From positions 3,038,001-3,102,000 of the forward strand of contig OZ287067.1 in assembly GCA_965645245.1 (NCBI GenBank): a DNA stretch of 64,000 bases, written 5' to 3'. Positions 1-64,000 of the stretch are shown one piece after another. Source of the DNA: Massalongia carnosa. Taxonomy: Eukaryota. A program made the position numbers and the translations under genes. Positions within the stretch are counted from its first letter, which is position 1. Every line of letters starts with the position of its first letter. The notes beneath the pieces were generated by a model. The model was not told the origin of the DNA and made no database searches. It saw only the letters and a program-made list of their open reading frames with translations.

Positions 1-72
1 GCATCAAGCCTAGAGGAGGCTTCGGGACAGCGCGATTGAAGATATGTATCAAATCCCAAGTTCAAAGTATCA

Positions 73-1231
73 TCACTTACGAACAGCCTTGACCTGCCAT
101 CTCCTGTATTGAGTTAGCCAACCTTGTATCTGATTGTAAGGTGTAGAGACTACCAACCACCAGGACTGAAAGTCTTGTGTCTGTACATTAATATCTAAAT
201 CCTTGATGGTTTGGCTTGAAAGATGTGTATCATATGGTCTCTTCACAGTAGCTTCTGGATTACCCGCCTCCTTATTGCCATGTATCCCGCCTATAGGCAA
301 GCCCATTATCTCAGCGAACAGCTGGCAGATTTCGAACTTTGTGAACTTTTCTTCTGACGAGAATTGCAGTATCCTCGGCAGCTCCGATCTGGCTTCTCCC
401 ATCGTCCAATATTTGGAAGCCACGTCGAATAGCACCCGTGCTATATCTTCAGTGTTGGTTGGATATTTTTGAGCCCAGTCATCCATAATGATCTTGGAGT
501 CTTTTGTCTGTGCTTTCCACACAACGTCCATCAGAACATTGATAGTGCTTTCACTCGGTTCCTCGGCAGAACCATAGAGGACCGGCACTCTCAGCACAAT
601 ACCCAGATTTTTTTCTGAATTTTCCTCCAGCACTGCCTTCTCCCCGTCATATTTTGTTTGTCCATAAAAGTTTGGAGGGTCGGGAGTGGCATCAGCTTCA
701 TAGGGCGCGTCGCCAGGGTTGCCCGGAAACACATAGTCGGTTGAAATATAGATGAGCAGGATCGAGCGGGTAGATGTGGCTTGAGCAAGCCGCCTGGAGG
801 CATTGATGTTCAGAGAACGGGTGCCCTCTGAATCAGCATCGCACTTCTCTGGAAACCGGTTTGCTGCACCTGAGGATGGTGTTAGTAGGCAACCACAAGG
901 CAATTTGCAAGTCTGGGGAATAGATCTTGGGAATACACGCACAGTGCACTACAACCTGTGGCCTACCCACCTCATTCCCATTAGCAGGTAGAGTAAAACG
1001 AGATCAAGGAGGTTTCCCATCCGGTTGATGTTTCTAAGATAGTGCATACTTGACTTCTTCCAGAATTGATTCTGTTGCAGCTTGATCGGAAAGATCTAGC
1101 TTCAAAATGGAAGGCGGCTTTGCTCTAGATAAACCAGTGCCCACAGCCTTCCACCCTCCTCTGTCAAAGGCTTGTAGAACCTTGCGACCAAGGAGTCCAG
1201 TAGCACCCGTGACCAACACTGTGTGTGACAT
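73..1231 (-). CDS. RmlD-like NAD(P)-binding reductase (dTDP-4-dehydrorhamnose reductase / MAT2B-like), multi-exon
   Basis: VLVTGATGLLG Rossmann motif in ORF 1034-1231; YISTDYVF, YGQTKYDGE (YxxxK) and LRVPVLYG in ORF 73-942; GT-AG introns join the pieces. Confidence 0.88.
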
Positions 1232-2312
1232 GCCAACGGTATCATCAGATGTCAGGTAGCCTGTTTGAAACCAAGGTAGAAACCAGCAGGGTTAAAAGTA
1301 GCACTTCATGACCGACGAGGACTTTTTGGTTTGGTTGAGATGGGAAAGCAACCATCTTGATCAACTATATAACTTAACTAACTCACACTTACGACGAGTA
1401 GAGTAAACAAATCCATACGTATCAACCCCCAAGACGAATAACTTGTAATACCTCCTTCCTTCATTCCATCTACACAAGATGATAGCCCGAGGAGCATGCA
1501 AACAAAGCATACACACATATTACGTACATGGTATATATAAACCAGGATGCTCTCTCTTCTTCACAATCATTCGTTAAGAATGGCATGCAATGAAAAGAAA
1601 GTCTACAGATTGATACACTGTCAGTCAAGACGATGATGTCCAAAAATTCCATTCCGATCCGAAGACACAGAATAAGCGGTCATAGTATAGTTTTCAACTA
1701 GCAAAAACGCGATCTCGGACGAATCCTCACTGATACGCGTAAAGCCCTTGCACTTAGATGAGGATGGAAGAGGGTTGGGGGTTGCTCACCATAATATACC
1801 CTGGAACCACGTCCGGGTAGCAGAGGTGACAATCAACTAGCGCCACTTGGCTTTTCGAGTAACTTTACTCTGTGCCTGCTTATCATCATCCCATGCTTGT
1901 CGGATTGGTGACGAGTGGATGTCATCACGCTTGCAAACCATGTATCGCCATTCATTGAATATTCACCGGTGTTTGTTCATGTTGTACGAAAAGATTATCA
2001 CTCACAAGCAATCGAAGAGGGATTGATGTGGTATCTAAACCATGGAGTACAGAGCACTCTACTTCGTTCGGTCTAAGTGTCGTTCAGTTTGTTTCATCCT
2101 CAAAGCGGCTCGGAGCACAGGTGATAGCACCAACACTAATACTCGCTCTGGAGATCTCTTCAAGCCAGGAATATGCGATTCATTTTCCTTTCCCCACTCT
2201 CGTCGCAGTTGGTTCTGCGTCTGTTTAAAATTTTGCTATCTGTTTGTGAATCTCGATCATTTTTTGCATTTACTTTGCATATCCTATAACGGAAGATTTT
2301 GGACTTGAGACA

Positions 2313-3150
2313 ATGTACATGGATTTTCGACTGATGGTTCTGATGTTAGGCTCTTCTACTTATGGCTTGCCCATCTTGTGGGATAAAACAAGCATCGCAA
2401 ATCTCCAAGGAGATTATTATCCTAGCCTTCCGAGTATTAAGCAATCTCATCTGAACTTGAACAAGCGGTTGAGCTTAGATTTAATCCCTTCTCGGCTGCA
2501 GGTATAGTCATGTCTATCGTGTATGATTAAGCCAATGTGCACAAGCTGAGCAGACGCAGGAAAGAAAACTCGAGAAGAAAGACTATATTGATACCCTTCT
2601 TGGACCAGAAAGCGCAGTAAGCGATATTTTCGATCAGACAGACGACAGCTTCGTCATTGCAGGAAACCTTAAAAGCGACGGCGAAGTAACACAAGAGGAA
2701 TTGGAGCGTGCACAGCAGATGATTGATTCGCAAAGCTTCACCTTTGGGAGCCCAACTTATCCATCTCCAAAGCCGCCGACTGCACCACCAGCAGAGAAGC
2801 CAATCCCACAAGTGAACAACGCCCACAACAGAAAAGCAAACCCTTCGCAGCCAGAAACCGCTCCACCGCCCGAAGGCGAAAGCCCAGAAGCCTTCCCCTC
2901 TAACAAACCGTCAGGAGCCCCACTGAGCGGGGTTGCGGACCCCCAGACCACGAAGCCAACCCCACCGCCTCAGAATGAGCCGATTTGGCGGCAAAAGCAA
3001 CCGTCTGACGATCCCCAGCCGTACCAACAGATCCAACCGGCGGAGTTGTTCAAGGTCTATCATAGCGACGGCACTACGTGTAAGATCAAGCACGATTCAA
3101 AGTCCGACCCGTCCGCGGACGGGAGAGATGGATTTAACTGTTCTCAATAG
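2313..3150 (+). CDS. Hypothetical Pro-rich protein, probably spliced; start uncertain
   Basis: Frame open from about 2530 (AEQTQERKLEKKDYID...) to the stop at 3150; putative donor CAG|GTATAG near 2502; no recognisable domain. Confidence 0.4.
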
Positions 3151-3246
3151 TTTAAACTCGGAGCGATAATCGCCCTTAACGACAAATAGTATCATGGTCG
3201 TTTACGTACACGCTAAGACGCTTCGAGTTATGAACACGAGTAATTA

Positions 3247-5188
3247 ATCGTGCTAGACCACTTTCGGAATGCAGAGAGCACCCCTTAGTGCTTACCGGCT
3301 CAAAGACGCTACCGGCTCAAAGACGCATTTTCAACATTTTACACCTCAACTTCGACACGTCAACAATCAACAACATAATGGTCAATTCATATTCAGCTAT
3401 CGAGGATCGAATTGACAGTGCAATTGACGCGTTACATGATGGTTTGTATACTAATTGTCGAGCTGCAGCTATAGCTTTTGACGTTGCCCCTCGTACGGTT
3501 CAAAAACGATGGAATGGAGGCAACTCCAAAAGCAGTCGACCTAGTACCAACAAAGCTCTGACGGATGAGCAAGAACAAGCTGTTCGTGACTACATCGAGC
3601 GATTGGACAAGGCCAACATGTGTGCGCGACCCAAATTGATCGTGGGGGCTGCAAATTATCTGATTCGTTTTGAGAATCGTACTCTTGGTCATCAGTGGCT
3701 GAAGCGATTTCTTGATCGAAATCCCGAGCTTCATGTACGAAAACAGAAGCCTCTCGCAGTCGATCGAAAAAATAGTCACGACGTTAACGATATGGTTGAA
3801 TATTTCAGCAAATTAGAAAGGGTGATGAGGGAAAAGGGAATAACGGAGCTGGATGTATGGAATATGGACGAAACAGGCTTTCGAATTGGATGCGGACGAG
3901 CTCAAATAGTAATCACCTTGGACCCACGAAAGCCTCTTCGTATGACTGATCCGGATAATCGTGACTACATTACTTCTGTAGAGTGTATCAGCTCGGCCGG
4001 TGACGTTATTCCACCATTACTTATTCTTTCGGGTATTCATATTCTTCATAAATGGTGTCAACACAACGATCTCGACGGAGAGACGTTGATTGGGACCAGC
4101 GAGACCGGCTATTCAAATGACGATTTAGCCATGGATTGGCTTCGTCATTTCATCGAGCATACACGGACTAAAAGACGTGGAGCTTGGCTACTTCTAGTCA
4201 TCGACGGGTTTGGGTCTCATTCAACCATTCCGTTTTTGAAGCTGGCCACTGAAAATCAGATCGTTCTATTTCGTCTTCCAGCACATTCTACTCATTTGAC
4301 TCAGCCGTTAGATGTAGGTGTTTTTCAGCCGTACAAACACTATCATGCTGAGGCCATTGATCATGCGATACGAATGGGAGACACGGAATTTGGAAAATTG
4401 GAATTTTTAGCCGCATTCCAGGAATTTCGCAACAAGACATTCAAATCATCTACTATTCGTCATGCATTCAGGACCACCGGCATCGTCCCATTCAATCCGA
4501 ACATGGTACTCGACGTCATTCGTCAGAAGCAAGCTGCAGCCTTGGAAATTAGGAATGAACCCCGCACCCCGAGCCCCCTACCTCTTCAATTTCATGAGCG
4601 CACCCCTCGAGGCCCCGAATCAATCAGAAAATTCGGTCACAAATTGCAAAGGGCATTGACCGCGGCCGGGCCGATCGGTGGATGGATGGATAAAAAAACA
4701 GTGGACGGTTTTCAGAAATTTATTAGGGCCTCCATCACCTCCGCCAACACCCTAGATTTGACTACGCGGGACCTTCAGCAAGTGCAAAAAGCCACCACAT
4801 CGCGTAAAAGTCGGGCCGCTCTCGGGGGTCAGGTAGCTGCAAAGGGTGGAGTCATAAAAGTCAGTCAATGTAGAGAATTATGTTCAATTCGTCAAAAAAA
4901 AGAGGAAGAAAAGGCTAGACGAAAGGAACAAAGGGAGGCTAATAAGGGGAAAAAGGCCTCATCAACCCAGTTAGACAACGTCCGATTTTTACTAGGGCAG
5001 GGCCTGTTAGTAGAACAGACTGAGCAGTAGATTTTAAACCCGAAATGAAGCTATTTGGACGTCTTTTCATGAAGGTCTGATTTTTTTAATGTTGAGGTGT
5101 TGAAAAATGCGTCTTTGAGCCGGTAGCGTCTTTGAGCCGGTAAGCACTAAGGGGTGCTCTCTGCATTCCGAAAGTGGTCTAGCACGAT
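3247..5188 (+). mobile_element. pogo/Fot1-family DNA transposon, apparently intact
   Basis: ~90-bp TIRs (ATCGTGCTAGACCACTTTCGGAATGCAGAGAGCACCCC...), each with a doubled ACCGGCTCAAAGACGC; TA on both flanks (3245-3246, 5189-5190). Confidence 0.93.
3378..5030 (+). CDS. pogo/Fot1 transposase (HTH CENP-B + DDE_1)
   Basis: WNMDETGF, LLVIDGFGSH and HLTQPLDVGVF motifs; uninterrupted ORF from ATG 3378. Confidence 0.95.
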   Translation: MVNSYSAIEDRIDSAIDALHDGLYTNCRAAAIAFDVAPRTVQKRWNGGNSKSSRPSTNKALTDEQEQAVRDYIERLDKANMCARPKLIVGAANYLIRFENRTLGHQWLKRFLDRNPELHVRKQKPLAVDRKNSHDVNDMVEYFSKLERVMREKGITELDVWNMDETGFRIGCGRAQIVITLDPRKPLRMTDPDNRDYITSVECISSAGDVIPPLLILSGIHILHKWCQHNDLDGETLIGTSETGYSNDDLAMDWLRHFIEHTRTKRRGAWLLLVIDGFGSHSTIPFLKLATENQIVLFRLPAHSTHLTQPLDVGVFQPYKHYHAEAIDHAIRMGDTEFGKLEFLAAFQEFRNKTFKSSTIRHAFRTTGIVPFNPNMVLDVIRQKQAAALEIRNEPRTPSPLPLQFHERTPRGPESIRKFGHKLQRALTAAGPIGGWMDKKTVDGFQKFIRASITSANTLDLTTRDLQQVQKATTSRKSRAALGGQVAAKGGVIKVSQCRELCSIRQKKEEEKARRKEQREANKGKKASSTQLDNVRFLLGQGLLVEQTEQ

Positions 5189-5393
5189 TAGTATGAATCT
5201 TTCAAAAAAGCTTGCGCACCTTAGAGATGGAGTCTGAAGATTTCCGTACTCCTCAATAATCATCTCGTAAAACTCTCCTCCATAAATAAAAAAACCCCAA
5301 CTTCCCGATCGATTATGATTACTCTTTCTTGATAAAATTCCAAGATTCTGTCTGCATAAAGCGCCGTGAACCCCCCCAACCAAACACGATTTC

Positions 5394-8300
5394 TCATAGC
5401 TCATCATCATCCTCCAGCAACTCCTCTAGCAAAGAGTTCTGAACTTCTGCTGTCCTCACGTTACTCTCTGACGCGCCTGTTCCCGCGTCACCCTCACCCA
5501 CAGCGTCATCCATTTTCACGTTCGCGGCGTCTGCTTTCGCCGGACTGTCTCTCGCGCCTGGTTCCCCGCCCGAGCCAACGTCCACAACGGTCTCTTCCTC
5601 GAGAGTTCTCTTTGGCTTGCCCGCTTCGCCGATGACCTTGGTCAAGGCTGCGTGCAGCTTGCTGAGCCCGGTGCGGGACGCGGCGTCGTTCGCGATCCTC
5701 ATGTCGATGGCTTCGACGACGAGCTCACGAGCGGTTTGGAGCTTTTCCTGCGTCGAATTGGCGGATATATAGAGCTTGCCGAGTAAGGGAAGGACGGCCT
5801 TCTTCTCTTCTCCTTCGCAAAGGGTAAGCGGATGTGTCTGAAAACCGATAGCGTGGAACTTACTTGTACAGCCGTGGCCCATCGCTTTTTCGAGCAGATT
5901 CTCTGCCATGCCAAGATGGATATCACCATTCACGGCCTTCACTTCCTTTCTCCCGGCTTCATCCCAGGTCACCGATCCTTCCTCTTGCACGACGAGCTTC
6001 CTTGCATCCGTCCAGTCCACCAGCATGTTCCCCACAACCCCTATACCAACCATTTCTTCTTCCTCATCAAGTTCCTCTACAAAGCCAATGACCGCATGAA
6101 TGACGGCTTGGGCTACTAAAGCCATGCTTTCCATATTTTCCCTCCGGCTATGGCAGTAGACGGGCAGGAAATAACTCAAAGCCTGCCTAACAGCAGCGTT
6201 CTCCTTAGTGGCTGGGTCAAAATAACAAACAACGATATGTTTGAGGAGATCTTCGTCTTTCAATACGCCTGTTAGCATCAACTTGCAAAGCGCAATTGTT
6301 GCAGCTGATTGGACGTCCGGTGCATGCGTTGCTTTCAGAGCCTTGTTGAAGATCTTTAATATGGACTTTTGAAGAGCAAGATCGGAGTTTTGTGAGGACA
6401 AGAGAGAAGGATGTGTGGTCAAGATGTCACAGAGAACGTGAATGGCAATTACTTGGAGCGATTCATGGCCTTTGTTATAACAGTGCAAGAATAGCGTTAA
6501 ATTTTCTTCAGCAAGATTCTGTGCCCGGACTTGTTAGTGAGAATAGTAACATTGAAGATGGAAAATCCATACCTTATCAAGTAGACAACACAGCCCTAAG
6601 CAGAGCAAGCCTCGTTCCCGGATAGGGGCTTCGTGACTCCTGACCGCTGGGACGACTAGGTTATTGAGCATAGTAACAAGATGCAGATTTTGCTGAAGAT
6701 TGCCCTCGACGTTTTGAAGCATACATTGAGCAATATGTAAGCATTTCATGTTGACCATAATCTCTCTGATGGCTTTCGCTTCATCTTCTTCGCCATCATC
6801 GATACCTCGTGCATTGGCCTGCTTCTTGTTATTCTTTGTGGGCGTAGTATCAGTAATCTCTGATTGTGCTGAATGGAAACTTTCGTCTTCATTCTCGGCC
6901 ACTGGTTCATCCACCGATATAGTATCATGGACTTCGGCGACCGCTTCCAGGACAACCCCACAGAATTCTCTTTCCCCAGAAGCCTCGATGCCACAAACGT
7001 CCCGGAGCACATCCACAACAAGCTTTGTAATGTCATCAGGCAATTCTGCTATGGCCAAGGTCTCCCGTAGTAGGGAGAACATTTTCCGTCGGCCAACTTC
7101 GTCGCTGTAATCCAACGTCTTAGCAATCTGCAGCAGCTGTTCGACAACGAATTCCTGTTCCACGGTATCGTCCTCTTCACCTTCCTCTCTACTCGCATTG
7201 GAACGAAGAAGGGCAACCAAGCTGTTCGTATAACTTTGAAGAAAGAAAGCAAGCTTCGTTACCTCTGGCATCTTTTCCTCAATCAGAGTCTCGAAAACTG
7301 CATCGCCTTCTTGCCTACAAAATTCATTGAAGCTCCTGGCCATGAAGACGCTTTCGGGTGTTAAGTGATCCCAGAAAGGATCCTCGAAGCTGACCTCATC
7401 CCTATAATCAGGTCTTCCGGTCCAAAATTCCTTCATAGCTTCAAGAGCAACTCCATTTTCCACAGCGGAGTTCACGACGTCAATGCGCTCGAGTAGTTCG
7501 AGAAGCCCATCAACGTTTACAGCTATTGCTTCTCCTGGAGAACCTTCCGAACTTGCCCGTGGGCCTGCACAATCGTCAATCCAACGTTCACGAAAGAGCC
7601 TTGCGGTGGCTTTGCGGACGTTCTCGTCACGATCACGTAAACCCCACCGAAGTAGTTTCTCTCTCATAGATAATGATAGATGTCGAAAGTCTCCTAGGGC
7701 TGGTAGGAGCCGTGAATATAGCGCTCTGCGAGTTGCTGGATCTAAATCGCGTGCACGTTCTAATAGATAAGGTAACGTGCTTGGAGTTAAAGGAAGGTTA
7801 AGGAGCAGAGAGCGGCGGACTTCAGCGCTAGGGTCGTTTTGAAGAATCTCGAGCAGCTTCTCGAGTAGCCCACTTGCAACTTCATCATCGCTGTCAGGAT
7901 TTTCTGGGTTTAGGTCATCTTCATTACCAGCAAGTCGTCCTAAGCCAAGGACAGCTTGAACTCGGATCATAGGCTCTTTATCTCTCACCCGTTTCAATAG
8001 TCCAGTTTTTAGTAAATGAAAGTACTCGTCATCGATCGAGTCAAGAGAGTTAATGATATGGGCGACTAACTGAGTCGACCGATAGCGTACAGTCTTTTCT
8101 TTCGACGCAAGCAATGGAAGTGAAATGGATAGGATATGCGACGTAAGTCGTGTACTGGGAGTGTCCGGAAACGATTGAGTCTCCTCGACATCGCTTTCTG
8201 GGACGAGCGCCGCATCTAGGAGTTATCAGCATCTCCACGTTATATGAACCCCTCATAGGTGGTTCCCCTCCCACCTTTCTCGCTGGCATGTTGGAGGAAG

Positions 8301-8689
8301 AGCCCCAAATATTTGACTACTCGGTCTCCAACTCCTTCACTTCTCTTCACGCCCATAAGGCGAATCACACAGCGCGCTACTTCCACATTGAAGTCATCTT
8401 CCCCGAACTCATTTCGACCTTGATTCCCGTTAGATTCGTAGCAGCAAGCCTCTTGAATTTTCCTTAAGCCGACCACAAGCTTTCGATGTCCTGCTGTTGT
8501 CCTTTGTGCATCGCCGAATATACTGCAAATGCGCGTGCGCAGCGTTGATGTCGGGCCTTCATCTGGGACAACTATGGTAGGCGACGAAATGCGCGATGGA
8601 GCTGATTTTCGTGACGCGAGAGTTTGCGCAGATGACTTGCGCGAGATACGGGAGGTAGCAGAGTTACGAGCTGTTGTCTTTCCTGGCAT
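5394..8689 (-). CDS. ycg1: Condensin non-SMC HEAT subunit Ycg1/Cnd3 (NCAPG), multi-exon
   Basis: HEAT-repeat motifs RVRDKEPMIRVQAV, LQNDPSAEVRR, LERARDLD, GLRDRDENVR, RQALSYFLPVY across ORFs 8240-8713, 6534-8114 and 5394-6488; ATG at 8689 (MPGKTTAR). Confidence 0.92.
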
Positions 8690-8935
8690 ATCTTCTGGCA
8701 GGATAGGGATCAAAGAGGTTCGGGTTGGCTAAGATTTAGCTGGGAACGATTTATTGAAAATAAACAAACAAACAAAACGGTTGCTCTATGTAAAATAGGT
8801 ACAAGGTACATACATAGCCGAGGCTAGCGTTTGTGAGTTTCCGCCGCCGCCCGCAAGCCCCGCCAACACCCTTATTCCACTTAATCAGCTTTAGTTGATC
8901 ATCGTTGTTTCGTGCCGCACCCTTCCTCTGATTGA

Positions 8936-10133
8936 ATGATGCTTTTACGCAACGTGCGCCGATTTTCTTCTATGTCATTTAGAGCGGCGGAGTTAGCCTC
9001 AAACGTCAATGTCTACAACGAATATAGAGTTCAATTAGCTAAAATACAAGGACATGTGAACGGGCTGGTCGGAGGTAAAATCCTTGAGGTTTACAACTAA
9101 ATATCCATATGCTAAGAAAGATGATGCTATTTCAGCTATTGGCAACACCCCTCTCATTCGATTACAAAAGCTTTCTGAAGAAACAGGCTGTGAAATTCTC
9201 GGCAAAGCCGAATTCCAGAACCCTGGGGGTAGCGTCAAAGATCGAGCGGCACTTTATGTTGTCAAAGATGCCGAAGAAAAGGGCCAGCTAAGAAGAGGGG
9301 GCACCGTTGTGGAAGGTACAGCTGGGAATACCGGAATTGGTCTTGCCCATGTCTGCCGGTCCAAGGGCTATCGACTGGTCATTTATATGCCAAATACACA
9401 GTCGCAGGGAAAGGTCGATCTTTTAAGGCTGTTAGGTGCTGAGGTCTTCCCTGTCCCAGCGGTTCCTTTTGAGAACCCCGAGAACTACAATCATCAGGCG
9501 AAGAGGCATGCGGAGAAGTTAGACAATGCGGTGTGGACAAATCAGTTCGATAATATTGCAAATAGGAGAGCGCATTTAGAAACCACAGGGCCTGAGATCT
9601 GGTATCAGACTGGTGGCAAAATTGATGCATTTACCTGTGCAACAGGAACCGCAGGAACCTTGGCGGGCGTGACGAGATATCTGAAGGATGTATCTGGGGG
9701 GAAAGTAAAATCCTATTTAGCAGACCCACCGGGCAGTGTGCTTCATTCGTACATCACCAGTGGAGGAAAGTTGACAGAACGCAGGGGCTCCAGTATCACC
9801 GAAGGTATTGGTCAGGGACGAATAACTGACAACTTAAAGCCGGACATTGACCTTATCGATGGAGCCTTGCACATCAGCGATGAGAAAAGTATTGAAATGG
9901 TTTATCGATGTCTCGATGAAGAGGGGCTTTACTTGGGCGCTAGCTCGTGTCTAAATGTGGTGGCCGCCAAAGAGGTGGCTGAAAAGTTAGGAAGGGGGCA
10001 TACAGTAGTGACTGTTCTCTGTGATGGTGCTTACCGATACGCGGAAAGGCTCTTCTCCAGGAAATGGCTGCAGGAGAAAAATCTCCTTGGCGCAATATCG
10101 TCACATTTGGAAAGATATATAGTCTTGCCGTAG
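8936..10133 (+). CDS. cysB: Cysteine synthase (PLP-dependent) with mitochondrial-type presequence; intron 9075-9135
   Basis: [17 protein letters not shown]-lysine motif, [18 protein letters not shown]; exon 1 [12 protein letters not shown]...NGLVG splices in frame to AIGNTPL. Confidence 0.92.
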
Positions 10134-10452
10134 CTACAGAATGCAAGAGTCTGGATGAAACATTTCCCAACCGATGCACGGGAAATTTGGAGGACTACTC
10201 ACTGCGGAAACAGCTTCTCCTCCAAGCGGACAGTTGGTTTCTAATGAGCGGGCGTTTCCCAAAGGCTTCTTTGCTCAATCTACAGGAAGAGAACCATGCC
10301 CAGAAAATTCTTGGAAAGAGCGATGAACTGCGCGTATGCGACATCATCCAAACCTCGAAGCCATGGTCGGACTTGACCACACCCCAGCACCATCATAAAA
10401 AATACTTGGTCATTTTTCTATCAGTAACAAAATTATTATTCATTCGTTCAAA

Positions 10453-11172
10453 ATGCGAGAGATATTATATCCCAGAAATATGACGCTGATGGATCTTCAT
10501 CGTCTTACCTTAAAAAGCATTTGGACCGACTTCCCTAACTTCCACCAGCCCTGCTCTCATCTGCGCCCCGTTCTCCTTGTCCCTCCATTCGCGCAACCCC
10601 GAGTGAAACGTCTCTCTCGAACTCCGCCAAAGCCGAAAGAGTCGAAAGGCCTCCTTTCGCTTCCACCCTCAGTCATCCATCGTATCGCCTCCTTCCTGAT
10701 CCCCAACACCACTTGTATTTGCCCGAACCCGCAGTATCCCCCCGTCTATGCCGCCAACGTCATCTCCTTCGCCCTGGCAAATGTCTACCTTCTGCTAGTT
10801 CTGCAGACCCGCAGAGTGCTGCCACGCGGGTTTCTGATCAGGAAGGAGCTGCCGCCGAAGCGAAACTTGCTGTTTGGTTGCCTGTGCCGGGAGCACCGAG
10901 ACGCCCAGGAAGGGCAGGAGAAGGGCGGACGGGAAAGAGACCAGCAGAAGAAAGAACCGCAGGAAGCCGAGCCACAGAAACCGGCCACCCCGCACGACGA
11001 GAAGCGAATCAGCCATCAAGCAGAAGCAAGAACGCAGGAGACAGCACAAAGGCCCTCCGCTGCAGCACTGGCGAGACTCTTCGACACCTTCCGGGCACTG
11101 GACCAGCGGAAAACGCGAATGGACCTTCGCGCCCAAGCCGTCGCTGCTGGGCGAAGAAAGCGAAGATGGTAA
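10453..11172 (+). CDS. Hypothetical protein with weak F-box-like segment
   Basis: 239-aa ATG ORF; LLSLPPSVIHRIASFL resembles an F-box start. Confidence 0.45.
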   Translation: MREILYPRNMTLMDLHRLTLKSIWTDFPNFHQPCSHLRPVLLVPPFAQPRVKRLSRTPPKPKESKGLLSLPPSVIHRIASFLIPNTTCICPNPQYPPVYAANVISFALANVYLLLVLQTRRVLPRGFLIRKELPPKRNLLFGCLCREHRDAQEGQEKGGRERDQQKKEPQEAEPQKPATPHDEKRISHQAEARTQETAQRPSAAALARLFDTFRALDQRKTRMDLRAQAVAAGRRKRRW

Positions 11173-11837
11173 AAAAGGGGGGCGGGGCGAGGTTAGCAGG
11201 GAAGAGATACTTGTTTGTTGTTGGTGGGCAGACCCTGGATAGAGTGGAATGGGAAGAAGGGTTTCCTTCTGGTATCCGGGGCCCGGTGAGATTGCTTAGG
11301 TAGTTATGTATATATGGGCGCATTCGGGCAGGGCTGACATTAGTAATGTATTCTTATTATACATATTCCGTACGTATAAATTCCATTCCATTTAGGTTGT
11401 GGGAAAAGTGTGCGGGGATTTTTTACATTTTCTTCTTCTTCCTTTTCGACGATCTTGGTCTTCGACGGTCTTGGTATCTAGTGATTGCTTGCTTGCTTAA
11501 TTGATTAATACACAGTCAGTGTTTTCCAAATCCGCGTTATCGTCTATCTTTTGTTCATTCATCTTACCCATACCCCTTATCCCTATATCTATACCTATCA
11601 AATTTCACCTTCTTCATCCCTATATTTCTTTTCGGGCTTCCCTTTTTGGACCTACGTATCATATTATAGGTATCACATTTTGTACATACACATTCCTATC
11701 CTCGTATGCTCGTAGGCTAGGTATCTCATCTCATTTCCCTCAATTCCACTCAATCCAGTTCCATCCCATCATATCCCCCCACTTCTCTGCACAGATCTAT
11801 ATATAATATATATACCTATAAATTTCTTACTTGGCTA

Positions 11838-13174
11838 CAGTACTAGGCCAAAAGTCTGCGGCCCCGCACCCCACCAACATTTCAATCATTCTATTCAATC
11901 AACAATCAACCACGTCACGATTGCTGAAATGTCTTGAAACTTTACATAATGATTACATACATACTAAACAAGAATTCCCCCAAAAATTGATTTTTAATAT
12001 TTAGTATACCATCCTTCCGACGCTATACACGCTTTTATCCTCCTATTCATGCTCTCTATTAACCTCCTCATCATTTTCACATCTATCAACGTCCAGGCTT
12101 CTTCTAACGCTTTCCAAAGTACCTCACGAACAGTTTCATCACTGCCGATCACCAAATCTATGTTCGGGTTGACTTGATAGACGAGCTTTTTGAGCACATA
12201 CCAAACGTGCTCGATGGGATTTAAATCAGGTGAATAGGGGGGCCAATCGATGACCTCTATGCCATTCTCATTGAACCATTCCATCACCTTTTTAGCCTTA
12301 TGTATAGGTGCGTTATCCTGCATGAAAATGAGGCCCGGTTGCCAAATTCCAAGCAGATTATCGTTCAATAATTCCATATATGAGTTCGTCGAGTACCCCA
12401 TCTTCTTCGCAGCAAAATCACGAGCCAATTTGTAAAGATCTGACCTGTCATCTCCCCAAAAAGCTGCCCACACCATGACACTGACTCCTTTGCCTTTGGG
12501 GACAGGTTGTATCATCTCTTTAATCCATTTTTCTTTCGGCAATCTGAACACCCACTGACGCTGTTTTCCTGACCCCTTTTCCACCGAGCACTCATCTGAC
12601 CATATAACTCTTGACCACTGCTCAAAAGTCCACTCACGCCGCAGCAATCACCAATCCAATCGTTTCTTGGCCACCTCAGGCGTCAATAAAGGTCGTTTTT
12701 TAGCCACCCAGTTGGTTAAACCATACAGTTTGAGTGCCCGATAAATAGTCGTACGACTGCAGCCGAGCCCCACTTCTAGTTTGATTTGTGCATAAGTGAT
12801 TCGTGGATTGATTCGTGCATGCTTGATGATATAACGTCGATCGCGTTCTGACAGCACTTCAGGCTGTCCAGAACGTGATTTAGACACGCCGTCGTTGCGA
12901 ATTGAGTGCTTCTGAATGGTGCTCTGCACGGTCGATTTAGTGAAACTAAGAGTCTTCCCAATCTCGGTCGGTGTGTGCCCCAACGCCTGGGCCCCAACAA
13001 TCATACCACGTTGATATGGCGTCAATTCAGTGTTACGAGGCCGATTACCACTTATGGGGGTCAAAGAAGCACGAAGCATGGTGAAATGATGAGGTGGAAG
13101 ATGGGGGTTGATGAGTTGAAAACGCGAAATCACGAAAATTACGGGTTGGGCCGCAGACTTTTGGCACGGGACTG
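11838..13174 (-). mobile_element. Tc1/mariner (DD34E) transposon
   Basis: 27-bp imperfect TIRs CAGTACTAGGCCAAAAGTCTGCGGCCC / CAGTCCCGTGCCAAAAGTCTGCGGCCC; TA at 11836-11837 and 13175-13176. Confidence 0.92.
11994..13079 (-). pseudogene. Tc1-type DD34E transposase with one in-frame stop (12648-12650)
   Basis: N-terminal HTH, VIWSDE, FMQDNAPIH and WPPYSPDLNPIE (34 residues between D and E); LDW*LLRREW in the same frame. Confidence 0.9.
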
Positions 13175-13194
13175 TACCTATTTACTTGCCTACT

Positions 13195-13256
13195 GGATTG
13201 ATTTAATTGATTGATTGACTGACTGACTGACGAACTGATAGATAGATAGATAGACT
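13195..13256. repeat. Compound tetranucleotide microsatellite (GATT/GACT/GATA)
   Basis: Read directly from the sequence. Confidence 0.8.
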
Positions 13257-13623
13257 ACGTAATTGATCGTGCACTTAATTAGCCCAGCCAGGTCCTCGTT
13301 TCCTTTCCTCCGTTTCCCGATTAATGCAGGTACATAGATTTTCGGTTCGGCTCCTGAAGCCTCCGAGACCACGGATTCGGGTTATATTATACATACACCC
13401 CATTCCATTCACTCCAATATCCCCAGACGGATAATCACCAACTCCCCCTTTTTCCGGTAATCCCTACGTGACCCTATTATCCCATCCGCCAGGTCCCCAA
13501 ACCCTAGTTATAAAAATAGCCGCTAACCCTTGACCGTCCTTAAATCCCAATCGATATCCTTAACAAAAAACCCCAGAAAAACCCCTTCCAAGGTGCGCCC
13601 CCATCCTACGAGTCTTGACATTA

Positions 13624-16600
13624 TCACACCAAGAGCCCCTGGTTATGTCCTCCCCCACCCGGACGACTCCGCTTCATGAGCGGATACGTCATGGCTTTCG
13701 ACGGCTTTGAGTACCTGGCCTGGCTCTCCTCGTCAATGGTCGCTAGCCTCTGGCGCGCGTAGGCGGACTCGGAGCTCCTCCAAGACAGCACGCTGTTGAA
13801 TCCCGCTCCACCGCCACCGCCATCCCTGCTGCTCCCATTGACGTCCCCAGAGACTTTCTCACTGAGGACCCCATTATTGCCCAAATATCCATTCATAGCG
13901 GACTTCTCACCGGGTCCTTGCGCGGGGTTAGCCCCAGACGCAACGGCGGCTTTCTTCTGCCGCTCTTCCTTCTGGTGTTCGTGGCGCTTGAGCTTGTTCT
14001 TCCGGCGGCCGAGGAGGATGGCTTTGCGCTCTTTGGTCAGGCGGCCGAGGCGTTTGAGAGTCCACAGCGTGAGGCCGGTCCCGAGGCCAGTTTCCTGGAA
14101 TTGGCCGAACCATTTTCGCAAATAGCGGTTGAGGCGGTTTACGTTAAAGGCTATCAGAAGGAATGGCACTATGATAGCGCCAGAAACCCCGACTGGCGCG
14201 GCAAGTGTTAGGAGGCGTGTTTGGTATTGATGGATGATGGGAACTTACGAAGATATCGTGCGACATAGCTGAGTTCCAAGGCCAGAACTCCGGTTTGGGG
14301 ATCTTTAGGAAACTGAACGATGTTCAAGGCGAAGAAGGCGGTCATAAATGACAGTGGAAGCTGGTGCACTGATGAGTGTTCTGCACCCCTCCTTGGAGGC
14401 AGAGGAACTCACAAAGATAATCGTGACAATGGTGAAGACCATGATCGTATTGCTTTGCTTGGCGGTTTCTTGTGCTTGCTCGCGGGTCCATCGAGCCTCG
14501 CAGACATTGGCATGTTTCTGCTTCAGATCGAGCAGATGGTTTAGCTGCGTTGAGTTAGCATGAAATATCCTTGAAGCTAAAAAGAACAAAAGCGTACCGC
14601 TTCATAGGTTCTTGATGCATGATCGTCAATCTCCTTGATATCGCTCATGTGCCGCTTGATTCTTCTGATGATATCGCTGGACGGCTCTTTACCCTTGAAG
14701 CTCACCTTGACTCGGACCAGTTTGTGCATGGTCTCCAAAGCCTTTTGCTGGTCGACGAAAACCTTTGTTATGATATTCAGCTCATCACGGATATCTTTGA
14801 TCTCCCGTAGCAGCGCCGCCTCGTCGCCTATATTATAGAAGACATCGTAAGGCTTGCTTGTATTCAGATCGGTTGGGCCATCAATGCTGTCGTCCTCGAC
14901 TTCTTTCTCAATCGCATCGATGAAAATACCTTCTTCCTCCCGGCTCTTGTTGTCGATATCTTTGAAGAAATTAGCCAGACGGTCGAAACAGGCGGTTTCG
15001 CTGGCAGTCTAAACGTTGTTAGTAAGTCGCCTGTGATGATAGGTAATATACAACACTGACTACGTGGCCAATCGATTTATCGAAAAACTCCAAAAATTGA
15101 AGTCTCTCATCAAGCGGTTCAGGAGTATCTTCACGCTCGAAAAACACTTCGGAGCAAAAGCTTGCAATGAGGACCGCCAGATCATATGCAGACCTCAACG
15201 GATCTCGGCCTTCCCGAAGCTGGATATGTTTCTTGAGGCTCTCGACGACGTCTAAGTCGTCTTCGGAATGCTTCCGGTTCCATCGCTGTGGAAAGCTGGT
15301 GATGACCGTATCTGTTCGCAATGTCAAAAAGCTTTGCTGGCGGTCTGCAGGGTAGAAGCTCACCCCCATCGAGTATCCATAACCAAAGCTGGTCCACCAT
15401 GAGTATGTTATGCACGGAATCGGGATCGTCAGGCCACATCCTTTTAGCCCAGCGAAACACAACCTGGTCTCGGTCTCGTTGCTTGGTGTCCTTCATTGTG
15501 TGGTAATAATATTGATCGAGAGTTCGGCGGACATGCATAAACGGTTTCTCGTGCAGGTAGGCATGTATCAGCCTTTCGTCTGCAGATTTCAGTTCTTTTC
15601 CCTTCGGTGTTTTTCGACTCAGTCCACTTTGTCTTGCACTCTCTACAGCTTTAGCAATAGACTCCCTCCCCGCGTCTGTTTCATAGTGTAAAAATGGCAT
15701 CTTTTTTTTTTAGCAATCGTACACAAAGGCACTCCTCAAGAACACTCACAAACAACACCACGTCATTATCTTTTGATGCGGTCTCATCCTTGCCAGTATC
15801 ATCGCTCGGCAGCTTGGACTCTGACCGTCTACCCTTGGGCATTTTTGCATCCAACGTTCCGCTTTTGAAGGCGGTAGTCGATTCGCCTATTTCCTTTCAT
15901 CAGACACAACGTGAGAGATGGCAAGAGTAGAATGTTTTGGCCCATACCGATATTAACGCCGCGACAAGACGGCCGAAAGAACCGTGCGTGAACGGCAGAG
16001 TCTTTGGGGGCACGATACTGCTGCCCAGCATCAAAGAGCCTATTCACTCTTTTAAGCTTTGCTTCGAAATGGGAAGGTCGTAGTTTTCCGGGTTCAGCAA
16101 TGCGTTCGTGATATATTTTGGTCACCAGGTCCTATAAGTGATCCAAATGTCAACTTCTCGTCCCTACCAAAAAACGATGCGACATACTTTGACCCATATC
16201 AACTGCTTTCAGTTAGCTTATCCAGTTCGTCGCCGAGAACATAATGTACTCACATTGTTTGCAGGCAGATGAAGCCATCTGAAAGTTGGCGTCGTGGGGG
16301 TTGGGCCTTGGCAGAGAGGAGCCATGATAGCGTTGGGCCCTTCACCATACAGTAGATTATGAACGGTTGGGTTTGCGAATTGAGAACGCTCTTCGTGGAA
16401 GTTTTCTTCACTGGCATCTGGTGACCAAAGATCCAAAATAGTGGCACGAAAATCGTGAGTGGGATGAGTCTTGTCTTTGGCCTGCCAAAATTCCGGAATA
16501 AGCGGAGGAGGACTCAGGGGCCTGGGTACTAAAGAAGGCCCTCGTACGATGGGGGGCCGCTCCAGCAAACCTTTCACACTTTCATCGGCAAGGCTGAAAG

Positions 16601-18899
16601 GGGTGTTGCCCCCGAGATCATGGCTTCCAGTATTTGCGCCCCGACTGAGCAACAGCTGCACAACGGTTTTATGACCCTTCGCCGAGGCCAGAGCCAATGC
16701 AGTCTCGCCACTATCACTCCTTCGATCGATATCTGCTCGTCCCTTTTCCAGAAGAATCTGAACGATTGACACGTGATTATGGTATGCCGCAACATGCAAA
16801 GCGGTAAGGCCGCGATCGTTAGTTTGGTTGGACCTCACGCCTTGATCCAAGAGCTTTCTCACCAGCACCTCGTTGCCCTCCTGCGCAGCTCCAATAAGTA
16901 TTAGCGACCTCACTCCTTCGATCCCAGTCGTAGGCAAAGATTTTACGAGCCTTCGAGTCTGGGGGCTGGCTCTGGATGGCGTGCCGGGTTTAGCTGATGC
17001 ATTAGAAATAACTCTGGCCGTAGTGATGGGGTTTCTGGTCATGGAGTCAAGCAGCAGTTGGACAATAGACTCGTATCCACTTCCCGCTGCAAGATCCATG
17101 GCGGTACGCTGCTGCCCATGTGTTTGAGCATCAAGATCCGGGTTCAATTCCAATATAGCCTCCACAACCTCAAAGTTTCCAGCTTGCGCTGCCCAGTGTA
17201 GTGCTGTCCACCCACGCTCATCCTTGGCTCGCACGTCAAAGCTACCTTTTTGTCGCCAATTAAGAACGCTCAAATGACCAAAATGGGAATCGACCATGAG
17301 ATTTGTGATTCCGCCAGGCGGCAAAGTTGGTGGATGAGCGCTGTTCCAGTATACCTGAAACCATGTTCTGAACCGGTCGGACGGCGGATCACAAAGGGAG
17401 GCAACCAGCTCAACTAGCGAAAGTGGTTCATTGGCTGCCATGAAATGCTCGGCCCAATGCTTGGCAGCATACTCGAGGAGCACATGTCGGCTCGTGTAAT
17501 CCTTGATCCTCAGCTCGATGTTTGAGCGGCTAACGTCCTGGCCAACGACGAGGGAATTGGTGTTGAAATTCGGCTTTGATAAAAATGACACGCAGATTTC
17601 GGCAAGCACCTTGTTTGATTCTACTGGATCTAGAACGTATTTCCATTTCCTAAAGCTCACGATCTCGTCATGAGCTGGTTTTATCAAGAACTCCTTTGCC
17701 GTTTGATGGACGAAAACAACACGGGTGTCCACGATCCGCAGAAGGATACCACAGTGTCTCTTAATGGTTTCAACGGTGACAACTTCTTCGTATTTGTTAT
17801 TTGGCTCTGCGCTACATTGAACTGCCATCGCCACATCGATTTCCTCCAGCGTAAGTGGCTCAGCGGCTGCAGCGACTATGTGAAGCAATCTCTTCGTGAT
17901 CCTGTTATCAGGACAATGGCTTAGACTTATCTCGTAGACATCAGAGACGGTGTTTACAGTGTCCGATATGTTTAAACTTTGAAGAGGATTGTCGTTAGAA
18001 TCGACGGGAGAGTGCTCGAGCCAGTCAAGAACAAGCGAGATGGCAAGAAACGTGCCCTCCTGTGTGCTGAGGAGATCGTTGATCAGTTTGGCTTGCACTT
18101 TTTTGGAAAAGCCCCTGACAAGACTTATCCGTTGAACGCGTGCCTCGATGAACAAGCAGTGGTCTTTCTCAGAAGCCAAGACTATCGACTTCATTTTGAT
18201 CTTCTCGAGACGCTTCAGCGAAGCGGATGAAGGCTTCAGTTCGATTCGGGTGGTAGCGATGATTTTCAACAAGCTTCCTTTCGTTTCGTCGGCCTCCCGA
18301 TCGGAGTAAAACCGGGCCATGGAGTTTATAAACGGCACCCGAGCTGCCTCCTGGCATTCGCTTAGGCCGTCGATGATACAGAGAACGTTGCCACACAAAG
18401 GGTCTGCCATGACGGACGCCAAAGTTCTCCACAGAGAGGTAAACTGCTCCGTGAAGGCGCGGCCTCGGGTGCGAAACTCATTGAGAGCATGTTGGATGAG
18501 TTGAGATTGATGGTCTCTCTGTGTGAACAGTTGATGTAAGATGGCGCAAAGGGCGCTTGAAGGGCTTCTATGGTCTTTGTTGCTGGCGTTGAAGAAGAAG
18601 TAGCAGACAGTACCAGACAATTCCTTTTGCGACTCTTCACTTCGCAATTGGTCGATCAAATACGACGCCAGAACGCTTTTCCCGCTGCCTAGCGGGCCAG
18701 ATAGCCATAGGAAGCTAGATCGAGGTTCTTCTTTCCACGAGCGATACAACGGCTCTTGCAGAAACCATTGGCATGATCCAGGCGCGCGGGGCGGAATTCT
18801 TCTTCTCTCCGACACGTAATCCGATTTATGCAACGTTCGCAGCAGGCGCTGGGTTTCGTCCGATGGTTGGCCAGACTCGCTTGCGGCTGTTGCTGCCAT
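13624..18899 (-). CDS. NLR-like NACHT + ankyrin repeats + C-terminal CorA-like transmembrane domain, multi-exon
   Basis: WLSGPLGSGKS Walker A, CIIDGLSEC Walker B, FVHQTAKEFL; GWTALHWAA/GLTALHVAA/GETALALAS ankyrins; downstream exons MPFLHYET, RRTLDQYYY, MVDQLWLWI and FTIVTIIF-LPLSFMTAFFALNI. Confidence 0.82.
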
Positions 18900-19469
18900 G
18901 TTTGATGAACCCTTCGTCGCGTGGGAATCAGTTCATGTTGCTGTGATCCGGTACTTGGGTCGCGTAGGCTGTCGCGATCAATCTTATCGCACGCAGCGCA
19001 CGACGAGAAAGTAGGACGGATGAGTGCGCGCAAATCAATGGCAATTTACGAAAAGCCGGCTGGACGTTCATCGCGCAAAGGTTCACCACTATTTATGGCG
19101 GACGCTCAGGGTAGTATTCAGCCTCATTGAACGAGCGGGCGGCCATCAGGTTATTTGCAGACTGCATGGCTTGCATCGGTCTAGAATTGGAGTTGGCCGA
19201 ATCCATCAATGATGCTGCAAGCCATTGACAAAAGATGGCCATAATTTGATGGGTTGAGGGTCTAGGGTCGTCTAGGGTCGAGGGTGAGAGTTGTCGGGGG
19301 CCTGCATTGGGGGTGGGATTGATGAGCGATCGGCGATGCACTAACTCGATTGGAATCCAACTAATCCCCAGCCCCGGAAAGCCGGCTTCATCGGCACATC
19401 GACAAGCTAACCAATTGGAGCTTCCAAGATCGAAATTTCTCCGTATGAGTCAGAACTTCAGACGTGCCA

Positions 19470-19982
19470 GGCTAAACCCCTTCGGGTTAGCCTTACAGAA
19501 AGTTCAGCCTCTTCGGATTAACAAGCTGATTACGCAGCAACAATCGGTTATGACGACAACTTCGACCTCAAAAAACAACGTCACAGTTTCATTTATTCCA
19601 TGTTCGTAACGTCGTCAGTCGTTCGCTCGATATGATTATGATCAACACATTATTGAATTTTTCATCAATATTCGCTTCTGTTTATAACATGCAAAGCAGT
19701 TTTACATAGAGTACGTGATGTTATTTTCATTGAAACAGTTCTCGATTTTAATGCGAAATGCAATCAGTTTGATTCTTGCAACGAACAGGAATTGAGGAAT
19801 TTCTTTTCAAATTGTATTTGATTTCTTTCGAAGAAATAACCCGTCTCGATAAAAAAAGATCAAACGTCAAAACGTCGAAAATCGCAAATATTACAACGAT
19901 TAATTTAATATCTAATCATAATTTTGAGGTTTGCGCTGAGACGTGTTAGTCAGCTGCGACGCTAATCCGGAGGGGCTTAGCC
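19470..19982. mobile_element. Degenerate non-autonomous TIR element (MITE-like)
   Basis: 22-bp inverted repeats GGCTAAACCCCTTCGGGTTAGC / GCTAATCCGGAGGGGCTTAGCC (3 transitions) around an AT-rich non-coding interior; no clear TSD. Confidence 0.5.
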
Positions 19983-20301
19983 GGCTCATAGAGCCACACA
20001 CATCTGGGGCAATTCAAATCTGATCTTATAACACATTCTTTCCTCCCATTTAAAAAAAGTCGATGTTGAACAGGATTTTCTAGTCGAAAGGGTCTTATTT
20101 TTCAGATCATACGGTATCGGTTTGATGTCCAACCATATGTACAGCGTACCCCGAAACAAACCCGGAAGTCATCAACACCGACGCCGGGATATAGCTTGTG
20201 CCATATATTTTATAGGGTGTCATTAGTTACCAACATCCCAGAACAACTTCCTACACGAGTTTCAAAGCCAAGAAGGAACAGATAACTGCCAATGGATGAA
20301 A

Positions 20302-23300
20302 TCACTCGCCACTGATATAACTTTTCCTAGCTTGCAAGTTTGGACGAGCGGCCACTTCGCCCATGTATTTTCCAGGCCCACCTTTCAGGTGCATCAATTG
20401 GCTTGCTTGGCCCGGACGCGTGTTCTCGGAAGTATCGCCTGGATCATATTCTGCCTGTCGGCCAGCCGATGGAGCGGTACCAAGGGTTGCCGCTGCAGCA
20501 GGCGTGGGTGATCCTGCCGGCCACGTGCCTGAAGCCGGGGCTCTATGTAAGGCATGGCCAACGGGCCCGGCGTTACTGACGCTGGAGCTGCACCGCTGCA
20601 GTTGCTTCGATGCGTCTTCGTCTTCTTTCATGTGAAGACTTTCGCTAGGAAGAAGAATAGCCCGGTCGAGCTCGTAAGGTAGTCCGCGGTGCCGGCCCCG
20701 AATCTGCATGGCAATCATAACCAGTTTGGAGACGACAGAGAACTCAGCGGAGAACGAAGCATTGATGTTGGGAAACCCAAGAGAAAGGCCCACAGTCCCG
20801 TAGGCAGAGACAATCTCGAACAAACAGGAAAACAAGGTAAAGGCATAATTGCCTTCCTTGGTGTTTTGCAGCCGGCGTCCTTCCGCCACGGCAACGATAA
20901 ACAGCCCCATGAATATATACCATAAATCGAAGCTGAGCTGTCGACGTAAATGAGCGCCGATGTAGCTTGGCTCCTTTTCAATTTCTTCATCTAGGATCGG
21001 CGAGCCATAAATCCCCAGACTTTTTTCTTCATATACGTTGGTGCGACGAACTGAGATAGCAATGGGAAAGACCGAGATATACATCATGACAAGGTACGAG
21101 ACTTGAATGCCAGGATGAAGGTTGGCAAGATTGACTGTGGCGAAACCCGCGGTTCGAGTCGATGCTGCTTGAAACATGCCATTTAGTACTCTGTAGCCTC
21201 CAGGATTAATAGCGGTCACAGGTGAATCATTGAGCTTCAACATTAGATTAGCAGACGTAAAGAAATGTAGGGGAAGGTTTTTTTTTTGGGTGAAACCTAC
21301 GTCGAGGATGATGTAAAAGACAAGGTCCACGCCGTTAAGGATGACAAGGACCCAGAATAACCCCCAAGTGGCCTTGTTGGGAAACAGTAATGTGAAGCAA
21401 CGTCGAGGGTGATCGAGTAAAAACCTAAGTTCTTCCCAGACACCACTATTTGTTGGGACTAGCACAGAAGTGATCCATATTATGAGCCGCAGCATGCATG
21501 GGAACCCCGTATTGCCAATGATGATGAGAAAACTCCCAAGCAGAAGCGGCACCACAGCCTCTTGAAAGGACATCATTGAGTCCGGAGTTAATGTGTAGCC
21601 TAGATTGTTGAACATTGAAGCAGGCGTAAAGATACCCCTGAAACTATGAATGAGCAATGGTCCACAAGGTACGGAATCCGCTCTACCCACCACCACACCC
21701 TGGATTGATCGACTTCATCGGCCACAGACCCCCAAGCATCAGTTCGGACAATCCAAGGGAGAAGTGTAATCACCCCAAGCAAATGAAACAGAACGTAATA
21801 AGCTAGTGGGCAAGTTAACAGCTAGAAACCATGGCAGACGAGTCGTGCAGACTTACACACGAGAACTATGGCAAGAGTCTTCAGCGAACGGTATTCAATG
21901 CCGCCGAGCTCCTCCCGTTGCTCTTGCGTAAGGTCCACAAAAGCGGAATTCCTCCCTATAGTAGGTTGCCAGCTAAGGTAAGGCATGGGCTCCTTCTCCT
22001 TTGTCCCCCAATCATTTAGGCTTCCAAACGTTGTAGAGTGGGCTCTGAGTCGACCTGTGGGCGAACCGCCCTCATCCATCGCTTCTGTGGCCGCTATGGC
22101 TTTGGTTTGGTTCGAGTTGGTAGCTCTTCTATGTATTAGGTTCGATAGTGTACCCGAGTCGGCTCTGAGTTGAGTATGATCAGGTGTTTCAATCGTTATG
22201 TTTCGCTTGACAGGAACGCCTCCAGAGAATCCCATAAGTTCCACAGGACTCGTAATTTGACGGCTCAAAGGCCCATCATCCTCGTCTCCAATTAGAGGCA
22301 TCGGTACATCTCCGCGGTCGAATTCTCGAGGGCCCGGTATTCGGAGGGTTCCCTTGTCCTTTGGATTTCGTTGATTTTCTAAGAATGCAATGTGCTGTTC
22401 GGGACCTAAACGCTGAGGCAAACGTTGAGGCGAACCATGGAAAAGTGACCGGAAAGGTTCTTCGCTCTCGGCATCATCTGCAGAAGTGACTTCTTGACGG
22501 AGCGATAGAGCTTGCTGCGAGGGTAAGTCCCTAGGTTGATCTCCCAAACCTCCTACGAGTTCGTCTTGACTGATGGACGAACGGGTTAGAGAGTCACTAT
22601 CTGGCCCGCTTGATTTCTCTACATTAGTGCTATGCTTGCTATCCAAATGATCGGTATTTCCATTGTGTAAGACCATGATGTTGCGGCCAGCAACCCCTCT
22701 TTCGACCCTTCCTAGGTTAGGATTGTCCTTTGGTTCGGTCTGGGCACGAGATCGACTTGAGCGCATACTACGTGCCTCTCTTGCAACATGTTGGAACCGC
22801 TTCTCAAACCAATATAACCGAACGAAGACAACAGACGTGTTAATGAAGACAGGGGTTGCAATCATGGCGAGAAAGTAGAATATCACCTAAAAGCTTCATC
22901 AGCTGCTACTTCAAAATAATATAAAATAAAAGAGGGTACCAAGACACTCGTACCTGCTGGTATGTCGTGACTCTGTTGACGTCTATTCTTCGATAGATGT
23001 TAGCCTACTGTCGCAGTTAGGGAGTCCAGCAGCTCACGTGTTCAATCCACTTTGCGTCGCGCATCCACAGGCAAAGAAAAGCGCGTCAATGTACTTCAGG
23101 TTACCAGCAGGGTATAAGAGCACTGAGCCGATGATGGTTAAGGAGATGACATAGATGTCTATTATTATCAGTGGCCACGTCTGCAACGAACGCTAATTCT
23201 TGAGGGATTGGGACATACAATGGATGGTGATAAAGTTGAGATGGGGCTTTTTGACCGAAATTAGCATGTTGTGCGCCTTGAGCCATTCCCATGATTCCAG

Positions 23301-23315
23301 GAAGGGGCCGAACAT
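20302..23315 (-). CDS. trk1: Trk-family potassium transporter, multi-exon
   Basis: LFFACGCATQSGLN, GGIEYRSLK, SMFNNLGYTL, ASTRTAGF and FEIVSAYGTVGLSLG pore motifs; ATG 23315 (MFGPFLES...NFITIH). Confidence 0.93.
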
Positions 23316-24276
23316 GACGACTGAGGAGGTTTTCGCCGGTCTCGATGGAATCACTAAGATGAAATACGAAATATAGAATATGGAATATGAAAATTGGAAA
23401 TGGAAACAGAAAATGGAACACGCAAGGATAGGAGCTGGAAAACTTCAGAGCAATGCTCAAGGGAAGGCGGGCTATTGCTTGAGTTTTGTTTCATTGGCAT
23501 CCCTCATCCACCGAGTCGAGATGACGCTTCTAAACGGATACATGAATGCTCACTGAAATAATGTGCAGTTGTCGGTAAGCATTAGAAGTGCAATCGATGG
23601 GAAGTAGAGGGTAACTATGGCGCATGTACAGAGGATCTGGGGCCCATTGCAGGCTTATTGCAGCGGGAGAAGGTGATGGATGCAGGATGCAGGGACGTTT
23701 CGGCAACTCACGGTAGGGCTGACTCAGCCAAGCACACGACATTTTCAAAGCAACCTCGCCACTTTTCTTCTCCCTCTTTTATCGAAATACGAACCGACAG
23801 ATGAAGTGTCCAATCGCCATCACAGTCTCGAAATTTCCTATCTCCCAACTATTTACGTATCGCTCTCCCCTCTCTATCCACTTATCCTTATCTACAGCCA
23901 GCTCACAGGTCGCTCAAGAACCAAACACCATCGACGTCACCATTCTGGCAGGCCTTTGAACAATCCCACTTGACGCAGATCCTGTGCCGTCTGTAATGTG
24001 CTCATGGGCGCGCATCGCGGAAGGTCAAAAAGCAACCATACGCCAAAAAGCCGATCAAACTGCCTATACGCACATCGAGGTTGGTACATACGGAGCAAAG
24101 TAACACACGTACGCAACCGTGAGAAGAGCTAAACGGCTTCATTGCGTCGGGCAGAATGCATTCTTCAGGCGGCACGTGCATTGTGGGATGAATTTCTATG
24201 GCGGGAAGAATTCCACTACTGGCGAAACTATGAGGGGAAAAAAAGCAAGACTTCGGTAGAGGCAAACGGGAATATG

Positions 24277-24381
24277 GAGATGGTGAGTAGTGGGTGGTGA
24301 GTGATGAGTGGTGAGTGATGAGTGGTGAGAGATGAGAGGTGAGAGGTGAGAGGTTGAGAGATGAGAGATGAGAGATGAGAG
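24277..24381. repeat. Low-complexity GAGAT/GAGTG repeat tract
   Basis: Read directly from the sequence. Confidence 0.7.
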
Positions 24382-24591
24382 ATTAATTGTCAAGATGGGC
24401 ACTCGGTACGCTGGAGAGCGGTAGAGAGTACAAGGTACCTTATCCCTCATGATAATGGTGTAGTGTCTCCTGTCTGAAAGTAGCATAGCACGATAGGGCT
24501 CGGTGCGGACGCAGCCGGAAGAATATCACGTGCAAGATCCCCTTTCCCAACGGACTCGTTAGGGTAGGACGGAAGGCGGGACGCTGTGATA

Positions 24592-24649
24592 CGCTGCGAT
24601 GACCGCTACGATGACCGCTACGATGACCGCTACGATGACCGCTGCGATG
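24592..24649. repeat. 12-bp tandem repeat (CGATGACCGCTA) about 4.5 copies
   Basis: Read directly from the sequence. Confidence 0.85.
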
Positions 24650-25326
24650 AGGAGATGTTTCAAAAAAACAGGTAGGTGAAGCGGTAAACACTGAAGATGT
24701 ACGGTAGGTCTCACGGGTCTCTAGGTAGTTTGATTGTAGCACAATAACCTCCCTTCGTGTAATCTTAACTCTCAAAGAATAGACAAGGAGTCGTGTCACG
24801 GGGGATCCTGGGACGGGGGTTCCCCTGTAACGGTCATTCAAAGCCTTCAAAGGCTCCAAAGCCCTCAAAGCCTTCAAAGAACGATGCGTCAGGTTGTATG
24901 CCCTAACAAGTAGCCTCAGTCGGGAAGACCCACGCTTCCGAGGGATCCATCGACCTAGACACTGTCAGGTCCTAATTCTATGGCTACTCGTCCTTAGAGG
25001 GACTCCATGAGACACGCAGACTACATAAAGGACACACTCCTGAGGGAAGTGCTCGTTTCCCACATACCTAGGTAACACTGTAGGAGTTAGATATGGAAAT
25101 GCTTGTAAATGTCAAGGCTGCTTGTGCCAGAACCGCTCGACTTCTTCTTCTTCACTGTGCATCCGAGCCGCTGGACGTACATACCTCTTTCTTTACCAGG
25201 CGGCCATCGGTTGCAAGTACATGACGAGTGTGTCTGGGAATCTATGCGAGGAACACTTGCCTAGATCCCTGTCTCGAGCCGTGCACGTCGGTTGGAGGCA
25301 GCGATAGAACCAGGTGGTGTGGAATC

Positions 25327-26625
25327 ATGTGTGAAATCATCATCTTGGAGACCAGATGCCCTAAGAAATCCACCGAGCCATCTCCTCCAGCGTCTTCTCC
25401 GCCGCAAAAAACCATGGCAAAAGGGTCAGGGAAGATGCAGGAGGTGAAAAAGACAATGCAAAAATCTCTAGAAACTCCACGAGCAAAGCCGAAGGAGGAA
25501 CCCCCGAGGAAATCAATCGGAACACAGAAGGACAAACCGAAGGGGAAAGACAAAGTTCCGACTGGTGTAATATGGCCGTTCGTTGTCGATGGAAATGGAC
25601 ATGCGCATAAAGCCAAAGATGGTAAAGCAGCACAAGCTAGCGCGCCGCTTGCCAAACACAACAACTCCCGTGCACATAACAAAAAACAGTCCAAGACTCA
25701 GCCAAGTAATCAAGACGCCGAAGTAGAAACAACCCGACGGGTCAAAGTCAAGTCAACCCCAAGGAAGGTTTCACTCCCCTCAAACCTTCGGGCACAGAAA
25801 CGGGTTCGTTTTGATTTGCCGCCAGAAAAACACGTGAGTTTTGACCTTCCGCCAGAAAAGATGCCTGTAAGATTTGCAGTTCAGCCGGAGCTGCTTGCAA
25901 TGGATGAGGCAAGGAGTGTGAGCAGCCTCTCGGTGAGCTCGACCGAGTCGGCCATCGATCCACCATACCGAGGCTCGTTGGGAAATCTTTATTCTAGTCA
26001 TAAAAAATCAAGAACAGCAAACAACCCATCTCGCGTCAGCACCTCCAGAGCACGCGAGTCCGTGTACGAGGCCCCAGAAATCAACAAATACGAAAATTCT
26101 GGATTTAAATGGGGCTTGGATAGCGATTTGGAGAGTGAGATTGATTTTGGCTATCATAAGTTCCGAGCACCGAGGACAACTTTTGCTCAAGTTGGAACAG
26201 AACGAGCACCGGGCTGGAAGAGCGAGCTTAATAGGAATGCTGGACCTTCACATCCTCAGCCAATGGGTCTGAAGTCGGCCCTCAAAGCTCCGCCGCCACG
26301 GTCCCCATCCCGGAGACTTGATGAGCCAGTACTTACGTATCAATCAGGAGTGAGAGTGATGTCTTTCGGCGACGATGGGCCAACTTTCATATTTCGCGAA
26401 AAACACAAAAAGGCGGATAAGCTGGGAAATTATGGTTTCTCGGCCGCTGGCATTGCCTCTAAGATGGATTCTTGGACCAATAAAGTTCGATCGCGAAGTC
26501 CCAAGAAGCGGAACGAAAAGCGCAAAGCAAACCCTCTTCCTTACCAATCACCCACGATGACGGACGAGAGCGATGAACCAGCGCAATACGATCCTTCGCT
26601 TGGAATATACTGGCGTAATGTTTAG
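25327..26625 (+). CDS. Hypothetical basic, low-complexity protein
   Basis: Long ORF (>430 aa from MCEIIILETRC); short internal duplication (RVRFDLPPEK/HVSFDLPPEK); no known domain. Confidence 0.6.
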   Translation: MCEIIILETRCPKKSTEPSPPASSPPQKTMAKGSGKMQEVKKTMQKSLETPRAKPKEEPPRKSIGTQKDKPKGKDKVPTGVIWPFVVDGNGHAHKAKDGKAAQASAPLAKHNNSRAHNKKQSKTQPSNQDAEVETTRRVKVKSTPRKVSLPSNLRAQKRVRFDLPPEKHVSFDLPPEKMPVRFAVQPELLAMDEARSVSSLSVSSTESAIDPPYRGSLGNLYSSHKKSRTANNPSRVSTSRARESVYEAPEINKYENSGFKWGLDSDLESEIDFGYHKFRAPRTTFAQVGTERAPGWKSELNRNAGPSHPQPMGLKSALKAPPPRSPSRRLDEPVLTYQSGVRVMSFGDDGPTFIFREKHKKADKLGNYGFSAAGIASKMDSWTNKVRSRSPKKRNEKRKANPLPYQSPTMTDESDEPAQYDPSLGIYWRNV

Positions 26626-26733
26626 AGTTACGGAAGATTACTTAACTAAAGCAGCCGGCATCGTGGTTTTTCCGAATCGCTTGTTGGTCCACACGCACCA
26701 AACTTAGCAATCCAAGGCACAGCTGCAGCACAG

Positions 26734-27832
26734 TTAATATTTTGAGGACTCTAATGACCTTCTCAATCTTTTCGCCGATCCGTGCTCGCTACGCTCCCCC
26801 TTCCGCTTGCTATTGAGCATTTGAGGACAATCTTTCCTCGCATGCCCCTTTTCGCGACATCCAAAGCACTCCATATTACGGTTTGCGACACGATTTTTAA
26901 TACCACCAGCACCATTTGTACCGCCGTTCGCCCCTCCTCCAGAGATTGAGGACAGTTTATTTAGTTTTATCTCTTTCCGCTTCCACCGCTTGGCATTCCT
27001 CTCTACGTCTAAGCTCCTCGCCTCATCATGTCGTGACGCTTTGGTAAGCTGTACGGCTTCATCTCTCGTTGTACGGATTAGATCACCAACACCGGCCAGG
27101 TCACTGTTATCCTCACCACTCTCATCTTCGCTATCGGCACCCGATGCTTTCTGGGCTGACGAGGAAGCTTGGTCGTCCCTGGCTTTTTGGCTCTTCTAGA
27201 TAGATGTGAGTAGTTGCAAAGGGGCTTTTAAAACTTCCCCCCCATCTATCCAGGCACTATGTGCTTTTTAAGTGAGAAAAAGACCTTACCTCCACCTCAC
27301 GATTAAAGCTCCCAAAACTTCTCCTGCCCGCCCCCGTCGGAACCCATTCACCCTGTACGTGTCCATTCCCATTATCAATCTCTGCATACCCAGCCATTTG
27401 CACCCGCAGTCCTCTTTCTTCCCCGCCACCCTCATAGTCCCCGCCGGCCCTATTGACAAAACTCAACACCCACCTCGTCTCCCCAGCGTCTGCCCCTTGC
27501 TGTCGCGCAGCTGCCTCCGACCGCTTCGCCTCTTCTGCATCCAGAGCCGCTCTAACAACCTGTAGTTCCGACGGAGGCGCGACCATCCCCAACGGAGCGG
27601 ACACCTTCTGCTGCTTCGACAACTGGCTATCGGAGTCGTGAGGCTTCGCCGTTGTCGCAGACGAGGAGGATGCGACGGCACGTTGCATGAACTTTTAACA
27701 AAAATAGTGGTTAACTATTAGAGGTATGAAATCTCCAGAAGTCGTTTTCCGATGAAAGGAAGAGAGAAGGCTCACTTTCATGGTCATCAGTCTGGACGAC
27801 ATGATCTTGTCTGGTCGTGGGGAACTAGCCAT
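26734..27832 (-). CDS. Mpp6-like protein with C-terminal CCHC zinc knuckle, 3 exons
   Basis: Spliced N-terminus MSSRLMTMK|FMQR, GRRSFGSFN motif, and CFGCREKGHARKDC in the last exon. Confidence 0.75.
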
Positions 27833-28243
27833 TTGCGAAAAGCTGCCCCGTTTTTTCTTCGTCTGATCGTAACTAGATGGGTTACTGATTCAAAATGAAT
27901 GAACGGAAGAGCGAGCGAGCGAGCGTTTTGATGATATCCACCGAGTAGTAAGGAAATTAATAGTCGGGAAGCTAGGATTCGTAGCTATCGTACATATATA
28001 CTCTAGTCATGCGTCTCTGCAACTTTTGAATTTGGGAAAAAGAAACGTTCCTGACCTTTTTCTTTTCCCTTTCCCTACGGAGTACGGAGTACAGAGTAGG
28101 TAATTACCTTCATTGCGGCAATCACCCACAATTCACCCGGCCGGAACAACCTACCTCCACCTTCACCTCCATACGAAAACTATCCCTCCAAAAACCCACT
28201 ACACCACCATCACCCAAGCGCACACAACTCCCTTAAGCAAACC

Positions 28244-29328
28244 ATGTTCCGCCCCCACCGCCTCCCCTTCGCCCTCTCTCGACCCCTCCCCAACTCCCTC
28301 CGCCGCTACGCCGCCGCCGCCACCAACCCCCCTTTCAACGACCCCCTTCCCACCACCACCACCACCGCTACCCTACCCTCCTCACCACCCAACATTTCCG
28401 AAACTAACGCCACGCCCGTCTCGACGCTCGGGATGCGCGACTTGCCGCTACAGGAAGACGTCGCGGAGGGGGAGGCGCGGCGGCAAATGCAGGCGCCGAA
28501 TCGGGCAGGCGTGTGGAGTCGCAGCCAGCAGGAGCGGGAGGTGGCGATGCGCGGGCCGCGGTTCGAGCAGACGATTATGGAGTTCCAGGTTGGTGTTCGA
28601 GCGCTCTCTCTCTCTCTCTCTCTCTCTATCTTTACGTCCTATTTAATGAATAAAACCGTTGCTAACCCTTCCCGGCCTGGATAATTATAGCCCCGCCCCC
28701 AAGCCGCTATCGAGCTCATCCATAAGCAGCCCGTACATTGGACTCGCAGCCGCGTCGTCTCCTGTGACGGCGGCGGCGGCGCGCTCGGCCATCCGAGGAT
28801 CTTCATCAATGTGGACAAGCCGCAGATCAACACGTGCACGTATTGCGGGCTGCCGTTTGTGAGTCGTTCTCTTTTCTTCTTCTTCTTCTTCTTCTTCTTA
28901 ATTTTCCTATGGGGGGGGGGGGGGGTTCCTTTCGCTGGCGGTTTCAAATTGATGGGGAAATGCTTTGTCGAGGGTGTTGTTTTGCCGGGTTAGGTTTTTC
29001 TTTTATCCCAATCCATCGTTCCGAGGAGCACTCCCCATTTGAGAACTCCTCCCAAATTCCGCCACAGTTTTCTTCCGTTCTCTCTATCCCACTGCAAAAA
29101 CGGGCGTATAACACCCCCCTCCCCCCCACCTTCAAGAAAAGAAAGAATCTCCTCCAAATCTAATATCAAGCCCGGATTACCTTCTGATATGATTGATAGG
29201 CGCACGAGCGCCACCGAGCCCACCTACAGAGTCTAGCATCGACGGCCTACCCCCTCGAACCGACGGGCCATCCGGCTGAAGTTGCAGAACCGCAACGCGT
29301 TACGGACGAGGCGTTTGCGCAAAGATGA
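28244..29328 (+). CDS. NDUFS6: NADH:ubiquinone oxidoreductase zinc-binding subunit (NDUFS6/NUMM, zf-CHCC), 3 exons
   Basis: [54 protein letters not shown]; last exon AHERHR...FAQR*. Confidence 0.93.
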
Positions 29329-29524
29329 ATTAGTCAGAAAAGGGGGGGGGGGAAGGTTGAGGTAGGGATTGGGGAGGGGGGATATTTGGGTTTATGGGGG
29401 AGGCTGTGTGGGTGTTGCATAGATAGGTAGAAATGCATGAGGTTTTCTTCCGAACCTATTTATCTATATATATATTATATATACACCCCGAACTTAGGAT
29501 CTGAAGTTGCCGTTCCGGGACGGG

Positions 29525-29680
29525 AAAGGGAGCAGGGCCGCTTTAGAGGGAGCACCGAGGGAGCACAGGGAAGCACCGAGGGAGCACGGGAGAGCATCGA
29601 GGGAGCACGGGAGAGCGTCGTGGGAGCAGGGGGGAGTACTGAGGGAGCAGGAGGGAGCAGCAAAGGAGCACTGGGAGCAA
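29525..29680 (+). repeat. Subterminal array of ~10-11-bp GAGGGAGCA(C) motifs
   Basis: More than 10 degenerate copies; also found at 41141-41222 and 41982-42041. Confidence 0.85.
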
Positions 29681-29994
29681 TATAGGGCAGTGCAGGGGCG
29701 CAGTAGATGGGAGCCTTATATGGATTTCTTTTGTCTCGGCTTGAGCTGCCCTCGATGCTTTTCTGCTGCCTAGACTTCGCCACTTCCCACAGTATTCTTT
29801 TGGAGAATGATATGAAGACGGTACTAGAGATTGGTCCGAATCGGGCCACTTCCAACATATTTATAGAACTTAAGAAGAAAAGCGTTGACAAGTTTGCTCC
29901 CATTACGATCATAGGACGGGTCTAAATCTCCTTTTAACATTAAATATGTGAAAACAGAATGTCCACGAGACGCGACCAGTCTTTGTCGGGCATC

Positions 29995-30600
29995 TAAATT
30001 TGACTTGTAGCATCATTCAGAATCTCGATGAATTCTTCATAAGAGGCATCCTCGGGAATTATCAAAACGGCAGCATCGGCATGAGAACCGTGTATCTTTA
30101 TCCAGTCTTTGATAGATTTCCGTTCCGCCTCGCTTGCAGCTTGCCATTTAAAAACATTTGCCTTCCTGGTGGCGCCTTTGGCTGCACCTGGTCTGGTGTC
30201 GGGTATGGTCTTTGTTATGTCGCTGAGATCAAAGTGGAATCCAACAGTCTTAAGCTCCCTCTGCGAAGTGGGCCACGTGGGTTTGCCCGGCTTAGCTGTC
30301 GATCAGTCTCATTGCCTCCGGGTCTGGCGTTGTCATTGGAACTAGCGTAAAGATCTTTAATCCAAACGGTATTGGAATTTGAAGCTTGATAGTAGGAGCA
30401 TCTATGTAGAACGGATTGATTCTTGCAAAAGGGGTGCTATCTACATCCTATATTATGCGGGAGATTAAGATCTTCGCAGCTGCTGCCTAATTAGGTTGAG
30501 GGTTATCAGGGATTTCGATGTTGGTTTCGCTGGGACGCTGCGAACAGGCAATTTGACTCACCTTGACCACCTTCAACCCCGTCCGTCACTTTTACGCAGC
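29995..30600 (-). CDS. Small hypothetical spliced gene; start not located
   Basis: Last exon AKPGKPTWPTSQRELKTVGFHFDL...FIEILNDATSQI* preceded by a CTGAT..CAG acceptor near 30297; GTGAGT donor near 30561. Confidence 0.35.
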
Positions 30601-31054
30601 CTGATACGGCCGCTCCAGAAATAACGGAGGGAAGCAAGTTTAAAGGGGAGCGGCACCCTAGTCCTCTCCCCTCTTACGATAACCAGAATTGACCCCCGGA
30701 ACAAGCCAGCGCGTCGTACCGGACCGATCTTATCGCTCCGAAGAAGGATACGTCGACAACCGTCATCCGAAAAGCTGGGAACTGAAAATCCGTCTTAAAC
30801 CGCTATAAGACGTAAAGTTACCTTATAAATTAAACGAAAAGGGCATCCCTTCATCAGTTTTGTGTCGAGATGTAGGAAACAGATATCGTAAACACAAATT
30901 TAGGATTTGGACATGTTTGTGCTCAACGTGATGCTTTACGTTAAAAAAATGGAACTTTAGCCAAGCTACCTCTTGCCTATACAAGCAGCGCTCAACATCT
31001 GCTGCAAAACCTTCTGGTTATACGGGTGGCTTTAGGGGTCTGACCCTATCTAAG

Positions 31055-33393
31055 ATGTCTTCAGAGCAATCAGAAGGTAATTATGGTGAAAGAATCTGGA
31101 CAAAGTTAGCCGATTATCGTCACATCAGGCACCAGCGGTATGCGGCCGTCAATGTTCTGTTGATATCCTGGAAAGACGACGATACGAACAGTGCAGCTGA
31201 AATCAAGCAATTGAAGACACTCTTTCAGGATTCTTTTAATTACACTGTCTGCTCCTACCAGATTCCTTCAGCTAACTCACAAGCATCGCTCAATCACCAA
31301 ACTGCCTCGTTTCTCATGGCCTTCGGAGGACCTGACAATCTCCTCGTAATTTACTATGGAGGCCACGGCGGACCGAGGATGCAACAGAGCAAAAGTCCTT
31401 GCACCTGGGCAGCGTGAGCTTCCCTTTGACTTCTTTAATGCTTATGACGATAGACTAATTTATCCTAATTTTCGCTTTCTACAGGAAACTCGAAGCTGAT
31501 AGCCCGAGCTTGGATTGGTCCATTATCCAGCCATCTCTCCTCAATGCAAACTGTGACGTGGCTATTATTCTTGACTGTTGTTATGCCGGTCAGGCTGCAA
31601 GGTCTGTCTCTGCTCAAACGATCGAGCTGCTAGCGGCAACGGACAAAGATCAGTGGACACCAAGCAGTACAAGTAGTTTGCAAACTTTTACAAAAGCTTT
31701 GATCAAAGCCATGGGAAGCATGATTGAAAAGGACGGAGTTGTGACTCTTCGTGGTCTTGCCAAATCCTTGTCACAAGCAGAGGCAGGTCTTCATAGGCAG
31801 CCTTTCCACGTTTCTCTTGGTGGTGATCATTTAGCTGGACAAATCAAGCTAGCTAAGCTTCGCGATCCGAGAGATTCGCATGCCCGACTTAGAGAAACGA
31901 ATCCCGCAGTCTCACTGCAGCTTAGATTGTCACTTTTTGAACCCCTCAACTCTGAAACTGCCTCATCGTTGATTCGATGGATGACAAGAGACTCACCTAC
32001 GTCTATAGAGGACATTCAATTTGCAGAAAAGGCATTTGCTGAAGCCAACGATACCAGCCAACTCTGTAATCAGCTTCTCGAAGTTCACTCACAGGCTGAT
32101 GGTCAGCTCTTGTCATACCTCTCCAAGCAAGGTCAAGCAGAGGGGCTCGCCCTGCTTTCACATTTACGGAGTGCAATGTCGAGTCCGACTTCCATTCATC
32201 TGACCGATATTGAAGCAGTGGAGATCATCAATACCATCAAGCAAAGATCACACGATTTAGTAGTATTCATCGAGGACTCGCTTCCACGCTTCAACACAAG
32301 CTCCTTGCAAGCTTTAGACGCGGGAGAGAACCAAGATCTCAAAACCCGTATCAACATGCGTTTAACGCTCATCACTGAAGACATGCCTGACAAAGAGACC
32401 GCAATTGCGTTTGATGTTACAGACCCACCTCGAGAAGGTCAGCGTTTTCGGATGGGATCGAAAGATGGCAAACGAGTGCTTGTAGAATATTTCTACTACG
32501 AGGAGACGAAAAGCAACTCGGACGCATCCATCTTACAACAAGTTAGAAGAATCTCAGCCATGCATACCGAAGGAAAAAGCAGAGCATTCCACTCAATGCA
32601 AGGGGTCGGTTTCCTACGGGAGTCGCTTCATAGAGTGAGGTACGGGATTATCTACCAAATTCCAGAGGAGACAAAAGGCCAATCCCCTTCGTGCCTATCG
32701 CACCTGATCTCTAAAGTCAATACAGTACCTCTTGAAGTTCGTATGCGTACAGCTTATGCTCTTTGTGAAGCTCTCCTGAATCTTCACTCCATTGGATGGT
32801 ACCACAAAGCAATCAAGTGCGAAAATATTCTTTGCTTTGGTCGTGATGCTGAATCAGACGGTAAAGGATCGTTCGATAAATGGGAACTGCATTTCCCTTA
32901 TCTCATAGGCTTCAATTGTTCTCGGCCATCCGCTGTCGAGACACATAGTACAGTGGACTTCACGACTGCCAACAATATCTATAGGCACCCAGACAGATGG
33001 GGCCATGCCGCACCATTTCAGAGACATCACGACATCTACGCACTGGTAAGCTTCATCTCTTCGCTATTCAATTATTAGTTTTGTTTTATGCCTCAGCTGC
33101 TAGAGCTGACAATGGTCAAGGGCATCTTGCTGCTGGAGGTTGGATGCTGGAGGCTGCTGGAAAATATGGGCGGAAAAGCAAAGACCTTTGAACATATCAA
33201 AAACCCTGAAAACCTACGGATGCAACTGCTAGGAAGTATCCTGGACAGGACCGCACATGCAGCAGGAACAAAATATGCCTCTGCTATACGTTTCTGTCTT
33301 GAAGAGCGGCGGTGGGGTGATCTGGAAGAATGGCAGGTCCAGAAAATGATGAGGCAGATGGTACTTGAGCCCCTCAAAGCATGTTGTTCGTAA
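31055..33393 (+). CDS. Caspase-like (CHF-fold) peptidase fused to a C-terminal pseudokinase, 3 exons
   Basis: VLLISW..LFQDSFNY..VIYYGGHG and IILDCCYAG His/Cys dyad; LHSIGWYHKAIKCENIL, LIGFNCSRP, IYRHPD and HDIYAL|GILLLEVG kinase-like motifs. Confidence 0.8.
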
Positions 33394-33671
33394 AAGCACT
33401 TTGATGGGGGAAAGGGTGAGTTGATGAGACATTCAGTAACCGGATTCCTCTACCACTTCCTTAAATGCTACAACGATACGGAAGAAAGGCCACGCAGGAC
33501 GTTTAAACGCTTCATCCAACATCAAGTAGGTTGATGGGTAGGTTTGTAAAGCCGTCTGACGGCTATTGAGAGGCGAGATAGTAGTCATTTCCTTGACTTT
33601 GATATTGGACGAAGTTTAGAACTCCTTCAACTCTATCCATCCATTATGAGGGCATCTCGCTGCTCTCATTC

Positions 33672-34158
33672 TCATATGTTCCGACGGAGATACTTGCCCT
33701 CAATTAATTCCGGGTGTGGAATGTTATCGGAGCGTCGAACAAGCTCATATAAATCATTAGGATGGGCTCGAACGATGAGGAATTCGCCTAGAGGTGCCCG
33801 ATACTCTGGTCTCACGATCCACACTACTTCGTTTATCTCGAAGGGAAACTAGAAAGCCAGGCTTGCTGTTAGAGATCACATACGGGCAGTTTTCTCCGCC
33901 TGAATATGAGGTTTTGGATAACAGGAGGCTAACCTCGGCCGCTTTTTGGTAGGGGTCGACATGTGTCTTCCGGTCTTTCTCTGGGATCTCGTCCTCGTCT
34001 TTCTGATTGTACTGTAGTCCATCCACTTTTGTCAGGCTACGACTCCTTGGAACTTCATTTTTCGTCAGGAGAAAGTCACTCACCGAATACTGATTCGATG
34101 CAGTAACAGCATTTGTCATCCAATTGTTCTGAGGCTGATTCTTGTCCTTGAAAGACAT
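33672..34158 (-). CDS. Small hypothetical protein, 2 exons
   Basis: Exon 1 MSFKDK...YQKAAE|GTTAGC; exon 2 after TTCTAG reads FPFEINEVVWIVRPEYRAPLGEFLIVRAHPNDLYELVRR...YLRRNI*. Confidence 0.6.
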
Positions 34159-34590
34159 GACCGTACGTAAACGAGGAGGACTGGTGTTTGTGTGGAAAAA
34201 GGTAATCTCAACTACAAGACAAAAGGCTCAGCAAGCAGTCAAAATGCGAAGCTGACGGATATCGTTAGGTTGGTTGCCTACATGACAGCCTGCAGCAGTC
34301 AGCTGCACACCTAGCTGCAGCGACGCCTTAGAACAACTGGGGTAGTGATTGGAGTCAAAAACGCCACGGAGGGGCAGGGATGTGAGGTCTCTGACTTCTC
34401 TATCGTCCGCACTCTCAGGCGAGAAATCAAGATGTCGCATCCTCACGCAAATATGAACTGTTGGATGTCAGCCCTATAACGCTAGTGGCATGGTGGTTTT
34501 ATAGTATCAATTTTATAGCTTTTACATATCATCAGTCATTTTACCAACAACTAGCCTATCACATGCTCCATCCTATAGCCTGCTGCCAAC

Positions 34591-35794
34591 ATGAACGGAC
34601 AGAAATGTAGGATCTGCGAAATCTCATCTGTCTTCTGAAAACATGGCGCAATCTTACACTTGAGATTTGTTGACCCTAACATCTCAGTACTGGAGGATTA
34701 CCCCCAAGGGTACCCCCGGCTCGCCGCTTTCCTCGCTCTGGATCGAGACTTCACCATATTCAAACGGTTCGATTACCTACACATAAGGAGCCTGCTGGGG
34801 CAACAAGACGAGCTGGCCGAGCTGCAGGAACGACTTGAACGGTGCGACGAAGCGGAGCCCATCCGGCTGGGCCTCAGCAGCCGACGGCAAGATGAGAACG
34901 CGGAGCGACGGGAATTGCTTCGACAGGTGAAAACCAAACTGCAAGAATACGACCGTTGTGTACAGGACTTTCACGCCATGCTGCGACTGCCTGAGGCTCA
35001 CCGGACGCAAAAGCAGAACGTGGAAAATTGGTACATAGGTAACAAACCGCTGGTGCGCTCGGAAAGTGCTTGCTATATGAACTGCACGCGTGGTCATGAC
35101 TACGTCGCTCTCACACCCAAGGATACCGATAGAGCCGGCCTGGAGACCCTCGTGGATCTCACGATGAGAACGTGTCCCAATGTTGCGAGGCATGTGAGAC
35201 AACCGCACTAGATTATCATGATACTGGTGTTACATACAGGCTAAAAAAAGTTTTTTTTCCCGAACAAGTAGTTCCTCAACCCAGAGGTGAGTTGACAGAA
35301 ACAAGAAGTGAGCGGAGAAAAGTGGAGGGAAAAAAAAGAAGTATCAAGCAATAATGCTATGTTCTGAGTCGAAATCTTTTCCAGGCCAAAACTCGCGACC
35401 GCAACATCTTCGTCTTCCAACCCAATTTCCTCAACCGCATCGTGAAGATCCTGTTCGCCTTCTTCATCCCCTTGTGGCTGGTCTTCCCCACCATCCTTCT
35501 CTACAACGCGACCAGCCACGGCAGCCGCGCGATCATCTACGCCATCTTTACCTTCTGGACGTCGTTCATCGTGATCTCCATGGCAAATGTCACCAAATAT
35601 GACCTCACCCTGGCACTGATCACGTAAGTTTTTTTTTCTTTGGTTTTTTGGTTTTTTGGTTTGGGCCGATGGGGTCCCTTAAAAACTTCAAAAAGGATTT
35701 TTCACGAAGGAGGGAGCGAGCGTTTCGTTGATGATAATTCAGATACACCACGCTTCTCGGGGCGTTTCTTGCTAGCAGTCCACGTCTTTCGTGA
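34591..35794 (+). CDS. DUF6594-family membrane protein, multi-exon
   Basis: LEDYPQGYPRLAAFL..FTIFKRFDYLHIRSLLGQQDELAELQERL signature; C-terminal hydrophobic helices (ILFAFFIPLWLVFP, AIIYAIFTFWTSFIV, LALITYTTLLGAFL). Confidence 0.8.
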
Positions 35795-36084
35795 CGTTCG
35801 TGCAGAATGTGTTGGTCACGACGGTGGACGTGAGGGGTTTGATTCGTGCGAGAAGGTGAAAGCCGGTCGTTGAGCAGGGATTTTGGAAGAATAATGAAGT
35901 GTAGCGACGGCCAGATGGATCTTGTCGTTTTTAAAAACGCGGTGGTTGATTCTATCCTGCTACTATGTTCGCATTGAGGTGTCCTCAAATCCTCGTCCGA
36001 GACGCCAGCCAGAGCTATTCGGGCTAGTTCCTTAAAGAAGATCTCACATTGAAGGGTTTGTTTTGACGTTTTTCATGCGTTGGG

Positions 36085-39000
36085 CTATGCTAAGCGTGTT
36101 CGGAGTCCACGAAGTCGGCGGAAATCGACCGAGAATACACTCCACTCGTCCTTCCAAGGCATCTTGGCCAGTTCCTGACCGGTGTATTTCCCTTCCAGGC
36201 TTGGCCATGAAGCCTTCACGTCCGCAATCTTTGGGTTGCGTCGAGCGAGTGATTTTGTGTGGCTTGCATACACCATTGACGAACTGATGTGAAACTCGGT
36301 GATGCCTTCGAATCGACGGTCATTTCTCAATAGATGCCACTGTAAAAGTTCTTGGGCCGCACGGAGTGAGCTGTTCCTCAAAGATTCAGCGGTCTTCTCC
36401 CCTGGAGTCAAAGTTGGACCGCTTGTTAAACCTTTGATTCGCTTTGCCCCTGTTTCGGCAGCATGAGATATGACGTGTGCGACGCGGTGTAGGAATTGAG
36501 GTTTTATGGTCGGTTCCAGAACGGCTTGCTTCGAGGGAATAGCATCTTGCGTTTTCGCTACTCCCATTGTCCCGCGAGCGAACAGCGACGAAGATGTCCG
36601 CGACACCCAGATTGCGATTTGAAACGGTAAGAAAGGAACCACCAGGTCATTCCCGTCATCGCTGGCTCTCTTTTTAGCCAAGAATGGCACATTTGCATCA
36701 GCTCCGGCCTCGAGTAGAAGCCGAATGACATCAAGGTCAAGAAAACTGGCCGCTCGCTGAAGCATGGTGACATCCTTCTCATCCGGCGTATCAATATATC
36801 CTGCCATTGACTCATTGGAGATCAAGGCTAGAAACGCATCCCAAAGCGAATTTTCAAAATTTTGGGATTTCGCATCCACATGGTGCTCTGAAAAGTAAAT
36901 ATCTCGAAATACGAGTAGCTGTTTAAGTACCTCATGCGCTTTAGATAAGACAAATCGCGTTGAGGAGTCCTTGTTGCCAGGATTCTTATTAATGAAGGCA
37001 TTGAGTTTTTCACGAGCCATGTCTTTGTGGAGTGAGAACCACCATGACGGATATTCATGTGCCATGCTTTTCTTAAGAAAATTTTCGTTTTCCTCCCCGT
37101 ACCTCGATAAGATTGCCTGCATTTCAATATCCCCTGTCTGAGCGGCGACATCAAAAATCGAAAACGTAGTGCGCTCATTGATCTTTTGATATCTGTCAAC
37201 TCCTTTCTCAAGCAAAACCTGCACACCCGTCGTCCAGCCTGCACTCACAGCCGTAAAGAGAACATTTTCCTTTCTATGAATATCAGCAGACTCTGGCTCC
37301 TTTAGTTCTTTGACCTCGTCGAGTTCAGCAACAGAGAAGTTGCGAAGTATTGCCTCAAGAACGGGCTTCCATGCTGTGTTAGCCCTTGCCTGTCTCAACG
37401 CTGTGTATAAGTTCGACATCAGTACTTCATCTCGTACATCGCTTTCGAAACCCTGTCTGATTATCGAAGGAGGACATAAATCCAGGAGCACTTCCAAAGC
37501 TTTGAGGCATGATTGAGTTCTTGCAAAGACGATGCAATTCCTGAGCATGGTATTGTAATTTATCAAATTATGTGCGTCACAGAGCCGAATGGTACGTTCA
37601 ATTGCAATGTCCCCATCTCGTCCATGAATAAACAGATGTGTAAAGGCTTGACTGTAATTGAGAATTGGATAATCTGCTTCGGAAACTAGACCAGATGATA
37701 ATGGCCCGTTGGAAAGCAGATCTTCAGCTATTTCATAATAGGCGTATGAAATTGCATGTCCAAGTACGTTTCTTTCTTGACCTTTGGAGTGTGGAAGTAA
37801 TGCAGCTACCAGACCACGGTTTCTTGCAATTACAGCCCATTCGATAGGAGTTCCAACTAATTCAAAGGTCGTCTTTGCCAAACGGGTCGCTTTAGAGCAG
37901 ACGTTGGTAGGGGCACCACAGGCAATTAGCAAGCTCACGGCTCTCTGAACAAGGTCCACAGGCATGTAAATCATAAGATGTAGTGCAGTAATGTCTTTTT
38001 TTCCACAAAGTGAGAGGTCAGCACCGTAATCAAGGATAAATTTCAGCGAAGACAGATTGCCACCTATACAAGCGCAACGCAACGCGTCGATTCGAGCCTT
38101 ACGGCCTGTGATCGCTTCACCATTTGAAAGGAGCCTCGCTATGACTTCATCCTCACCCAGTAATGCAGCAATTTCCAAGGTTGTCATGTCATCGGAACCA
38201 ACAATATCTGATCCAATTTTTCTGGAGAGCGTCGTCGTCGCTTGCAGTTCAATATAGTTAACATGTAACCAGGAGTGACCCTCAGACGATAAAGCTCGAA
38301 TCTGATTAGCTGCAGAGACAACTCTGGACTGAATTTTTCTCATTAAATATAGCTCAGAGGCAGCAAAACCCTCGATCTCATTGTTCTGACTTGTTTTAGG
38401 CTGGTTCTTTGGCTTTACGACGAGTTCAGGAGATGGAGACCCAAGCACTTCTGAAAACCTGCGCAAACAAATGGAAGATATATTACCATAAGATTTTGAA
38501 ATCTGGAGCCAGCGAAGAGCTTCTTCCGAATCATAGCTTGTGCCGAACGCGATGAGATAGCACTCCGCTAAATTTAAGGCAGCTCTCTCACGCACACTGT
38601 CAAAGAATTCGAAGGGTTTTGAAGAAGTGGCATACATCTTAAGTTCATCTAGAGCACGCCGTTGTAAGCTGTCTGGGAGGTTTAGGCATGTGTAATCCAA
38701 AAACTACAAAATATGTGCGGTTAGTTGTTTGTGATTCAATGAGTCGCGGAAAACTGTCAACACTGCATATTCACAGACATATTGACATGGAAGGTATGCT
38801 TACTTCTGCTCTTGGAAACTGTGTGCCCCAAGTTTGGAAGCCACTATGCGTGGTTTCAATGATTCTCGCTGAGACTTCGATTTCTTCAAAATCAAAACTG
38901 CAAATTAACATCAGTGTCAGTTTGCATTAATACAAGAAGTAGTCAATCAAACCCAGTCTTCTCTGCTTCCGGTAGAAGAATCTTCCAAATTTTTCGGATT

Positions 39001-40079
39001 GGTTGCCTTTGTAGAGGGTCATCTTGGAGGGAGGCATTAAATGCCTGTAAGGCTTTTTCATACAATATTTCATCCATGTTTTGAGCCGAGAGGAATTTTT
39101 TGCAATACGTCAGCAGTCCGTTACATGGGAGAGCCGATAGGAATGCCATCTTCTCCTCCACGTCCAATTCTTGCGTCGTTTTTCGAAAGGGATCCAGCCA
39201 AGCGACGTCGAAAAAAGAATGTCCATTGTTGAGGATTTCCCATAGTAAGAGGCCAAAAGAGAATATGTCTGCTTTGATTGCGGCAGCAATGTCAACAGAT
39301 CCAGCCCCCAGGGCTTGATTTCGAACCTCAGGTGCATTCAACAGTGGTGTTCCCAGCGGGTAGTATACATCTCTCTCTGAATCCGCAGAGAAATCTCCAG
39401 AATGTGCGTGTACGCTGAGTCCAAAGTCGGCTAATTTTGCTACATGACGGCCGTCATTACCGTTGAAGATTAGAATATTCTGAATCTTGAGGTCTCCATG
39501 GCAAATAAGGTCTTGATGCAGAAGGATCAGACCGCGGCTGACCTGAAAAGCTAGGTCAATCTTTAGTTTGGTGTCCAATTGCTGTCCGTTTCGCCGAAGA
39601 AAGGAAGCCATGTCACCGAGCTCTGAATATTCCAGGAGCAGGTGAAATTGGCCAGCGCCAGATGGGTCAAGACCGGCGAATGGTTTCTCGAAGCAAACGC
39701 CTACAACTTTGACGAAGAGATCCAACTGGCGAAAGGAAGTCGACGTGAGGATTCGTATTTCAAGCGTAAGACGCGCAAGATCCTTGTCGAAACGTGAGAT
39801 ATGCTTACGATTGCCATCCTGAAGACGTCTCGTGCGCTTGATGACAACACCAGGACGGCTTGATAGTTCCACGACCGCTTGTCCCCCAGAGCCTATGGGT
39901 TCAAGGTTGTTGAAACGTCCGCCTTCCACGAATTCTCCGTAATCAGAGACGTTGAATTTGCTGGAATGTAGTACCTGCATGAAATCAAGGGCCGGCGTTG
40001 AAAGTCGCGCGTCATTGCCAGCAGCAGAGGCGATTGAATTTTCGGCACTGGAGCTGCGCGGCCAGAGGGAAAAGGACAT
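36085..40079 (-). CDS. Protein kinase + ankyrin-repeat protein, multi-exon
   Basis: GSGGQAVV, VVIK, HGDLKIQNIL, LADFG, NAPE, DIFSFG in 38943-40079; ankyrin motifs TTLEIAA, ITALHL, GTPIEWAV, LLLEAGADAN in 36085-38700. Confidence 0.85.
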
Positions 40080-40619
40080 TGTTGCTACTGGTATCGCCGC
40101 TCAGTGACCATGCTAACTCCTATATTTCTTTTACAACATTTCGAAATAATTCTCGAACATGATGAGTAGCTGAGGTAGCAGCTGAGCGGCGCAACAGCTC
40201 CACAAGGCATGCACGAGGCTATCATAAATAGATGACTTGTACCTAAGTACCGTAAGCGCTAGGTCGCAGGGTCTTGGCACCCCAATGTGACATGTTCAGA
40301 CACTCCACGCTTTTGCCAGTGCGACGCTGCCCTGCTCCGCCAAAAATTTGGTCAAAAACTGGAAAGCCGAGACATCTGCACTGGGTTGCACAACGAGTGA
40401 TGCTCAATCCATACGAAGATGTAGAGTTTCGTATTTTCTCTCATAAATATGCAACGCCCAATGGTACATCTTTTCAGCCTCAAATATCTTCCCCTGATCA
40501 GCATATCGTGGGGCCAGATTGCTAAGGCTATCTAGTGTAGACGGGTGCTCAGGACCCCATGCCTCCTCCGTTCTATCCAATGTCTGCTGAGATATCTTCT
40601 CGGTTTGGGCTGAGCACAG

Positions 40620-40932
40620 CAGCCGCGTACGAAACCCTCTACGAAGTGTTTGGCCGTCTTCCTATCGTACGGTGTAGCGCCCGGGTTTCGCTTCTTATAT
40701 CTGTTTGACCGCACCATCAAAAAAGATTCCAGTAGTATTTTGGGGTCACAAAGGAAGTGATAAAGACTCACTCATCCCAAAGGACCAGCATGCGGGTTTA
40801 ATTCGTTTCCGTACCAGATTCGAGGCCTTTCGAGACTTTTTTGTTATTCAAATCGGTCTTTATCAAAGGTTCCAGACCATATGTTTCCGCATCGTCGAAG
40901 AATTGCGCAGCGATCCTCTTCTTCTTCTTCAT
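40620..40932 (-). pseudogene. Probable 5' remnant of a Starship captain (DUF3435-type tyrosine recombinase)
   Basis: MKKKKRIAAQFFDDAETYGLEPLIKT...GTETN*TRMLVLWDE|intron 40771-40701|YKKRNPGATPYDRKTAKHFVEGFVRG; resembles captain N-termini from memory; first gene inside the terminus; no catalytic domain present. Confidence 0.5.
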
Positions 40933-42791
40933 TGGGAAGGAGATTGATACAAAAGCTAAAGAACGAATACTTTATACATTGTCGACGGAACGAACGAAGG
41001 GGAAAATGGAGAGGGGTATACATAGACAGCCGGCAGAGCTATATATAGAGCCATCGGATCAGCATCCACTTCCAGCTGTATAAAGGGTCTCGCTTAAACT
41101 TGCAAGAAACTGACGGCGAATACGAAAGAAGGACGTGGCTGAGGGGGAGCACGGGGGAGCACAGAGGAGCACGAGCGAGCAACGAGGGAGCATAGGAGAG
41201 CAATGAGAGAGCATGAGGGAGCTGGCCTGCTGGGTCAGAAACCTCTACGTGGTGCAGGCTATCAACACCTCCTCGGAGGTGGCCAATATTTGATCATCGC
41301 CAACGCGGAAGTCCACCTCGGTGGCCATTTGAACGATCAACGTCTCTACTGATCATTCGTCACCTCGAAGGCACACATACAAAGCCCATTCATTCGGAAT
41401 GGCCACACCCCTCAGGCGGAAGCCTTTCACCACATCGAAAAAGCCCATTCATTTAGAATGGCCACACTTACACACCTTCATTTATACGACACCACGATCT
41501 GCCCTCGATCACGGCCAGTCTTTCCTCCATTGAATCAAAACGTTTAAAGAGAGAGAACGTTCGTCGAACGTGTGGAAATACACTGTCTAGTTCATCGAGT
41601 CTATAGGATTCTTAGCGCTTGAAGATCTGGGTGTATGCACCGCGTGGTAGAAGGACGGTCTCGTTGCGTTCAACATGGAACAAGGGAGTGGTTTTACCCT
41701 GGGGGCCAGGTTTCCACTTCCTGACTGTTGTTTATGTACATAAATAGCAGTCACAGCGTCATATCCTTAGGATGCATACGCTTAATGAATTAATAAAAAA
41801 AAAATAAAAAAATAGAGGGAGCATGTCGACGAATCGGGCCTTAGCGGGGGAGCAAAGCATCGAGGCCTGAGTCAGCAGGCGGTCACGTGTTGCCCTGGGT
41901 TCGGGGAAGATATATATTATACACCCCGAACTTAGGATTTGAAATTGCCGTTCCGGGACGGGAAAAGGAGCAGGGCCGCTTTAGAGGGAGCAACGAGGGA
42001 GCAGGAGGGAGCACTGAGGGAGCAAGAGGGAGCACTGAGGGTAGGGCTCTGAAAATTTCGAAATTCTGACAAGGTCGCACGAAAATTTCATCACGTGTGC
42101 GCGCCAAGCATGAAATTTTCGAAATTTATTACTAAGCACATATACATATCTTGTACATAGTTGCCTCAGTACCTCAGACGTGTTGTGGCACAGCCTTCGC
42201 CTGCACTAACCTCTTTCGGTTAGCTCGGCGCTAACTTATTTAGCCTATATGCCTAACCCTTTAAAGTTAGGCTTTGCTTACTAAGTTCGCTGTGCTTACA
42301 CGTCTGAGGACAAAACTCAATAATACGGGCAGGTTTGCTTAATAAATGAAATAATACTTAATTATCGAGCGGCCTTCCCCGATTGAGCGTAAAATATCAA
42401 CTCAATCATGTTATACCATACCGCCGTTTTTTATATGTGTTATTTTTATGTTTTGGAACCGCGCGGTCGAATATGTGCACTAAAGAACGACATCAAGGGA
42501 TGGCGAGCATGCTTTTTAAACTCGATGCAAGCTGGACAAAAAGCTCGGGTCTCAGTCTACAATGGACATCAATTTGGGTCACGAAAATAGTAAGAGAAAG
42601 TCGGTTGCAGCCGGTCATTGATTCATAACTAGCAGTGCATCTCTATAGCTAGACTATCCACGGCAAAGCCGCGCTGCGCGGATTTGCCACATGACATTTG
42701 GTCTACCTCTTTCTTCCCTTGGCTGCCTTTTTCACATTTTGGAAAGAGCAGGAGAAAAGACCGAGGTTATGAATGAGGTCGTTGTTGAGGC

Positions 42792-44970
42792 ATGGAGCGT
42801 GTTGATTCCAAACGGCTACGGGTAGTCAAATATGCAACTGAAGGAGACGCCCTCAGTACCCTTGACAACCCCAATATCAAAGATATTCGAAACAGGACCA
42901 CTACAGCCAGAAATCGAAAAGCAAAGTCGATCAAGGAGATAAAGGCGGTATGGGGATCCGAAACTGAAGACTGGCACTTTGAGGAGTTTGGTGAGCTCTA
43001 TCTGAGCAAGGTGGCAGCGGTTGCCAAAAAGCACTCCTTTGATAAGGCTAGCAGGATGATTTTACAAGTTACCATGGATCGCTTACGAAAAGGTCAGTCT
43101 AGTCGTGGCTCGACTAGAGACATTATAACCAGAGATTGGGGCAATCTAAACGCGATGAACGAAGAAGACGCCAACTCGTTACTGTTGCGGCCCTCTCTTG
43201 ATGCTGAGGAGCTAGCTCAATTTGAGATGAATCTGATAAAGCTAAATGTGTCTGGTGAGCGCGGCCGTTCAGAGAAACGACTCACCACCGTCAAAACGAC
43301 GAAGATTTAAGTCCAGGGCAGTCCACCTTCGAGCGCTCACCTCTCTCACTCAAAAGAACATTGAGTCATCACAGGATGATGAAGAGACCGAAGAGAGAGA
43401 CGAAGAAAGTAGTGATGAGAGTGAGGTGGAAGAGAAGAAATCAATGATGAAAATTTTCAAGCAAAAGTGTTCATGTGAAAACATTCATCGGGCGATTCTG
43501 GAGAGACTAGAGAGAAAGACTGCCTCAGCGGCAGGAATGAAAGGTGACGCAGAGTGTCTAGGCACTCTTAGAAAAATAATGTCTGCAGTTATCCACGGAG
43601 AGGAGTTAACTCACATCTGCTATCGTCATCTTCTAGCTATAGGCGGTCATTTCGGTTTTCAAGTCAATAATTTAAATGCAGAAGAGTTAAGGCAGAGGCT
43701 CAAGTCTTGTCATCATCATCGTTCCAACCTCGATGATCTGAAAACAGGACGGGAGACAAGCTTCTGCTTTCGTTTATGTGCTAGACCGAGGGTTGATGAT
43801 GATGCTCTTGGCGTCTATTACAAACGAGCAACGAGATCATCTCTGATAAGAGGGCTCAATGAGGAGCAAGCCAAAATCATAGTCGACGAGATTGGAGGAG
43901 AGTTTGCTTGGGATCTCTGGATGAAAGATGGAAATCGTATGTTTGATTGGTTGTGGAAAGGGATAAAATCCAAAGACGAAGTAGAGACCGGAATCGGAGA
44001 TCTAATACTCGAAGAGTTCGACATCTATCAGTGGCATCAGCGGGAGAGGAATGGTCAGTCGAATCGTGGATGGTTACGAACTATGTAATACTCTTTAACC
44101 CAACAGTTGATCCGTCAAGACATCGAATACTGGGCACTGTACGCGTGCCTCCGTCCCGATCGCAATATTCGATTGGTATCATATCCGTATTACGCGAAGT
44201 ATACACGGGAGGGAGATCCAACTTTTTTTCGCCATATTGATATTAAGGTACCAAAATATCTGGATAATGGTCATGGGGGCAACATCATTCAAGGTTCGGT
44301 GTCGCTTAATGATGAGACCGCCGAGGGGTGTACTAAAATAGTCCCTGGTTTTCATCTACACATTGCCCAGTGGTGGAATAACGTGTGCGCTCGTGGAGAG
44401 GTCCCGGATGGACACGTACATGGCCTTGAAAAAATATGGATCAAAGAGGATGCCGCTCAGTTTGGAGACTTTATTCCTGTTCACTGCAAAAGAGGAGACG
44501 TGAGAGTCACGAAGCCAGAAATCCTTTATGGTTCGACTCCAAAAAAAGGAAACGGCCCGCGTCGGACGGTTCTGCCTTGGTACGTCGGCGTGCAAGAAGA
44601 CGGCGAGACGCAGGACATTGTCGAGTCCGATAAATAGAGTGACCTCGCAAGGGCGCATGCTAGTCAAACAGCACCCAGAGTCACTCCTTCAGGACTCGCG
44701 AATCGATTTGGGCCTATCCATAAGTTTCCACCATCCACTCAGCTCTGGCTTGATTCTCCTATCAGTCACGCGCTCGTCTGTCGGACAAGCTGGGAGGACC
44801 CTGTCGTTCAAGCGCAGGCAAACGTAATACTGGGAGAAGATCGCAAGTTAGCAAGAGGCGATTCAGAACTATAGGTTGAACGCTTGCGCAGTTTCAAGGC
44901 CGCGTATGGAAGAGTGAAAATGGCGGAGAGATTGATGTTTGGAGAGGATAGTTTTTTCGTAAATAATTAA
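42792..44970 (+). pseudogene. Disrupted gene with a C-terminal PhyH-like 2OG-Fe(II) oxygenase domain
   Basis: FRHID (HxD), IIQGSVSL..E..GCTKIVPGFH, CKRGDVRV, RRTVLPWYV; in-frame stops at 44086-44088 and 44635-44637 plus frame changes. Confidence 0.6.
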
Positions 44971-45194
44971 GCAGTCGATGCCTGCGTCAAGCCTGTTTAG
45001 TTAGCGTGCCTATTTTTGAGCTAGTCTCTTGTGTTAATGTTAATGGTGAACTTAAAGCCGCGCCGCGCGGATTCGACCTAGCGCGGCATAAACTTACATG
45101 GCTATACCCTGCACATCCCGCCCGTGCCCCGCTAGCGGTGTAAACAAAGGAAAGGTCACCTGTCCACAGCGCAAAAAAATACATTGACTTCATC

Positions 45195-45591
45195 ATGGCC
45201 TCAACCGAAGCCAACGCCTCCTCGCCCACTGACCTGTTGACAAGTCCCCTGACCTCGAGAGTTTCAACCCCTTCACTGCCAGAAAGCCAAACTCCTTTAA
45301 GGCGCCCTCAATCAACCTTTGCAACTGGCCTCTAAGTCGCTCGTTGAGGTCAATGGGGATCGATTTTCGATGAATCCGACAGTTAACCTTTATATGGAAG
45401 GCCTCGCTCGCCTGGGTGAGAGCTCGATGAAGTACAATCGACATTACATAAGTGAAACAGTACCCCTTGACGATCATGAAAAGGATGTTGAACTTGGACT
45501 CGCGCCTACAAACGAAACCAGTGAAGCACCTGAAAGCCCCACCCTTCCAACAAGTACGCTGGAACCCTCAGGCGGTATGTTTGTTGATTAA
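45195..45591 (+). pseudogene. Small frameshifted hypothetical gene
   Basis: MASTEANASSP... from 45195 shifts into ORF 45319-45591; bounded by palindromic motifs. Confidence 0.3.
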
Positions 45592-45654
45592 ACCCGTTCT
45601 ATTCATCGCTCACCGGAGGAGCAAATCCGCGCCGCGCGGCTTTGCTGTCCGCCA

Positions 45655-47887
45655 TCACTCATCCAGGTAAGCTGGTCGCCTTCTTTTTCGCCCGGAGCGA
45701 GAATCGGGCAGCTCCCTTGAGGCGATAGACGTTAACTCCGGTGAAGGTCGACGAGGCGTTTGAAGAGGTTTGTCTCTTGAGTTGTTGATGAATGTCTGAG
45801 CTCGATGAGCTTTTGGGGTTGCGTTCAAGCTTGACGCCCTTATTTCACTAAAAGCGTGACGGATAAAAGGTTCAGTCTGATGACCTGATGAAGTAAGGCT
45901 TAACCTATTATCTCCATCTTCTTGCCCTAGATTTTCCTTATCGCTCGTCGTGTCGTTGTCACTTGTCTTTTTCAGCGTTTTCCTTTTGACGTTCATCGCA
46001 TATCCTCTTTGAATCGCCCAACTGTTTCTTCGCTCATCAAATTCTGTTTTGGCAGGATTGCTTAATGGCACTAAGATTCGTTTTTTTTTAATATCATTGT
46101 GCCGCTTCCATTCTTCGAACATTTCCCCCTCGGCCAGATCTATCGCTTGACCCCGTTTGAGAATATCCAGAATTTCTGCGCTGTGAATTTTCATGTCACT
46201 CCAGAAACCATCGATGAATCTCGTCATATCCGATTCATCGCTTATAAGATCCGCCCAAGTTGCTAAGGATTTCAACACGTCGTCTGGCAATATCACCGAT
46301 GGGAAAAATTGTATGTGAGAATTGGGAAATAGGATTTGTGCCTTGTTTTTTCTCCATTCTTCCAATCGACGAGTGAACCATGGACGCTTGGAAGCATTCC
46401 GAGCGTTATCTGTGTTCAATATGTCATGAGGAAGTGTCGATGTCTGCGATTCAGGGTTGCAAGTCGAGCAACATGGCAGCGGCTTCTCAACTTCGGACGA
46501 CGCATATGTATCATCATCAAAAACGCCAGCCCGGTTTCTCGAATGCATGCATCTGAAGCGACGTTGATCATTTCATGTAGTCCATGCGGCATGTCGCGCC
46601 TCCGATCCGCATCCAATTTCTTTGTGCCCTTCTTATCAGCGCCGGAGGCGGCTTGGGTTATCAGCTGACCCAGCGAATCCTGAGTGAATAGGACCTTGCC
46701 GCTCTTCGGCCCCACACACCATGGCGGATGCAGAAAGATGAAATGAGCCCGACGTCCACCGCTTCGCATGGCGCGTCCCATACGCTGATAGAGTTTCTGC
46801 TTTGATGAAGGTAAAAGCCACTGCGCCACTCTTTCAATATCGGGATTGTCAATGCCCAACCCATATGCATCCGTTGCAATCAATATTCGAGGCCATGCAC
46901 ACTCTTCCGAAGATACCCTGAACTGACGCTGAACCAGCTGCTTATCAAACGAAGCCATATCACCAAAATAAGGACTTATCCAATGATAAGATTCTTTAGG
47001 ATATCCTAGCTGTCTCATCCAATTGCGCATCAACTTACATGCGGTTTTGATGGAATTTATCGTGTCCATGTAAATTATTGTCTTTGGAACATCAAAAGGA
47101 GTTTCGGCTCGAATCGGTAAAAGATGTTGAAGGTCAAGCATTCCAGCTTGTGTTTTCAATAAAGAACTGACTTGAATGTAAATCTCTGGTCGATCAAGAG
47201 GCGCTTTAATAAGACGAGTTTCATCATGAAACCCACATTGACTTCTGACGCAGTTCAGGGTTTCTTCATCCAAAGTTGCAGAAACTCCCAAAAAAGGTAT
47301 TCCATCTGGCAATCGGGTTCGAAGCACTCCAAGGTTGAAGTATTCCGGTCGGAAATCGCGCCATTCTGATACCAGATGCAGCTCGTCGATGGCCAATAGA
47401 CAAAGATTTGAGAAATAAGACGAATGACTGAGAACCATTTCGTTAAATCGCTTCGATGTTGCTATTTCTGGACTTGTGAATACTGTAAGTGTTAGACCGC
47501 TGACTTGTACACAACAGGAATATTCGACTTACCATGAGTGTAACAACTTTGACGAATATCAGTCAAGGTAGACGGATTATTATTATCTCCGTTCAACACT
47601 ATGGGTCGACAGTTTTCGATGAAGGTAAGTTTTTCACATTGCTCCTCTTCCAGTGCAATCAAAGGCATGATTATCAACACTGACTTGCAAGGCGAAAACA
47701 TCAAAGGAGCAGCTTGAAACAGTATGCTCTTTCCGAAACCTGTTTTTGCTATCAAGATCAAATCCATTCTATCACACAACAGATGATGAAGCGCATCCAC
47801 CTGCTCCCTCTTTGGACGAAATCCGAAATACTGATCAACAACGCTCTCGATCTTCTCACGAGTCAACATCTGTATCGCGTCACTCAT
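45655..47887 (-). pseudogene. RecQ-like SF2 helicase; one intron and one frameshift near 46520
   Basis: AKTGFGKS, IMPLIAL, FTSPE, IDELH..W.DFRPEY, SAT, ATDAYGLGID, YQRMGRAMR; RQC-like cysteines (CIRE..CCSTC) split by the frameshift. Confidence 0.85.
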
Positions 47888-48549
47888 ATTGATGTAATAT
47901 CGCTACAACAAGAAAGCACGCTAGCAAGGACGACGACTATATTTTTGAGTTTGAAGTCCTGAAGAACTACGATAACATGATCCGCCAAGGCAATATGATG
48001 AATATGAGCGCCGACTGTTGAATTGAAGAGCAAGACTCAATTCGAAGTTGTTGTGCTGTCGTCGAGATTTGAGAGTCAATTTGAGTCGATGTTGCTCGAT
48101 GATGAAGATAACTGCGCAACGCACGCAGGATGTTTAAATTTTAGATCATTTAATAAAGAATATCTTAAAGTAGCGACGACAATAATGTATTATATTACAA
48201 CTATCATTCGTTGATCTTGTCTTAAACGTGAAAAACGATGATTTTAAATCTTAAGCGCGAAACTTACGTGTGTTGTCACCAAAATAACGCGAACCTGACA
48301 AAATTACAGAGTTTTGAACTCAGACCTGCCGCCCGAAGCATGCGTAGTAAGCTAAATAGAATCTTATCCTAAAACAGTTAAACATTTAACTAAATTGACT
48401 TAGCTTCTGACTAATTATATACTAATCCGAAAAGGCTTAGCTGTGGCGAGGGCAAGGCAGGTCTGAGGTACTGAGGCAAGTAGATAGATCGATACCTCAT
48501 TTTGATAGTCACTCTCATACATTTAAAGGTATCTTCCTATTTTATACTC

Positions 48550-50493
48550 ATGGCTCAACGCGGTGGAAGAAAGAAAAATTCTCTAATTGAGGAGAATTTC
48601 AAAGACGTGATCACCATGGGATTGAAAAAACCTCAGCATCAATGCATTCATTGTGGTCATCAGACTACCAAGAATGCTGTAAGAGGACTATCACATTTAG
48701 ATCAATGTGATGCCTACAAACAGAAGATAACAAAGAAGGAAGATGCCTCGTTCAGTTCTAGATCAATCCAACTGCCCATTACCACCATGATTCGTCCCCT
48801 TAGCCAGAGTCAAATTGCTCATGCTCATCGCGAGGCGGCGATGTCTGTTTATATGACAAATCTTCCCTTCAACCACTTCGAGAATCCCTATGTTATTGCG
48901 GCATTTCAAGCTCTTTCTCCTGGATACAAGCCCCCTCATGCCAGACTGATGGCTGGACGATTGTTGGATGAAGCCTATGAAACAGTTAAATTCAAAATAA
49001 ATCAAGAATTGAATGCTTGCAATCATCTCAGCTTTTTTACCGACGAGACAGCCAACATTCGAAAAGAGCGAGTAATAAATCTCTGCTGTCACGTTCCCAC
49101 ATCTGTCACTTCTAGTGGCGGAGGATTTCAGCTAAAAGCTGATGTCGGAGTGGCGGAAAAAATGACGGCAGTCGTACAAGCTGAATGGGTGATAAATGGA
49201 TGTAGGGATGCTACCAACAATCAGCTTGAAAGGGTTAATTGTATCTGCACCGACACGTGCTCTACAATGAAAGCCATGTGGACGGAAATTTCGAAAAGTG
49301 CAGAGATGAAGCATGTTTTCTTCGTACCTTGCGATAGTCATGGTTTGCAGCTATTGTTAGGAGACATTTTGAAATTTCCTTATTTTACAGATGTTATAGA
49401 AAAGGCTCAGTTGATCGTCATCAGTTTTCGCGGATCAAATAAGGAATTAGCCAGTTTATGGAAATACCAAATGAAGGCATACAAACAGCGTCGTTCCTTG
49501 GTTCTCAACGTTCTCACCAGATGGGGTACGACGGTTGGTCTTTTAAATTCAGTACTGAATAATCAACAGGCCTTGTTGGATTATTTTCAGCAGAAGAATC
49601 CAGGCATAGATCAGGGAAGAAATAAACCTTTGGGAAGTTTCGTCAACGATTATTCCTTTTGGAAGAAACTGACCATGGTCAAAAAGATACTGAATCCCAT
49701 TCATAAACTTCAGTACATGTCCGAAGCCGAGGGATATAAGCTATACACCGTAACAAATAACTGGAATATCATTCGCTCTCATCTGTACTCGATGGCCGAA
49801 GAAGAAAGCGACAGTGAGGCGGATCTATATCACATTGCTCACGTCGTTTGGGAAGATAGATATCTCAGTCAAATAACAGAGCTTCATGTGGTTGCATCTC
49901 TTCTGCTTCCGCAAAATCGTACGATAAAGGTGGTCGGAGTTACTACAGAACATGCTTTTTCATCGATCATGCATAGATTCTTTGCTCGATATCTGAATGC
50001 TGAAGATAGCATCGTTGCCATGAGACAATGGCTTGCTTTTCGAGATCAGGAAGATGGATTTCATGCAAACTCAGAATGTTGGACTTATCAGATGACACCG
50101 GAGCTGTTTTGGAATTTTTGCAAGCATTTTGCATTGATTCTTAGCAAGCTGGCCAGAAAGGTAATGATGCTTCCTGGCAATTCAGTGCTGGCAGAAAGAA
50201 GTTGGTCGGTCATGAATTTGATCATGAACAAGACTCGAAATTCCATGGCATCGATCAACGTGGATAAGCTGATGTTTATTTATCTGAATGAAAGAACTCT
50301 TAACCGACCGAAAGAAATCAAAAGGAAGCTACAATTCGCAGGCATTGACATAGAAGAAGACGATCTATGTGAGATGGAAGACAGAATGTTGCAGGAAGAA
50401 ATCTCTCTGCAAGAAACAGCGACAGTAAAATCGTTGAAACGACCAGCAAGTCAAGCGATAGAGGGAGATGCGGTCAGGCTCAGAGATACTTGA
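48550..50493 (+). CDS. hAT transposase (BED finger, DUF659, dimerisation domain)
   Basis: CIHC..H..C, TDETAN, CDSH, TRW and NSVLAERSWS motifs; intact ORF. Confidence 0.92.
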   Translation: MAQRGGRKKNSLIEENFKDVITMGLKKPQHQCIHCGHQTTKNAVRGLSHLDQCDAYKQKITKKEDASFSSRSIQLPITTMIRPLSQSQIAHAHREAAMSVYMTNLPFNHFENPYVIAAFQALSPGYKPPHARLMAGRLLDEAYETVKFKINQELNACNHLSFFTDETANIRKERVINLCCHVPTSVTSSGGGFQLKADVGVAEKMTAVVQAEWVINGCRDATNNQLERVNCICTDTCSTMKAMWTEISKSAEMKHVFFVPCDSHGLQLLLGDILKFPYFTDVIEKAQLIVISFRGSNKELASLWKYQMKAYKQRRSLVLNVLTRWGTTVGLLNSVLNNQQALLDYFQQKNPGIDQGRNKPLGSFVNDYSFWKKLTMVKKILNPIHKLQYMSEAEGYKLYTVTNNWNIIRSHLYSMAEEESDSEADLYHIAHVVWEDRYLSQITELHVVASLLLPQNRTIKVVGVTTEHAFSSIMHRFFARYLNAEDSIVAMRQWLAFRDQEDGFHANSECWTYQMTPELFWNFCKHFALILSKLARKVMMLPGNSVLAERSWSVMNLIMNKTRNSMASINVDKLMFIYLNERTLNRPKEIKRKLQFAGIDIEEDDLCEMEDRMLQEEISLQETATVKSLKRPASQAIEGDAVRLRDT

Positions 50494-51032
50494 GATTGTA
50501 TGAAGATTAATAGCTAAATCAAGTATCTTCAAGTTGGCATGTCCTCGTTCCTATTTTCCGCTTTCCCCGCACCCCCCTCCCCCTTGCCTACCCCCCTGCA
50601 AAACATCCATGAAAATTTCACTCGTGAAAGTCGCAGTGAAACTTTCATCCCGATCGGGTTAGGCAAAATTTCATGAAAGTTTCATTTCAGAGCCCTAACT
50701 GAGACGTACCTTCTCTGGCGCTAAGAGCGCCATCCGGACGGTGATCCAGCCCCCTTGCGAAGTTCCGAGCTTCTTGCTCCTCCCTTCTGACACCATCTTC
50801 GCAGTGTCATGATGCTAAGTCGGAAGGGGCTAAACCTTATCAGGAGTAGAGTCTCGTGTATTACAAATTCAGAGCTGCTGGTTTAGTCCAGCCGACGGAA
50901 GGATTCTCTAAGAAATTTCCGTTTCTTTCTAATTACAAACAGGAACTCGTGCATTTAAAGTCGCCTTTGTGACAGTACGATCTATCTTTCGAGGGTTACT
51001 CCTAGACCGCAGCCCAAGCACACAGAATTGCT

Positions 51033-51914
51033 ATGAAGCATTTTACATCTCTCACGATCATACGGTCCCGTACCACACCGGCTTACGAGATCATCGCGTC
51101 GGCGATGGCCCTAACAGAATCACATCTCGTGGCATAGCGGACCGCCTGGGAAAGCTCGGCATCAAAATTTTCACGAGAGAGATCGAGCGTGTGGACACTT
51201 TCGAGGGCGAAATTGGCCGCAGCTTTGAAATCCTTGATCCCTAGTAGTCAGCGAAGTTATAGCTACTTCCTCCTTTCCGCTAGTTTTGTCGGGCAATTGC
51301 ATGGCTAGCGTAGGTGTTGCATGTGGGCTCGGGCCGAAAGATCTCGGGTATATATACTTCGATGCACACGACGACCTTCACACTCCAAGCACGCTCAACT
51401 ACGGCTATTTCGACGCCATGGGTCTCCCGATTCTAGCCGGGAAAGCTTCCACGCTGTTGCGGCGACTATCCCTGGGTTCCAGACAATAAATTACGACAAG
51501 CATTTCCTTTTCTGTGGTCTAAGGGAAAGCACCGGCGGGGAGCGTGCGCGCGTGCAGGAGTATGGGATGGATGCTATTTGGGGCTCGCCGAGCGAGAAAA
51601 CCGACTATGTCAGAGAATTGTCCGGTCGGCTGAGCAAGACATCTATCTCACCCGCACTAGTACATCTCGACCTTGACGTTTGGGACGAATCTGTGGGTAA
51701 GGTGAACGGTTTTGAGACCCCCGGAGGAATGAGCGTCGAGGACCTTGTGGGATGTATGACGGTCGTTCCGCAGAAAACAAATGCGCGCTCTCTTGTCGTT
51801 TGCTCGTTCGACCCGAATTTGGGCGACGGAGACAAGATCGCTGACATAGCCATAGGGGCTGTCGTAGCCTTCATGGAGTCTATGCTTAGGACAGGTCAGA
51901 TACGTAGCGCTTGA
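51033..51914 (+). pseudogene. Arginase/ureohydrolase-family pseudogene
   Basis: VGDGP, LSGNC, YFDAHDDLHTP, HLDLDV motifs spread over several frames; no introns evident. Confidence 0.8.
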
Positions 51915-52104
51915 AATGCCTTGAAAGGAAATATGTCTGAGCTTGAGAACGTTTCGGAAGCTTGGAATATGGCTATGCAAAGGCGCAGCGAGTTTTTATA
52001 TATCTAACACCGCTGTTCTTCACGTGTCACAAGGCACGAATAATGCGTCATAGTAGTGCAGACACTTACACGTTCTGAGTCTTCGGGATTTCAGCTCACA
52101 TCCC

Positions 52105-55100
52105 TATCGTTGAGTTAAACCAAAGCGCCCAGGTCATTACGGAGTTCACGTCGATTGTGAACGACTTTTCAGCCTCAATTCCAGAACAACTCCTGCAGGC
52201 CGGAAGTCGAAGCTTAGCTCGTGTTCGCCAACGACTTGGTCTTGGAGCTGCAATGCCTTTGTCAGGAGGCCGCCCTCTAGAGCAGAAGAGCCATCGACCG
52301 GTCTTCCAAGTAGGTCAAGACCTTCCTGGCGCGTTCTCGGAGCTAGGTCCACGACACGATAATGATCACGCAAATATCTTCGACATCAAGATCCTGCCGA
52401 CTACCGAAGAAATTCAATCCCCCCGATTGGAGTACCTACCTTCGAGCAATCCTACGAAGCACCATCTTCCTGGTCTGGCGGGCTTACTCGACCGACAATT
52501 CAGACTTCTGCGTGAAGATACAGTCGGTCAACTCCGCGATGCAGTGCAAATGGAATGTAAGCGGCTTAACAAACCCCCTAATGCCCAACCGCCATCGAAG
52601 CGACAGAACAATGGCGTTCGGAATATCATCTATCACAACATCGCTCTGCTTCGACTTGAGTTCGATCGGAAGAAAGGGCTCCAGGTTGTGGCTGAGTTTG
52701 ACCAACCTCCCGCACTGGCAAAGAAGGGAGCCAAGGAGCGAGAAGAGTGGTGGAGGAATACCAAACAGCTACAGATCGATGCTTTTGTATGCCTTGTCTC
52801 TTCCACAGGTCGTGCTATCTTCTTCTCTATCTGCGATCCCACTCCGACGCCTCCGCCAAAGAGGAACACTGGTGAGGAAGAACGTGAGGTTCGATCAGCC
52901 GGATTTTGGAAGGCCTTTAATGAGCGGCCGAGTCTTTTCAAGCATGCAGACCGAGCCACGTTAATGCTAAGCCCGGTGGAGGATGATTCGGAAAATATCA
53001 CTTGGATCAACAATCACCTCGGAAAGACTCACAAGCCACGACAGTCGCTTGTCGAGTTTCCAGGAATTCTGCTACCGTCCTTCCGACCAACGCTGCAAGC
53101 ACTTCAAAAAATGAGCCGCACCCTTGATCTCCCTTTCGCTCAATTTATCGCCCCCGACACAATATACAGGAGACGTCGACATACCTGCCCCTGCGTACTC
53201 TCGCAGGCCTGGCTTTTCCTTCAATCTGGAGACCTTGGCTGGAGGAGAGCAGCTGAGACTTACACCCGGACAGCCTTTCAACGATAACACACTCCGCGAG
53301 AAATCCACACTCGATGATGCGCAGCAGCTGTCTACCATAAATGCTTTAAGAAGTTGTCTTGCGCTAATCCAAGGCCCGCCCGGCACCGGCAAGAGCTACA
53401 CCGGTGTCGCTATCATTAAGGCCTTACTGAAAAATCGCAATTCAGCTAAGCTTGGGCCAATCATTTGTGTATGCTACACAAATCACGCTCTCGACCAACT
53501 TCTCGAGCATCTGGTTGAAGACGGCGTGGAGCAGCTTATCCGTTTGGGATCGAGGTCGAAATCGGAACTCCTCCAGGACTTGAACCTCCACCACATATCG
53601 AAGGAAATCAGGCCCACAAAGATCGAAGGCCATGAGAAACATCAACTTTATGCAAAGTTAGATATCGCTCTTGATGAGATCGAGGAGCTCATGCCAGGCC
53701 TCAGGGATCCAGCTCACTGGAGTAATATCAAAGAATATCTCGAAAACCACCACTATGGCCACTTCAAACAACTTTTCGGACGTGGAGTGGACCAAGATGG
53801 ATTCCAGGAGGTACGCGGTAGGAATTTCAATATTTTGAATAGCTGGGTCAAAGGAGCACCCAAGCGCATTACTTCAACTCGTCCGATTCCGGAGCTTCTC
53901 GGTGTTATTTTAAAGGAGATGTCTGGCTCCGAGCGATTGGCTTTGCACAGGTACTGGGTCCAACAAAACACCATGGAACTCACCCGCCGTTTCCTACACG
54001 TTCTCGACTCATATCGCCACATCAATGATTCGCTCAAAAAGTGCCACCAAGAGCTAGACCTGCGTTGCCTACTTCGCGCGCACATCATCGGTGTTACAAC
54101 CACAGGCCTGGCACGAAATTTAGACATCCTCCGCCGAGTGCGAGCAAAGGTGGTGGTGTTTGAAGAGGCGGGAGAGGTATTGGAGGCACATACCCTCACC
54201 GCACTCCTGCCTTCCGTCGAGCATGCCATTCTTATTGGGGATCACGAGCAGCTAAGGCCCCAGATCAACAACTACGAGTTCCAATACGACAATCCCAGGG
54301 GTGCAAAATTCTCTTTAGATATCTCGCTTTTCGAACGACTGGTCCATCCTCAATCTGGTTATCCGCGGCTTCCTTACAGTTCGCTGGAGGTTCAGCGTCG
54401 TATGTATCCATCGATCGCGGAGCTGATTAGGTCCACGCTCTATCCTAAGCTGCAAGATCACCCATCGGTATCCACGTTTCCAGAAGTCGACGGAATGCGG
54501 AAACGTCTCTTCTGGCTCGCTCACAACAAGAGGGAAGATGCTTCCCCCTCGAATACAGCGCAGTCATTTTCCAAGACGAATACTTGGGAGGTAGAGATAA
54601 CAGCTACTCTGGTCTCCCATCTCGTCCGCCAAGGAATCTACCGGAATAAAGATATCGCGGTCCTGACTCCTTATCTGGGACAGTTGCAGAAGCTCAAACA
54701 GCGCCTACGATCTTCCTTCGCGATCGTGGTCGGTGACCGAGGTCTCGAAGATTTGGAGGCGAAGGGCTTGGAGGGTGACGGTGAAGAAGAGGCGACTGCA
54801 ACTCAAGGCAACGTTCGCAAGACAACGTTGCTGAACGCTTTGAGGATTGCTAGCGTGGACAACTTTCAGGGAGAAGAGGCGAAAGTTATCGTTATTTCAT
54901 TGGTCCGGAGCAACGATGAAAGGAAGTGTGGATTCCTAAAGACCTCGAATCGCATTAACGTCTTGCTAAGTCGCGCCCGCCACGGAATGTATATAATCGG
55001 CAACACAGACACCGCACGCCCCGTTCCTATGTGGGACAAGGTTATCACCATGCTCGAGAAGGAGGAGAACATAGGTAACGCTTTAGCGCTATGCTGCCCC

Positions 55101-57341
55101 CGACATAAAGAAACCGAAATTAAGGTGTCTGAGCCCGACGACTTCTCGATCTCGTCACCCGAAGGTGGCTGTAACAGAAAATGCATCTCACGACTTAGAT
55201 GCGGACATGCCTGTATCAATAAGTGTCACTCAGAGCCGCTGCATAATGCTGTTCGGTGCCTGGAGCGCTGCCAAAGGACGAAAACGGGCTGTGACCATCC
55301 TTGCCCGAAGTTTTGCGGAGACCCGTGCGATCTGAAATGTCAGATCCAGGTACCGAATATCGCCTTACCTTGTGGGCACGTTAATACCAGCTTGGCGTGT
55401 CACCTCGCACAGTCCCCGGAAGCTGTTCAGTGCCGAGTCTTGGTCGAAGCTGTTGTACCAGATTGTAAGCATGCTGTAAAGGTTCGTTGCTACGAATTGC
55501 CACTTGCATTAAATTACGCATGCAACGCTACATGCGGAGCCGCTCTCGGGTGTGGCCATGGCTGTAAACGTGTTTGCAATGATTGCAACCCAAGAGATAA
55601 AGACGGCCATATCGCGGACATTGGTCACGGGATCTGCATGACTCGATGTGGTAGACAGTACACCACCTGCAGCCATGCTTGTTCAGAGGAATGCCATGGG
55701 GATAGGCCATGTCAGCTATGCTTGGAGCCATGTGAGGTTCGATGCAGCCACTCTCGCTGCAGTAAGAAGTGCCACGAGCCTTGTGTTCCTTGCGTCGAGA
55801 ACTGCTCTTGGTCTTGTCCACATCGCGGCGCATGCGAATTGCCATGTGCTGTACCTTGTGACCTGCTTCCATGTTCCAAACGCTGCCCGTTGACTCTCAA
55901 CTTTGGCCACGAGTGTCCCTCCGTCTGCGGCGAGATCTGTCCAGAGCCCAGATATTGTCAAAAGTGCGCCGACAAGTCGGTAAAGGATACGATGGTTGAT
56001 TACATCATGGGATCCGCGTACGCCGAGATCGATCTAGACGACAATCCTTGTATAATGCCATCTTGTGGCCACATCCTTACTTTGGAAAGCATGGATGGCC
56101 ACATGGACATCGCAAAATACTATACTGTCTCTGAAGATCCCGGAGGTGAGAACCCGATTATTGGACTGAAGTCGAGTTCGGTTCCATTCTCGACCTCGGA
56201 GCTGAAAAACTGCCCTATGTGCCGTAGCCCTCTTCGCAACATCAACAGATACGGTCGCATAGTTCGACGAGCGTGGATCGACGAGGCGACTAAGAAATTC
56301 ATTGTTTGGGCAAACGCCCTATTTGTCCCTTTGGCATCCAGAATGGAACAGGCGGAGGCCAAATTTCGAGAGCCCGTCACTGAAAAGCCAACCTCCAAAT
56401 CTCCGCTACTTAGAAAGGCCGAGCTATCTTTCACCCTTGATAGGCTTACCCTCAAGCAAATTGAGGTCATCGGTTCTCGTGATCAACAAATAAAGATAGT
56501 TCTCAAGGCCTGCAACTCAACTGCTAGATACAAGGATATATCATGGCTCCGCAATGACATTAAAAGATTCCTCAAGGAAGTCGATGAAGCAGAACAACCC
56601 ATTAGCCGCATTCATGATCTCGTACAAGACGCCCGTAAACATCGTGGTGTCAACACCGAAATCATTGACTTGCCTTCCGTTCTTCAAGTCCACAACAGGC
56701 TCCTAGCAACAGTGTTACTCCTCCGTTGCGACTACGCCATACTCTCCGATTTCGTTACTCACGGCTGCGACATGGCTTCAGGCGGAAATCTTGGAAACGT
56801 GTGTCTCAACCTTGCCCCCAATCGAAAAGATTGCGAGAACCTAATGCAAGAGTCGCGATCCCGGCAACAACCGGCTCATGAAGTGGAGGGTCTCCTGTAC
56901 TGGGCCCGCTTCGTCGCCCTTGAGCGCAGCCGCTCTGCCAGCCTCTCGGACGCAGACACGACCACGCTCGTCGAACGCGCCCGTGACCGACTCCACCTCG
57001 CTCGCACCATCTGCAACACCAACCCGGGTCAAACAGCCGGCATGTCAGAGGAAGTGTCCGCAGCGGAGAAAATGCTGCGCGACTCGACATTCTACACGCC
57101 GGTAACGAATGTGGAGAAGGCGGCTGTGTATGCTGCCATGGCGCAGAGCTTTCAGGGTACGGGCCACTGGTACTACTGCGCCAATGGGCATCCGTTCACG
57201 GTGGGCGATTGCGGCATGCCGATGGAGACGGCCAGGTGTCCCCAGTGTGGGGCTACTGTGGGTGGGGCCCACCATCAACCTGCAGACGGGGTAAGGCGGG
57301 CAGAAGATTTAGAAGCAGAGTTTGGGAGGCGAGGGCGGTAG
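52105..57341 (+). pseudogene. ZNFX1-like (NFX1-type zinc-finger) UPF1-like SF1 helicase with C-terminal RZ finger; 5'-truncated, frameshift near 53160
   Basis: RHDNDH, QFRLLRED, IQGPPGTGKS, EEAGE, LIGDHEQL, VDNFQGEE, NVLLSRAR; CGH/CxH zinc-finger array; CPMC; WYYCANGHPFTVGDCG..CPQCGATVGG. Confidence 0.88.
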
Positions 57342-58142
57342 ATCTCGTTAGATGCTGAAGGTTTGTCAGTGGTAGAAAGCCGATGCGGCGTTCTTGTTCC
57401 AGTCAAAAAAGGGAGGGGAATCGCTAGACCGGTGTCAGAGTGCCGCGATAAGCGGGGTGGCAGTAGTAGGTCACATCAGTGTGTGGACGTCATTAAAGAG
57501 ATGACTGGGATATACAAGGAGGAGGAAGGCTGATGGAGTCGGGAACAATTCTAAACACGGCGTCACAGCGTCGAGGGCGAGAGGGAAACGCGAACGTGTA
57601 GTGTAATGTTATTCTGGATGGGTTAAGACTGGATAGAATGAACGTAATGGCCGGCCTCGTCCAGCTAGACAAAGCAAGTTATTGTTGTAGTGGTTTCTAA
57701 TCTAAAAGTAGAACCATGTGTTTCAGGCGGCGGCGGATAGGCGGCGGCGGATGACCCGATGACTCATGGAATTACTGTCGCAAGCCCTGCAAGGGTGGGC
57801 AAAGAGGTGACGGGCCACTGCATACAAAGGATTCTAGTATGGGCAACTGCTGACTGCTCATCACACCAAATGAGAGAGCCGTCGCCGACTTAGTCATCCA
57901 GCGCCAAGCCACTTCCGCCCCCCAGGCGAGTAAGTGGAGCGCCCTCGTATCTCGACATTTCGCTCCTCCAGCACTGGCCTCGGCGCTAATATAAACTCGA
58001 CCTGCTTCGTCGTCCTCTCTTCCACTCGATATGTCCCCCGACACAATCTTGCGACCCAGGGGGAACGCGCGAAAGGTTGGATTTCCCTCTTCTTTTCCCT
58101 AGCCGCCCACACTGACAGCTTTAAGAGAACAATTCTGTGGGT

Positions 58143-59791
58143 ATGCGGAAAGACCGCAAGCCTACTTCTCCCCCAAAAAACGCCAGTCCGCGACGATTAC
58201 GCTCTTCCACTACAGCAGCTACCAAATCCACTCCGTCCGCGGCATTCCAAAAGCCTTTCAACCCCCCCCAAGAGCTGATCGACCGCCCGCGGAAAGCGCA
58301 GAAGCGAAAACACGCTGCCGAAGACGAGCATTCGCAAAAGCGATTACAGAAAGATCCACCATCAGTATTAGTCCCCACTGCGGCCTCTCAAGATCTAGTC
58401 GGTGTCTGGCAGACTAAGGGAAAGAAACGATCATACGATTCTGAAGACAACTACTCATATAAGCGACGCCGAGGATCCGTGCCAGAATCCCAACTCTCCG
58501 AAGAGAATTTAAAGAAGCTTGAAAGAGATTTGGAAACGCTTGAAAGGGAGATGTCCGACAAGATGGATCCTAGTGCTACAGTCTTGGACCGAGTGCGGAA
58601 GAGAGCTCCGTCGCGGCAAGCAAGCTTTTCGGACCTAAACCAGGACACGGCATCGCTGCGCTCGCAGAAATCATCTGTTTCGAACAGCTTTTACCGCTAT
58701 CACATTCTCGACAGGCCAGAATATACGTTCGCCCTGAACCTCCTCCAATGGATATCCAAGCCCAGATGGATGTTATCTTCGAGCGTGAGATCCCCGAGAA
58801 GAGGAGGAAAGAAATCTCTGGCATAGCAAAGAAGATATCTCAAAGTTTCATTAATAACCTTCGAGGGGCCCACAGAGGGGATGATCTGGTAGAACTAATC
58901 TATGAGGCTCTCCGTATGATGCACAAGGACGAGAGTTTCGACTTTCCGAGGAAAGCAGGCATTGTACTCCCTTTGACTTCACTATGTATGTCGTTGCGCG
59001 CTAATCTTAACCTAGACTGGGACCCAAGCCTCAAGCCCGATGTTCAACAAGAAGTTTGGAACTGGGATGCTCTAGGTAAATCCAACAACGAGGCTGACGG
59101 TGTCGTTGACCGTCCTAATAAGCGACAACAGGGGGAGCGATCCTTCCCTTCTCCGGATACATCACAGTCGACTATACCGCCCCCTACAACTTTATCCCAA
59201 TTTAAACAGGATGCCGTCAAAACTCCTCGTCCGGATTTTACAATTGGTCTTCGTCACTCCACGATATCTAACGCGCTAATAAAGCGTGGGCTCAGCAAAT
59301 TCAAGGCCGACGATTTCCTGAAAGGTTTACAACGCGAACGGAAGCTTTACTCCGATCCTACGCAGAACTTCTTGAATGTCCGGTTTCCAATTTTAGTGAT
59401 TGAAGGTAAAGCATACGCTACTGGAAAGACTGTATTCGAAGCACAGAACCAAGCTGCTGTATCTGGAGGCTGTATGGTCAATCTCCGACAACAGCTCACT
59501 GATCTTTTCGAAGGCGTCTTTCCCAATCTCAGAGGCAGAAAGACACATCTTGCCTTTTCAATATGTACAGAAGGGCCCCAGATCGAATTATGGGTACATT
59601 ATGCTCTGTCGGAGGACAATGTGCGCAGCCACTATATGAACATATTTAGGACGTGCTATGGGTCTCTTCAAGGCGGGCTTGAGGACTTTCTTATGGACGT
59701 GGAGCGTCTGATGCGATGGACTAAAGATGAGTTTTTGAAAGAGGTCGCGGATCAGCTATGTAAGCTAGCAAATCATGCAGCACGAGGGTAG
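58143..59791 (+). pseudogene. Fungal PD-(D/E)XK-like nuclease-fold protein (DUF7924-like); frameshift near 58715
   Basis: TPRPDFTIGL, FPILVIEGK, EAQNQAAVSG, AFSI..ELWVHY; HILDR|ARIYV frame change; probable GC-AG intron about 58959-59015. Confidence 0.65.
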
Positions 59792-60120
59792 TGTACGCTT
59801 TTCCAAAGTATATCTGGCTCTTGCAGATGCGTCTTGTTTGGGCTACACGAGATTTATACAAATTAGATATTTACCGTCCACGCCCAGACATTTTTCAAAG
59901 TCCCCGTTGCAAGCCTATCATATAGCCCAGCCACATCATCATCGGAAATTTCATGCCTTCCAATCCTCCTCGCAGTAATGACTTGTTCTGGGCTGCAGTC
60001 AAGGTATGTCTGCCAGCAAGGGCGCGATCTCCATTGTGTTCCGTCTCATTAAGAAACCTAAAGCCGACTTGCCCTTTATCAGGCCGATTGGCTTTTCGCA
60101 TCCTCTGAGTTTCCGGTGGT

Positions 60121-60411
60121 TTAAGACTGAAAATCTGCAGGACGTCTGTGGTACTTGTGGTCGTGTATCCCCTGTCATCCTCAGTAATGGTCTGACCGTA
60201 GTAAATCAGGCGTACTCACAATTTCTCTTTCGGGAGGTGGCCAGTTCGATTCTTCCGTTGATTTAAATGTATGATATTTGTCGTCGTGCTGAACGACTAC
60301 GTATATTTTCGAGTTGGTCATCCGCGCTAACTCGTTCGCCTTCTTGAACAGATTTGTTCTTCGCTTGCGAAGCTTTTCTCGAAGAAGCCGTTCACTCTTC
60401 ACTATCGCCAT
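60121..60411 (-). CDS. Small SRF-type MADS-box protein, 2 exons
   Basis: RKRRTNLFKKANELARMTNSKIYVVV..YHTFKS..NWPP; donor after EREI; exon 2 GIHDHKYHRRPADFQS*. Confidence 0.75.
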
Positions 60412-60550
60412 GCTTGCTGAATACTATTGCGCTTTCTGGTGAGGAAGTCGATAACCTCGTGCAATGTCTTTAGGATCGTTTGCTATAGAATAATCAAGGA
60501 CTCTTGTCAAGCACTTCGGGATTGGCTGCATTATTAGAAGGTGAAGTAGA

Positions 60551-60686
60551 TGGCGGCATCCTCAACTGGCGGCATCCAGAATTGGCGGCATCCAAACATC
60601 CACAGCTGGGGGCATCCGGAATTGGCAACATCCACAACTAGCGACATCCAGAAATGGCGGCATCCAGAACTGGCAGCACCCATGGC
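60551..60686. repeat. Degenerate 16-bp tandem repeat (TGGCGGCATCCAGAAY) about 8 copies
   Basis: Read directly from the sequence. Confidence 0.8.
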
Positions 60687-61702
60687 TAGTACATGAGGAC
60701 TGGAAGCTTCGGTATATATTTCAGCAAGTTCCACTCATAATAGCAATGGTGTCAGAGTTGTCGATTGAGATAATAGTGAAGCTGACTCAAGAAACATGTG
60801 TCTTATTATCATTTTTCGACCAAGACCCTAACATCGATCGCCCTCCGCAGCTTTTTAAAAGTCCGTTGAGCAGATGGCTGCGCCGCAACTTCCCACACCT
60901 TTTCAACGATTACGACATTCTCTCCAATAAGCCGTCTCAACCTTCGCCACTCGATGTCGTTCCTACGCATGTACATACTCGGGGAAGTGAGGAATCAGGT
61001 TTTCGTGTGGCTCCCCAAGCAAATGGAAGCGCTCCTTCATACACTTCAGAGAGCTCCTTATATAAGTTAAATTAGCATCCGGTTGGACTGGGTTCTTGAT
61101 CGGTCGTTTGTTTGTCACGGTATGGGCATGGGGGGTCGGGTTGGGCATTTTTGACGACTGAGGTGTAAGGTTATATGGTTAGAAATGTTCTTGTCTACGC
61201 ACACGTCTATAGCAATGGAATCAGTTCACGTTTTATTGTTTGTCCTGAGGTACCCTAATAGTACACCTTAACTAGTTCTGTGAAACTTATAGATTATTGC
61301 ACAAAGGAGGGGCAGTAGAGGTGGAGGTGGCAATCTATTACAATGTTGAAGGACTTGAGAAAGGGAGAGTGAGAGAAGATTAACTTATTAATTAGGGCAT
61401 ATACAAAGCGAAAGCAATACCACAGAACATCGAGTTCTGGCGTTTTATATCAAAACATCTGCCAAGGCAACTTCAAGATCAGTGATATACGCACGACTCT
61501 CAGCAGCGCTCCAAAAATGGCTCTTCTAGGAGTGCTCTAGAAGTGACCCCCTCAAAATTTGGGGTTCTTATATGGGGATCAATACACAGGAAAAAATCAG
61601 CAAAAGGTCACTGTGCGGAGAGTGCTAGAACTAGTCATATACCGACTAACCTTCAAGTAAAAGAGCATTTTTACATTTGAATCATATAAGATAGCCCGAA
61701 CC

Positions 61703-62287
61703 ATGTCTGCAGTCCGGCAGATTTGGCGTTCTCTCCTGCGTAAAGACAAAAGCGTGGACAAATGGCGCTCCATCTTAACCGATCCATCATCTGCAATGTT
61801 ACTGCACCAGCAAGACAAGAAGATTAATCAGCTACAAAGCATATTGCAAGACCTGTCTATCTCCGGTCGGGAGACCTTCGCCTCCACCATAACGCTCCTT
61901 ACGACGAAGATATGCGTTGCCGAAAACGAGGATGAGCTCTCATATATTCGCACCGTTCTGGAAGTCTTCGTCCTTTACTCCATCACCACGTCAGATTTCG
62001 CCTGGATGTGTGACAGCCGCGCTGCGTACATAGGGAGACAAACCGAAATTATGTCAGAGATCAGCTTTTCTCCTAATCGAGTGCCTTGGCCTCTGGATGC
62101 TGGTTCGAGTGAAGGTTGTCTTCGATTGGCTGCGTTTCGGGAGAAGATATCGCGCCGCGAACACTGTCGTTCCGAGATCATCAAAAAGATCATCGATTTG
62201 TCAAACGCTATGCCGCTAAATCTTCCATTCCGTGACTTATACCCACGAAAGTCCATCCCACCGGCTCAATGCCGTCAGATTTGTTAA
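61703..62287 (+). CDS. Hypothetical protein
   Basis: 194-aa ATG ORF with globular composition; no domain recognised. Confidence 0.5.
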   Translation: MSAVRQIWRSLLRKDKSVDKWRSILTDPSSAMLLHQQDKKINQLQSILQDLSISGRETFASTITLLTTKICVAENEDELSYIRTVLEVFVLYSITTSDFAWMCDSRAAYIGRQTEIMSEISFSPNRVPWPLDAGSSEGCLRLAAFREKISRREHCRSEIIKKIIDLSNAMPLNLPFRDLYPRKSIPPAQCRQIC

Positions 62288-62535
62288 AAAATTAAAACCT
62301 ACTGGGTATCACTGGATTGCCATGGCTTACTGCTTTGCAATAGAGCACATGGTCTACGATCCTCCTCCAGCATATACCGATTGACAAGGTCACCCAACTT
62401 CCACTTAGCGAAAATACCCTCTCCGATAGTCCACCTTTTCATGGAATTCACGCTCGCCTGCTCAGCTTCGGCCGCGATATAATCTGTAAGCTGTCTGAAG
62501 ATCCTCGAATTCGGGAAACAGCTGTTCTAACCCTT

Positions 62536-64000
62536 TTATGTAGCTAAGGGATTACGTTGGAACCAAATATGATTAAGCAAGTCAGACGCTCGTGGACGGT
62601 CTGAAGGGCGATATTGCATTACCGATTTTAAGAGCGCACCGAGAGCATCGATATCCGCTTTGGAGAAATATTGTCTTTTGTTGTCTTCAAAGTATGTCTC
62701 GTGTAGCCAGTTACATAGAGTAATTTGCTCGGACTCGAGGACCTCTAGAAGTCGGAATTAGATATCTCATTTTGAGCTGCAAACTCGAAAGAAAAATAGG
62801 CTGATGTTGATGGCTCCATAGCAAGCCTAATGCCAAAGAGCCATGAAACCAGAAGTCGAAATTCACGTACCAGTAGCTCTCGTGGGAGGAACGTCTTCTT
62901 TCCATTCTTCTGGTAAATCTCCAAACATTGAAACCCATTCTCGTATGAGATCATCTTTTTTCGGCATGAAGTTATCGAAAGGAGGGTATCCCACGACCAG
63001 TTCGAATATCTTTACCATTTATTAGTAGAAATCTTAAAATGATATACATAAGGCGTAATACTGTACAGCCTAAGCTCCATATATCTGCTCGCAGGTCCCA
63101 ATGAGAAGTTAAGACAGCTTCAGGGGCTCGAAAGACTAGAGGGCAGCGAATTTGGCGTTGTTGTCCAAGCAGAAATGCTTCCCCGAAGTCGACAAGCTTC
63201 ACCTGACAGCTCTTGAAATCTCGTGCCACGGAAGGAGATGATATTGGGAGGACGAGGTATTTGGGGACTTCCGCGGTCAAAGAATACCCGGATAAGGCTA
63301 CTACATCGCTGATTTTGGGCTTGCCTAGAGTACGTAGGAGATCTGTGTCGGATTGATATGACGTCGTTGTGTTTGCGAAGAGGATATTACCCGGATGCAG
63401 ATCTAAGGGTGCGCGCTAATTAGCATCCAAAAGGCGAGTAAAAGGCCTCTAATAAGAGCTCAATCACAACTCACCCCCGTGTGCGATACCGTTGTCATGG
63501 ATATAAGCAAGTGCTTGTATAGTCTGCCTTGAAGCCTCCCAAGCTATTTTGCCAGGCAATCTACTACTCGAATATAACTCGGCTTCGGACAGAACACTTG
63601 GCCCAAGTGGCTCAAGAACGAGGCACTGGTGGGTACCATTGGGGCCTTCGTGTTCAAAATGGTCTAATAGCTGTATGATATGCTTCTTTCCGGGATGGCT
63701 GGCCGGTCCATACGATAAGTGCTCGAGGATTTGAACCTCGTGGTCATCATGCCATAGTTCCGACACTGATATCTTAATAGCGACGTGGCGGGATAGCCTA
63801 TTTTGTGATCAGCTTAAACTGTTCTGCGAAACCTTACGTATTTGGATAGCGCCAGCATATGCTCACAATAGGTCTGTTGCAAGCCAAACAGTTGCGTAAG
63901 CACCCCAGCCCAATTTATGTATAGTCTTGTATCTCCCGTTTTTGAATGTATCTCCCAGATGTGTTGGGTGGTATCCCCCTTTCCGATACCGCTCCAATGG
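62536..64000 (-). CDS. SRPK/CMGC-like Ser/Thr kinase, multi-exon; 5' end lies beyond the window
   Basis: YRKGGYHP..LGD, KLGWGAYATVWLA, LLDHFEHEGPNGTH, AHG|DLHPGNIL, LVDFG, FRAPE, DIWSLG, RPRASDLLNHIW. Confidence 0.88.

Follow-up and report, generated by a model that had tools for sequence, protein, structure and literature searches.

Within the window (the whole stretch of 64,000 nucleotides that was analysed) the conserved core genes end with an NDUFS6-type gene, and accessory DNA bounded by a repeated terminus begins. The initial annotation took this DNA for two giant Starship-like elements in tandem, and the question raised by the locus is what kind of element these termini belong to. Our analysis suggests, with reasonable though far from full confidence, that 29465-41917 (element A) belongs, as a complete element, to a many-copy family of non-autonomous TIR transposons with host-gene cargo, and that the left end of another member (B) occupies 41922-42041, head-to-tail with it.

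A repeated terminus beyond the last core gene

The 17-mer CACCCCGAACTTAGGAT occurs exactly at 29484-29500 and at 41922-41938, both on the plus strand, and a search of the window allowing up to 3 mismatches gave no third site; two matches were reached in 0 of 100 shuffles. A repeat finder paired 29480-29603 with 41918-42041 (124 nt, 89% identity), and pairwise alignment showed the two termini to be alike from TATACACCCC onward: the first ~80 nt contain 4 differences, and beyond ~115 nt the likeness fades. The initial annotation had described a terminus repeated after an inverted core, with about 4 mismatches in 80 bp, TA-rich flanking letters and core genes ending at NDUFS6, and on all these points the exact 17-mer, the alignment, the sequence and the zinc-finger exon agree with it; the second copy exists as described, with its start corrected to 41922. 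The inverted core, CCCCGAAC at 41899-41906 on the minus strand and shortly before the second copy, is as an 8-mer a weak signal (4 window matches against 1.7 expected, a count that 8 of 100 shuffles also reached). On its left, however, the ~100 nt of 41813-41909 match right ends of related elements in other records, at best with 85% identity over 108 nt, and the core is therefore a real terminus.

Limits and content of element A

The left boundary of A was placed at about 29465 because family-wide conservation runs 20 nt outward of CACCCC. Across the distinct family ends conservation falls at position -21, counted from the core's CCCC (29486 onward), and contigs of relatives depart from A at 29465. 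Beyond 41917 such contigs run into TA and other sequence, not into B. Element ends were found where they had been drawn before (29484-41909), with the left boundary moved to ~29465 and the right end to 41917. With 12.4 kb (12,423 bp; ~11.8 kb without the nested SINE-like insert) A is the largest paired member seen. Its features are collected in Table 1. When A was compared with the family loci by BLAST, the first four 100-nt bins reached at most 164, 149, 50 and 17 overlapping matches.

The caspase/DUF7580/kinase-like identity of the first cargo gene is a lead only, naming a candidate and no family: its ORFs gave no Pfam match, the nearest Atlas cluster was 'DUF7580/Caspase/Protein ... kinase' (score 0.93, 206/256 features), and matches to the RIPK1 kinase core were weak (E 0.2). 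The SINE-like insert reaches a depth of ~470x baseline in sample X19 and has loose contig ends at 41224 and 41804/41812 (with low agreement); its first 72 nt (41224-41295) score 31.4 bits against RF02682 (HDV-like ribozyme), below the gathering score of 44. This insert is not part of the terminus family, and A is a captain-less cargo carrier in which it is nested.

Table 1. Features of the window, with strand and the evidence for each.
Feature	Position	Strand	Evidence or remark
NDUFS6-type zinc-finger exon (last conserved core gene, flank of A)	28691-28990	+	Pfam zf-CHCC, 67.7 bits, E 8.4e-19
A left end	29465-29880	+	TA-rich outer 20 nt, core, tandem repeats, further family-conserved block
A left end, TA-rich outer tip	29465-29483	+	sequence
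A left end, core CACCCCGAACTTAGGAT	29484-29500	+	exact match
A left end, 21-nt GAGGGAGCA tandem repeats	29546-29679	+	repeat search
A cargo, candidate caspase/DUF7580/kinase-like protein, fungal cell-death type	30932-31417 and 31459-33078	+	two adjacent ORFs
A cargo, DUF6594 protein	34639-35211	+	Pfam PF20237, 108.5 bits
A cargo, ankyrin repeats paired with the kinase (gene 36085-40100)	36085-38703	-	Pfam Ank_2
A cargo, protein kinase	38943-40100	-	Pfam PK_Tyr_Ser-Thr/Pkinase
TPR_10 fragment in A, NLR-type repeat remnant	40404-40661	-	Pfam TPR_10, 36.2 bits
A right subterminal GGGAGCA-type tandem repeats	41143-41222	+	same orientation as left-end repeats
SINE-like retroposon nested in A, very high copy, A-rich tail	41224-41812	+	read depth, loose contig ends
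A right end ...GAGCAAAGC..CCTGAGTCAGC..GTCACGTGTTGCCCTGGGTTCGGGG, then AAG and TA tract	41813-41917	+	matches right ends in loci
AAG and TA-rich spacer, 15 nt, single, common to A right end and B left end	41907-41921		sequence
Left end of B	41922-42041	+	120 nt, interrupted at 42041/42042 by a nested insertion
hAT transposon nested in the B left-end repeats	42042-50697	+	13-bp perfect TIRs TAGGGCTCTGAAA
6.3-kb element nested in the hAT element	42161-48479	+	perfect 19-bp TIRs, 8-bp duplication
Accessory region of uncertain status: arginase fragment, AAA_11/AAA_12 helicase with RZ finger, DUF7924, kinase	50706-64000		Pfam

A many-copy family of termini

The terminus pattern matched at least 122 stretches of public metagenome contigs, and 134 times within the loci collected as the DNA around these copies. 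The copies comprise 104 distinct ends, 102 of them with distinct far flanks (~100 contexts). The left-end bin reached 3.5x baseline depth in the run that is the likely source; a rock-metagenome run gave 38x. Ends combine as left-right pairs or as left-inverted-left pairs, the latter found with an 87-position end model. Left-right pairs have CCCCGAAC..AGG in common, the inverted sequence of their two ends amounting to only 8-11 bp, and the inverted copies of the same end that bound many members extend over at least 87 nt. A manual count of the adjacent end pairs listed gave 41, the shortest of 154 bp and the longest of 12,423 bp, left-inverted-left pairs included. Pairing gives MITE-like (150-270 bp) and larger (1.5-10 kb) forms; 11 of the listed pairs measure 154-268 bp, some being the same locus in different assemblies. 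A form of ~210 bp consisting of both ends only is seen in a lichen-metagenome contig that joins 29608 to 41831. Only the ends are conserved between members, over 300-400 nt, and the cargo of the larger ones varies (HET, a Zn2Cys6 transcription factor, APH with carboxylesterase, NB-ARC-TPR, a GRDP-like gene, kinases); one cargo ORF is a chimera of three unrelated gene pieces. The family thus has the inverted termini, many unrelated contexts and short derivatives by which Class II TIR/MITE elements are recognised, and the earlier claim that the termini belong to mobile, cargo-carrying elements holds.

Junctions of right end, TA and left end like that of A and B recur in other records, where the TA spacers counted by eye from the sequences measure 17-25 nt. 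Members adjoin in all orientations, head-to-head and tail-to-tail included, and one locus (L046) has five left ends in the same orientation within 13 kb. Two other loci (L028 and L073) have one member and one flank in common and differ wholly beyond the other TA tract, which could reflect recombination or an assembly mis-join.

Is A itself one mobile unit? Reading of the end map showed many left ends with no partner within 10 kb, some of them near core genes; solo or short members are therefore common, and the pairing in A could be that of two independent ends. Unrelated left and right ends would then bracket a fixed accessory region, and the repeat at 41922 would be a third small insertion. 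The frequency of 150-270-bp members and the position of A as the longest pair are compatible with this, as are its presence in place in a run of the same lichen species and the joint search, in which neither an empty site for A nor a contig joining 29483 to 41910 was found among the 15 contig joints listed of 76. Nor did the family loci contain an empty site, whether of A or of another member, so that the empty site proposed as a check in the initial annotation was not seen; the TA tracts on both sides of A mask any short direct repeat. Against two independent ends, the end combinations of A recur in more than 20 other pairs of 1.5-10 kb, and a 3,242-nt member present in two records, where its copies are 99.4% identical and the flanks on either side unrelated, has moved as a unit. 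A also begins where the core genes stop, and a rock-metagenome contig contains its interior (30153-41216) with 266 differing letters, from a run whose share of a half-core, half-element query was 0.24. We consider it unlikely that A is not a unit.

Element B and its nested hAT elements

The description of two elements in tandem stands, in that a complete A is followed across a short TA tract by the left end of B. As for the "sister element" itself, a left end does adjoin A head-to-tail, but it extends for only 120 nt before a nested hAT element begins. No second end of B was found in the window, where a search up to E 50 gave no further family end. The hAT element (8.7 kb) is flanked by the octamers ACTGAGGG/ACTGAGAC, identical at 6 of 8 positions, and encodes a transposase with Pfam DUF659 and Dimer_Tnp_hAT, whose ORF ends at 50493 and has its first ATG near 48550 (manual count). 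The element nested within it is flanked by GTACATAG/GTAGATAG, identical at 7 of 8 positions, and carries a dioxygenase-like gene and a helicase (Pfam PhyH, DEAD, Helicase_C), the latter presumably RecQ-like from motifs recognised in its translation; it has no transposase of its own. Its empty site is present in related samples X1 and X20, where the contig reads from 42160 directly into window position 48488 onward. Both elements have the short TIRs and 8-bp duplications of hAT transposons, the outer one also the dimerisation domain. From 50.7 to 64 kb nothing resembles the terminus family, and as nothing in the window ties this region to B, the earlier reading of B as a giant is not supported.

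Captain and transposase searches

No DUF3435 (PF11917) was found in window ORFs of at least 100 aa, in the translated frames of 29400-31100 and 40000-43300, in 57300-64000 (six frames), in 50500-53300 (plus-strand frames), or in 291 ORF-cluster representatives (20+73+74+124; at least 180 aa) from around the 134 ends. A had been read as a minus-strand Starship, which would put a captain at the 41909 end, but no captain gene lies there, nor near the other end of A or the start of B. The terminus proved to be a many-copy dispersed repeat with MITE-like derivatives, an outcome that the initial annotation had itself named as speaking against Starships. At 12.4 kb A is also no giant, the smallest Starship reported being 15,020 bp (PMC11162782). 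That nothing found makes these elements giant Starships is our conclusion, and the earlier claim is not supported.

None of the copies examined has a transposase enclosed by two family ends. A Tc1-type DDE_3 transposase (114 bits) begins 488 nt inside one left end (L001); it stands behind 1 of 134 ends, has an in-frame stop, lacks a partner end within 10 kb, and a search for TIRs of its own found none. A relative of this gene in L052 belongs to a separate nested element with its own TIRs of ~200 nt.

Discussion

Taken together, these data point to A and B as members of a family of non-autonomous, TA-tract-associated TIR transposons that carry cargo and are probably, in our moderately confident view, moved in trans. 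The family has a TA-rich tip of ~20 nt (consensus ATATATATATATTATATACA), then a core, CCCCGAAC(YY)AGG, inverted at the two ends, and a subterminal zone of 100-400 nt whose GGGAGCA repeats, spaced by about one helical turn, are putative binding sites for the mobilising enzyme. Such an enzyme would be encoded elsewhere and would insert members into TA-rich DNA at TA; resident copies, through their own TA-rich tips, may in turn become targets, giving tandem pairs such as A and B. Within this reading a DDE transposase of Tc1/mariner type is our leading guess, a tentative one that may well be wrong; the TA-rich flanks are compatible with a Tc1/mariner TA target but uninformative.

Tc1/mariner elements have Stowaway-like MITEs, and Micron of rice targets TA microsatellites. 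Integration at TA or (TA)n would leave TA-rich DNA on both sides and short derivatives are abundant, as in our family; its 20-nt tip, however, is near-fixed in length and sequence and so seems to belong to the element and not to be a remnant of the target, and the DDE_3 gene stands behind only one left end. Pack-MULE and other Pack-type elements are non-autonomous and TIR-bounded, with interiors made of host genes or gene pieces. ToxhAT is described as a 14-kb cargo-carrying TIR transposon. In both, as in the family, members have only their ends in common and are presumably trans-mobilised, whereas family cargo often consists of whole genes (up to four in A) and its two end types combine freely.

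A second explanation invokes a Starship-type or other tyrosine recombinase: A and the small forms would be captain-less and moved in trans, B would be large with a captain possibly past 64 kb, and site-specific recombination in the TA tract would regenerate the target and build head-to-tail arrays. The resemblance to Starships is real, since both are fungal and carry host genes between short inverted cores; some Starship families are reported to favour AT-rich sites (PMC11162782), cargo is typically of the NLR, ankyrin and kinase kind (PMC11162782; PMC13486527), and lichen fungi have Starships, such as Tangerine of lichen-forming Xanthoria, which measures 85-102 kb and has a captain lying 1,390 bp from its 5' end (PMC13486527). 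A likewise has HET/NLR/kinase-kind cargo between short inverted cores with TA tracts on both sides, right-left junctions have one 15-25-nt TA spacer (manual count) instead of two full tips, arrays in one orientation exist (L046), and the far end of B lies outside the window. Starships, however, are described as 15-511 kb (at least 15 kb), low-copy, with a DUF3435 captain as first gene and without conserved structural features or long conserved ends (PMC11162782), whereas the family has 0.15-12.4 kb members in ~100 contexts, conserved ends of 300-400 nt, MITE-like derivatives and no captain in the scanned ORFs, frames and cluster representatives. Its head-to-head and tail-to-tail junctions and its left-inverted-left members, which resemble classical TIR elements, also argue against a tyrosine recombinase, which we regard as improbable. 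We consider about as improbable a new kind of cargo shuttle lacking a captain, in which cassettes whose boundary is an imperfect palindrome made of right end, TA tract and left end would recombine site-specifically at TA tracts in trans, pile up head-to-tail like integron cassettes, and spread intact HET/NLR/caspase-kinase genes within and between lichen-associated fungi.

Helitron2 elements combine short asymmetric inverted ends and a terminal palindrome with gene capture and read-through tandem arrays. Rolling-circle elements of this type, with the TA tract as terminal palindrome, would accommodate the whole captured genes, the chimeric ORF, the conservation confined to ends, the TA-rich flanks and the head-to-tail arrays, but are very improbable here, as Helitron_like_N and PIF1 were unmatched in all Pfam scans of window and loci, the ends do not read 5'-TC...CTRR-3', and many members carry the same end, inverted, on both sides, so that neither the RepHel protein, the TC/CTRR ends nor the absence of inverted repeats that mark Helitrons was seen.

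The locus is a reminder that a Starship should not be called from defined termini, a TA-rich site and accessory genes alone. If the TIR transposon reading is true, lichen- and rock-associated ascomycetes hold an active many-copy TIR family that moves host genes whole and in packets of 1-12 kb, the genes often being of non-self-recognition or cell-death type. This would be a route of gene shuffling far below Starship size and invisible to captain-based Starship finders.

Results

The window has two exact plus-strand copies of the terminus CACCCCGAACTTAGGAT, starting at 29484 and 41922; no third copy turned up when up to 3 mismatches were allowed, and two such matches were reached in 0 of 100 shuffles. 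The repeat finder paired 29480-29603 with 41918-42041 (124 nt, 89%) and in the pairwise alignment the likeness starts at TATACACCCC, the opening ~80 nt containing 4 differences, and fades past ~115 nt. The tandem terminus copies that the initial annotation had reported are thus confirmed by exact motif search, repeat finder and alignment. For the inverted core that it placed at the right end of element A (about 29465-41917), the 8-mer at 41899-41906 has 4 window matches against 1.7 expected and is not significant alone, 4 matches being obtained in 8 of 100 shuffles, but the ~100 nt to its left match right ends that related elements have in other records.

Copies of the terminus are numerous and dispersed. 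Scanning metagenome contigs with the terminus pattern matched at least 122 stretches, nearly all from one assembly series, and gave 134 matches in 121 loci, as we call the contig stretches around copies of the left terminus. There were 132 left ends with 45 nt or more of upstream sequence, 104 of them distinct, and the far flanks of 102 differ. In left ends conservation extends over the 20 nt outside CCCC (64-97% per position; consensus ATATATATATATTATATACA), the last ten letters being ATTATATACA in 69 of 104, and drops under 50% at position -21. The TA-rich tract therefore largely belongs to the terminus and the outer boundary of A lies at about 29465, in agreement with the points where contigs of X5, a rock metagenome run, depart from A. 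Inward, family likeness extends for 300-400 nt; when A was compared with the loci by BLAST, overlapping matches peaked at 164, 149, 50 and 17 in successive 100-nt bins. Right ends share ...GAGCAAAGCGGCGG..CCTTAGTCAGC..GTCACGTGTTGGCCTGGGTTCGGGG, after which come four variable letters and then a TA tract; a transition-rich variant terminates in ...GATTAC.

A hand count of the end map from profile searches gave 41 adjacent end pairs, some of which are one locus in different assemblies. The pairs are left-right or left-inverted-left; 11 measure 154-268 bp, 5 measure 320-639 bp and the others 1.5-10 kb, the longest pair being A itself at 12,423 bp. Neighbouring members meet in head-to-tail, head-to-head or tail-to-tail arrangement, with a single common spacer of 15-25 nt (lengths by eye) at head-to-tail junctions, and at one locus, L046, a 13-kb stretch contains five left ends that all point the same way. 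At least one member has moved recently: 3,242 nt long, it is present in loci L007 and L046 at 99.4% identity, and both its flanks are unrelated. Empty sites were sought in the loci in three ways, and none was seen for any member: megablast gave 9 indels (0 at a mapped family end), blastn at 75% identity gave 12 indels (0 with family ends) and a flank-to-flank search matched solely neighbouring family ends. Two further loci, L028 and L073, compared near position 3660, have in common a 6.36-kb member and its left-side flank (99.3%) and show no likeness past the TA tract at the member's right end, a divergence that could come from ectopic recombination at TA tracts or from a metagenome mis-join.

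Contigs of four sequencing runs were aligned to 26000-45999. Depth over the left-end bin was 3.5x baseline in X19, the likely source run, and 38x in X5. Five X5 contigs leave A leftward at 29465, with flanks that agree poorly, and four pass through the right end to 41917 and continue into a TA tract and other sequence that is not B, the left end standing head-to-tail with A. One X5 contig spans 30153-41216 with 266 differing letters. In this run the interior of A is covered and depth is 0 at 26000-27333, 42675-44008 and 44676-45999, a pattern compatible with a copy of A minus its neighbours, the holes themselves not being counted as evidence. One contig, from a lichen metagenome, passes from 29608 to 41831 across six other letters and is a form of ~210 bp consisting of both ends only. 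Among the 15 of 76 joints listed for the runs over 26000-45999 there was none excising A alone, and the X19 joints 29514 to 42161 and 42042 to 42161 have sides of just 22 nt.

Interiors vary between members, as seen in Pfam scans of ORFs from the loci (Table), and the 742-aa ORF of L046 seems to be a chimera built from pieces of captured genes. A also contains a SINE-like retroposon whose depth in the source run is ~470x baseline. Over its first 72 nt it matches RF02682, an HDV-like ribozyme, at 31.4 bits, short of the gathering score (44); apart from this match, Rfam and tRNA scans across 29-43 kb were empty. The match starts at 41224, the same boundary that contig departures had set independently. 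RIP was rejected as the source of GC dips, its indices being unremarkable over 29-64 kb.

Table. Features of the window and of the metagenome loci
Feature	Location	Strand	Remarks
Pogo/Tc5-type element	window 3245-5190		DDE_1 + HTH_Tnp_Tc5; 87-nt perfect inverted repeats
Tc1-type remnant	window 11997-13181		no nucleotide likeness to loci
NACHT-ankyrin NLR	window 16221-18932		
NDUFS6-type exon	window 28691-28990		
21-nt GAGGGAGCA repeat clusters (n=3)	window 29546-29679, 41143-41222, 41983-42041		all in one direction
Caspase/DUF7580/kinase-like gene	A cargo		no Pfam match; Atlas cluster score 0.93, a lead only
DUF6594 gene	A cargo		Pfam
Kinase-ankyrin gene	A cargo		Pfam
TPR_10 fragment	A cargo		Pfam
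SINE-like retroposon, very high copy	window 41224-41812	+	A-rich tail; GAGGGAGC flanking both sides
hAT transposon	window 42042-50697		13-bp perfect TIRs TAGGGCTCTGAAA at 42042-42054 and 50685-50697
6.3-kb element inside hAT	window 42161-48479		perfect 19-bp TIRs; 8-bp duplication GTACATAG/GTAGATAG
DUF7924	window 58574-59791		no solved relative
16-nt direct repeats, ~7, TGGCGGCATCCAGAAC-like	window 60535-60682		within ORF of unassigned function
HET-domain ORF, 913 aa	loci cargo		Pfam
Zn2Cys6 factor	loci cargo		Pfam
APH + carboxylesterase	loci cargo		Pfam
NB-ARC-TPR	loci cargo		Pfam
GRDP-like gene	loci cargo		Pfam
742-aa single ORF	L046:6957-9182		Asparaginase_2 + HIT + tRNA-synt_2 (class II) pieces; within 6.3-kb member
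Tc1-type DDE_3 ORF, 337 aa	L001:8530-9540	-	one in-frame stop; 114 bits

A sister element B had been proposed to follow A. Its left end is indeed present from 41922, but it stops at 42041, where a hAT transposon begins, and up to 64000 there is no further family end, even at E 50, nor any family likeness downstream of the hAT element. Within the window B is thus a left end only, cut by the hAT at 42042, and may be a solo end. The hAT is flanked by the octamers ACTGAGGG/ACTGAGAC and has subterminal GAAATTT motifs; its transposase frame is open over 669 aa, with DUF659 and a hAT dimerisation domain, and the insertion point is the GGGAGCA repeats of the family left end. We rejected the hAT gene as B's own transposase since it is bracketed by hAT TIRs of 13 bp, at 42042 and 50697. 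The 6.3-kb element nested inside it carries a 2OG-dioxygenase-like gene and a RecQ-like helicase and is multicopy, which accounts for the 3-7x depth over 42.7-46 kb. Contigs of runs X1 and X20 read up to 42160 and from there resume as window sequence from 48488 on, providing an empty site for this element; because contigs from two related samples lack it here, its movement was apparently recent. Further downstream, Atlas placed DUF7924 clusters first for the DUF7924 gene and PD-(D/E)XK nuclease clusters lower, which is a lead only.

The search for a mobilising enzyme covered the window and the loci. Pfam found no DUF3435 in window ORFs of at least 100 aa, and none was found in stop-read-through frames of 29400-31100, 40000-43300, 57300-64000 (six frames) and 50500-53300 (plus strand only). 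ORFs of at least 180 aa from loci and window (449) fell into 321 clusters, of which 291 representatives were scanned (20+73+74+124), the remainder being window ORFs; DUF3435, Helitron Rep and hAT/Mutator/PIF transposases were found in 0 of the 291. At one locus, L001, an inward-reading Tc1-type DDE_3 ORF starts 488 nt inside a left end; by ~350 nt family likeness is gone. A search for TIRs of its own detected none and no partner end lies within 10 kb of this left end. The ORF is an unproven candidate for the family enzyme, a lead and not a link, because it accompanies 1 of 134 ends. A Tc1-type relative in loci L051/L052 is 58% identical to it; the L052 element was rejected as the family's autonomous copy, as it is bounded by ~200-nt TIRs of its own and just sits nested within a left end. 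The Pogo/Tc5-type element, the Tc1-type remnant and the NACHT-ankyrin NLR all lie in the otherwise core part of the window.

Discussion

Our results show that the family is present in many copies, has defined ends that are partly inverted, and includes short derivatives and varied cargo. As the putative mover, a DDE transposase of the Tc1/mariner superfamily would match both the TA association and the MITE-like forms; alternatively, though less probably, a recombinase working on the TA tract may move the family. The reading of A and B as giant Starship-like elements is not supported, given the lack of DUF3435 in the window scans and among the 291 representatives, the 12,423 bp of A and the 104 distinct left ends. 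According to the starfish paper (PMC11162782) Starships have a 5' DUF3435 captain, cargo, direct repeats and sometimes TIRs, and are low-copy elements of 15-511 kb without conserved structural features; against that description the family fails on captain, size and copy number. The lichen Starship Tangerine (PMC13486527) also differs from our family, being 85-102 kb long with the captain placed 1,390 bp in from the end; its end sequences appear in a figure only.

The family behaves as a cargo-carrying TIR transposon, like ToxhAT. Pack-type elements are likewise cargo-carrying TIR transposons, and their behaviour is similar. The terminus 13-mers were not found in the literature among the matches listed for terminus strings. 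The feature is a genuine family of mobile elements. Its members would be non-autonomous and mobilised in trans, probably integrating at TA within TA-rich DNA. The TA-rich tips of resident members may in turn draw new insertions, and such targeting would lead to pairs like A-B.

Follow-up and report, generated by a model that had tools for sequence, protein, structure and literature searches.

Regulated cell death in fungi is known from few clustered systems, namely pairs of an NLR with a HeLo amyloid protein and pairs of a protease with a gasdermin. Both gasdermins and HeLo proteins are soluble until triggered. As far as the accessible portions of two papers describe them (PMC8851545, PMC12881547), the gasdermin and protease clusters comprise two or three genes, occur in many Pezizomycotina and contain a protease fused to regulatory domains. 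The NWD2/HET-S and PNT1/HELLP systems, in the available text of the second paper, are NLR-based two-gene death clusters in which sensing is performed by repeat domains (PMC12881547). HELL domains also occur on kinase and pseudokinase proteins, according to the available part of a 2025 review.

Here we describe a cassette of four neighbouring genes, G1 to G4, which occupies about 9 kb of a 64,000-nucleotide stretch of Massalongia carnosa DNA (the window; Table 1). By sequence comparison the cassette is a conserved four-gene set of Pezizomycotina, of which we found no description in the published literature, and it is perhaps a cell-death or defence switch. It resembles the het-Q1/het-Q2 clusters in that its protease gene sits with that of a membrane partner and in that regulatory domains are joined to the protease. 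It differs from those clusters in having a protease of C14/metacaspase-like rather than CHAT or S8 type, an integral membrane protein with DUF6594 in place of the gasdermin, and, as constant additional members, a predicted active kinase and a small protein. Pfam scans of the window ORFs of at least 110 aa outside the module, of the module pieces and of the module loci detected no gasdermin family. The pairing of a predicted active kinase with a pseudokinase-coupled effector recalls RIPK3-MLKL, and a profile of the G1 family gives weak PDB matches to the MLKL pseudokinase (E 0.026) and to IRAK4 (E 0.003). In contrast to RIPK3-MLKL and to the HeLo and HELL pseudokinases, the effector domain of G1 is a protease and not a four-helix bundle, and the module has neither a RHIM nor an amyloid motif. 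With NWD2/HET-S and PNT1/HELLP it shares the clustering of a proposed sensor with an executioner in a fungal accessory region, but its genes carry no NOD domain or amyloid signalling motif and the proposed sensor is a kinase.

Table 1. Positions of the module genes, their principal motifs and flanking features in the window (nucleotide 1 is the first of the window).
Feature	Position	Strand	Details
Four-gene module	31055-40079	G1 (+), G2 (-), G3 (+), G4 (-)	about 9 kb; window order G1-G2-G3-G4
G1	31055-33393	+	exons 31055-31413, 31485-33045, 33121-33393; 730 aa
G1 catalytic-His motif GGHGG (aa 102-106)	31358-31372	+	His invariant in 20/20 homologues
G1 catalytic-Cys motif LDCCYAG (aa 149-155)	31570-31590	+	invariant in 20/20 homologues
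G1 degenerate kinase core	32797-32928	+	WYHKAIKCEN (no HRD Asp), IGFNCSRP (no DFG)
G2	33672-34158	-	exons 34158-34084, 34011-33934, 33848-33672; 109 aa
G3	34591-35794	+	exons 34591-34606, 34688-35193, 35272-35286, 35385-35623, 35743-35794; 275 aa
G3 loop motif LSSRRQD (aa 68-74)	34873-34893	+	candidate cleavage or phosphorylation site
G3 loop motif GNKPLVRSES (aa 123-132)	35038-35067	+	kept in module loci; invariant columns in alignment A3; low-confidence model loop
G3 C-terminal hydrophobic helices	35439-35773	+	about aa 197-221, 227-248, weaker 254-270; Kyte-Doolittle windows >=1.6
G4	36085-40079	-	exons 40079-38953, 38897-38804, 38703-36085; 1279 aa
G4 catalytic loop HGDLKIQN + ADFG	39420-39500	-	read from sequence
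Direct repeat, left copy	29470-29603	.	135 nt; 21-nt minisatellite inside
Direct repeat, right copy	41910-42041	.	89% identical to left copy
TPR_10 / NPHP3-type TPR fragment	40407-40661	-	just upstream of G4; Pfam TPR_10 E 5.5e-9

An earlier note on this DNA had seen four adjacent genes without lesions, and when these were re-modelled with GT-AG introns all four proved intact, with their catalytic residues conserved on sequence comparison. RNA contigs from a relative show G1, G2 and G4 to be transcribed and spliced. In contigs X2 both G1 introns (record 9) and the first G2 intron (34012-34083, skipped in X1 as well) are precisely removed, the second G2 intron is retained, and reading resumes precisely at the predicted G4 acceptor at 38703 (record 11). 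The X1 contig across G3 retains introns 2-3, and the loose end of its record 3 at 34691 gives the same N-terminus as the model, such that the RNA backs the N-terminal junction of G3 only.

The G1 model, which aligns end to end with homologues of about 730 aa, contains a C14/caspase-like domain followed by a helical middle region and a DUF7580-type pseudokinase. The His and Cys that had been noticed in this protein lie in motifs that are both invariant among the homologues, with conserved dyad residues at about H103 and C150/C151 in the canonical order of His and then Cys, and the His is kept by every caspase-type metagenome locus. The exon pieces of the window give no Pfam match at E<=0.01, and scores among the homologues are borderline: 7/20 match Peptidase_C14 at E<=0.1, the best at 3.1e-4, and P0027 alone reaches the cut-off of 21.4 bits. 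In a further comparison the G1 profile (A1) was aligned by hhalign with a bona fide Peptidase_C14 protein from metagenome locus L031 (PF00656, E 5e-10, 39.9 bits). The two match with a probability of 95.8% (E 6.6e-9) over 155 columns that include both motifs, the G1 His aligning to its His and LDCCYAG to LDCCYAGQ. This bacterial-type EACC1-Peptidase_C14-TPR protein, with its LDCCYAGQ/GH motifs in common and 24% identity to the G1 protease domain, differs from G1 in consisting of EACC1, C14 and TPR parts with no pseudokinase, and its locus has a GC content of 55-59%; EACC1 is a conflict-system marker. The N-terminal domain of G1 is thus a putative metacaspase-like C14 protease. It has the His-Gly and Asp-Cys-Cys dyad, the canonical order and the C14 profile homology of metacaspases, which have Arg/Lys specificity, but unlike them it is fused to a pseudokinase and scores only borderline in Pfam. 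The kinase-like tail that had been noticed is also borne out: at E<=0.1 the homologues match Pkinase (20/20) and DUF7580 (17/20), and sequence and alignment show HKA at the HRD position and GFN at that of DFG. No HeLo domain was found when the G1 homologues were scanned for one.

The adjacent small protein had been given as about 130 aa. A small minus-strand gene does exist, but the 133-aa ORF (33757-34158) is not its product; its three exons encode 109 aa, and the product shares 68% identity, from end to end, with the 109-aa protein P0196. The C-terminal domain, a conserved stretch of about 58 aa, is present in 5/5 distinct module loci long enough to contain it. G2 has no match in Pfam, and with an Atlas fold lead of TM ~0.49 only, this region is possibly a small beta-rich domain of the SH3-like barrel type.

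G3 is assembled from five exons, one of them a 15-nt micro-exon, which together with the last exon was set by alignment with P0075, P0092 and P0094. It matches DUF6594 (PF20237) over profile positions 1-152 with 108.5 bits (E 6.3e-31) and over 153-229 with 31 bits (E 3.2e-7), against a cut-off of 30. As had been proposed, hydrophobic helices lie at the C-terminus, two strong and one weaker in the Kyte-Doolittle profile, and an AF2 model of the orthologue P0166 (pLDDT 59) places helices at 192-220, 224-245 and 250-270. G3 is accordingly modelled as a predicted cytosolic helical domain of about 190 aa with two to three C-terminal membrane helices. The LSSRRQD motif falls where pLDDT is <50, between two modelled helices; its pattern LSS[RC][RK]x[DN] occurs in all five distinct module loci showing that part and hardly varies across the 21 sequences of alignment A3. 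G3 shows no similarity to the HeLo profile (hhalign probability 0.2%), a fold search with its model, a poor one at pLDDT 59, gave no match, and the Pfam scan found no DNA-binding or other signalling domain. The earlier note knew of no described function for DUF6594, and likewise none was found in the literature on DUF6594 / PF20237.

The kinase and the Sel1-like/ankyrin repeat parts of G4 belong to one gene, the exon junction of which was set with Usnea P0123 and the product of which aligns end to end with the orthologues P0137, P0145 and P0153 (1242, 1246 and 1186 aa). Pfam detects Pkinase (E 1.7e-20, 74 bits against a cut-off of 31.7) and Ank_2 (E 2.9e-17). The description of this gene as an active-site-complete kinase with ankyrins holds, with GSGGQAVV, VIKR, HGD..N, DFG and APE all present, and G4 is predicted to be an active non-RD 'HGD' protein kinase. 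Catalysis may not be universal, because the kinase of locus L001 has ADLS in the DFG position. A Pfam scan of G1-G4 detected no NACHT or NB-ARC domain. The TPR_10 fragment just upstream of G4 is probably what is left of an NLR- or kinase-TPR-type gene. NLR, HET and TPR genes surround the module both in the window and in locus L006, and the NACHT-Ank gene at 16221-18932, which lies 12 kb from the module, is separate from it.

Failure of the genes to recur together in other genomes had been named beforehand as an observation that would count against the proposal; they are in fact found clustered elsewhere. Linked genes span Lecanoromycetes, Leotiomycetes, Sordariomycetes and metagenome contigs at 34-50% protein identity. 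Orthologues of G1 and G3 are numbered consecutively, by locus tag or accession, in 10 species of the Fusarium fujikuroi complex, close kin that amount to one lineage; the Fusarium evidence, drawn from name lists, covers this gene pair only. The same two genes are consecutive in F. gaditjirri, F. decemcellulare, Hymenoscyphus albidus, Whalleya microplaca and Annulohypoxylon truncatum, and lie one accession apart in Lasiosphaeris. Three consecutive accessions in Cercophora samala correspond to G3, G4 and G1, and in Usnea florida G3 and G4 are consecutive. Contigs of the same size common to the protein searches numbered 17 for G1 with G3, 9 for G1 with G4, 12 for G3 with G4 and 5 for all three. 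Metagenome DNA yielded 10 distinct G1-type loci; three of them, on contigs of 1.3-2.7 kb, show no neighbours, and all seven with enough flank contain G3. G2 is present in 5/5 loci that reach beyond G3, and G4 in 4/4 that reach further. The gene orders in these contigs include G2-G3-G4-G1, G1-G3-G2-G4 and G2-G1-G4-G3, with orientation varying too. Close relatives contribute part of this co-occurrence through vertical synteny. Because the genes are clustered, with shuffled order, in many distant fungi, they very probably cooperate, and we regard it as all but certain that the four form one functional unit.

The pseudokinase of G1 belongs to a wider family, within which the caspase-type members form one clade (97/99 support). 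In 6/10 of the paralogue loci scanned, a HeLo domain precedes the DUF7580 pseudokinase in place of the caspase-like domain. A kinase gene adjoins the pseudokinase in 8/12 distinct paralogue loci; in four of these it is encoded on the opposite strand and bears ankyrin repeats, and in two it is a same-strand kinase-TPR gene. The HGD motif seen in G4 is shared by kinases beside caspase-type and HeLo-type pseudokinase genes alike, and recurs in 6/7 distinct paralogue loci covering it, the exception being L028 with HCD. By analogy this layout of HeLo-pseudokinase and HGD kinase is MLKL/RIPK-like; in the literature we found no mention of a kinase gene neighbouring HeLo-pseudokinase genes. The cell-death framing of the module gains indirect support from these loci, because the pseudokinase paralogues bear HeLo and mostly retain an HGD kinase next door, in many cases one with ankyrin repeats.

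Taken together, the observations suggest a switch for regulated cell death or defence that shares its chassis with the fungal pairs of repeat-bearing HGD kinase and HeLo-pseudokinase, pairs that are themselves RIPK3/MLKL-like. The repeat-bearing kinase G4 would perceive a cue and act on the pseudokinase domain of G1, and this action would free the C14 protease. The protease may then cut G3 in a conserved disordered loop, between LSSRR and QD or between KPLVR and SES, and cleavage would change the membrane-embedded part, either permeabilising the membrane or releasing the helical domain. G2 could serve as an adaptor or a brake. We infer every arrow of this route from kinase to pseudokinase-protease to DUF6594 protein, as well as the death outcome, and the pathway as a whole is held tentatively, at a little short of an even chance. 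Counted in its favour are the two loop motifs of G3, both kept in module loci and both in low-confidence loops; counted against it is the constitutive membrane location of G3, which gasdermins and HeLo proteins do not share.

Permanently anchored in the membrane, with a cytosolic domain that is large and conserved and with exposed loops that are conserved too, G3 would suit release no less than pore activation, and it has no likeness to a known pore former. The same module might thus work without killing, as regulated-proteolysis signalling in which G1, after kinase input, frees the membrane-tethered N-terminal domain of G3 for a stress or membrane-homeostasis output. We consider this rather unlikely: sibling loci replace the protease with HeLo, a death domain known to attack membranes, the module lies amid NLR, HET and TPR genes here and in L006, and G3 has no detected DNA-binding or other signalling domain. 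Tight co-inheritance implies a functional tie without specifying its direction, and the pseudokinase and helical linker of G1 offer plausible docking surfaces, so that G3 could instead be a membrane anchor or regulator of a G1/G4 complex, with G2 likewise a scaffold and the protease cutting unlinked targets. That arrangement appears improbable given the conserved basic motifs in the predicted loops of G3, and given that clustered fungal proteases with a known partner act on the product of the neighbouring gene, het-Q2 on het-Q1 and Q2L-6 on Q1-6, in the cases described in the available text of PMC8851545.

Two further readings concern the neighbourhood itself. The earlier note placed the genes in an element whose putative captain had been destroyed; on this reading they would be cargo of a decayed element of the Starship type, which has a DUF3435 tyrosine-recombinase 'captain' at one end. 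The 135-nt direct repeat brackets them, transposons are common in the window, module order is shuffled between lineages, and in metagenome locus L001 a C-terminal piece of DUF3435 (E 1.7e-5) lies 2.3 kb from the G1 of that locus. The analysis nevertheless gives the claim no support. Pfam found no DUF3435 in ORFs of at least 110 aa across the whole window or in 113 selected ORFs (>=45 aa) at 25-31, 33.4-34.6 and 40-46.6 kb, and tblastn of the window with the L001 fragment gave no match (best E 0.45). The RIP signature is absent. The repeat, which is the sole bracket of the module, bears a minisatellite and occurs in run X8 of a relative on at least five otherwise unlike contigs, and is therefore a dispersed repeat, a candidate element end at most. 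The X8 joints across the two copies have short sides (38-48 nt) and lie inside the repeats, and so give no proof of an empty site. On a 12.5-kb contig of the relative the module is colinear and joined to the same left-side sequence, and long vertical presence across classes requires no element. We regard the cargo reading as very improbable. Inherited synteny or chance, with no function behind the neighbourhood, might be suspected on the grounds that many of the named cases come from Fusarium species closely related to one another and that DUF6594 proteins and kinases are large fungal families. The adjacency, however, survives rearrangement into at least four orders or orientations and extends over three classes at the identities given above, and it is absent from the control set of 12 distinct pseudokinase-paralogue loci (156 kb), where G3 and G2 are each found in 0/12. 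This explanation is barely credible.

The preferred reading of the cassette, a switch running from G4 through G1 to G3, is directly testable, because the cassette is small, tractable genera carry it and its catalytic residues are clear targets for mutation. To the clustered systems of fungi it adds a protease, putatively of C14 type, under kinase/pseudokinase control. By analogy, the paralogous pairs of HeLo-pseudokinase and HGD kinase point to a fungal gene pair that embodies the kinase-to-pseudokinase logic of necroptosis. A broader generalisation, which is possible but doubtful, is that in filamentous ascomycetes a repeat-bearing non-RD HGD kinase and a DUF7580 pseudokinase constitute a general and so far unrecognised death or defence chassis with a swappable N-terminal effector on the pseudokinase: HeLo in a true fungal counterpart of RIPK3-MLKL, or a C14 protease with two extra genes, in which DUF6594 would be a membrane executioner of a new, protease-triggered class and G2 its guard or adaptor. 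For DUF6594, a family whose wider membership is without a function in print, the cassette gives one subfamily a concrete, testable partner, and the chassis, if true, would provide the first function for this large family.

The window comes from a fungus, and its DNA contains spliceosomal introns. The closest named relatives for the module genes are Lecanoromycetes (85% identity to Usnea florida for both G3 and G4; 91% to Mycoblastus sanguinarius over part of G3 only). We modelled the four genes, i.e. G1 (C14/caspase-like domain with a DUF7580 pseudokinase tail), G2 (small protein), G3 (DUF6594 membrane protein) and G4 (HGD kinase with ankyrin repeats), by combining stop-to-stop frames with alignments to homologues and with GT-AG introns that carry branch-site-like motifs. 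The earlier note's description of four adjacent genes was largely right, except that the small protein has 109 residues and is not the 133-aa ORF. That ORF has no tblastn match in any locus; the homologue P0196 (109 aa, 68% identical over its full length) revealed a third exon, and the true G2 is therefore made of parts of the 133-aa ORF with an end in another frame. G1 aligns end to end with homologues of ~730 aa from Fusarium, Cercophora, Lasiosphaeris, Lachnellula, Mollisia, Polyplosphaeria, Annulohypoxylon and Dactylella. Only comparison with the homologues P0075, P0092 and P0094 revealed the 15-nt micro-exon of G3 and its short last exon. The kinase and ankyrin ORFs of G4 form a single gene, like the Usnea, Xanthocarpia, Pseudocyphellaria and Cercophora proteins. 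When 12 intergenic regions of the module were searched for promoter k-mers in common, there was no signal: the best 8-mer is present in 5 of 12, whereas 200 mononucleotide shuffles reached up to 6.

RNA contigs from two runs of relatives cover parts of these models. X2 comprises Logan contigs from a relative ~90% identical, which behave like spliced mRNA and cannot rank expression; X1 is a lichen metatranscriptome. An RNA run with part of the stretch is labelled lichen metagenome. A 3012-nt X2 contig skips 31414-31484 and 33045-33119 (33046-33120 in the model), which are both G1 introns to within one base, and also 34012-34083, which reads GTGAGT...CTGAC...CAG on the minus strand and is therefore a G2 intron. 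Since plus-strand and minus-strand introns are both removed, convergent G1 and G2 transcripts are merged in this contig. The same G2 joint is present in X1. A second X2 contig runs through G4 exon 1, continues for 86 unaligned letters (exon 2 is 94 nt) and restarts exactly at 38703, and the X1 letters before 34691 encode the same N-terminus as the G3 model. The X1 contig over G3 retains introns 2-3, and X2 does not skip intron 2 of G2, so these introns rest on homology only. The G3 5' end may be rearranged or duplicated in the window genome.

Positions of the module genes and of other features in the window and in metagenome loci (L numbers)
Feature	Position	Strand	Description
G1	within 31055-40079	+	730 aa, 3 exons
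G2	within 31055-40079	-	109 aa, 3 exons; relative P0196
G3	within 31055-40079	+	275 aa, 5 exons; DUF6594
G4	within 31055-40079	-	1279 aa, 3 exons
G1/G2 convergent region	33394-34198		convergent genes, transcripts overlap or abut; one X2 RNA contig spans both
G3 leader-like segments	34442-34461 (34442-34465); 34591-34606 (start-codon region)		both resemble leader of X1 G3 contig (loose end 34691)
21-nt minisatellite	29546-29658; 41152-41222; 41984-42054		GAGGGAGCAC-type units, inside bracketing 135-nt repeats
Tc5/pogo-type transposon	3245-5190		DDE_1 + HTH_Tnp_Tc5, 598-aa open frame; perfect 87-nt inverted ends at 3245-3331 and 5104-5190
Tc1/mariner-type transposase	11997-13181	-	in two frames (HTH_Tnp_Tc3_2, DDE_3)
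NLR-type gene	16221-18932	-	NACHT/NPHP3_N + ankyrin, 904-aa open frame, 12 kb from module
hAT-type transposase frame	48484-50490	+	DUF659 + hAT dimerisation domain
ZNFX1-like architecture	53115-57338	+	1408-aa open frame, AAA_11/AAA_12 helicase + C-terminal RZ-type zinc finger
16-nt tandem unit	60537-60682		seven GGCGGCATCCAnAAnT-like copies at start of Pfam-matchless open frame
DUF3435 fragment	L001:14283-14981	-	tyrosine-recombinase-type C-terminal fragment, E 1.7e-5, 2.3 kb from L001 G1
HGD kinase-ankyrin / HeLo-DUF7580 (MLKL-like) divergent pair	L015:44-3859; L018:5716-10852; L021:5580-10933; L026:5730-11098		pair recurs also in L017, L024, L029
Kinase + TPR_10 gene, then kinase-DUF7580 protein	L027:2918-10891; L028:207-6307		kinase-DUF7580 pseudokinase protein of 807-812 aa
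EACC1-like ORF, then Peptidase_C14 + TPR protein	L031:702-3517		C14 catalytic motifs FSGHA, LDCCYAGQ match those in fungal G1 protease domain

A gene-neighbourhood survey was the check named in the earlier note, and the idea of a functional module came through it: genes of the module are linked in named genomes across three classes as well as in metagenome loci. The identifiers of G1 and G3 orthologues are consecutive in Fusarium verticillioides (locus tags FVEG_12492 / 12493), F. tjaetaba, F. phyllophilum, F. mundagurra, F. mangiferae, F. nygamai, F. coicis, F. napiforme, F. pseudoanthophilum, F. denticulatum, F. gaditjirri (FGADI_13094 / 95), F. decemcellulare (FDECE_1542 / 41), Hymenoscyphus albidus (HYALB_00012254 / 55), Whalleya microplaca and Annulohypoxylon truncatum. 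Cercophora samala has G3, G4 and G1 as three successive accessions, Usnea florida has G3 and G4 consecutively, and in Lasiosphaeris hirsuta G3 and G1 are one accession apart. The ten species of the F. fujikuroi complex are closely related and were counted as one lineage; independent lineages with linkage are found in the Lecanoromycetes, Leotiomycetes and Sordariomycetes (Hypocreales, Xylariales, Sordariales). The size of the longest contig coincides for 17 G1/G3, 9 G1/G4 and 12 G3/G4 pairs, 5 being common to all three, in a comparison of 67, 47 and 38 proteins with a contig on record; where the contigs are megabases long, such a match places the genes on the same contig and no more.

Scanning JGI metagenome contigs with the G1 alignment gave 32 loci, which at 95% identity reduce to 10 caspase-type, 12 pseudokinase-paralogue and one C14-only distinct loci. 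In three of the 10 caspase-type loci the contig measures 1.3-2.7 kb and ends at G1; G3 adjoins G1 in the other seven (7/7), G2 is found in all that reach past G3 (5/5) and G4 in all that reach further (4/4). The order is G1(+) G2(-) G3(+) G4(-) in the window, G2(-) G3(+) G4(-) G1(+) in L001, G1(+) G3(-) G2(+) G4(-) in L003 and L004, and G2(-) G1(+) G4(-) G3(+) in L005, with G2 and G3 as divergent neighbours in the window, L001, L003, L004 and L007. Adjacency that persists through such reshuffling is a hallmark of selection for linkage, not of frozen synteny. The control set of 12 distinct paralogue loci (156 kb) contains neither G3 nor G2. Because the loci were chosen by G1 motifs including the Cys motif, their neighbours are unselected and the conservation of the Cys is partly by construction.

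The further proposal that the module is a Starship-like mobile element with a destroyed captain is not supported. Neither Pfam nor tblastn detected a remnant of a tyrosine recombinase (DUF3435, the captain marker) in the window, RIP indices at 24-46 kb are unremarkable and show no signature, the 135-nt bracket repeat is dispersed over at least five otherwise unlike contigs of the run X8, and a 12.5-kb X8 contig carries the module colinearly, joined to the same left-side sequence with a 1135-nt deletion. Together these points speak against a mobile element at this timescale; the single observation favouring mobility is the DUF3435 fragment in L001. Two X8 joints, 29565->41988 and 29560->41173, are not read as an empty site; they fall inside the repeated minisatellite, and their sides measure 38-48 nt. 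Mean X8 depth is 1302 in the left-repeat bin and ~235 over the module. The Tc5/pogo transposon in the window looks recently active.

The His (GGHGG) and Cys (LDCCYAG) motifs of G1 are invariant in 20/20 full-length homologues. The Pfam Peptidase_C14 assignment is borderline (7/20 homologues at E<=0.1, best 3.1e-4), and the exon pieces of the window's own G1 have no Pfam match to this family. A firmer link to the caspase fold runs through an intermediate, the L031 protein (GC 55-59% and therefore probably bacterial), which matches Peptidase_C14 with E 5e-10 and aligns with the G1 family profile at an hhalign probability of 95.8% (E 6.6e-9), the two catalytic motifs lining up. Of the homologues, 20/20 match Pkinase in the tail and 17/20 match DUF7580. 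The G1 tail reads HKA where HRD is expected and GFN where DFG is expected (GFD in most relatives); with neither the HRD aspartate nor DFG, it is a pseudokinase. All matches of the family profile to PDB sequences are weak, the best being IRAK4 (E 0.003), followed by the MLKL pseudokinase (E 0.026). G4 retains all catalytic motifs, with HGD replacing HRD, and the solved structures closest to it belong to TK/TKL-type kinases (FGFR3, TNNI3K, LRRK2, CTR1). Innate immune signalling uses non-RD kinases more often than expected.

G3 has a ~190-aa helical N-terminal part, two strong hydrophobic helices and one weaker one. The AF2 model of its orthologue P0166 is poor (mean pLDDT 59.4, pTM 0.31) and has no Foldseek match in the PDB at E<=0.001, only coiled-coil look-alikes; there is no match to G3 in the ESM Atlas, and comparison with a HeLo profile gives a probability of 0.2%. 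The conserved C-terminal ~58 residues of G2 match no Pfam family even at E<=10. For G2, the ESM Atlas yields weak leads only: the Atlas's own model resembles the SH3-like C-terminal part of retroelement integrases (TM ~0.49), which we treat as a lead and no more.

The RR and VR sites in the G3 loops would suit metacaspases, which cleave after Arg or Lys. Across the module loci, G3 keeps the motifs LSS[RC][RK]x[DN]xNxx[RK]R and NWxxGN[KR]PxVRSE[SA], both in loops modelled with low confidence. On the analogy of RIPK3-MLKL, which is established for mammals and summarised in PMC12881547, and with protease-gasdermin pairs as a second analogy (PMC8851545), the repeats of G4 would perceive a cue and G4 would act on the G1 pseudokinase; this action would free the G1 protease to cut G3 at one of its conserved basic loops, the cut would alter the behaviour of the membrane part of G3, and G2 would modulate the kinase-protease-G3 chain. 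The outcome could instead be a non-lethal regulated-proteolysis signal, or G3 could serve as an anchor and not as a substrate. The whole G4-G1-G3 chain is, in our view, a well-motivated hypothesis by analogy.

A sibling system is formed by paralogues in which HeLo stands where G1 has the caspase-like domain. Pfam scanning covered 10 of these 12 distinct loci; six of the 10 (L015, L017, L018, L021, L024, L026) encode HeLo ahead of the DUF7580 pseudokinase, and L027 and L028 encode an active-looking kinase fused to DUF7580, with a kinase-TPR gene next door. In 8/12 distinct paralogue loci the pseudokinase gene has a kinase gene as its neighbour, which in L015, L018, L021 and L026 lies on the other strand and has ankyrin repeats. 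HGD, as in G4, occurs in 6/7 distinct paralogue-locus kinases with the motif covered and in 2/2 distinct module loci; the exception is the L028 kinase, which reads HCD. The L001 kinase has ADLS for DFG. A tree of the pseudokinase domain groups the eight caspase-type rows in a single clade (97/99 support) and sets them apart from the HeLo-type rows.

We found no description of the cassette or of the kinase/HeLo-pseudokinase gene pair in the literature searched, including passages of PMC12881547, PMC10197012, PMC9815663 and PMC8851545 (Dataset S2 of the last could list related architectures), and no mention of the neighbouring kinase of a HeLo-DUF7580 gene. DUF6594, PF20237 and DUF7580 are not mentioned in the full-text literature searched, in agreement with the earlier note, which knew of no described function for DUF6594. 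PMC12881547 does note that HELL domains occur on kinase/pseudokinase proteins and that there are proteases fused to 'kinase-like domains'. Our reading is of a shared chassis, in which a repeat-bearing HGD kinase is paired with an X-pseudokinase, X being either HeLo, a domain that attacks membranes, which makes the protein MLKL-like, or a C14 protease, and G3 and G2 accompany only the protease version.
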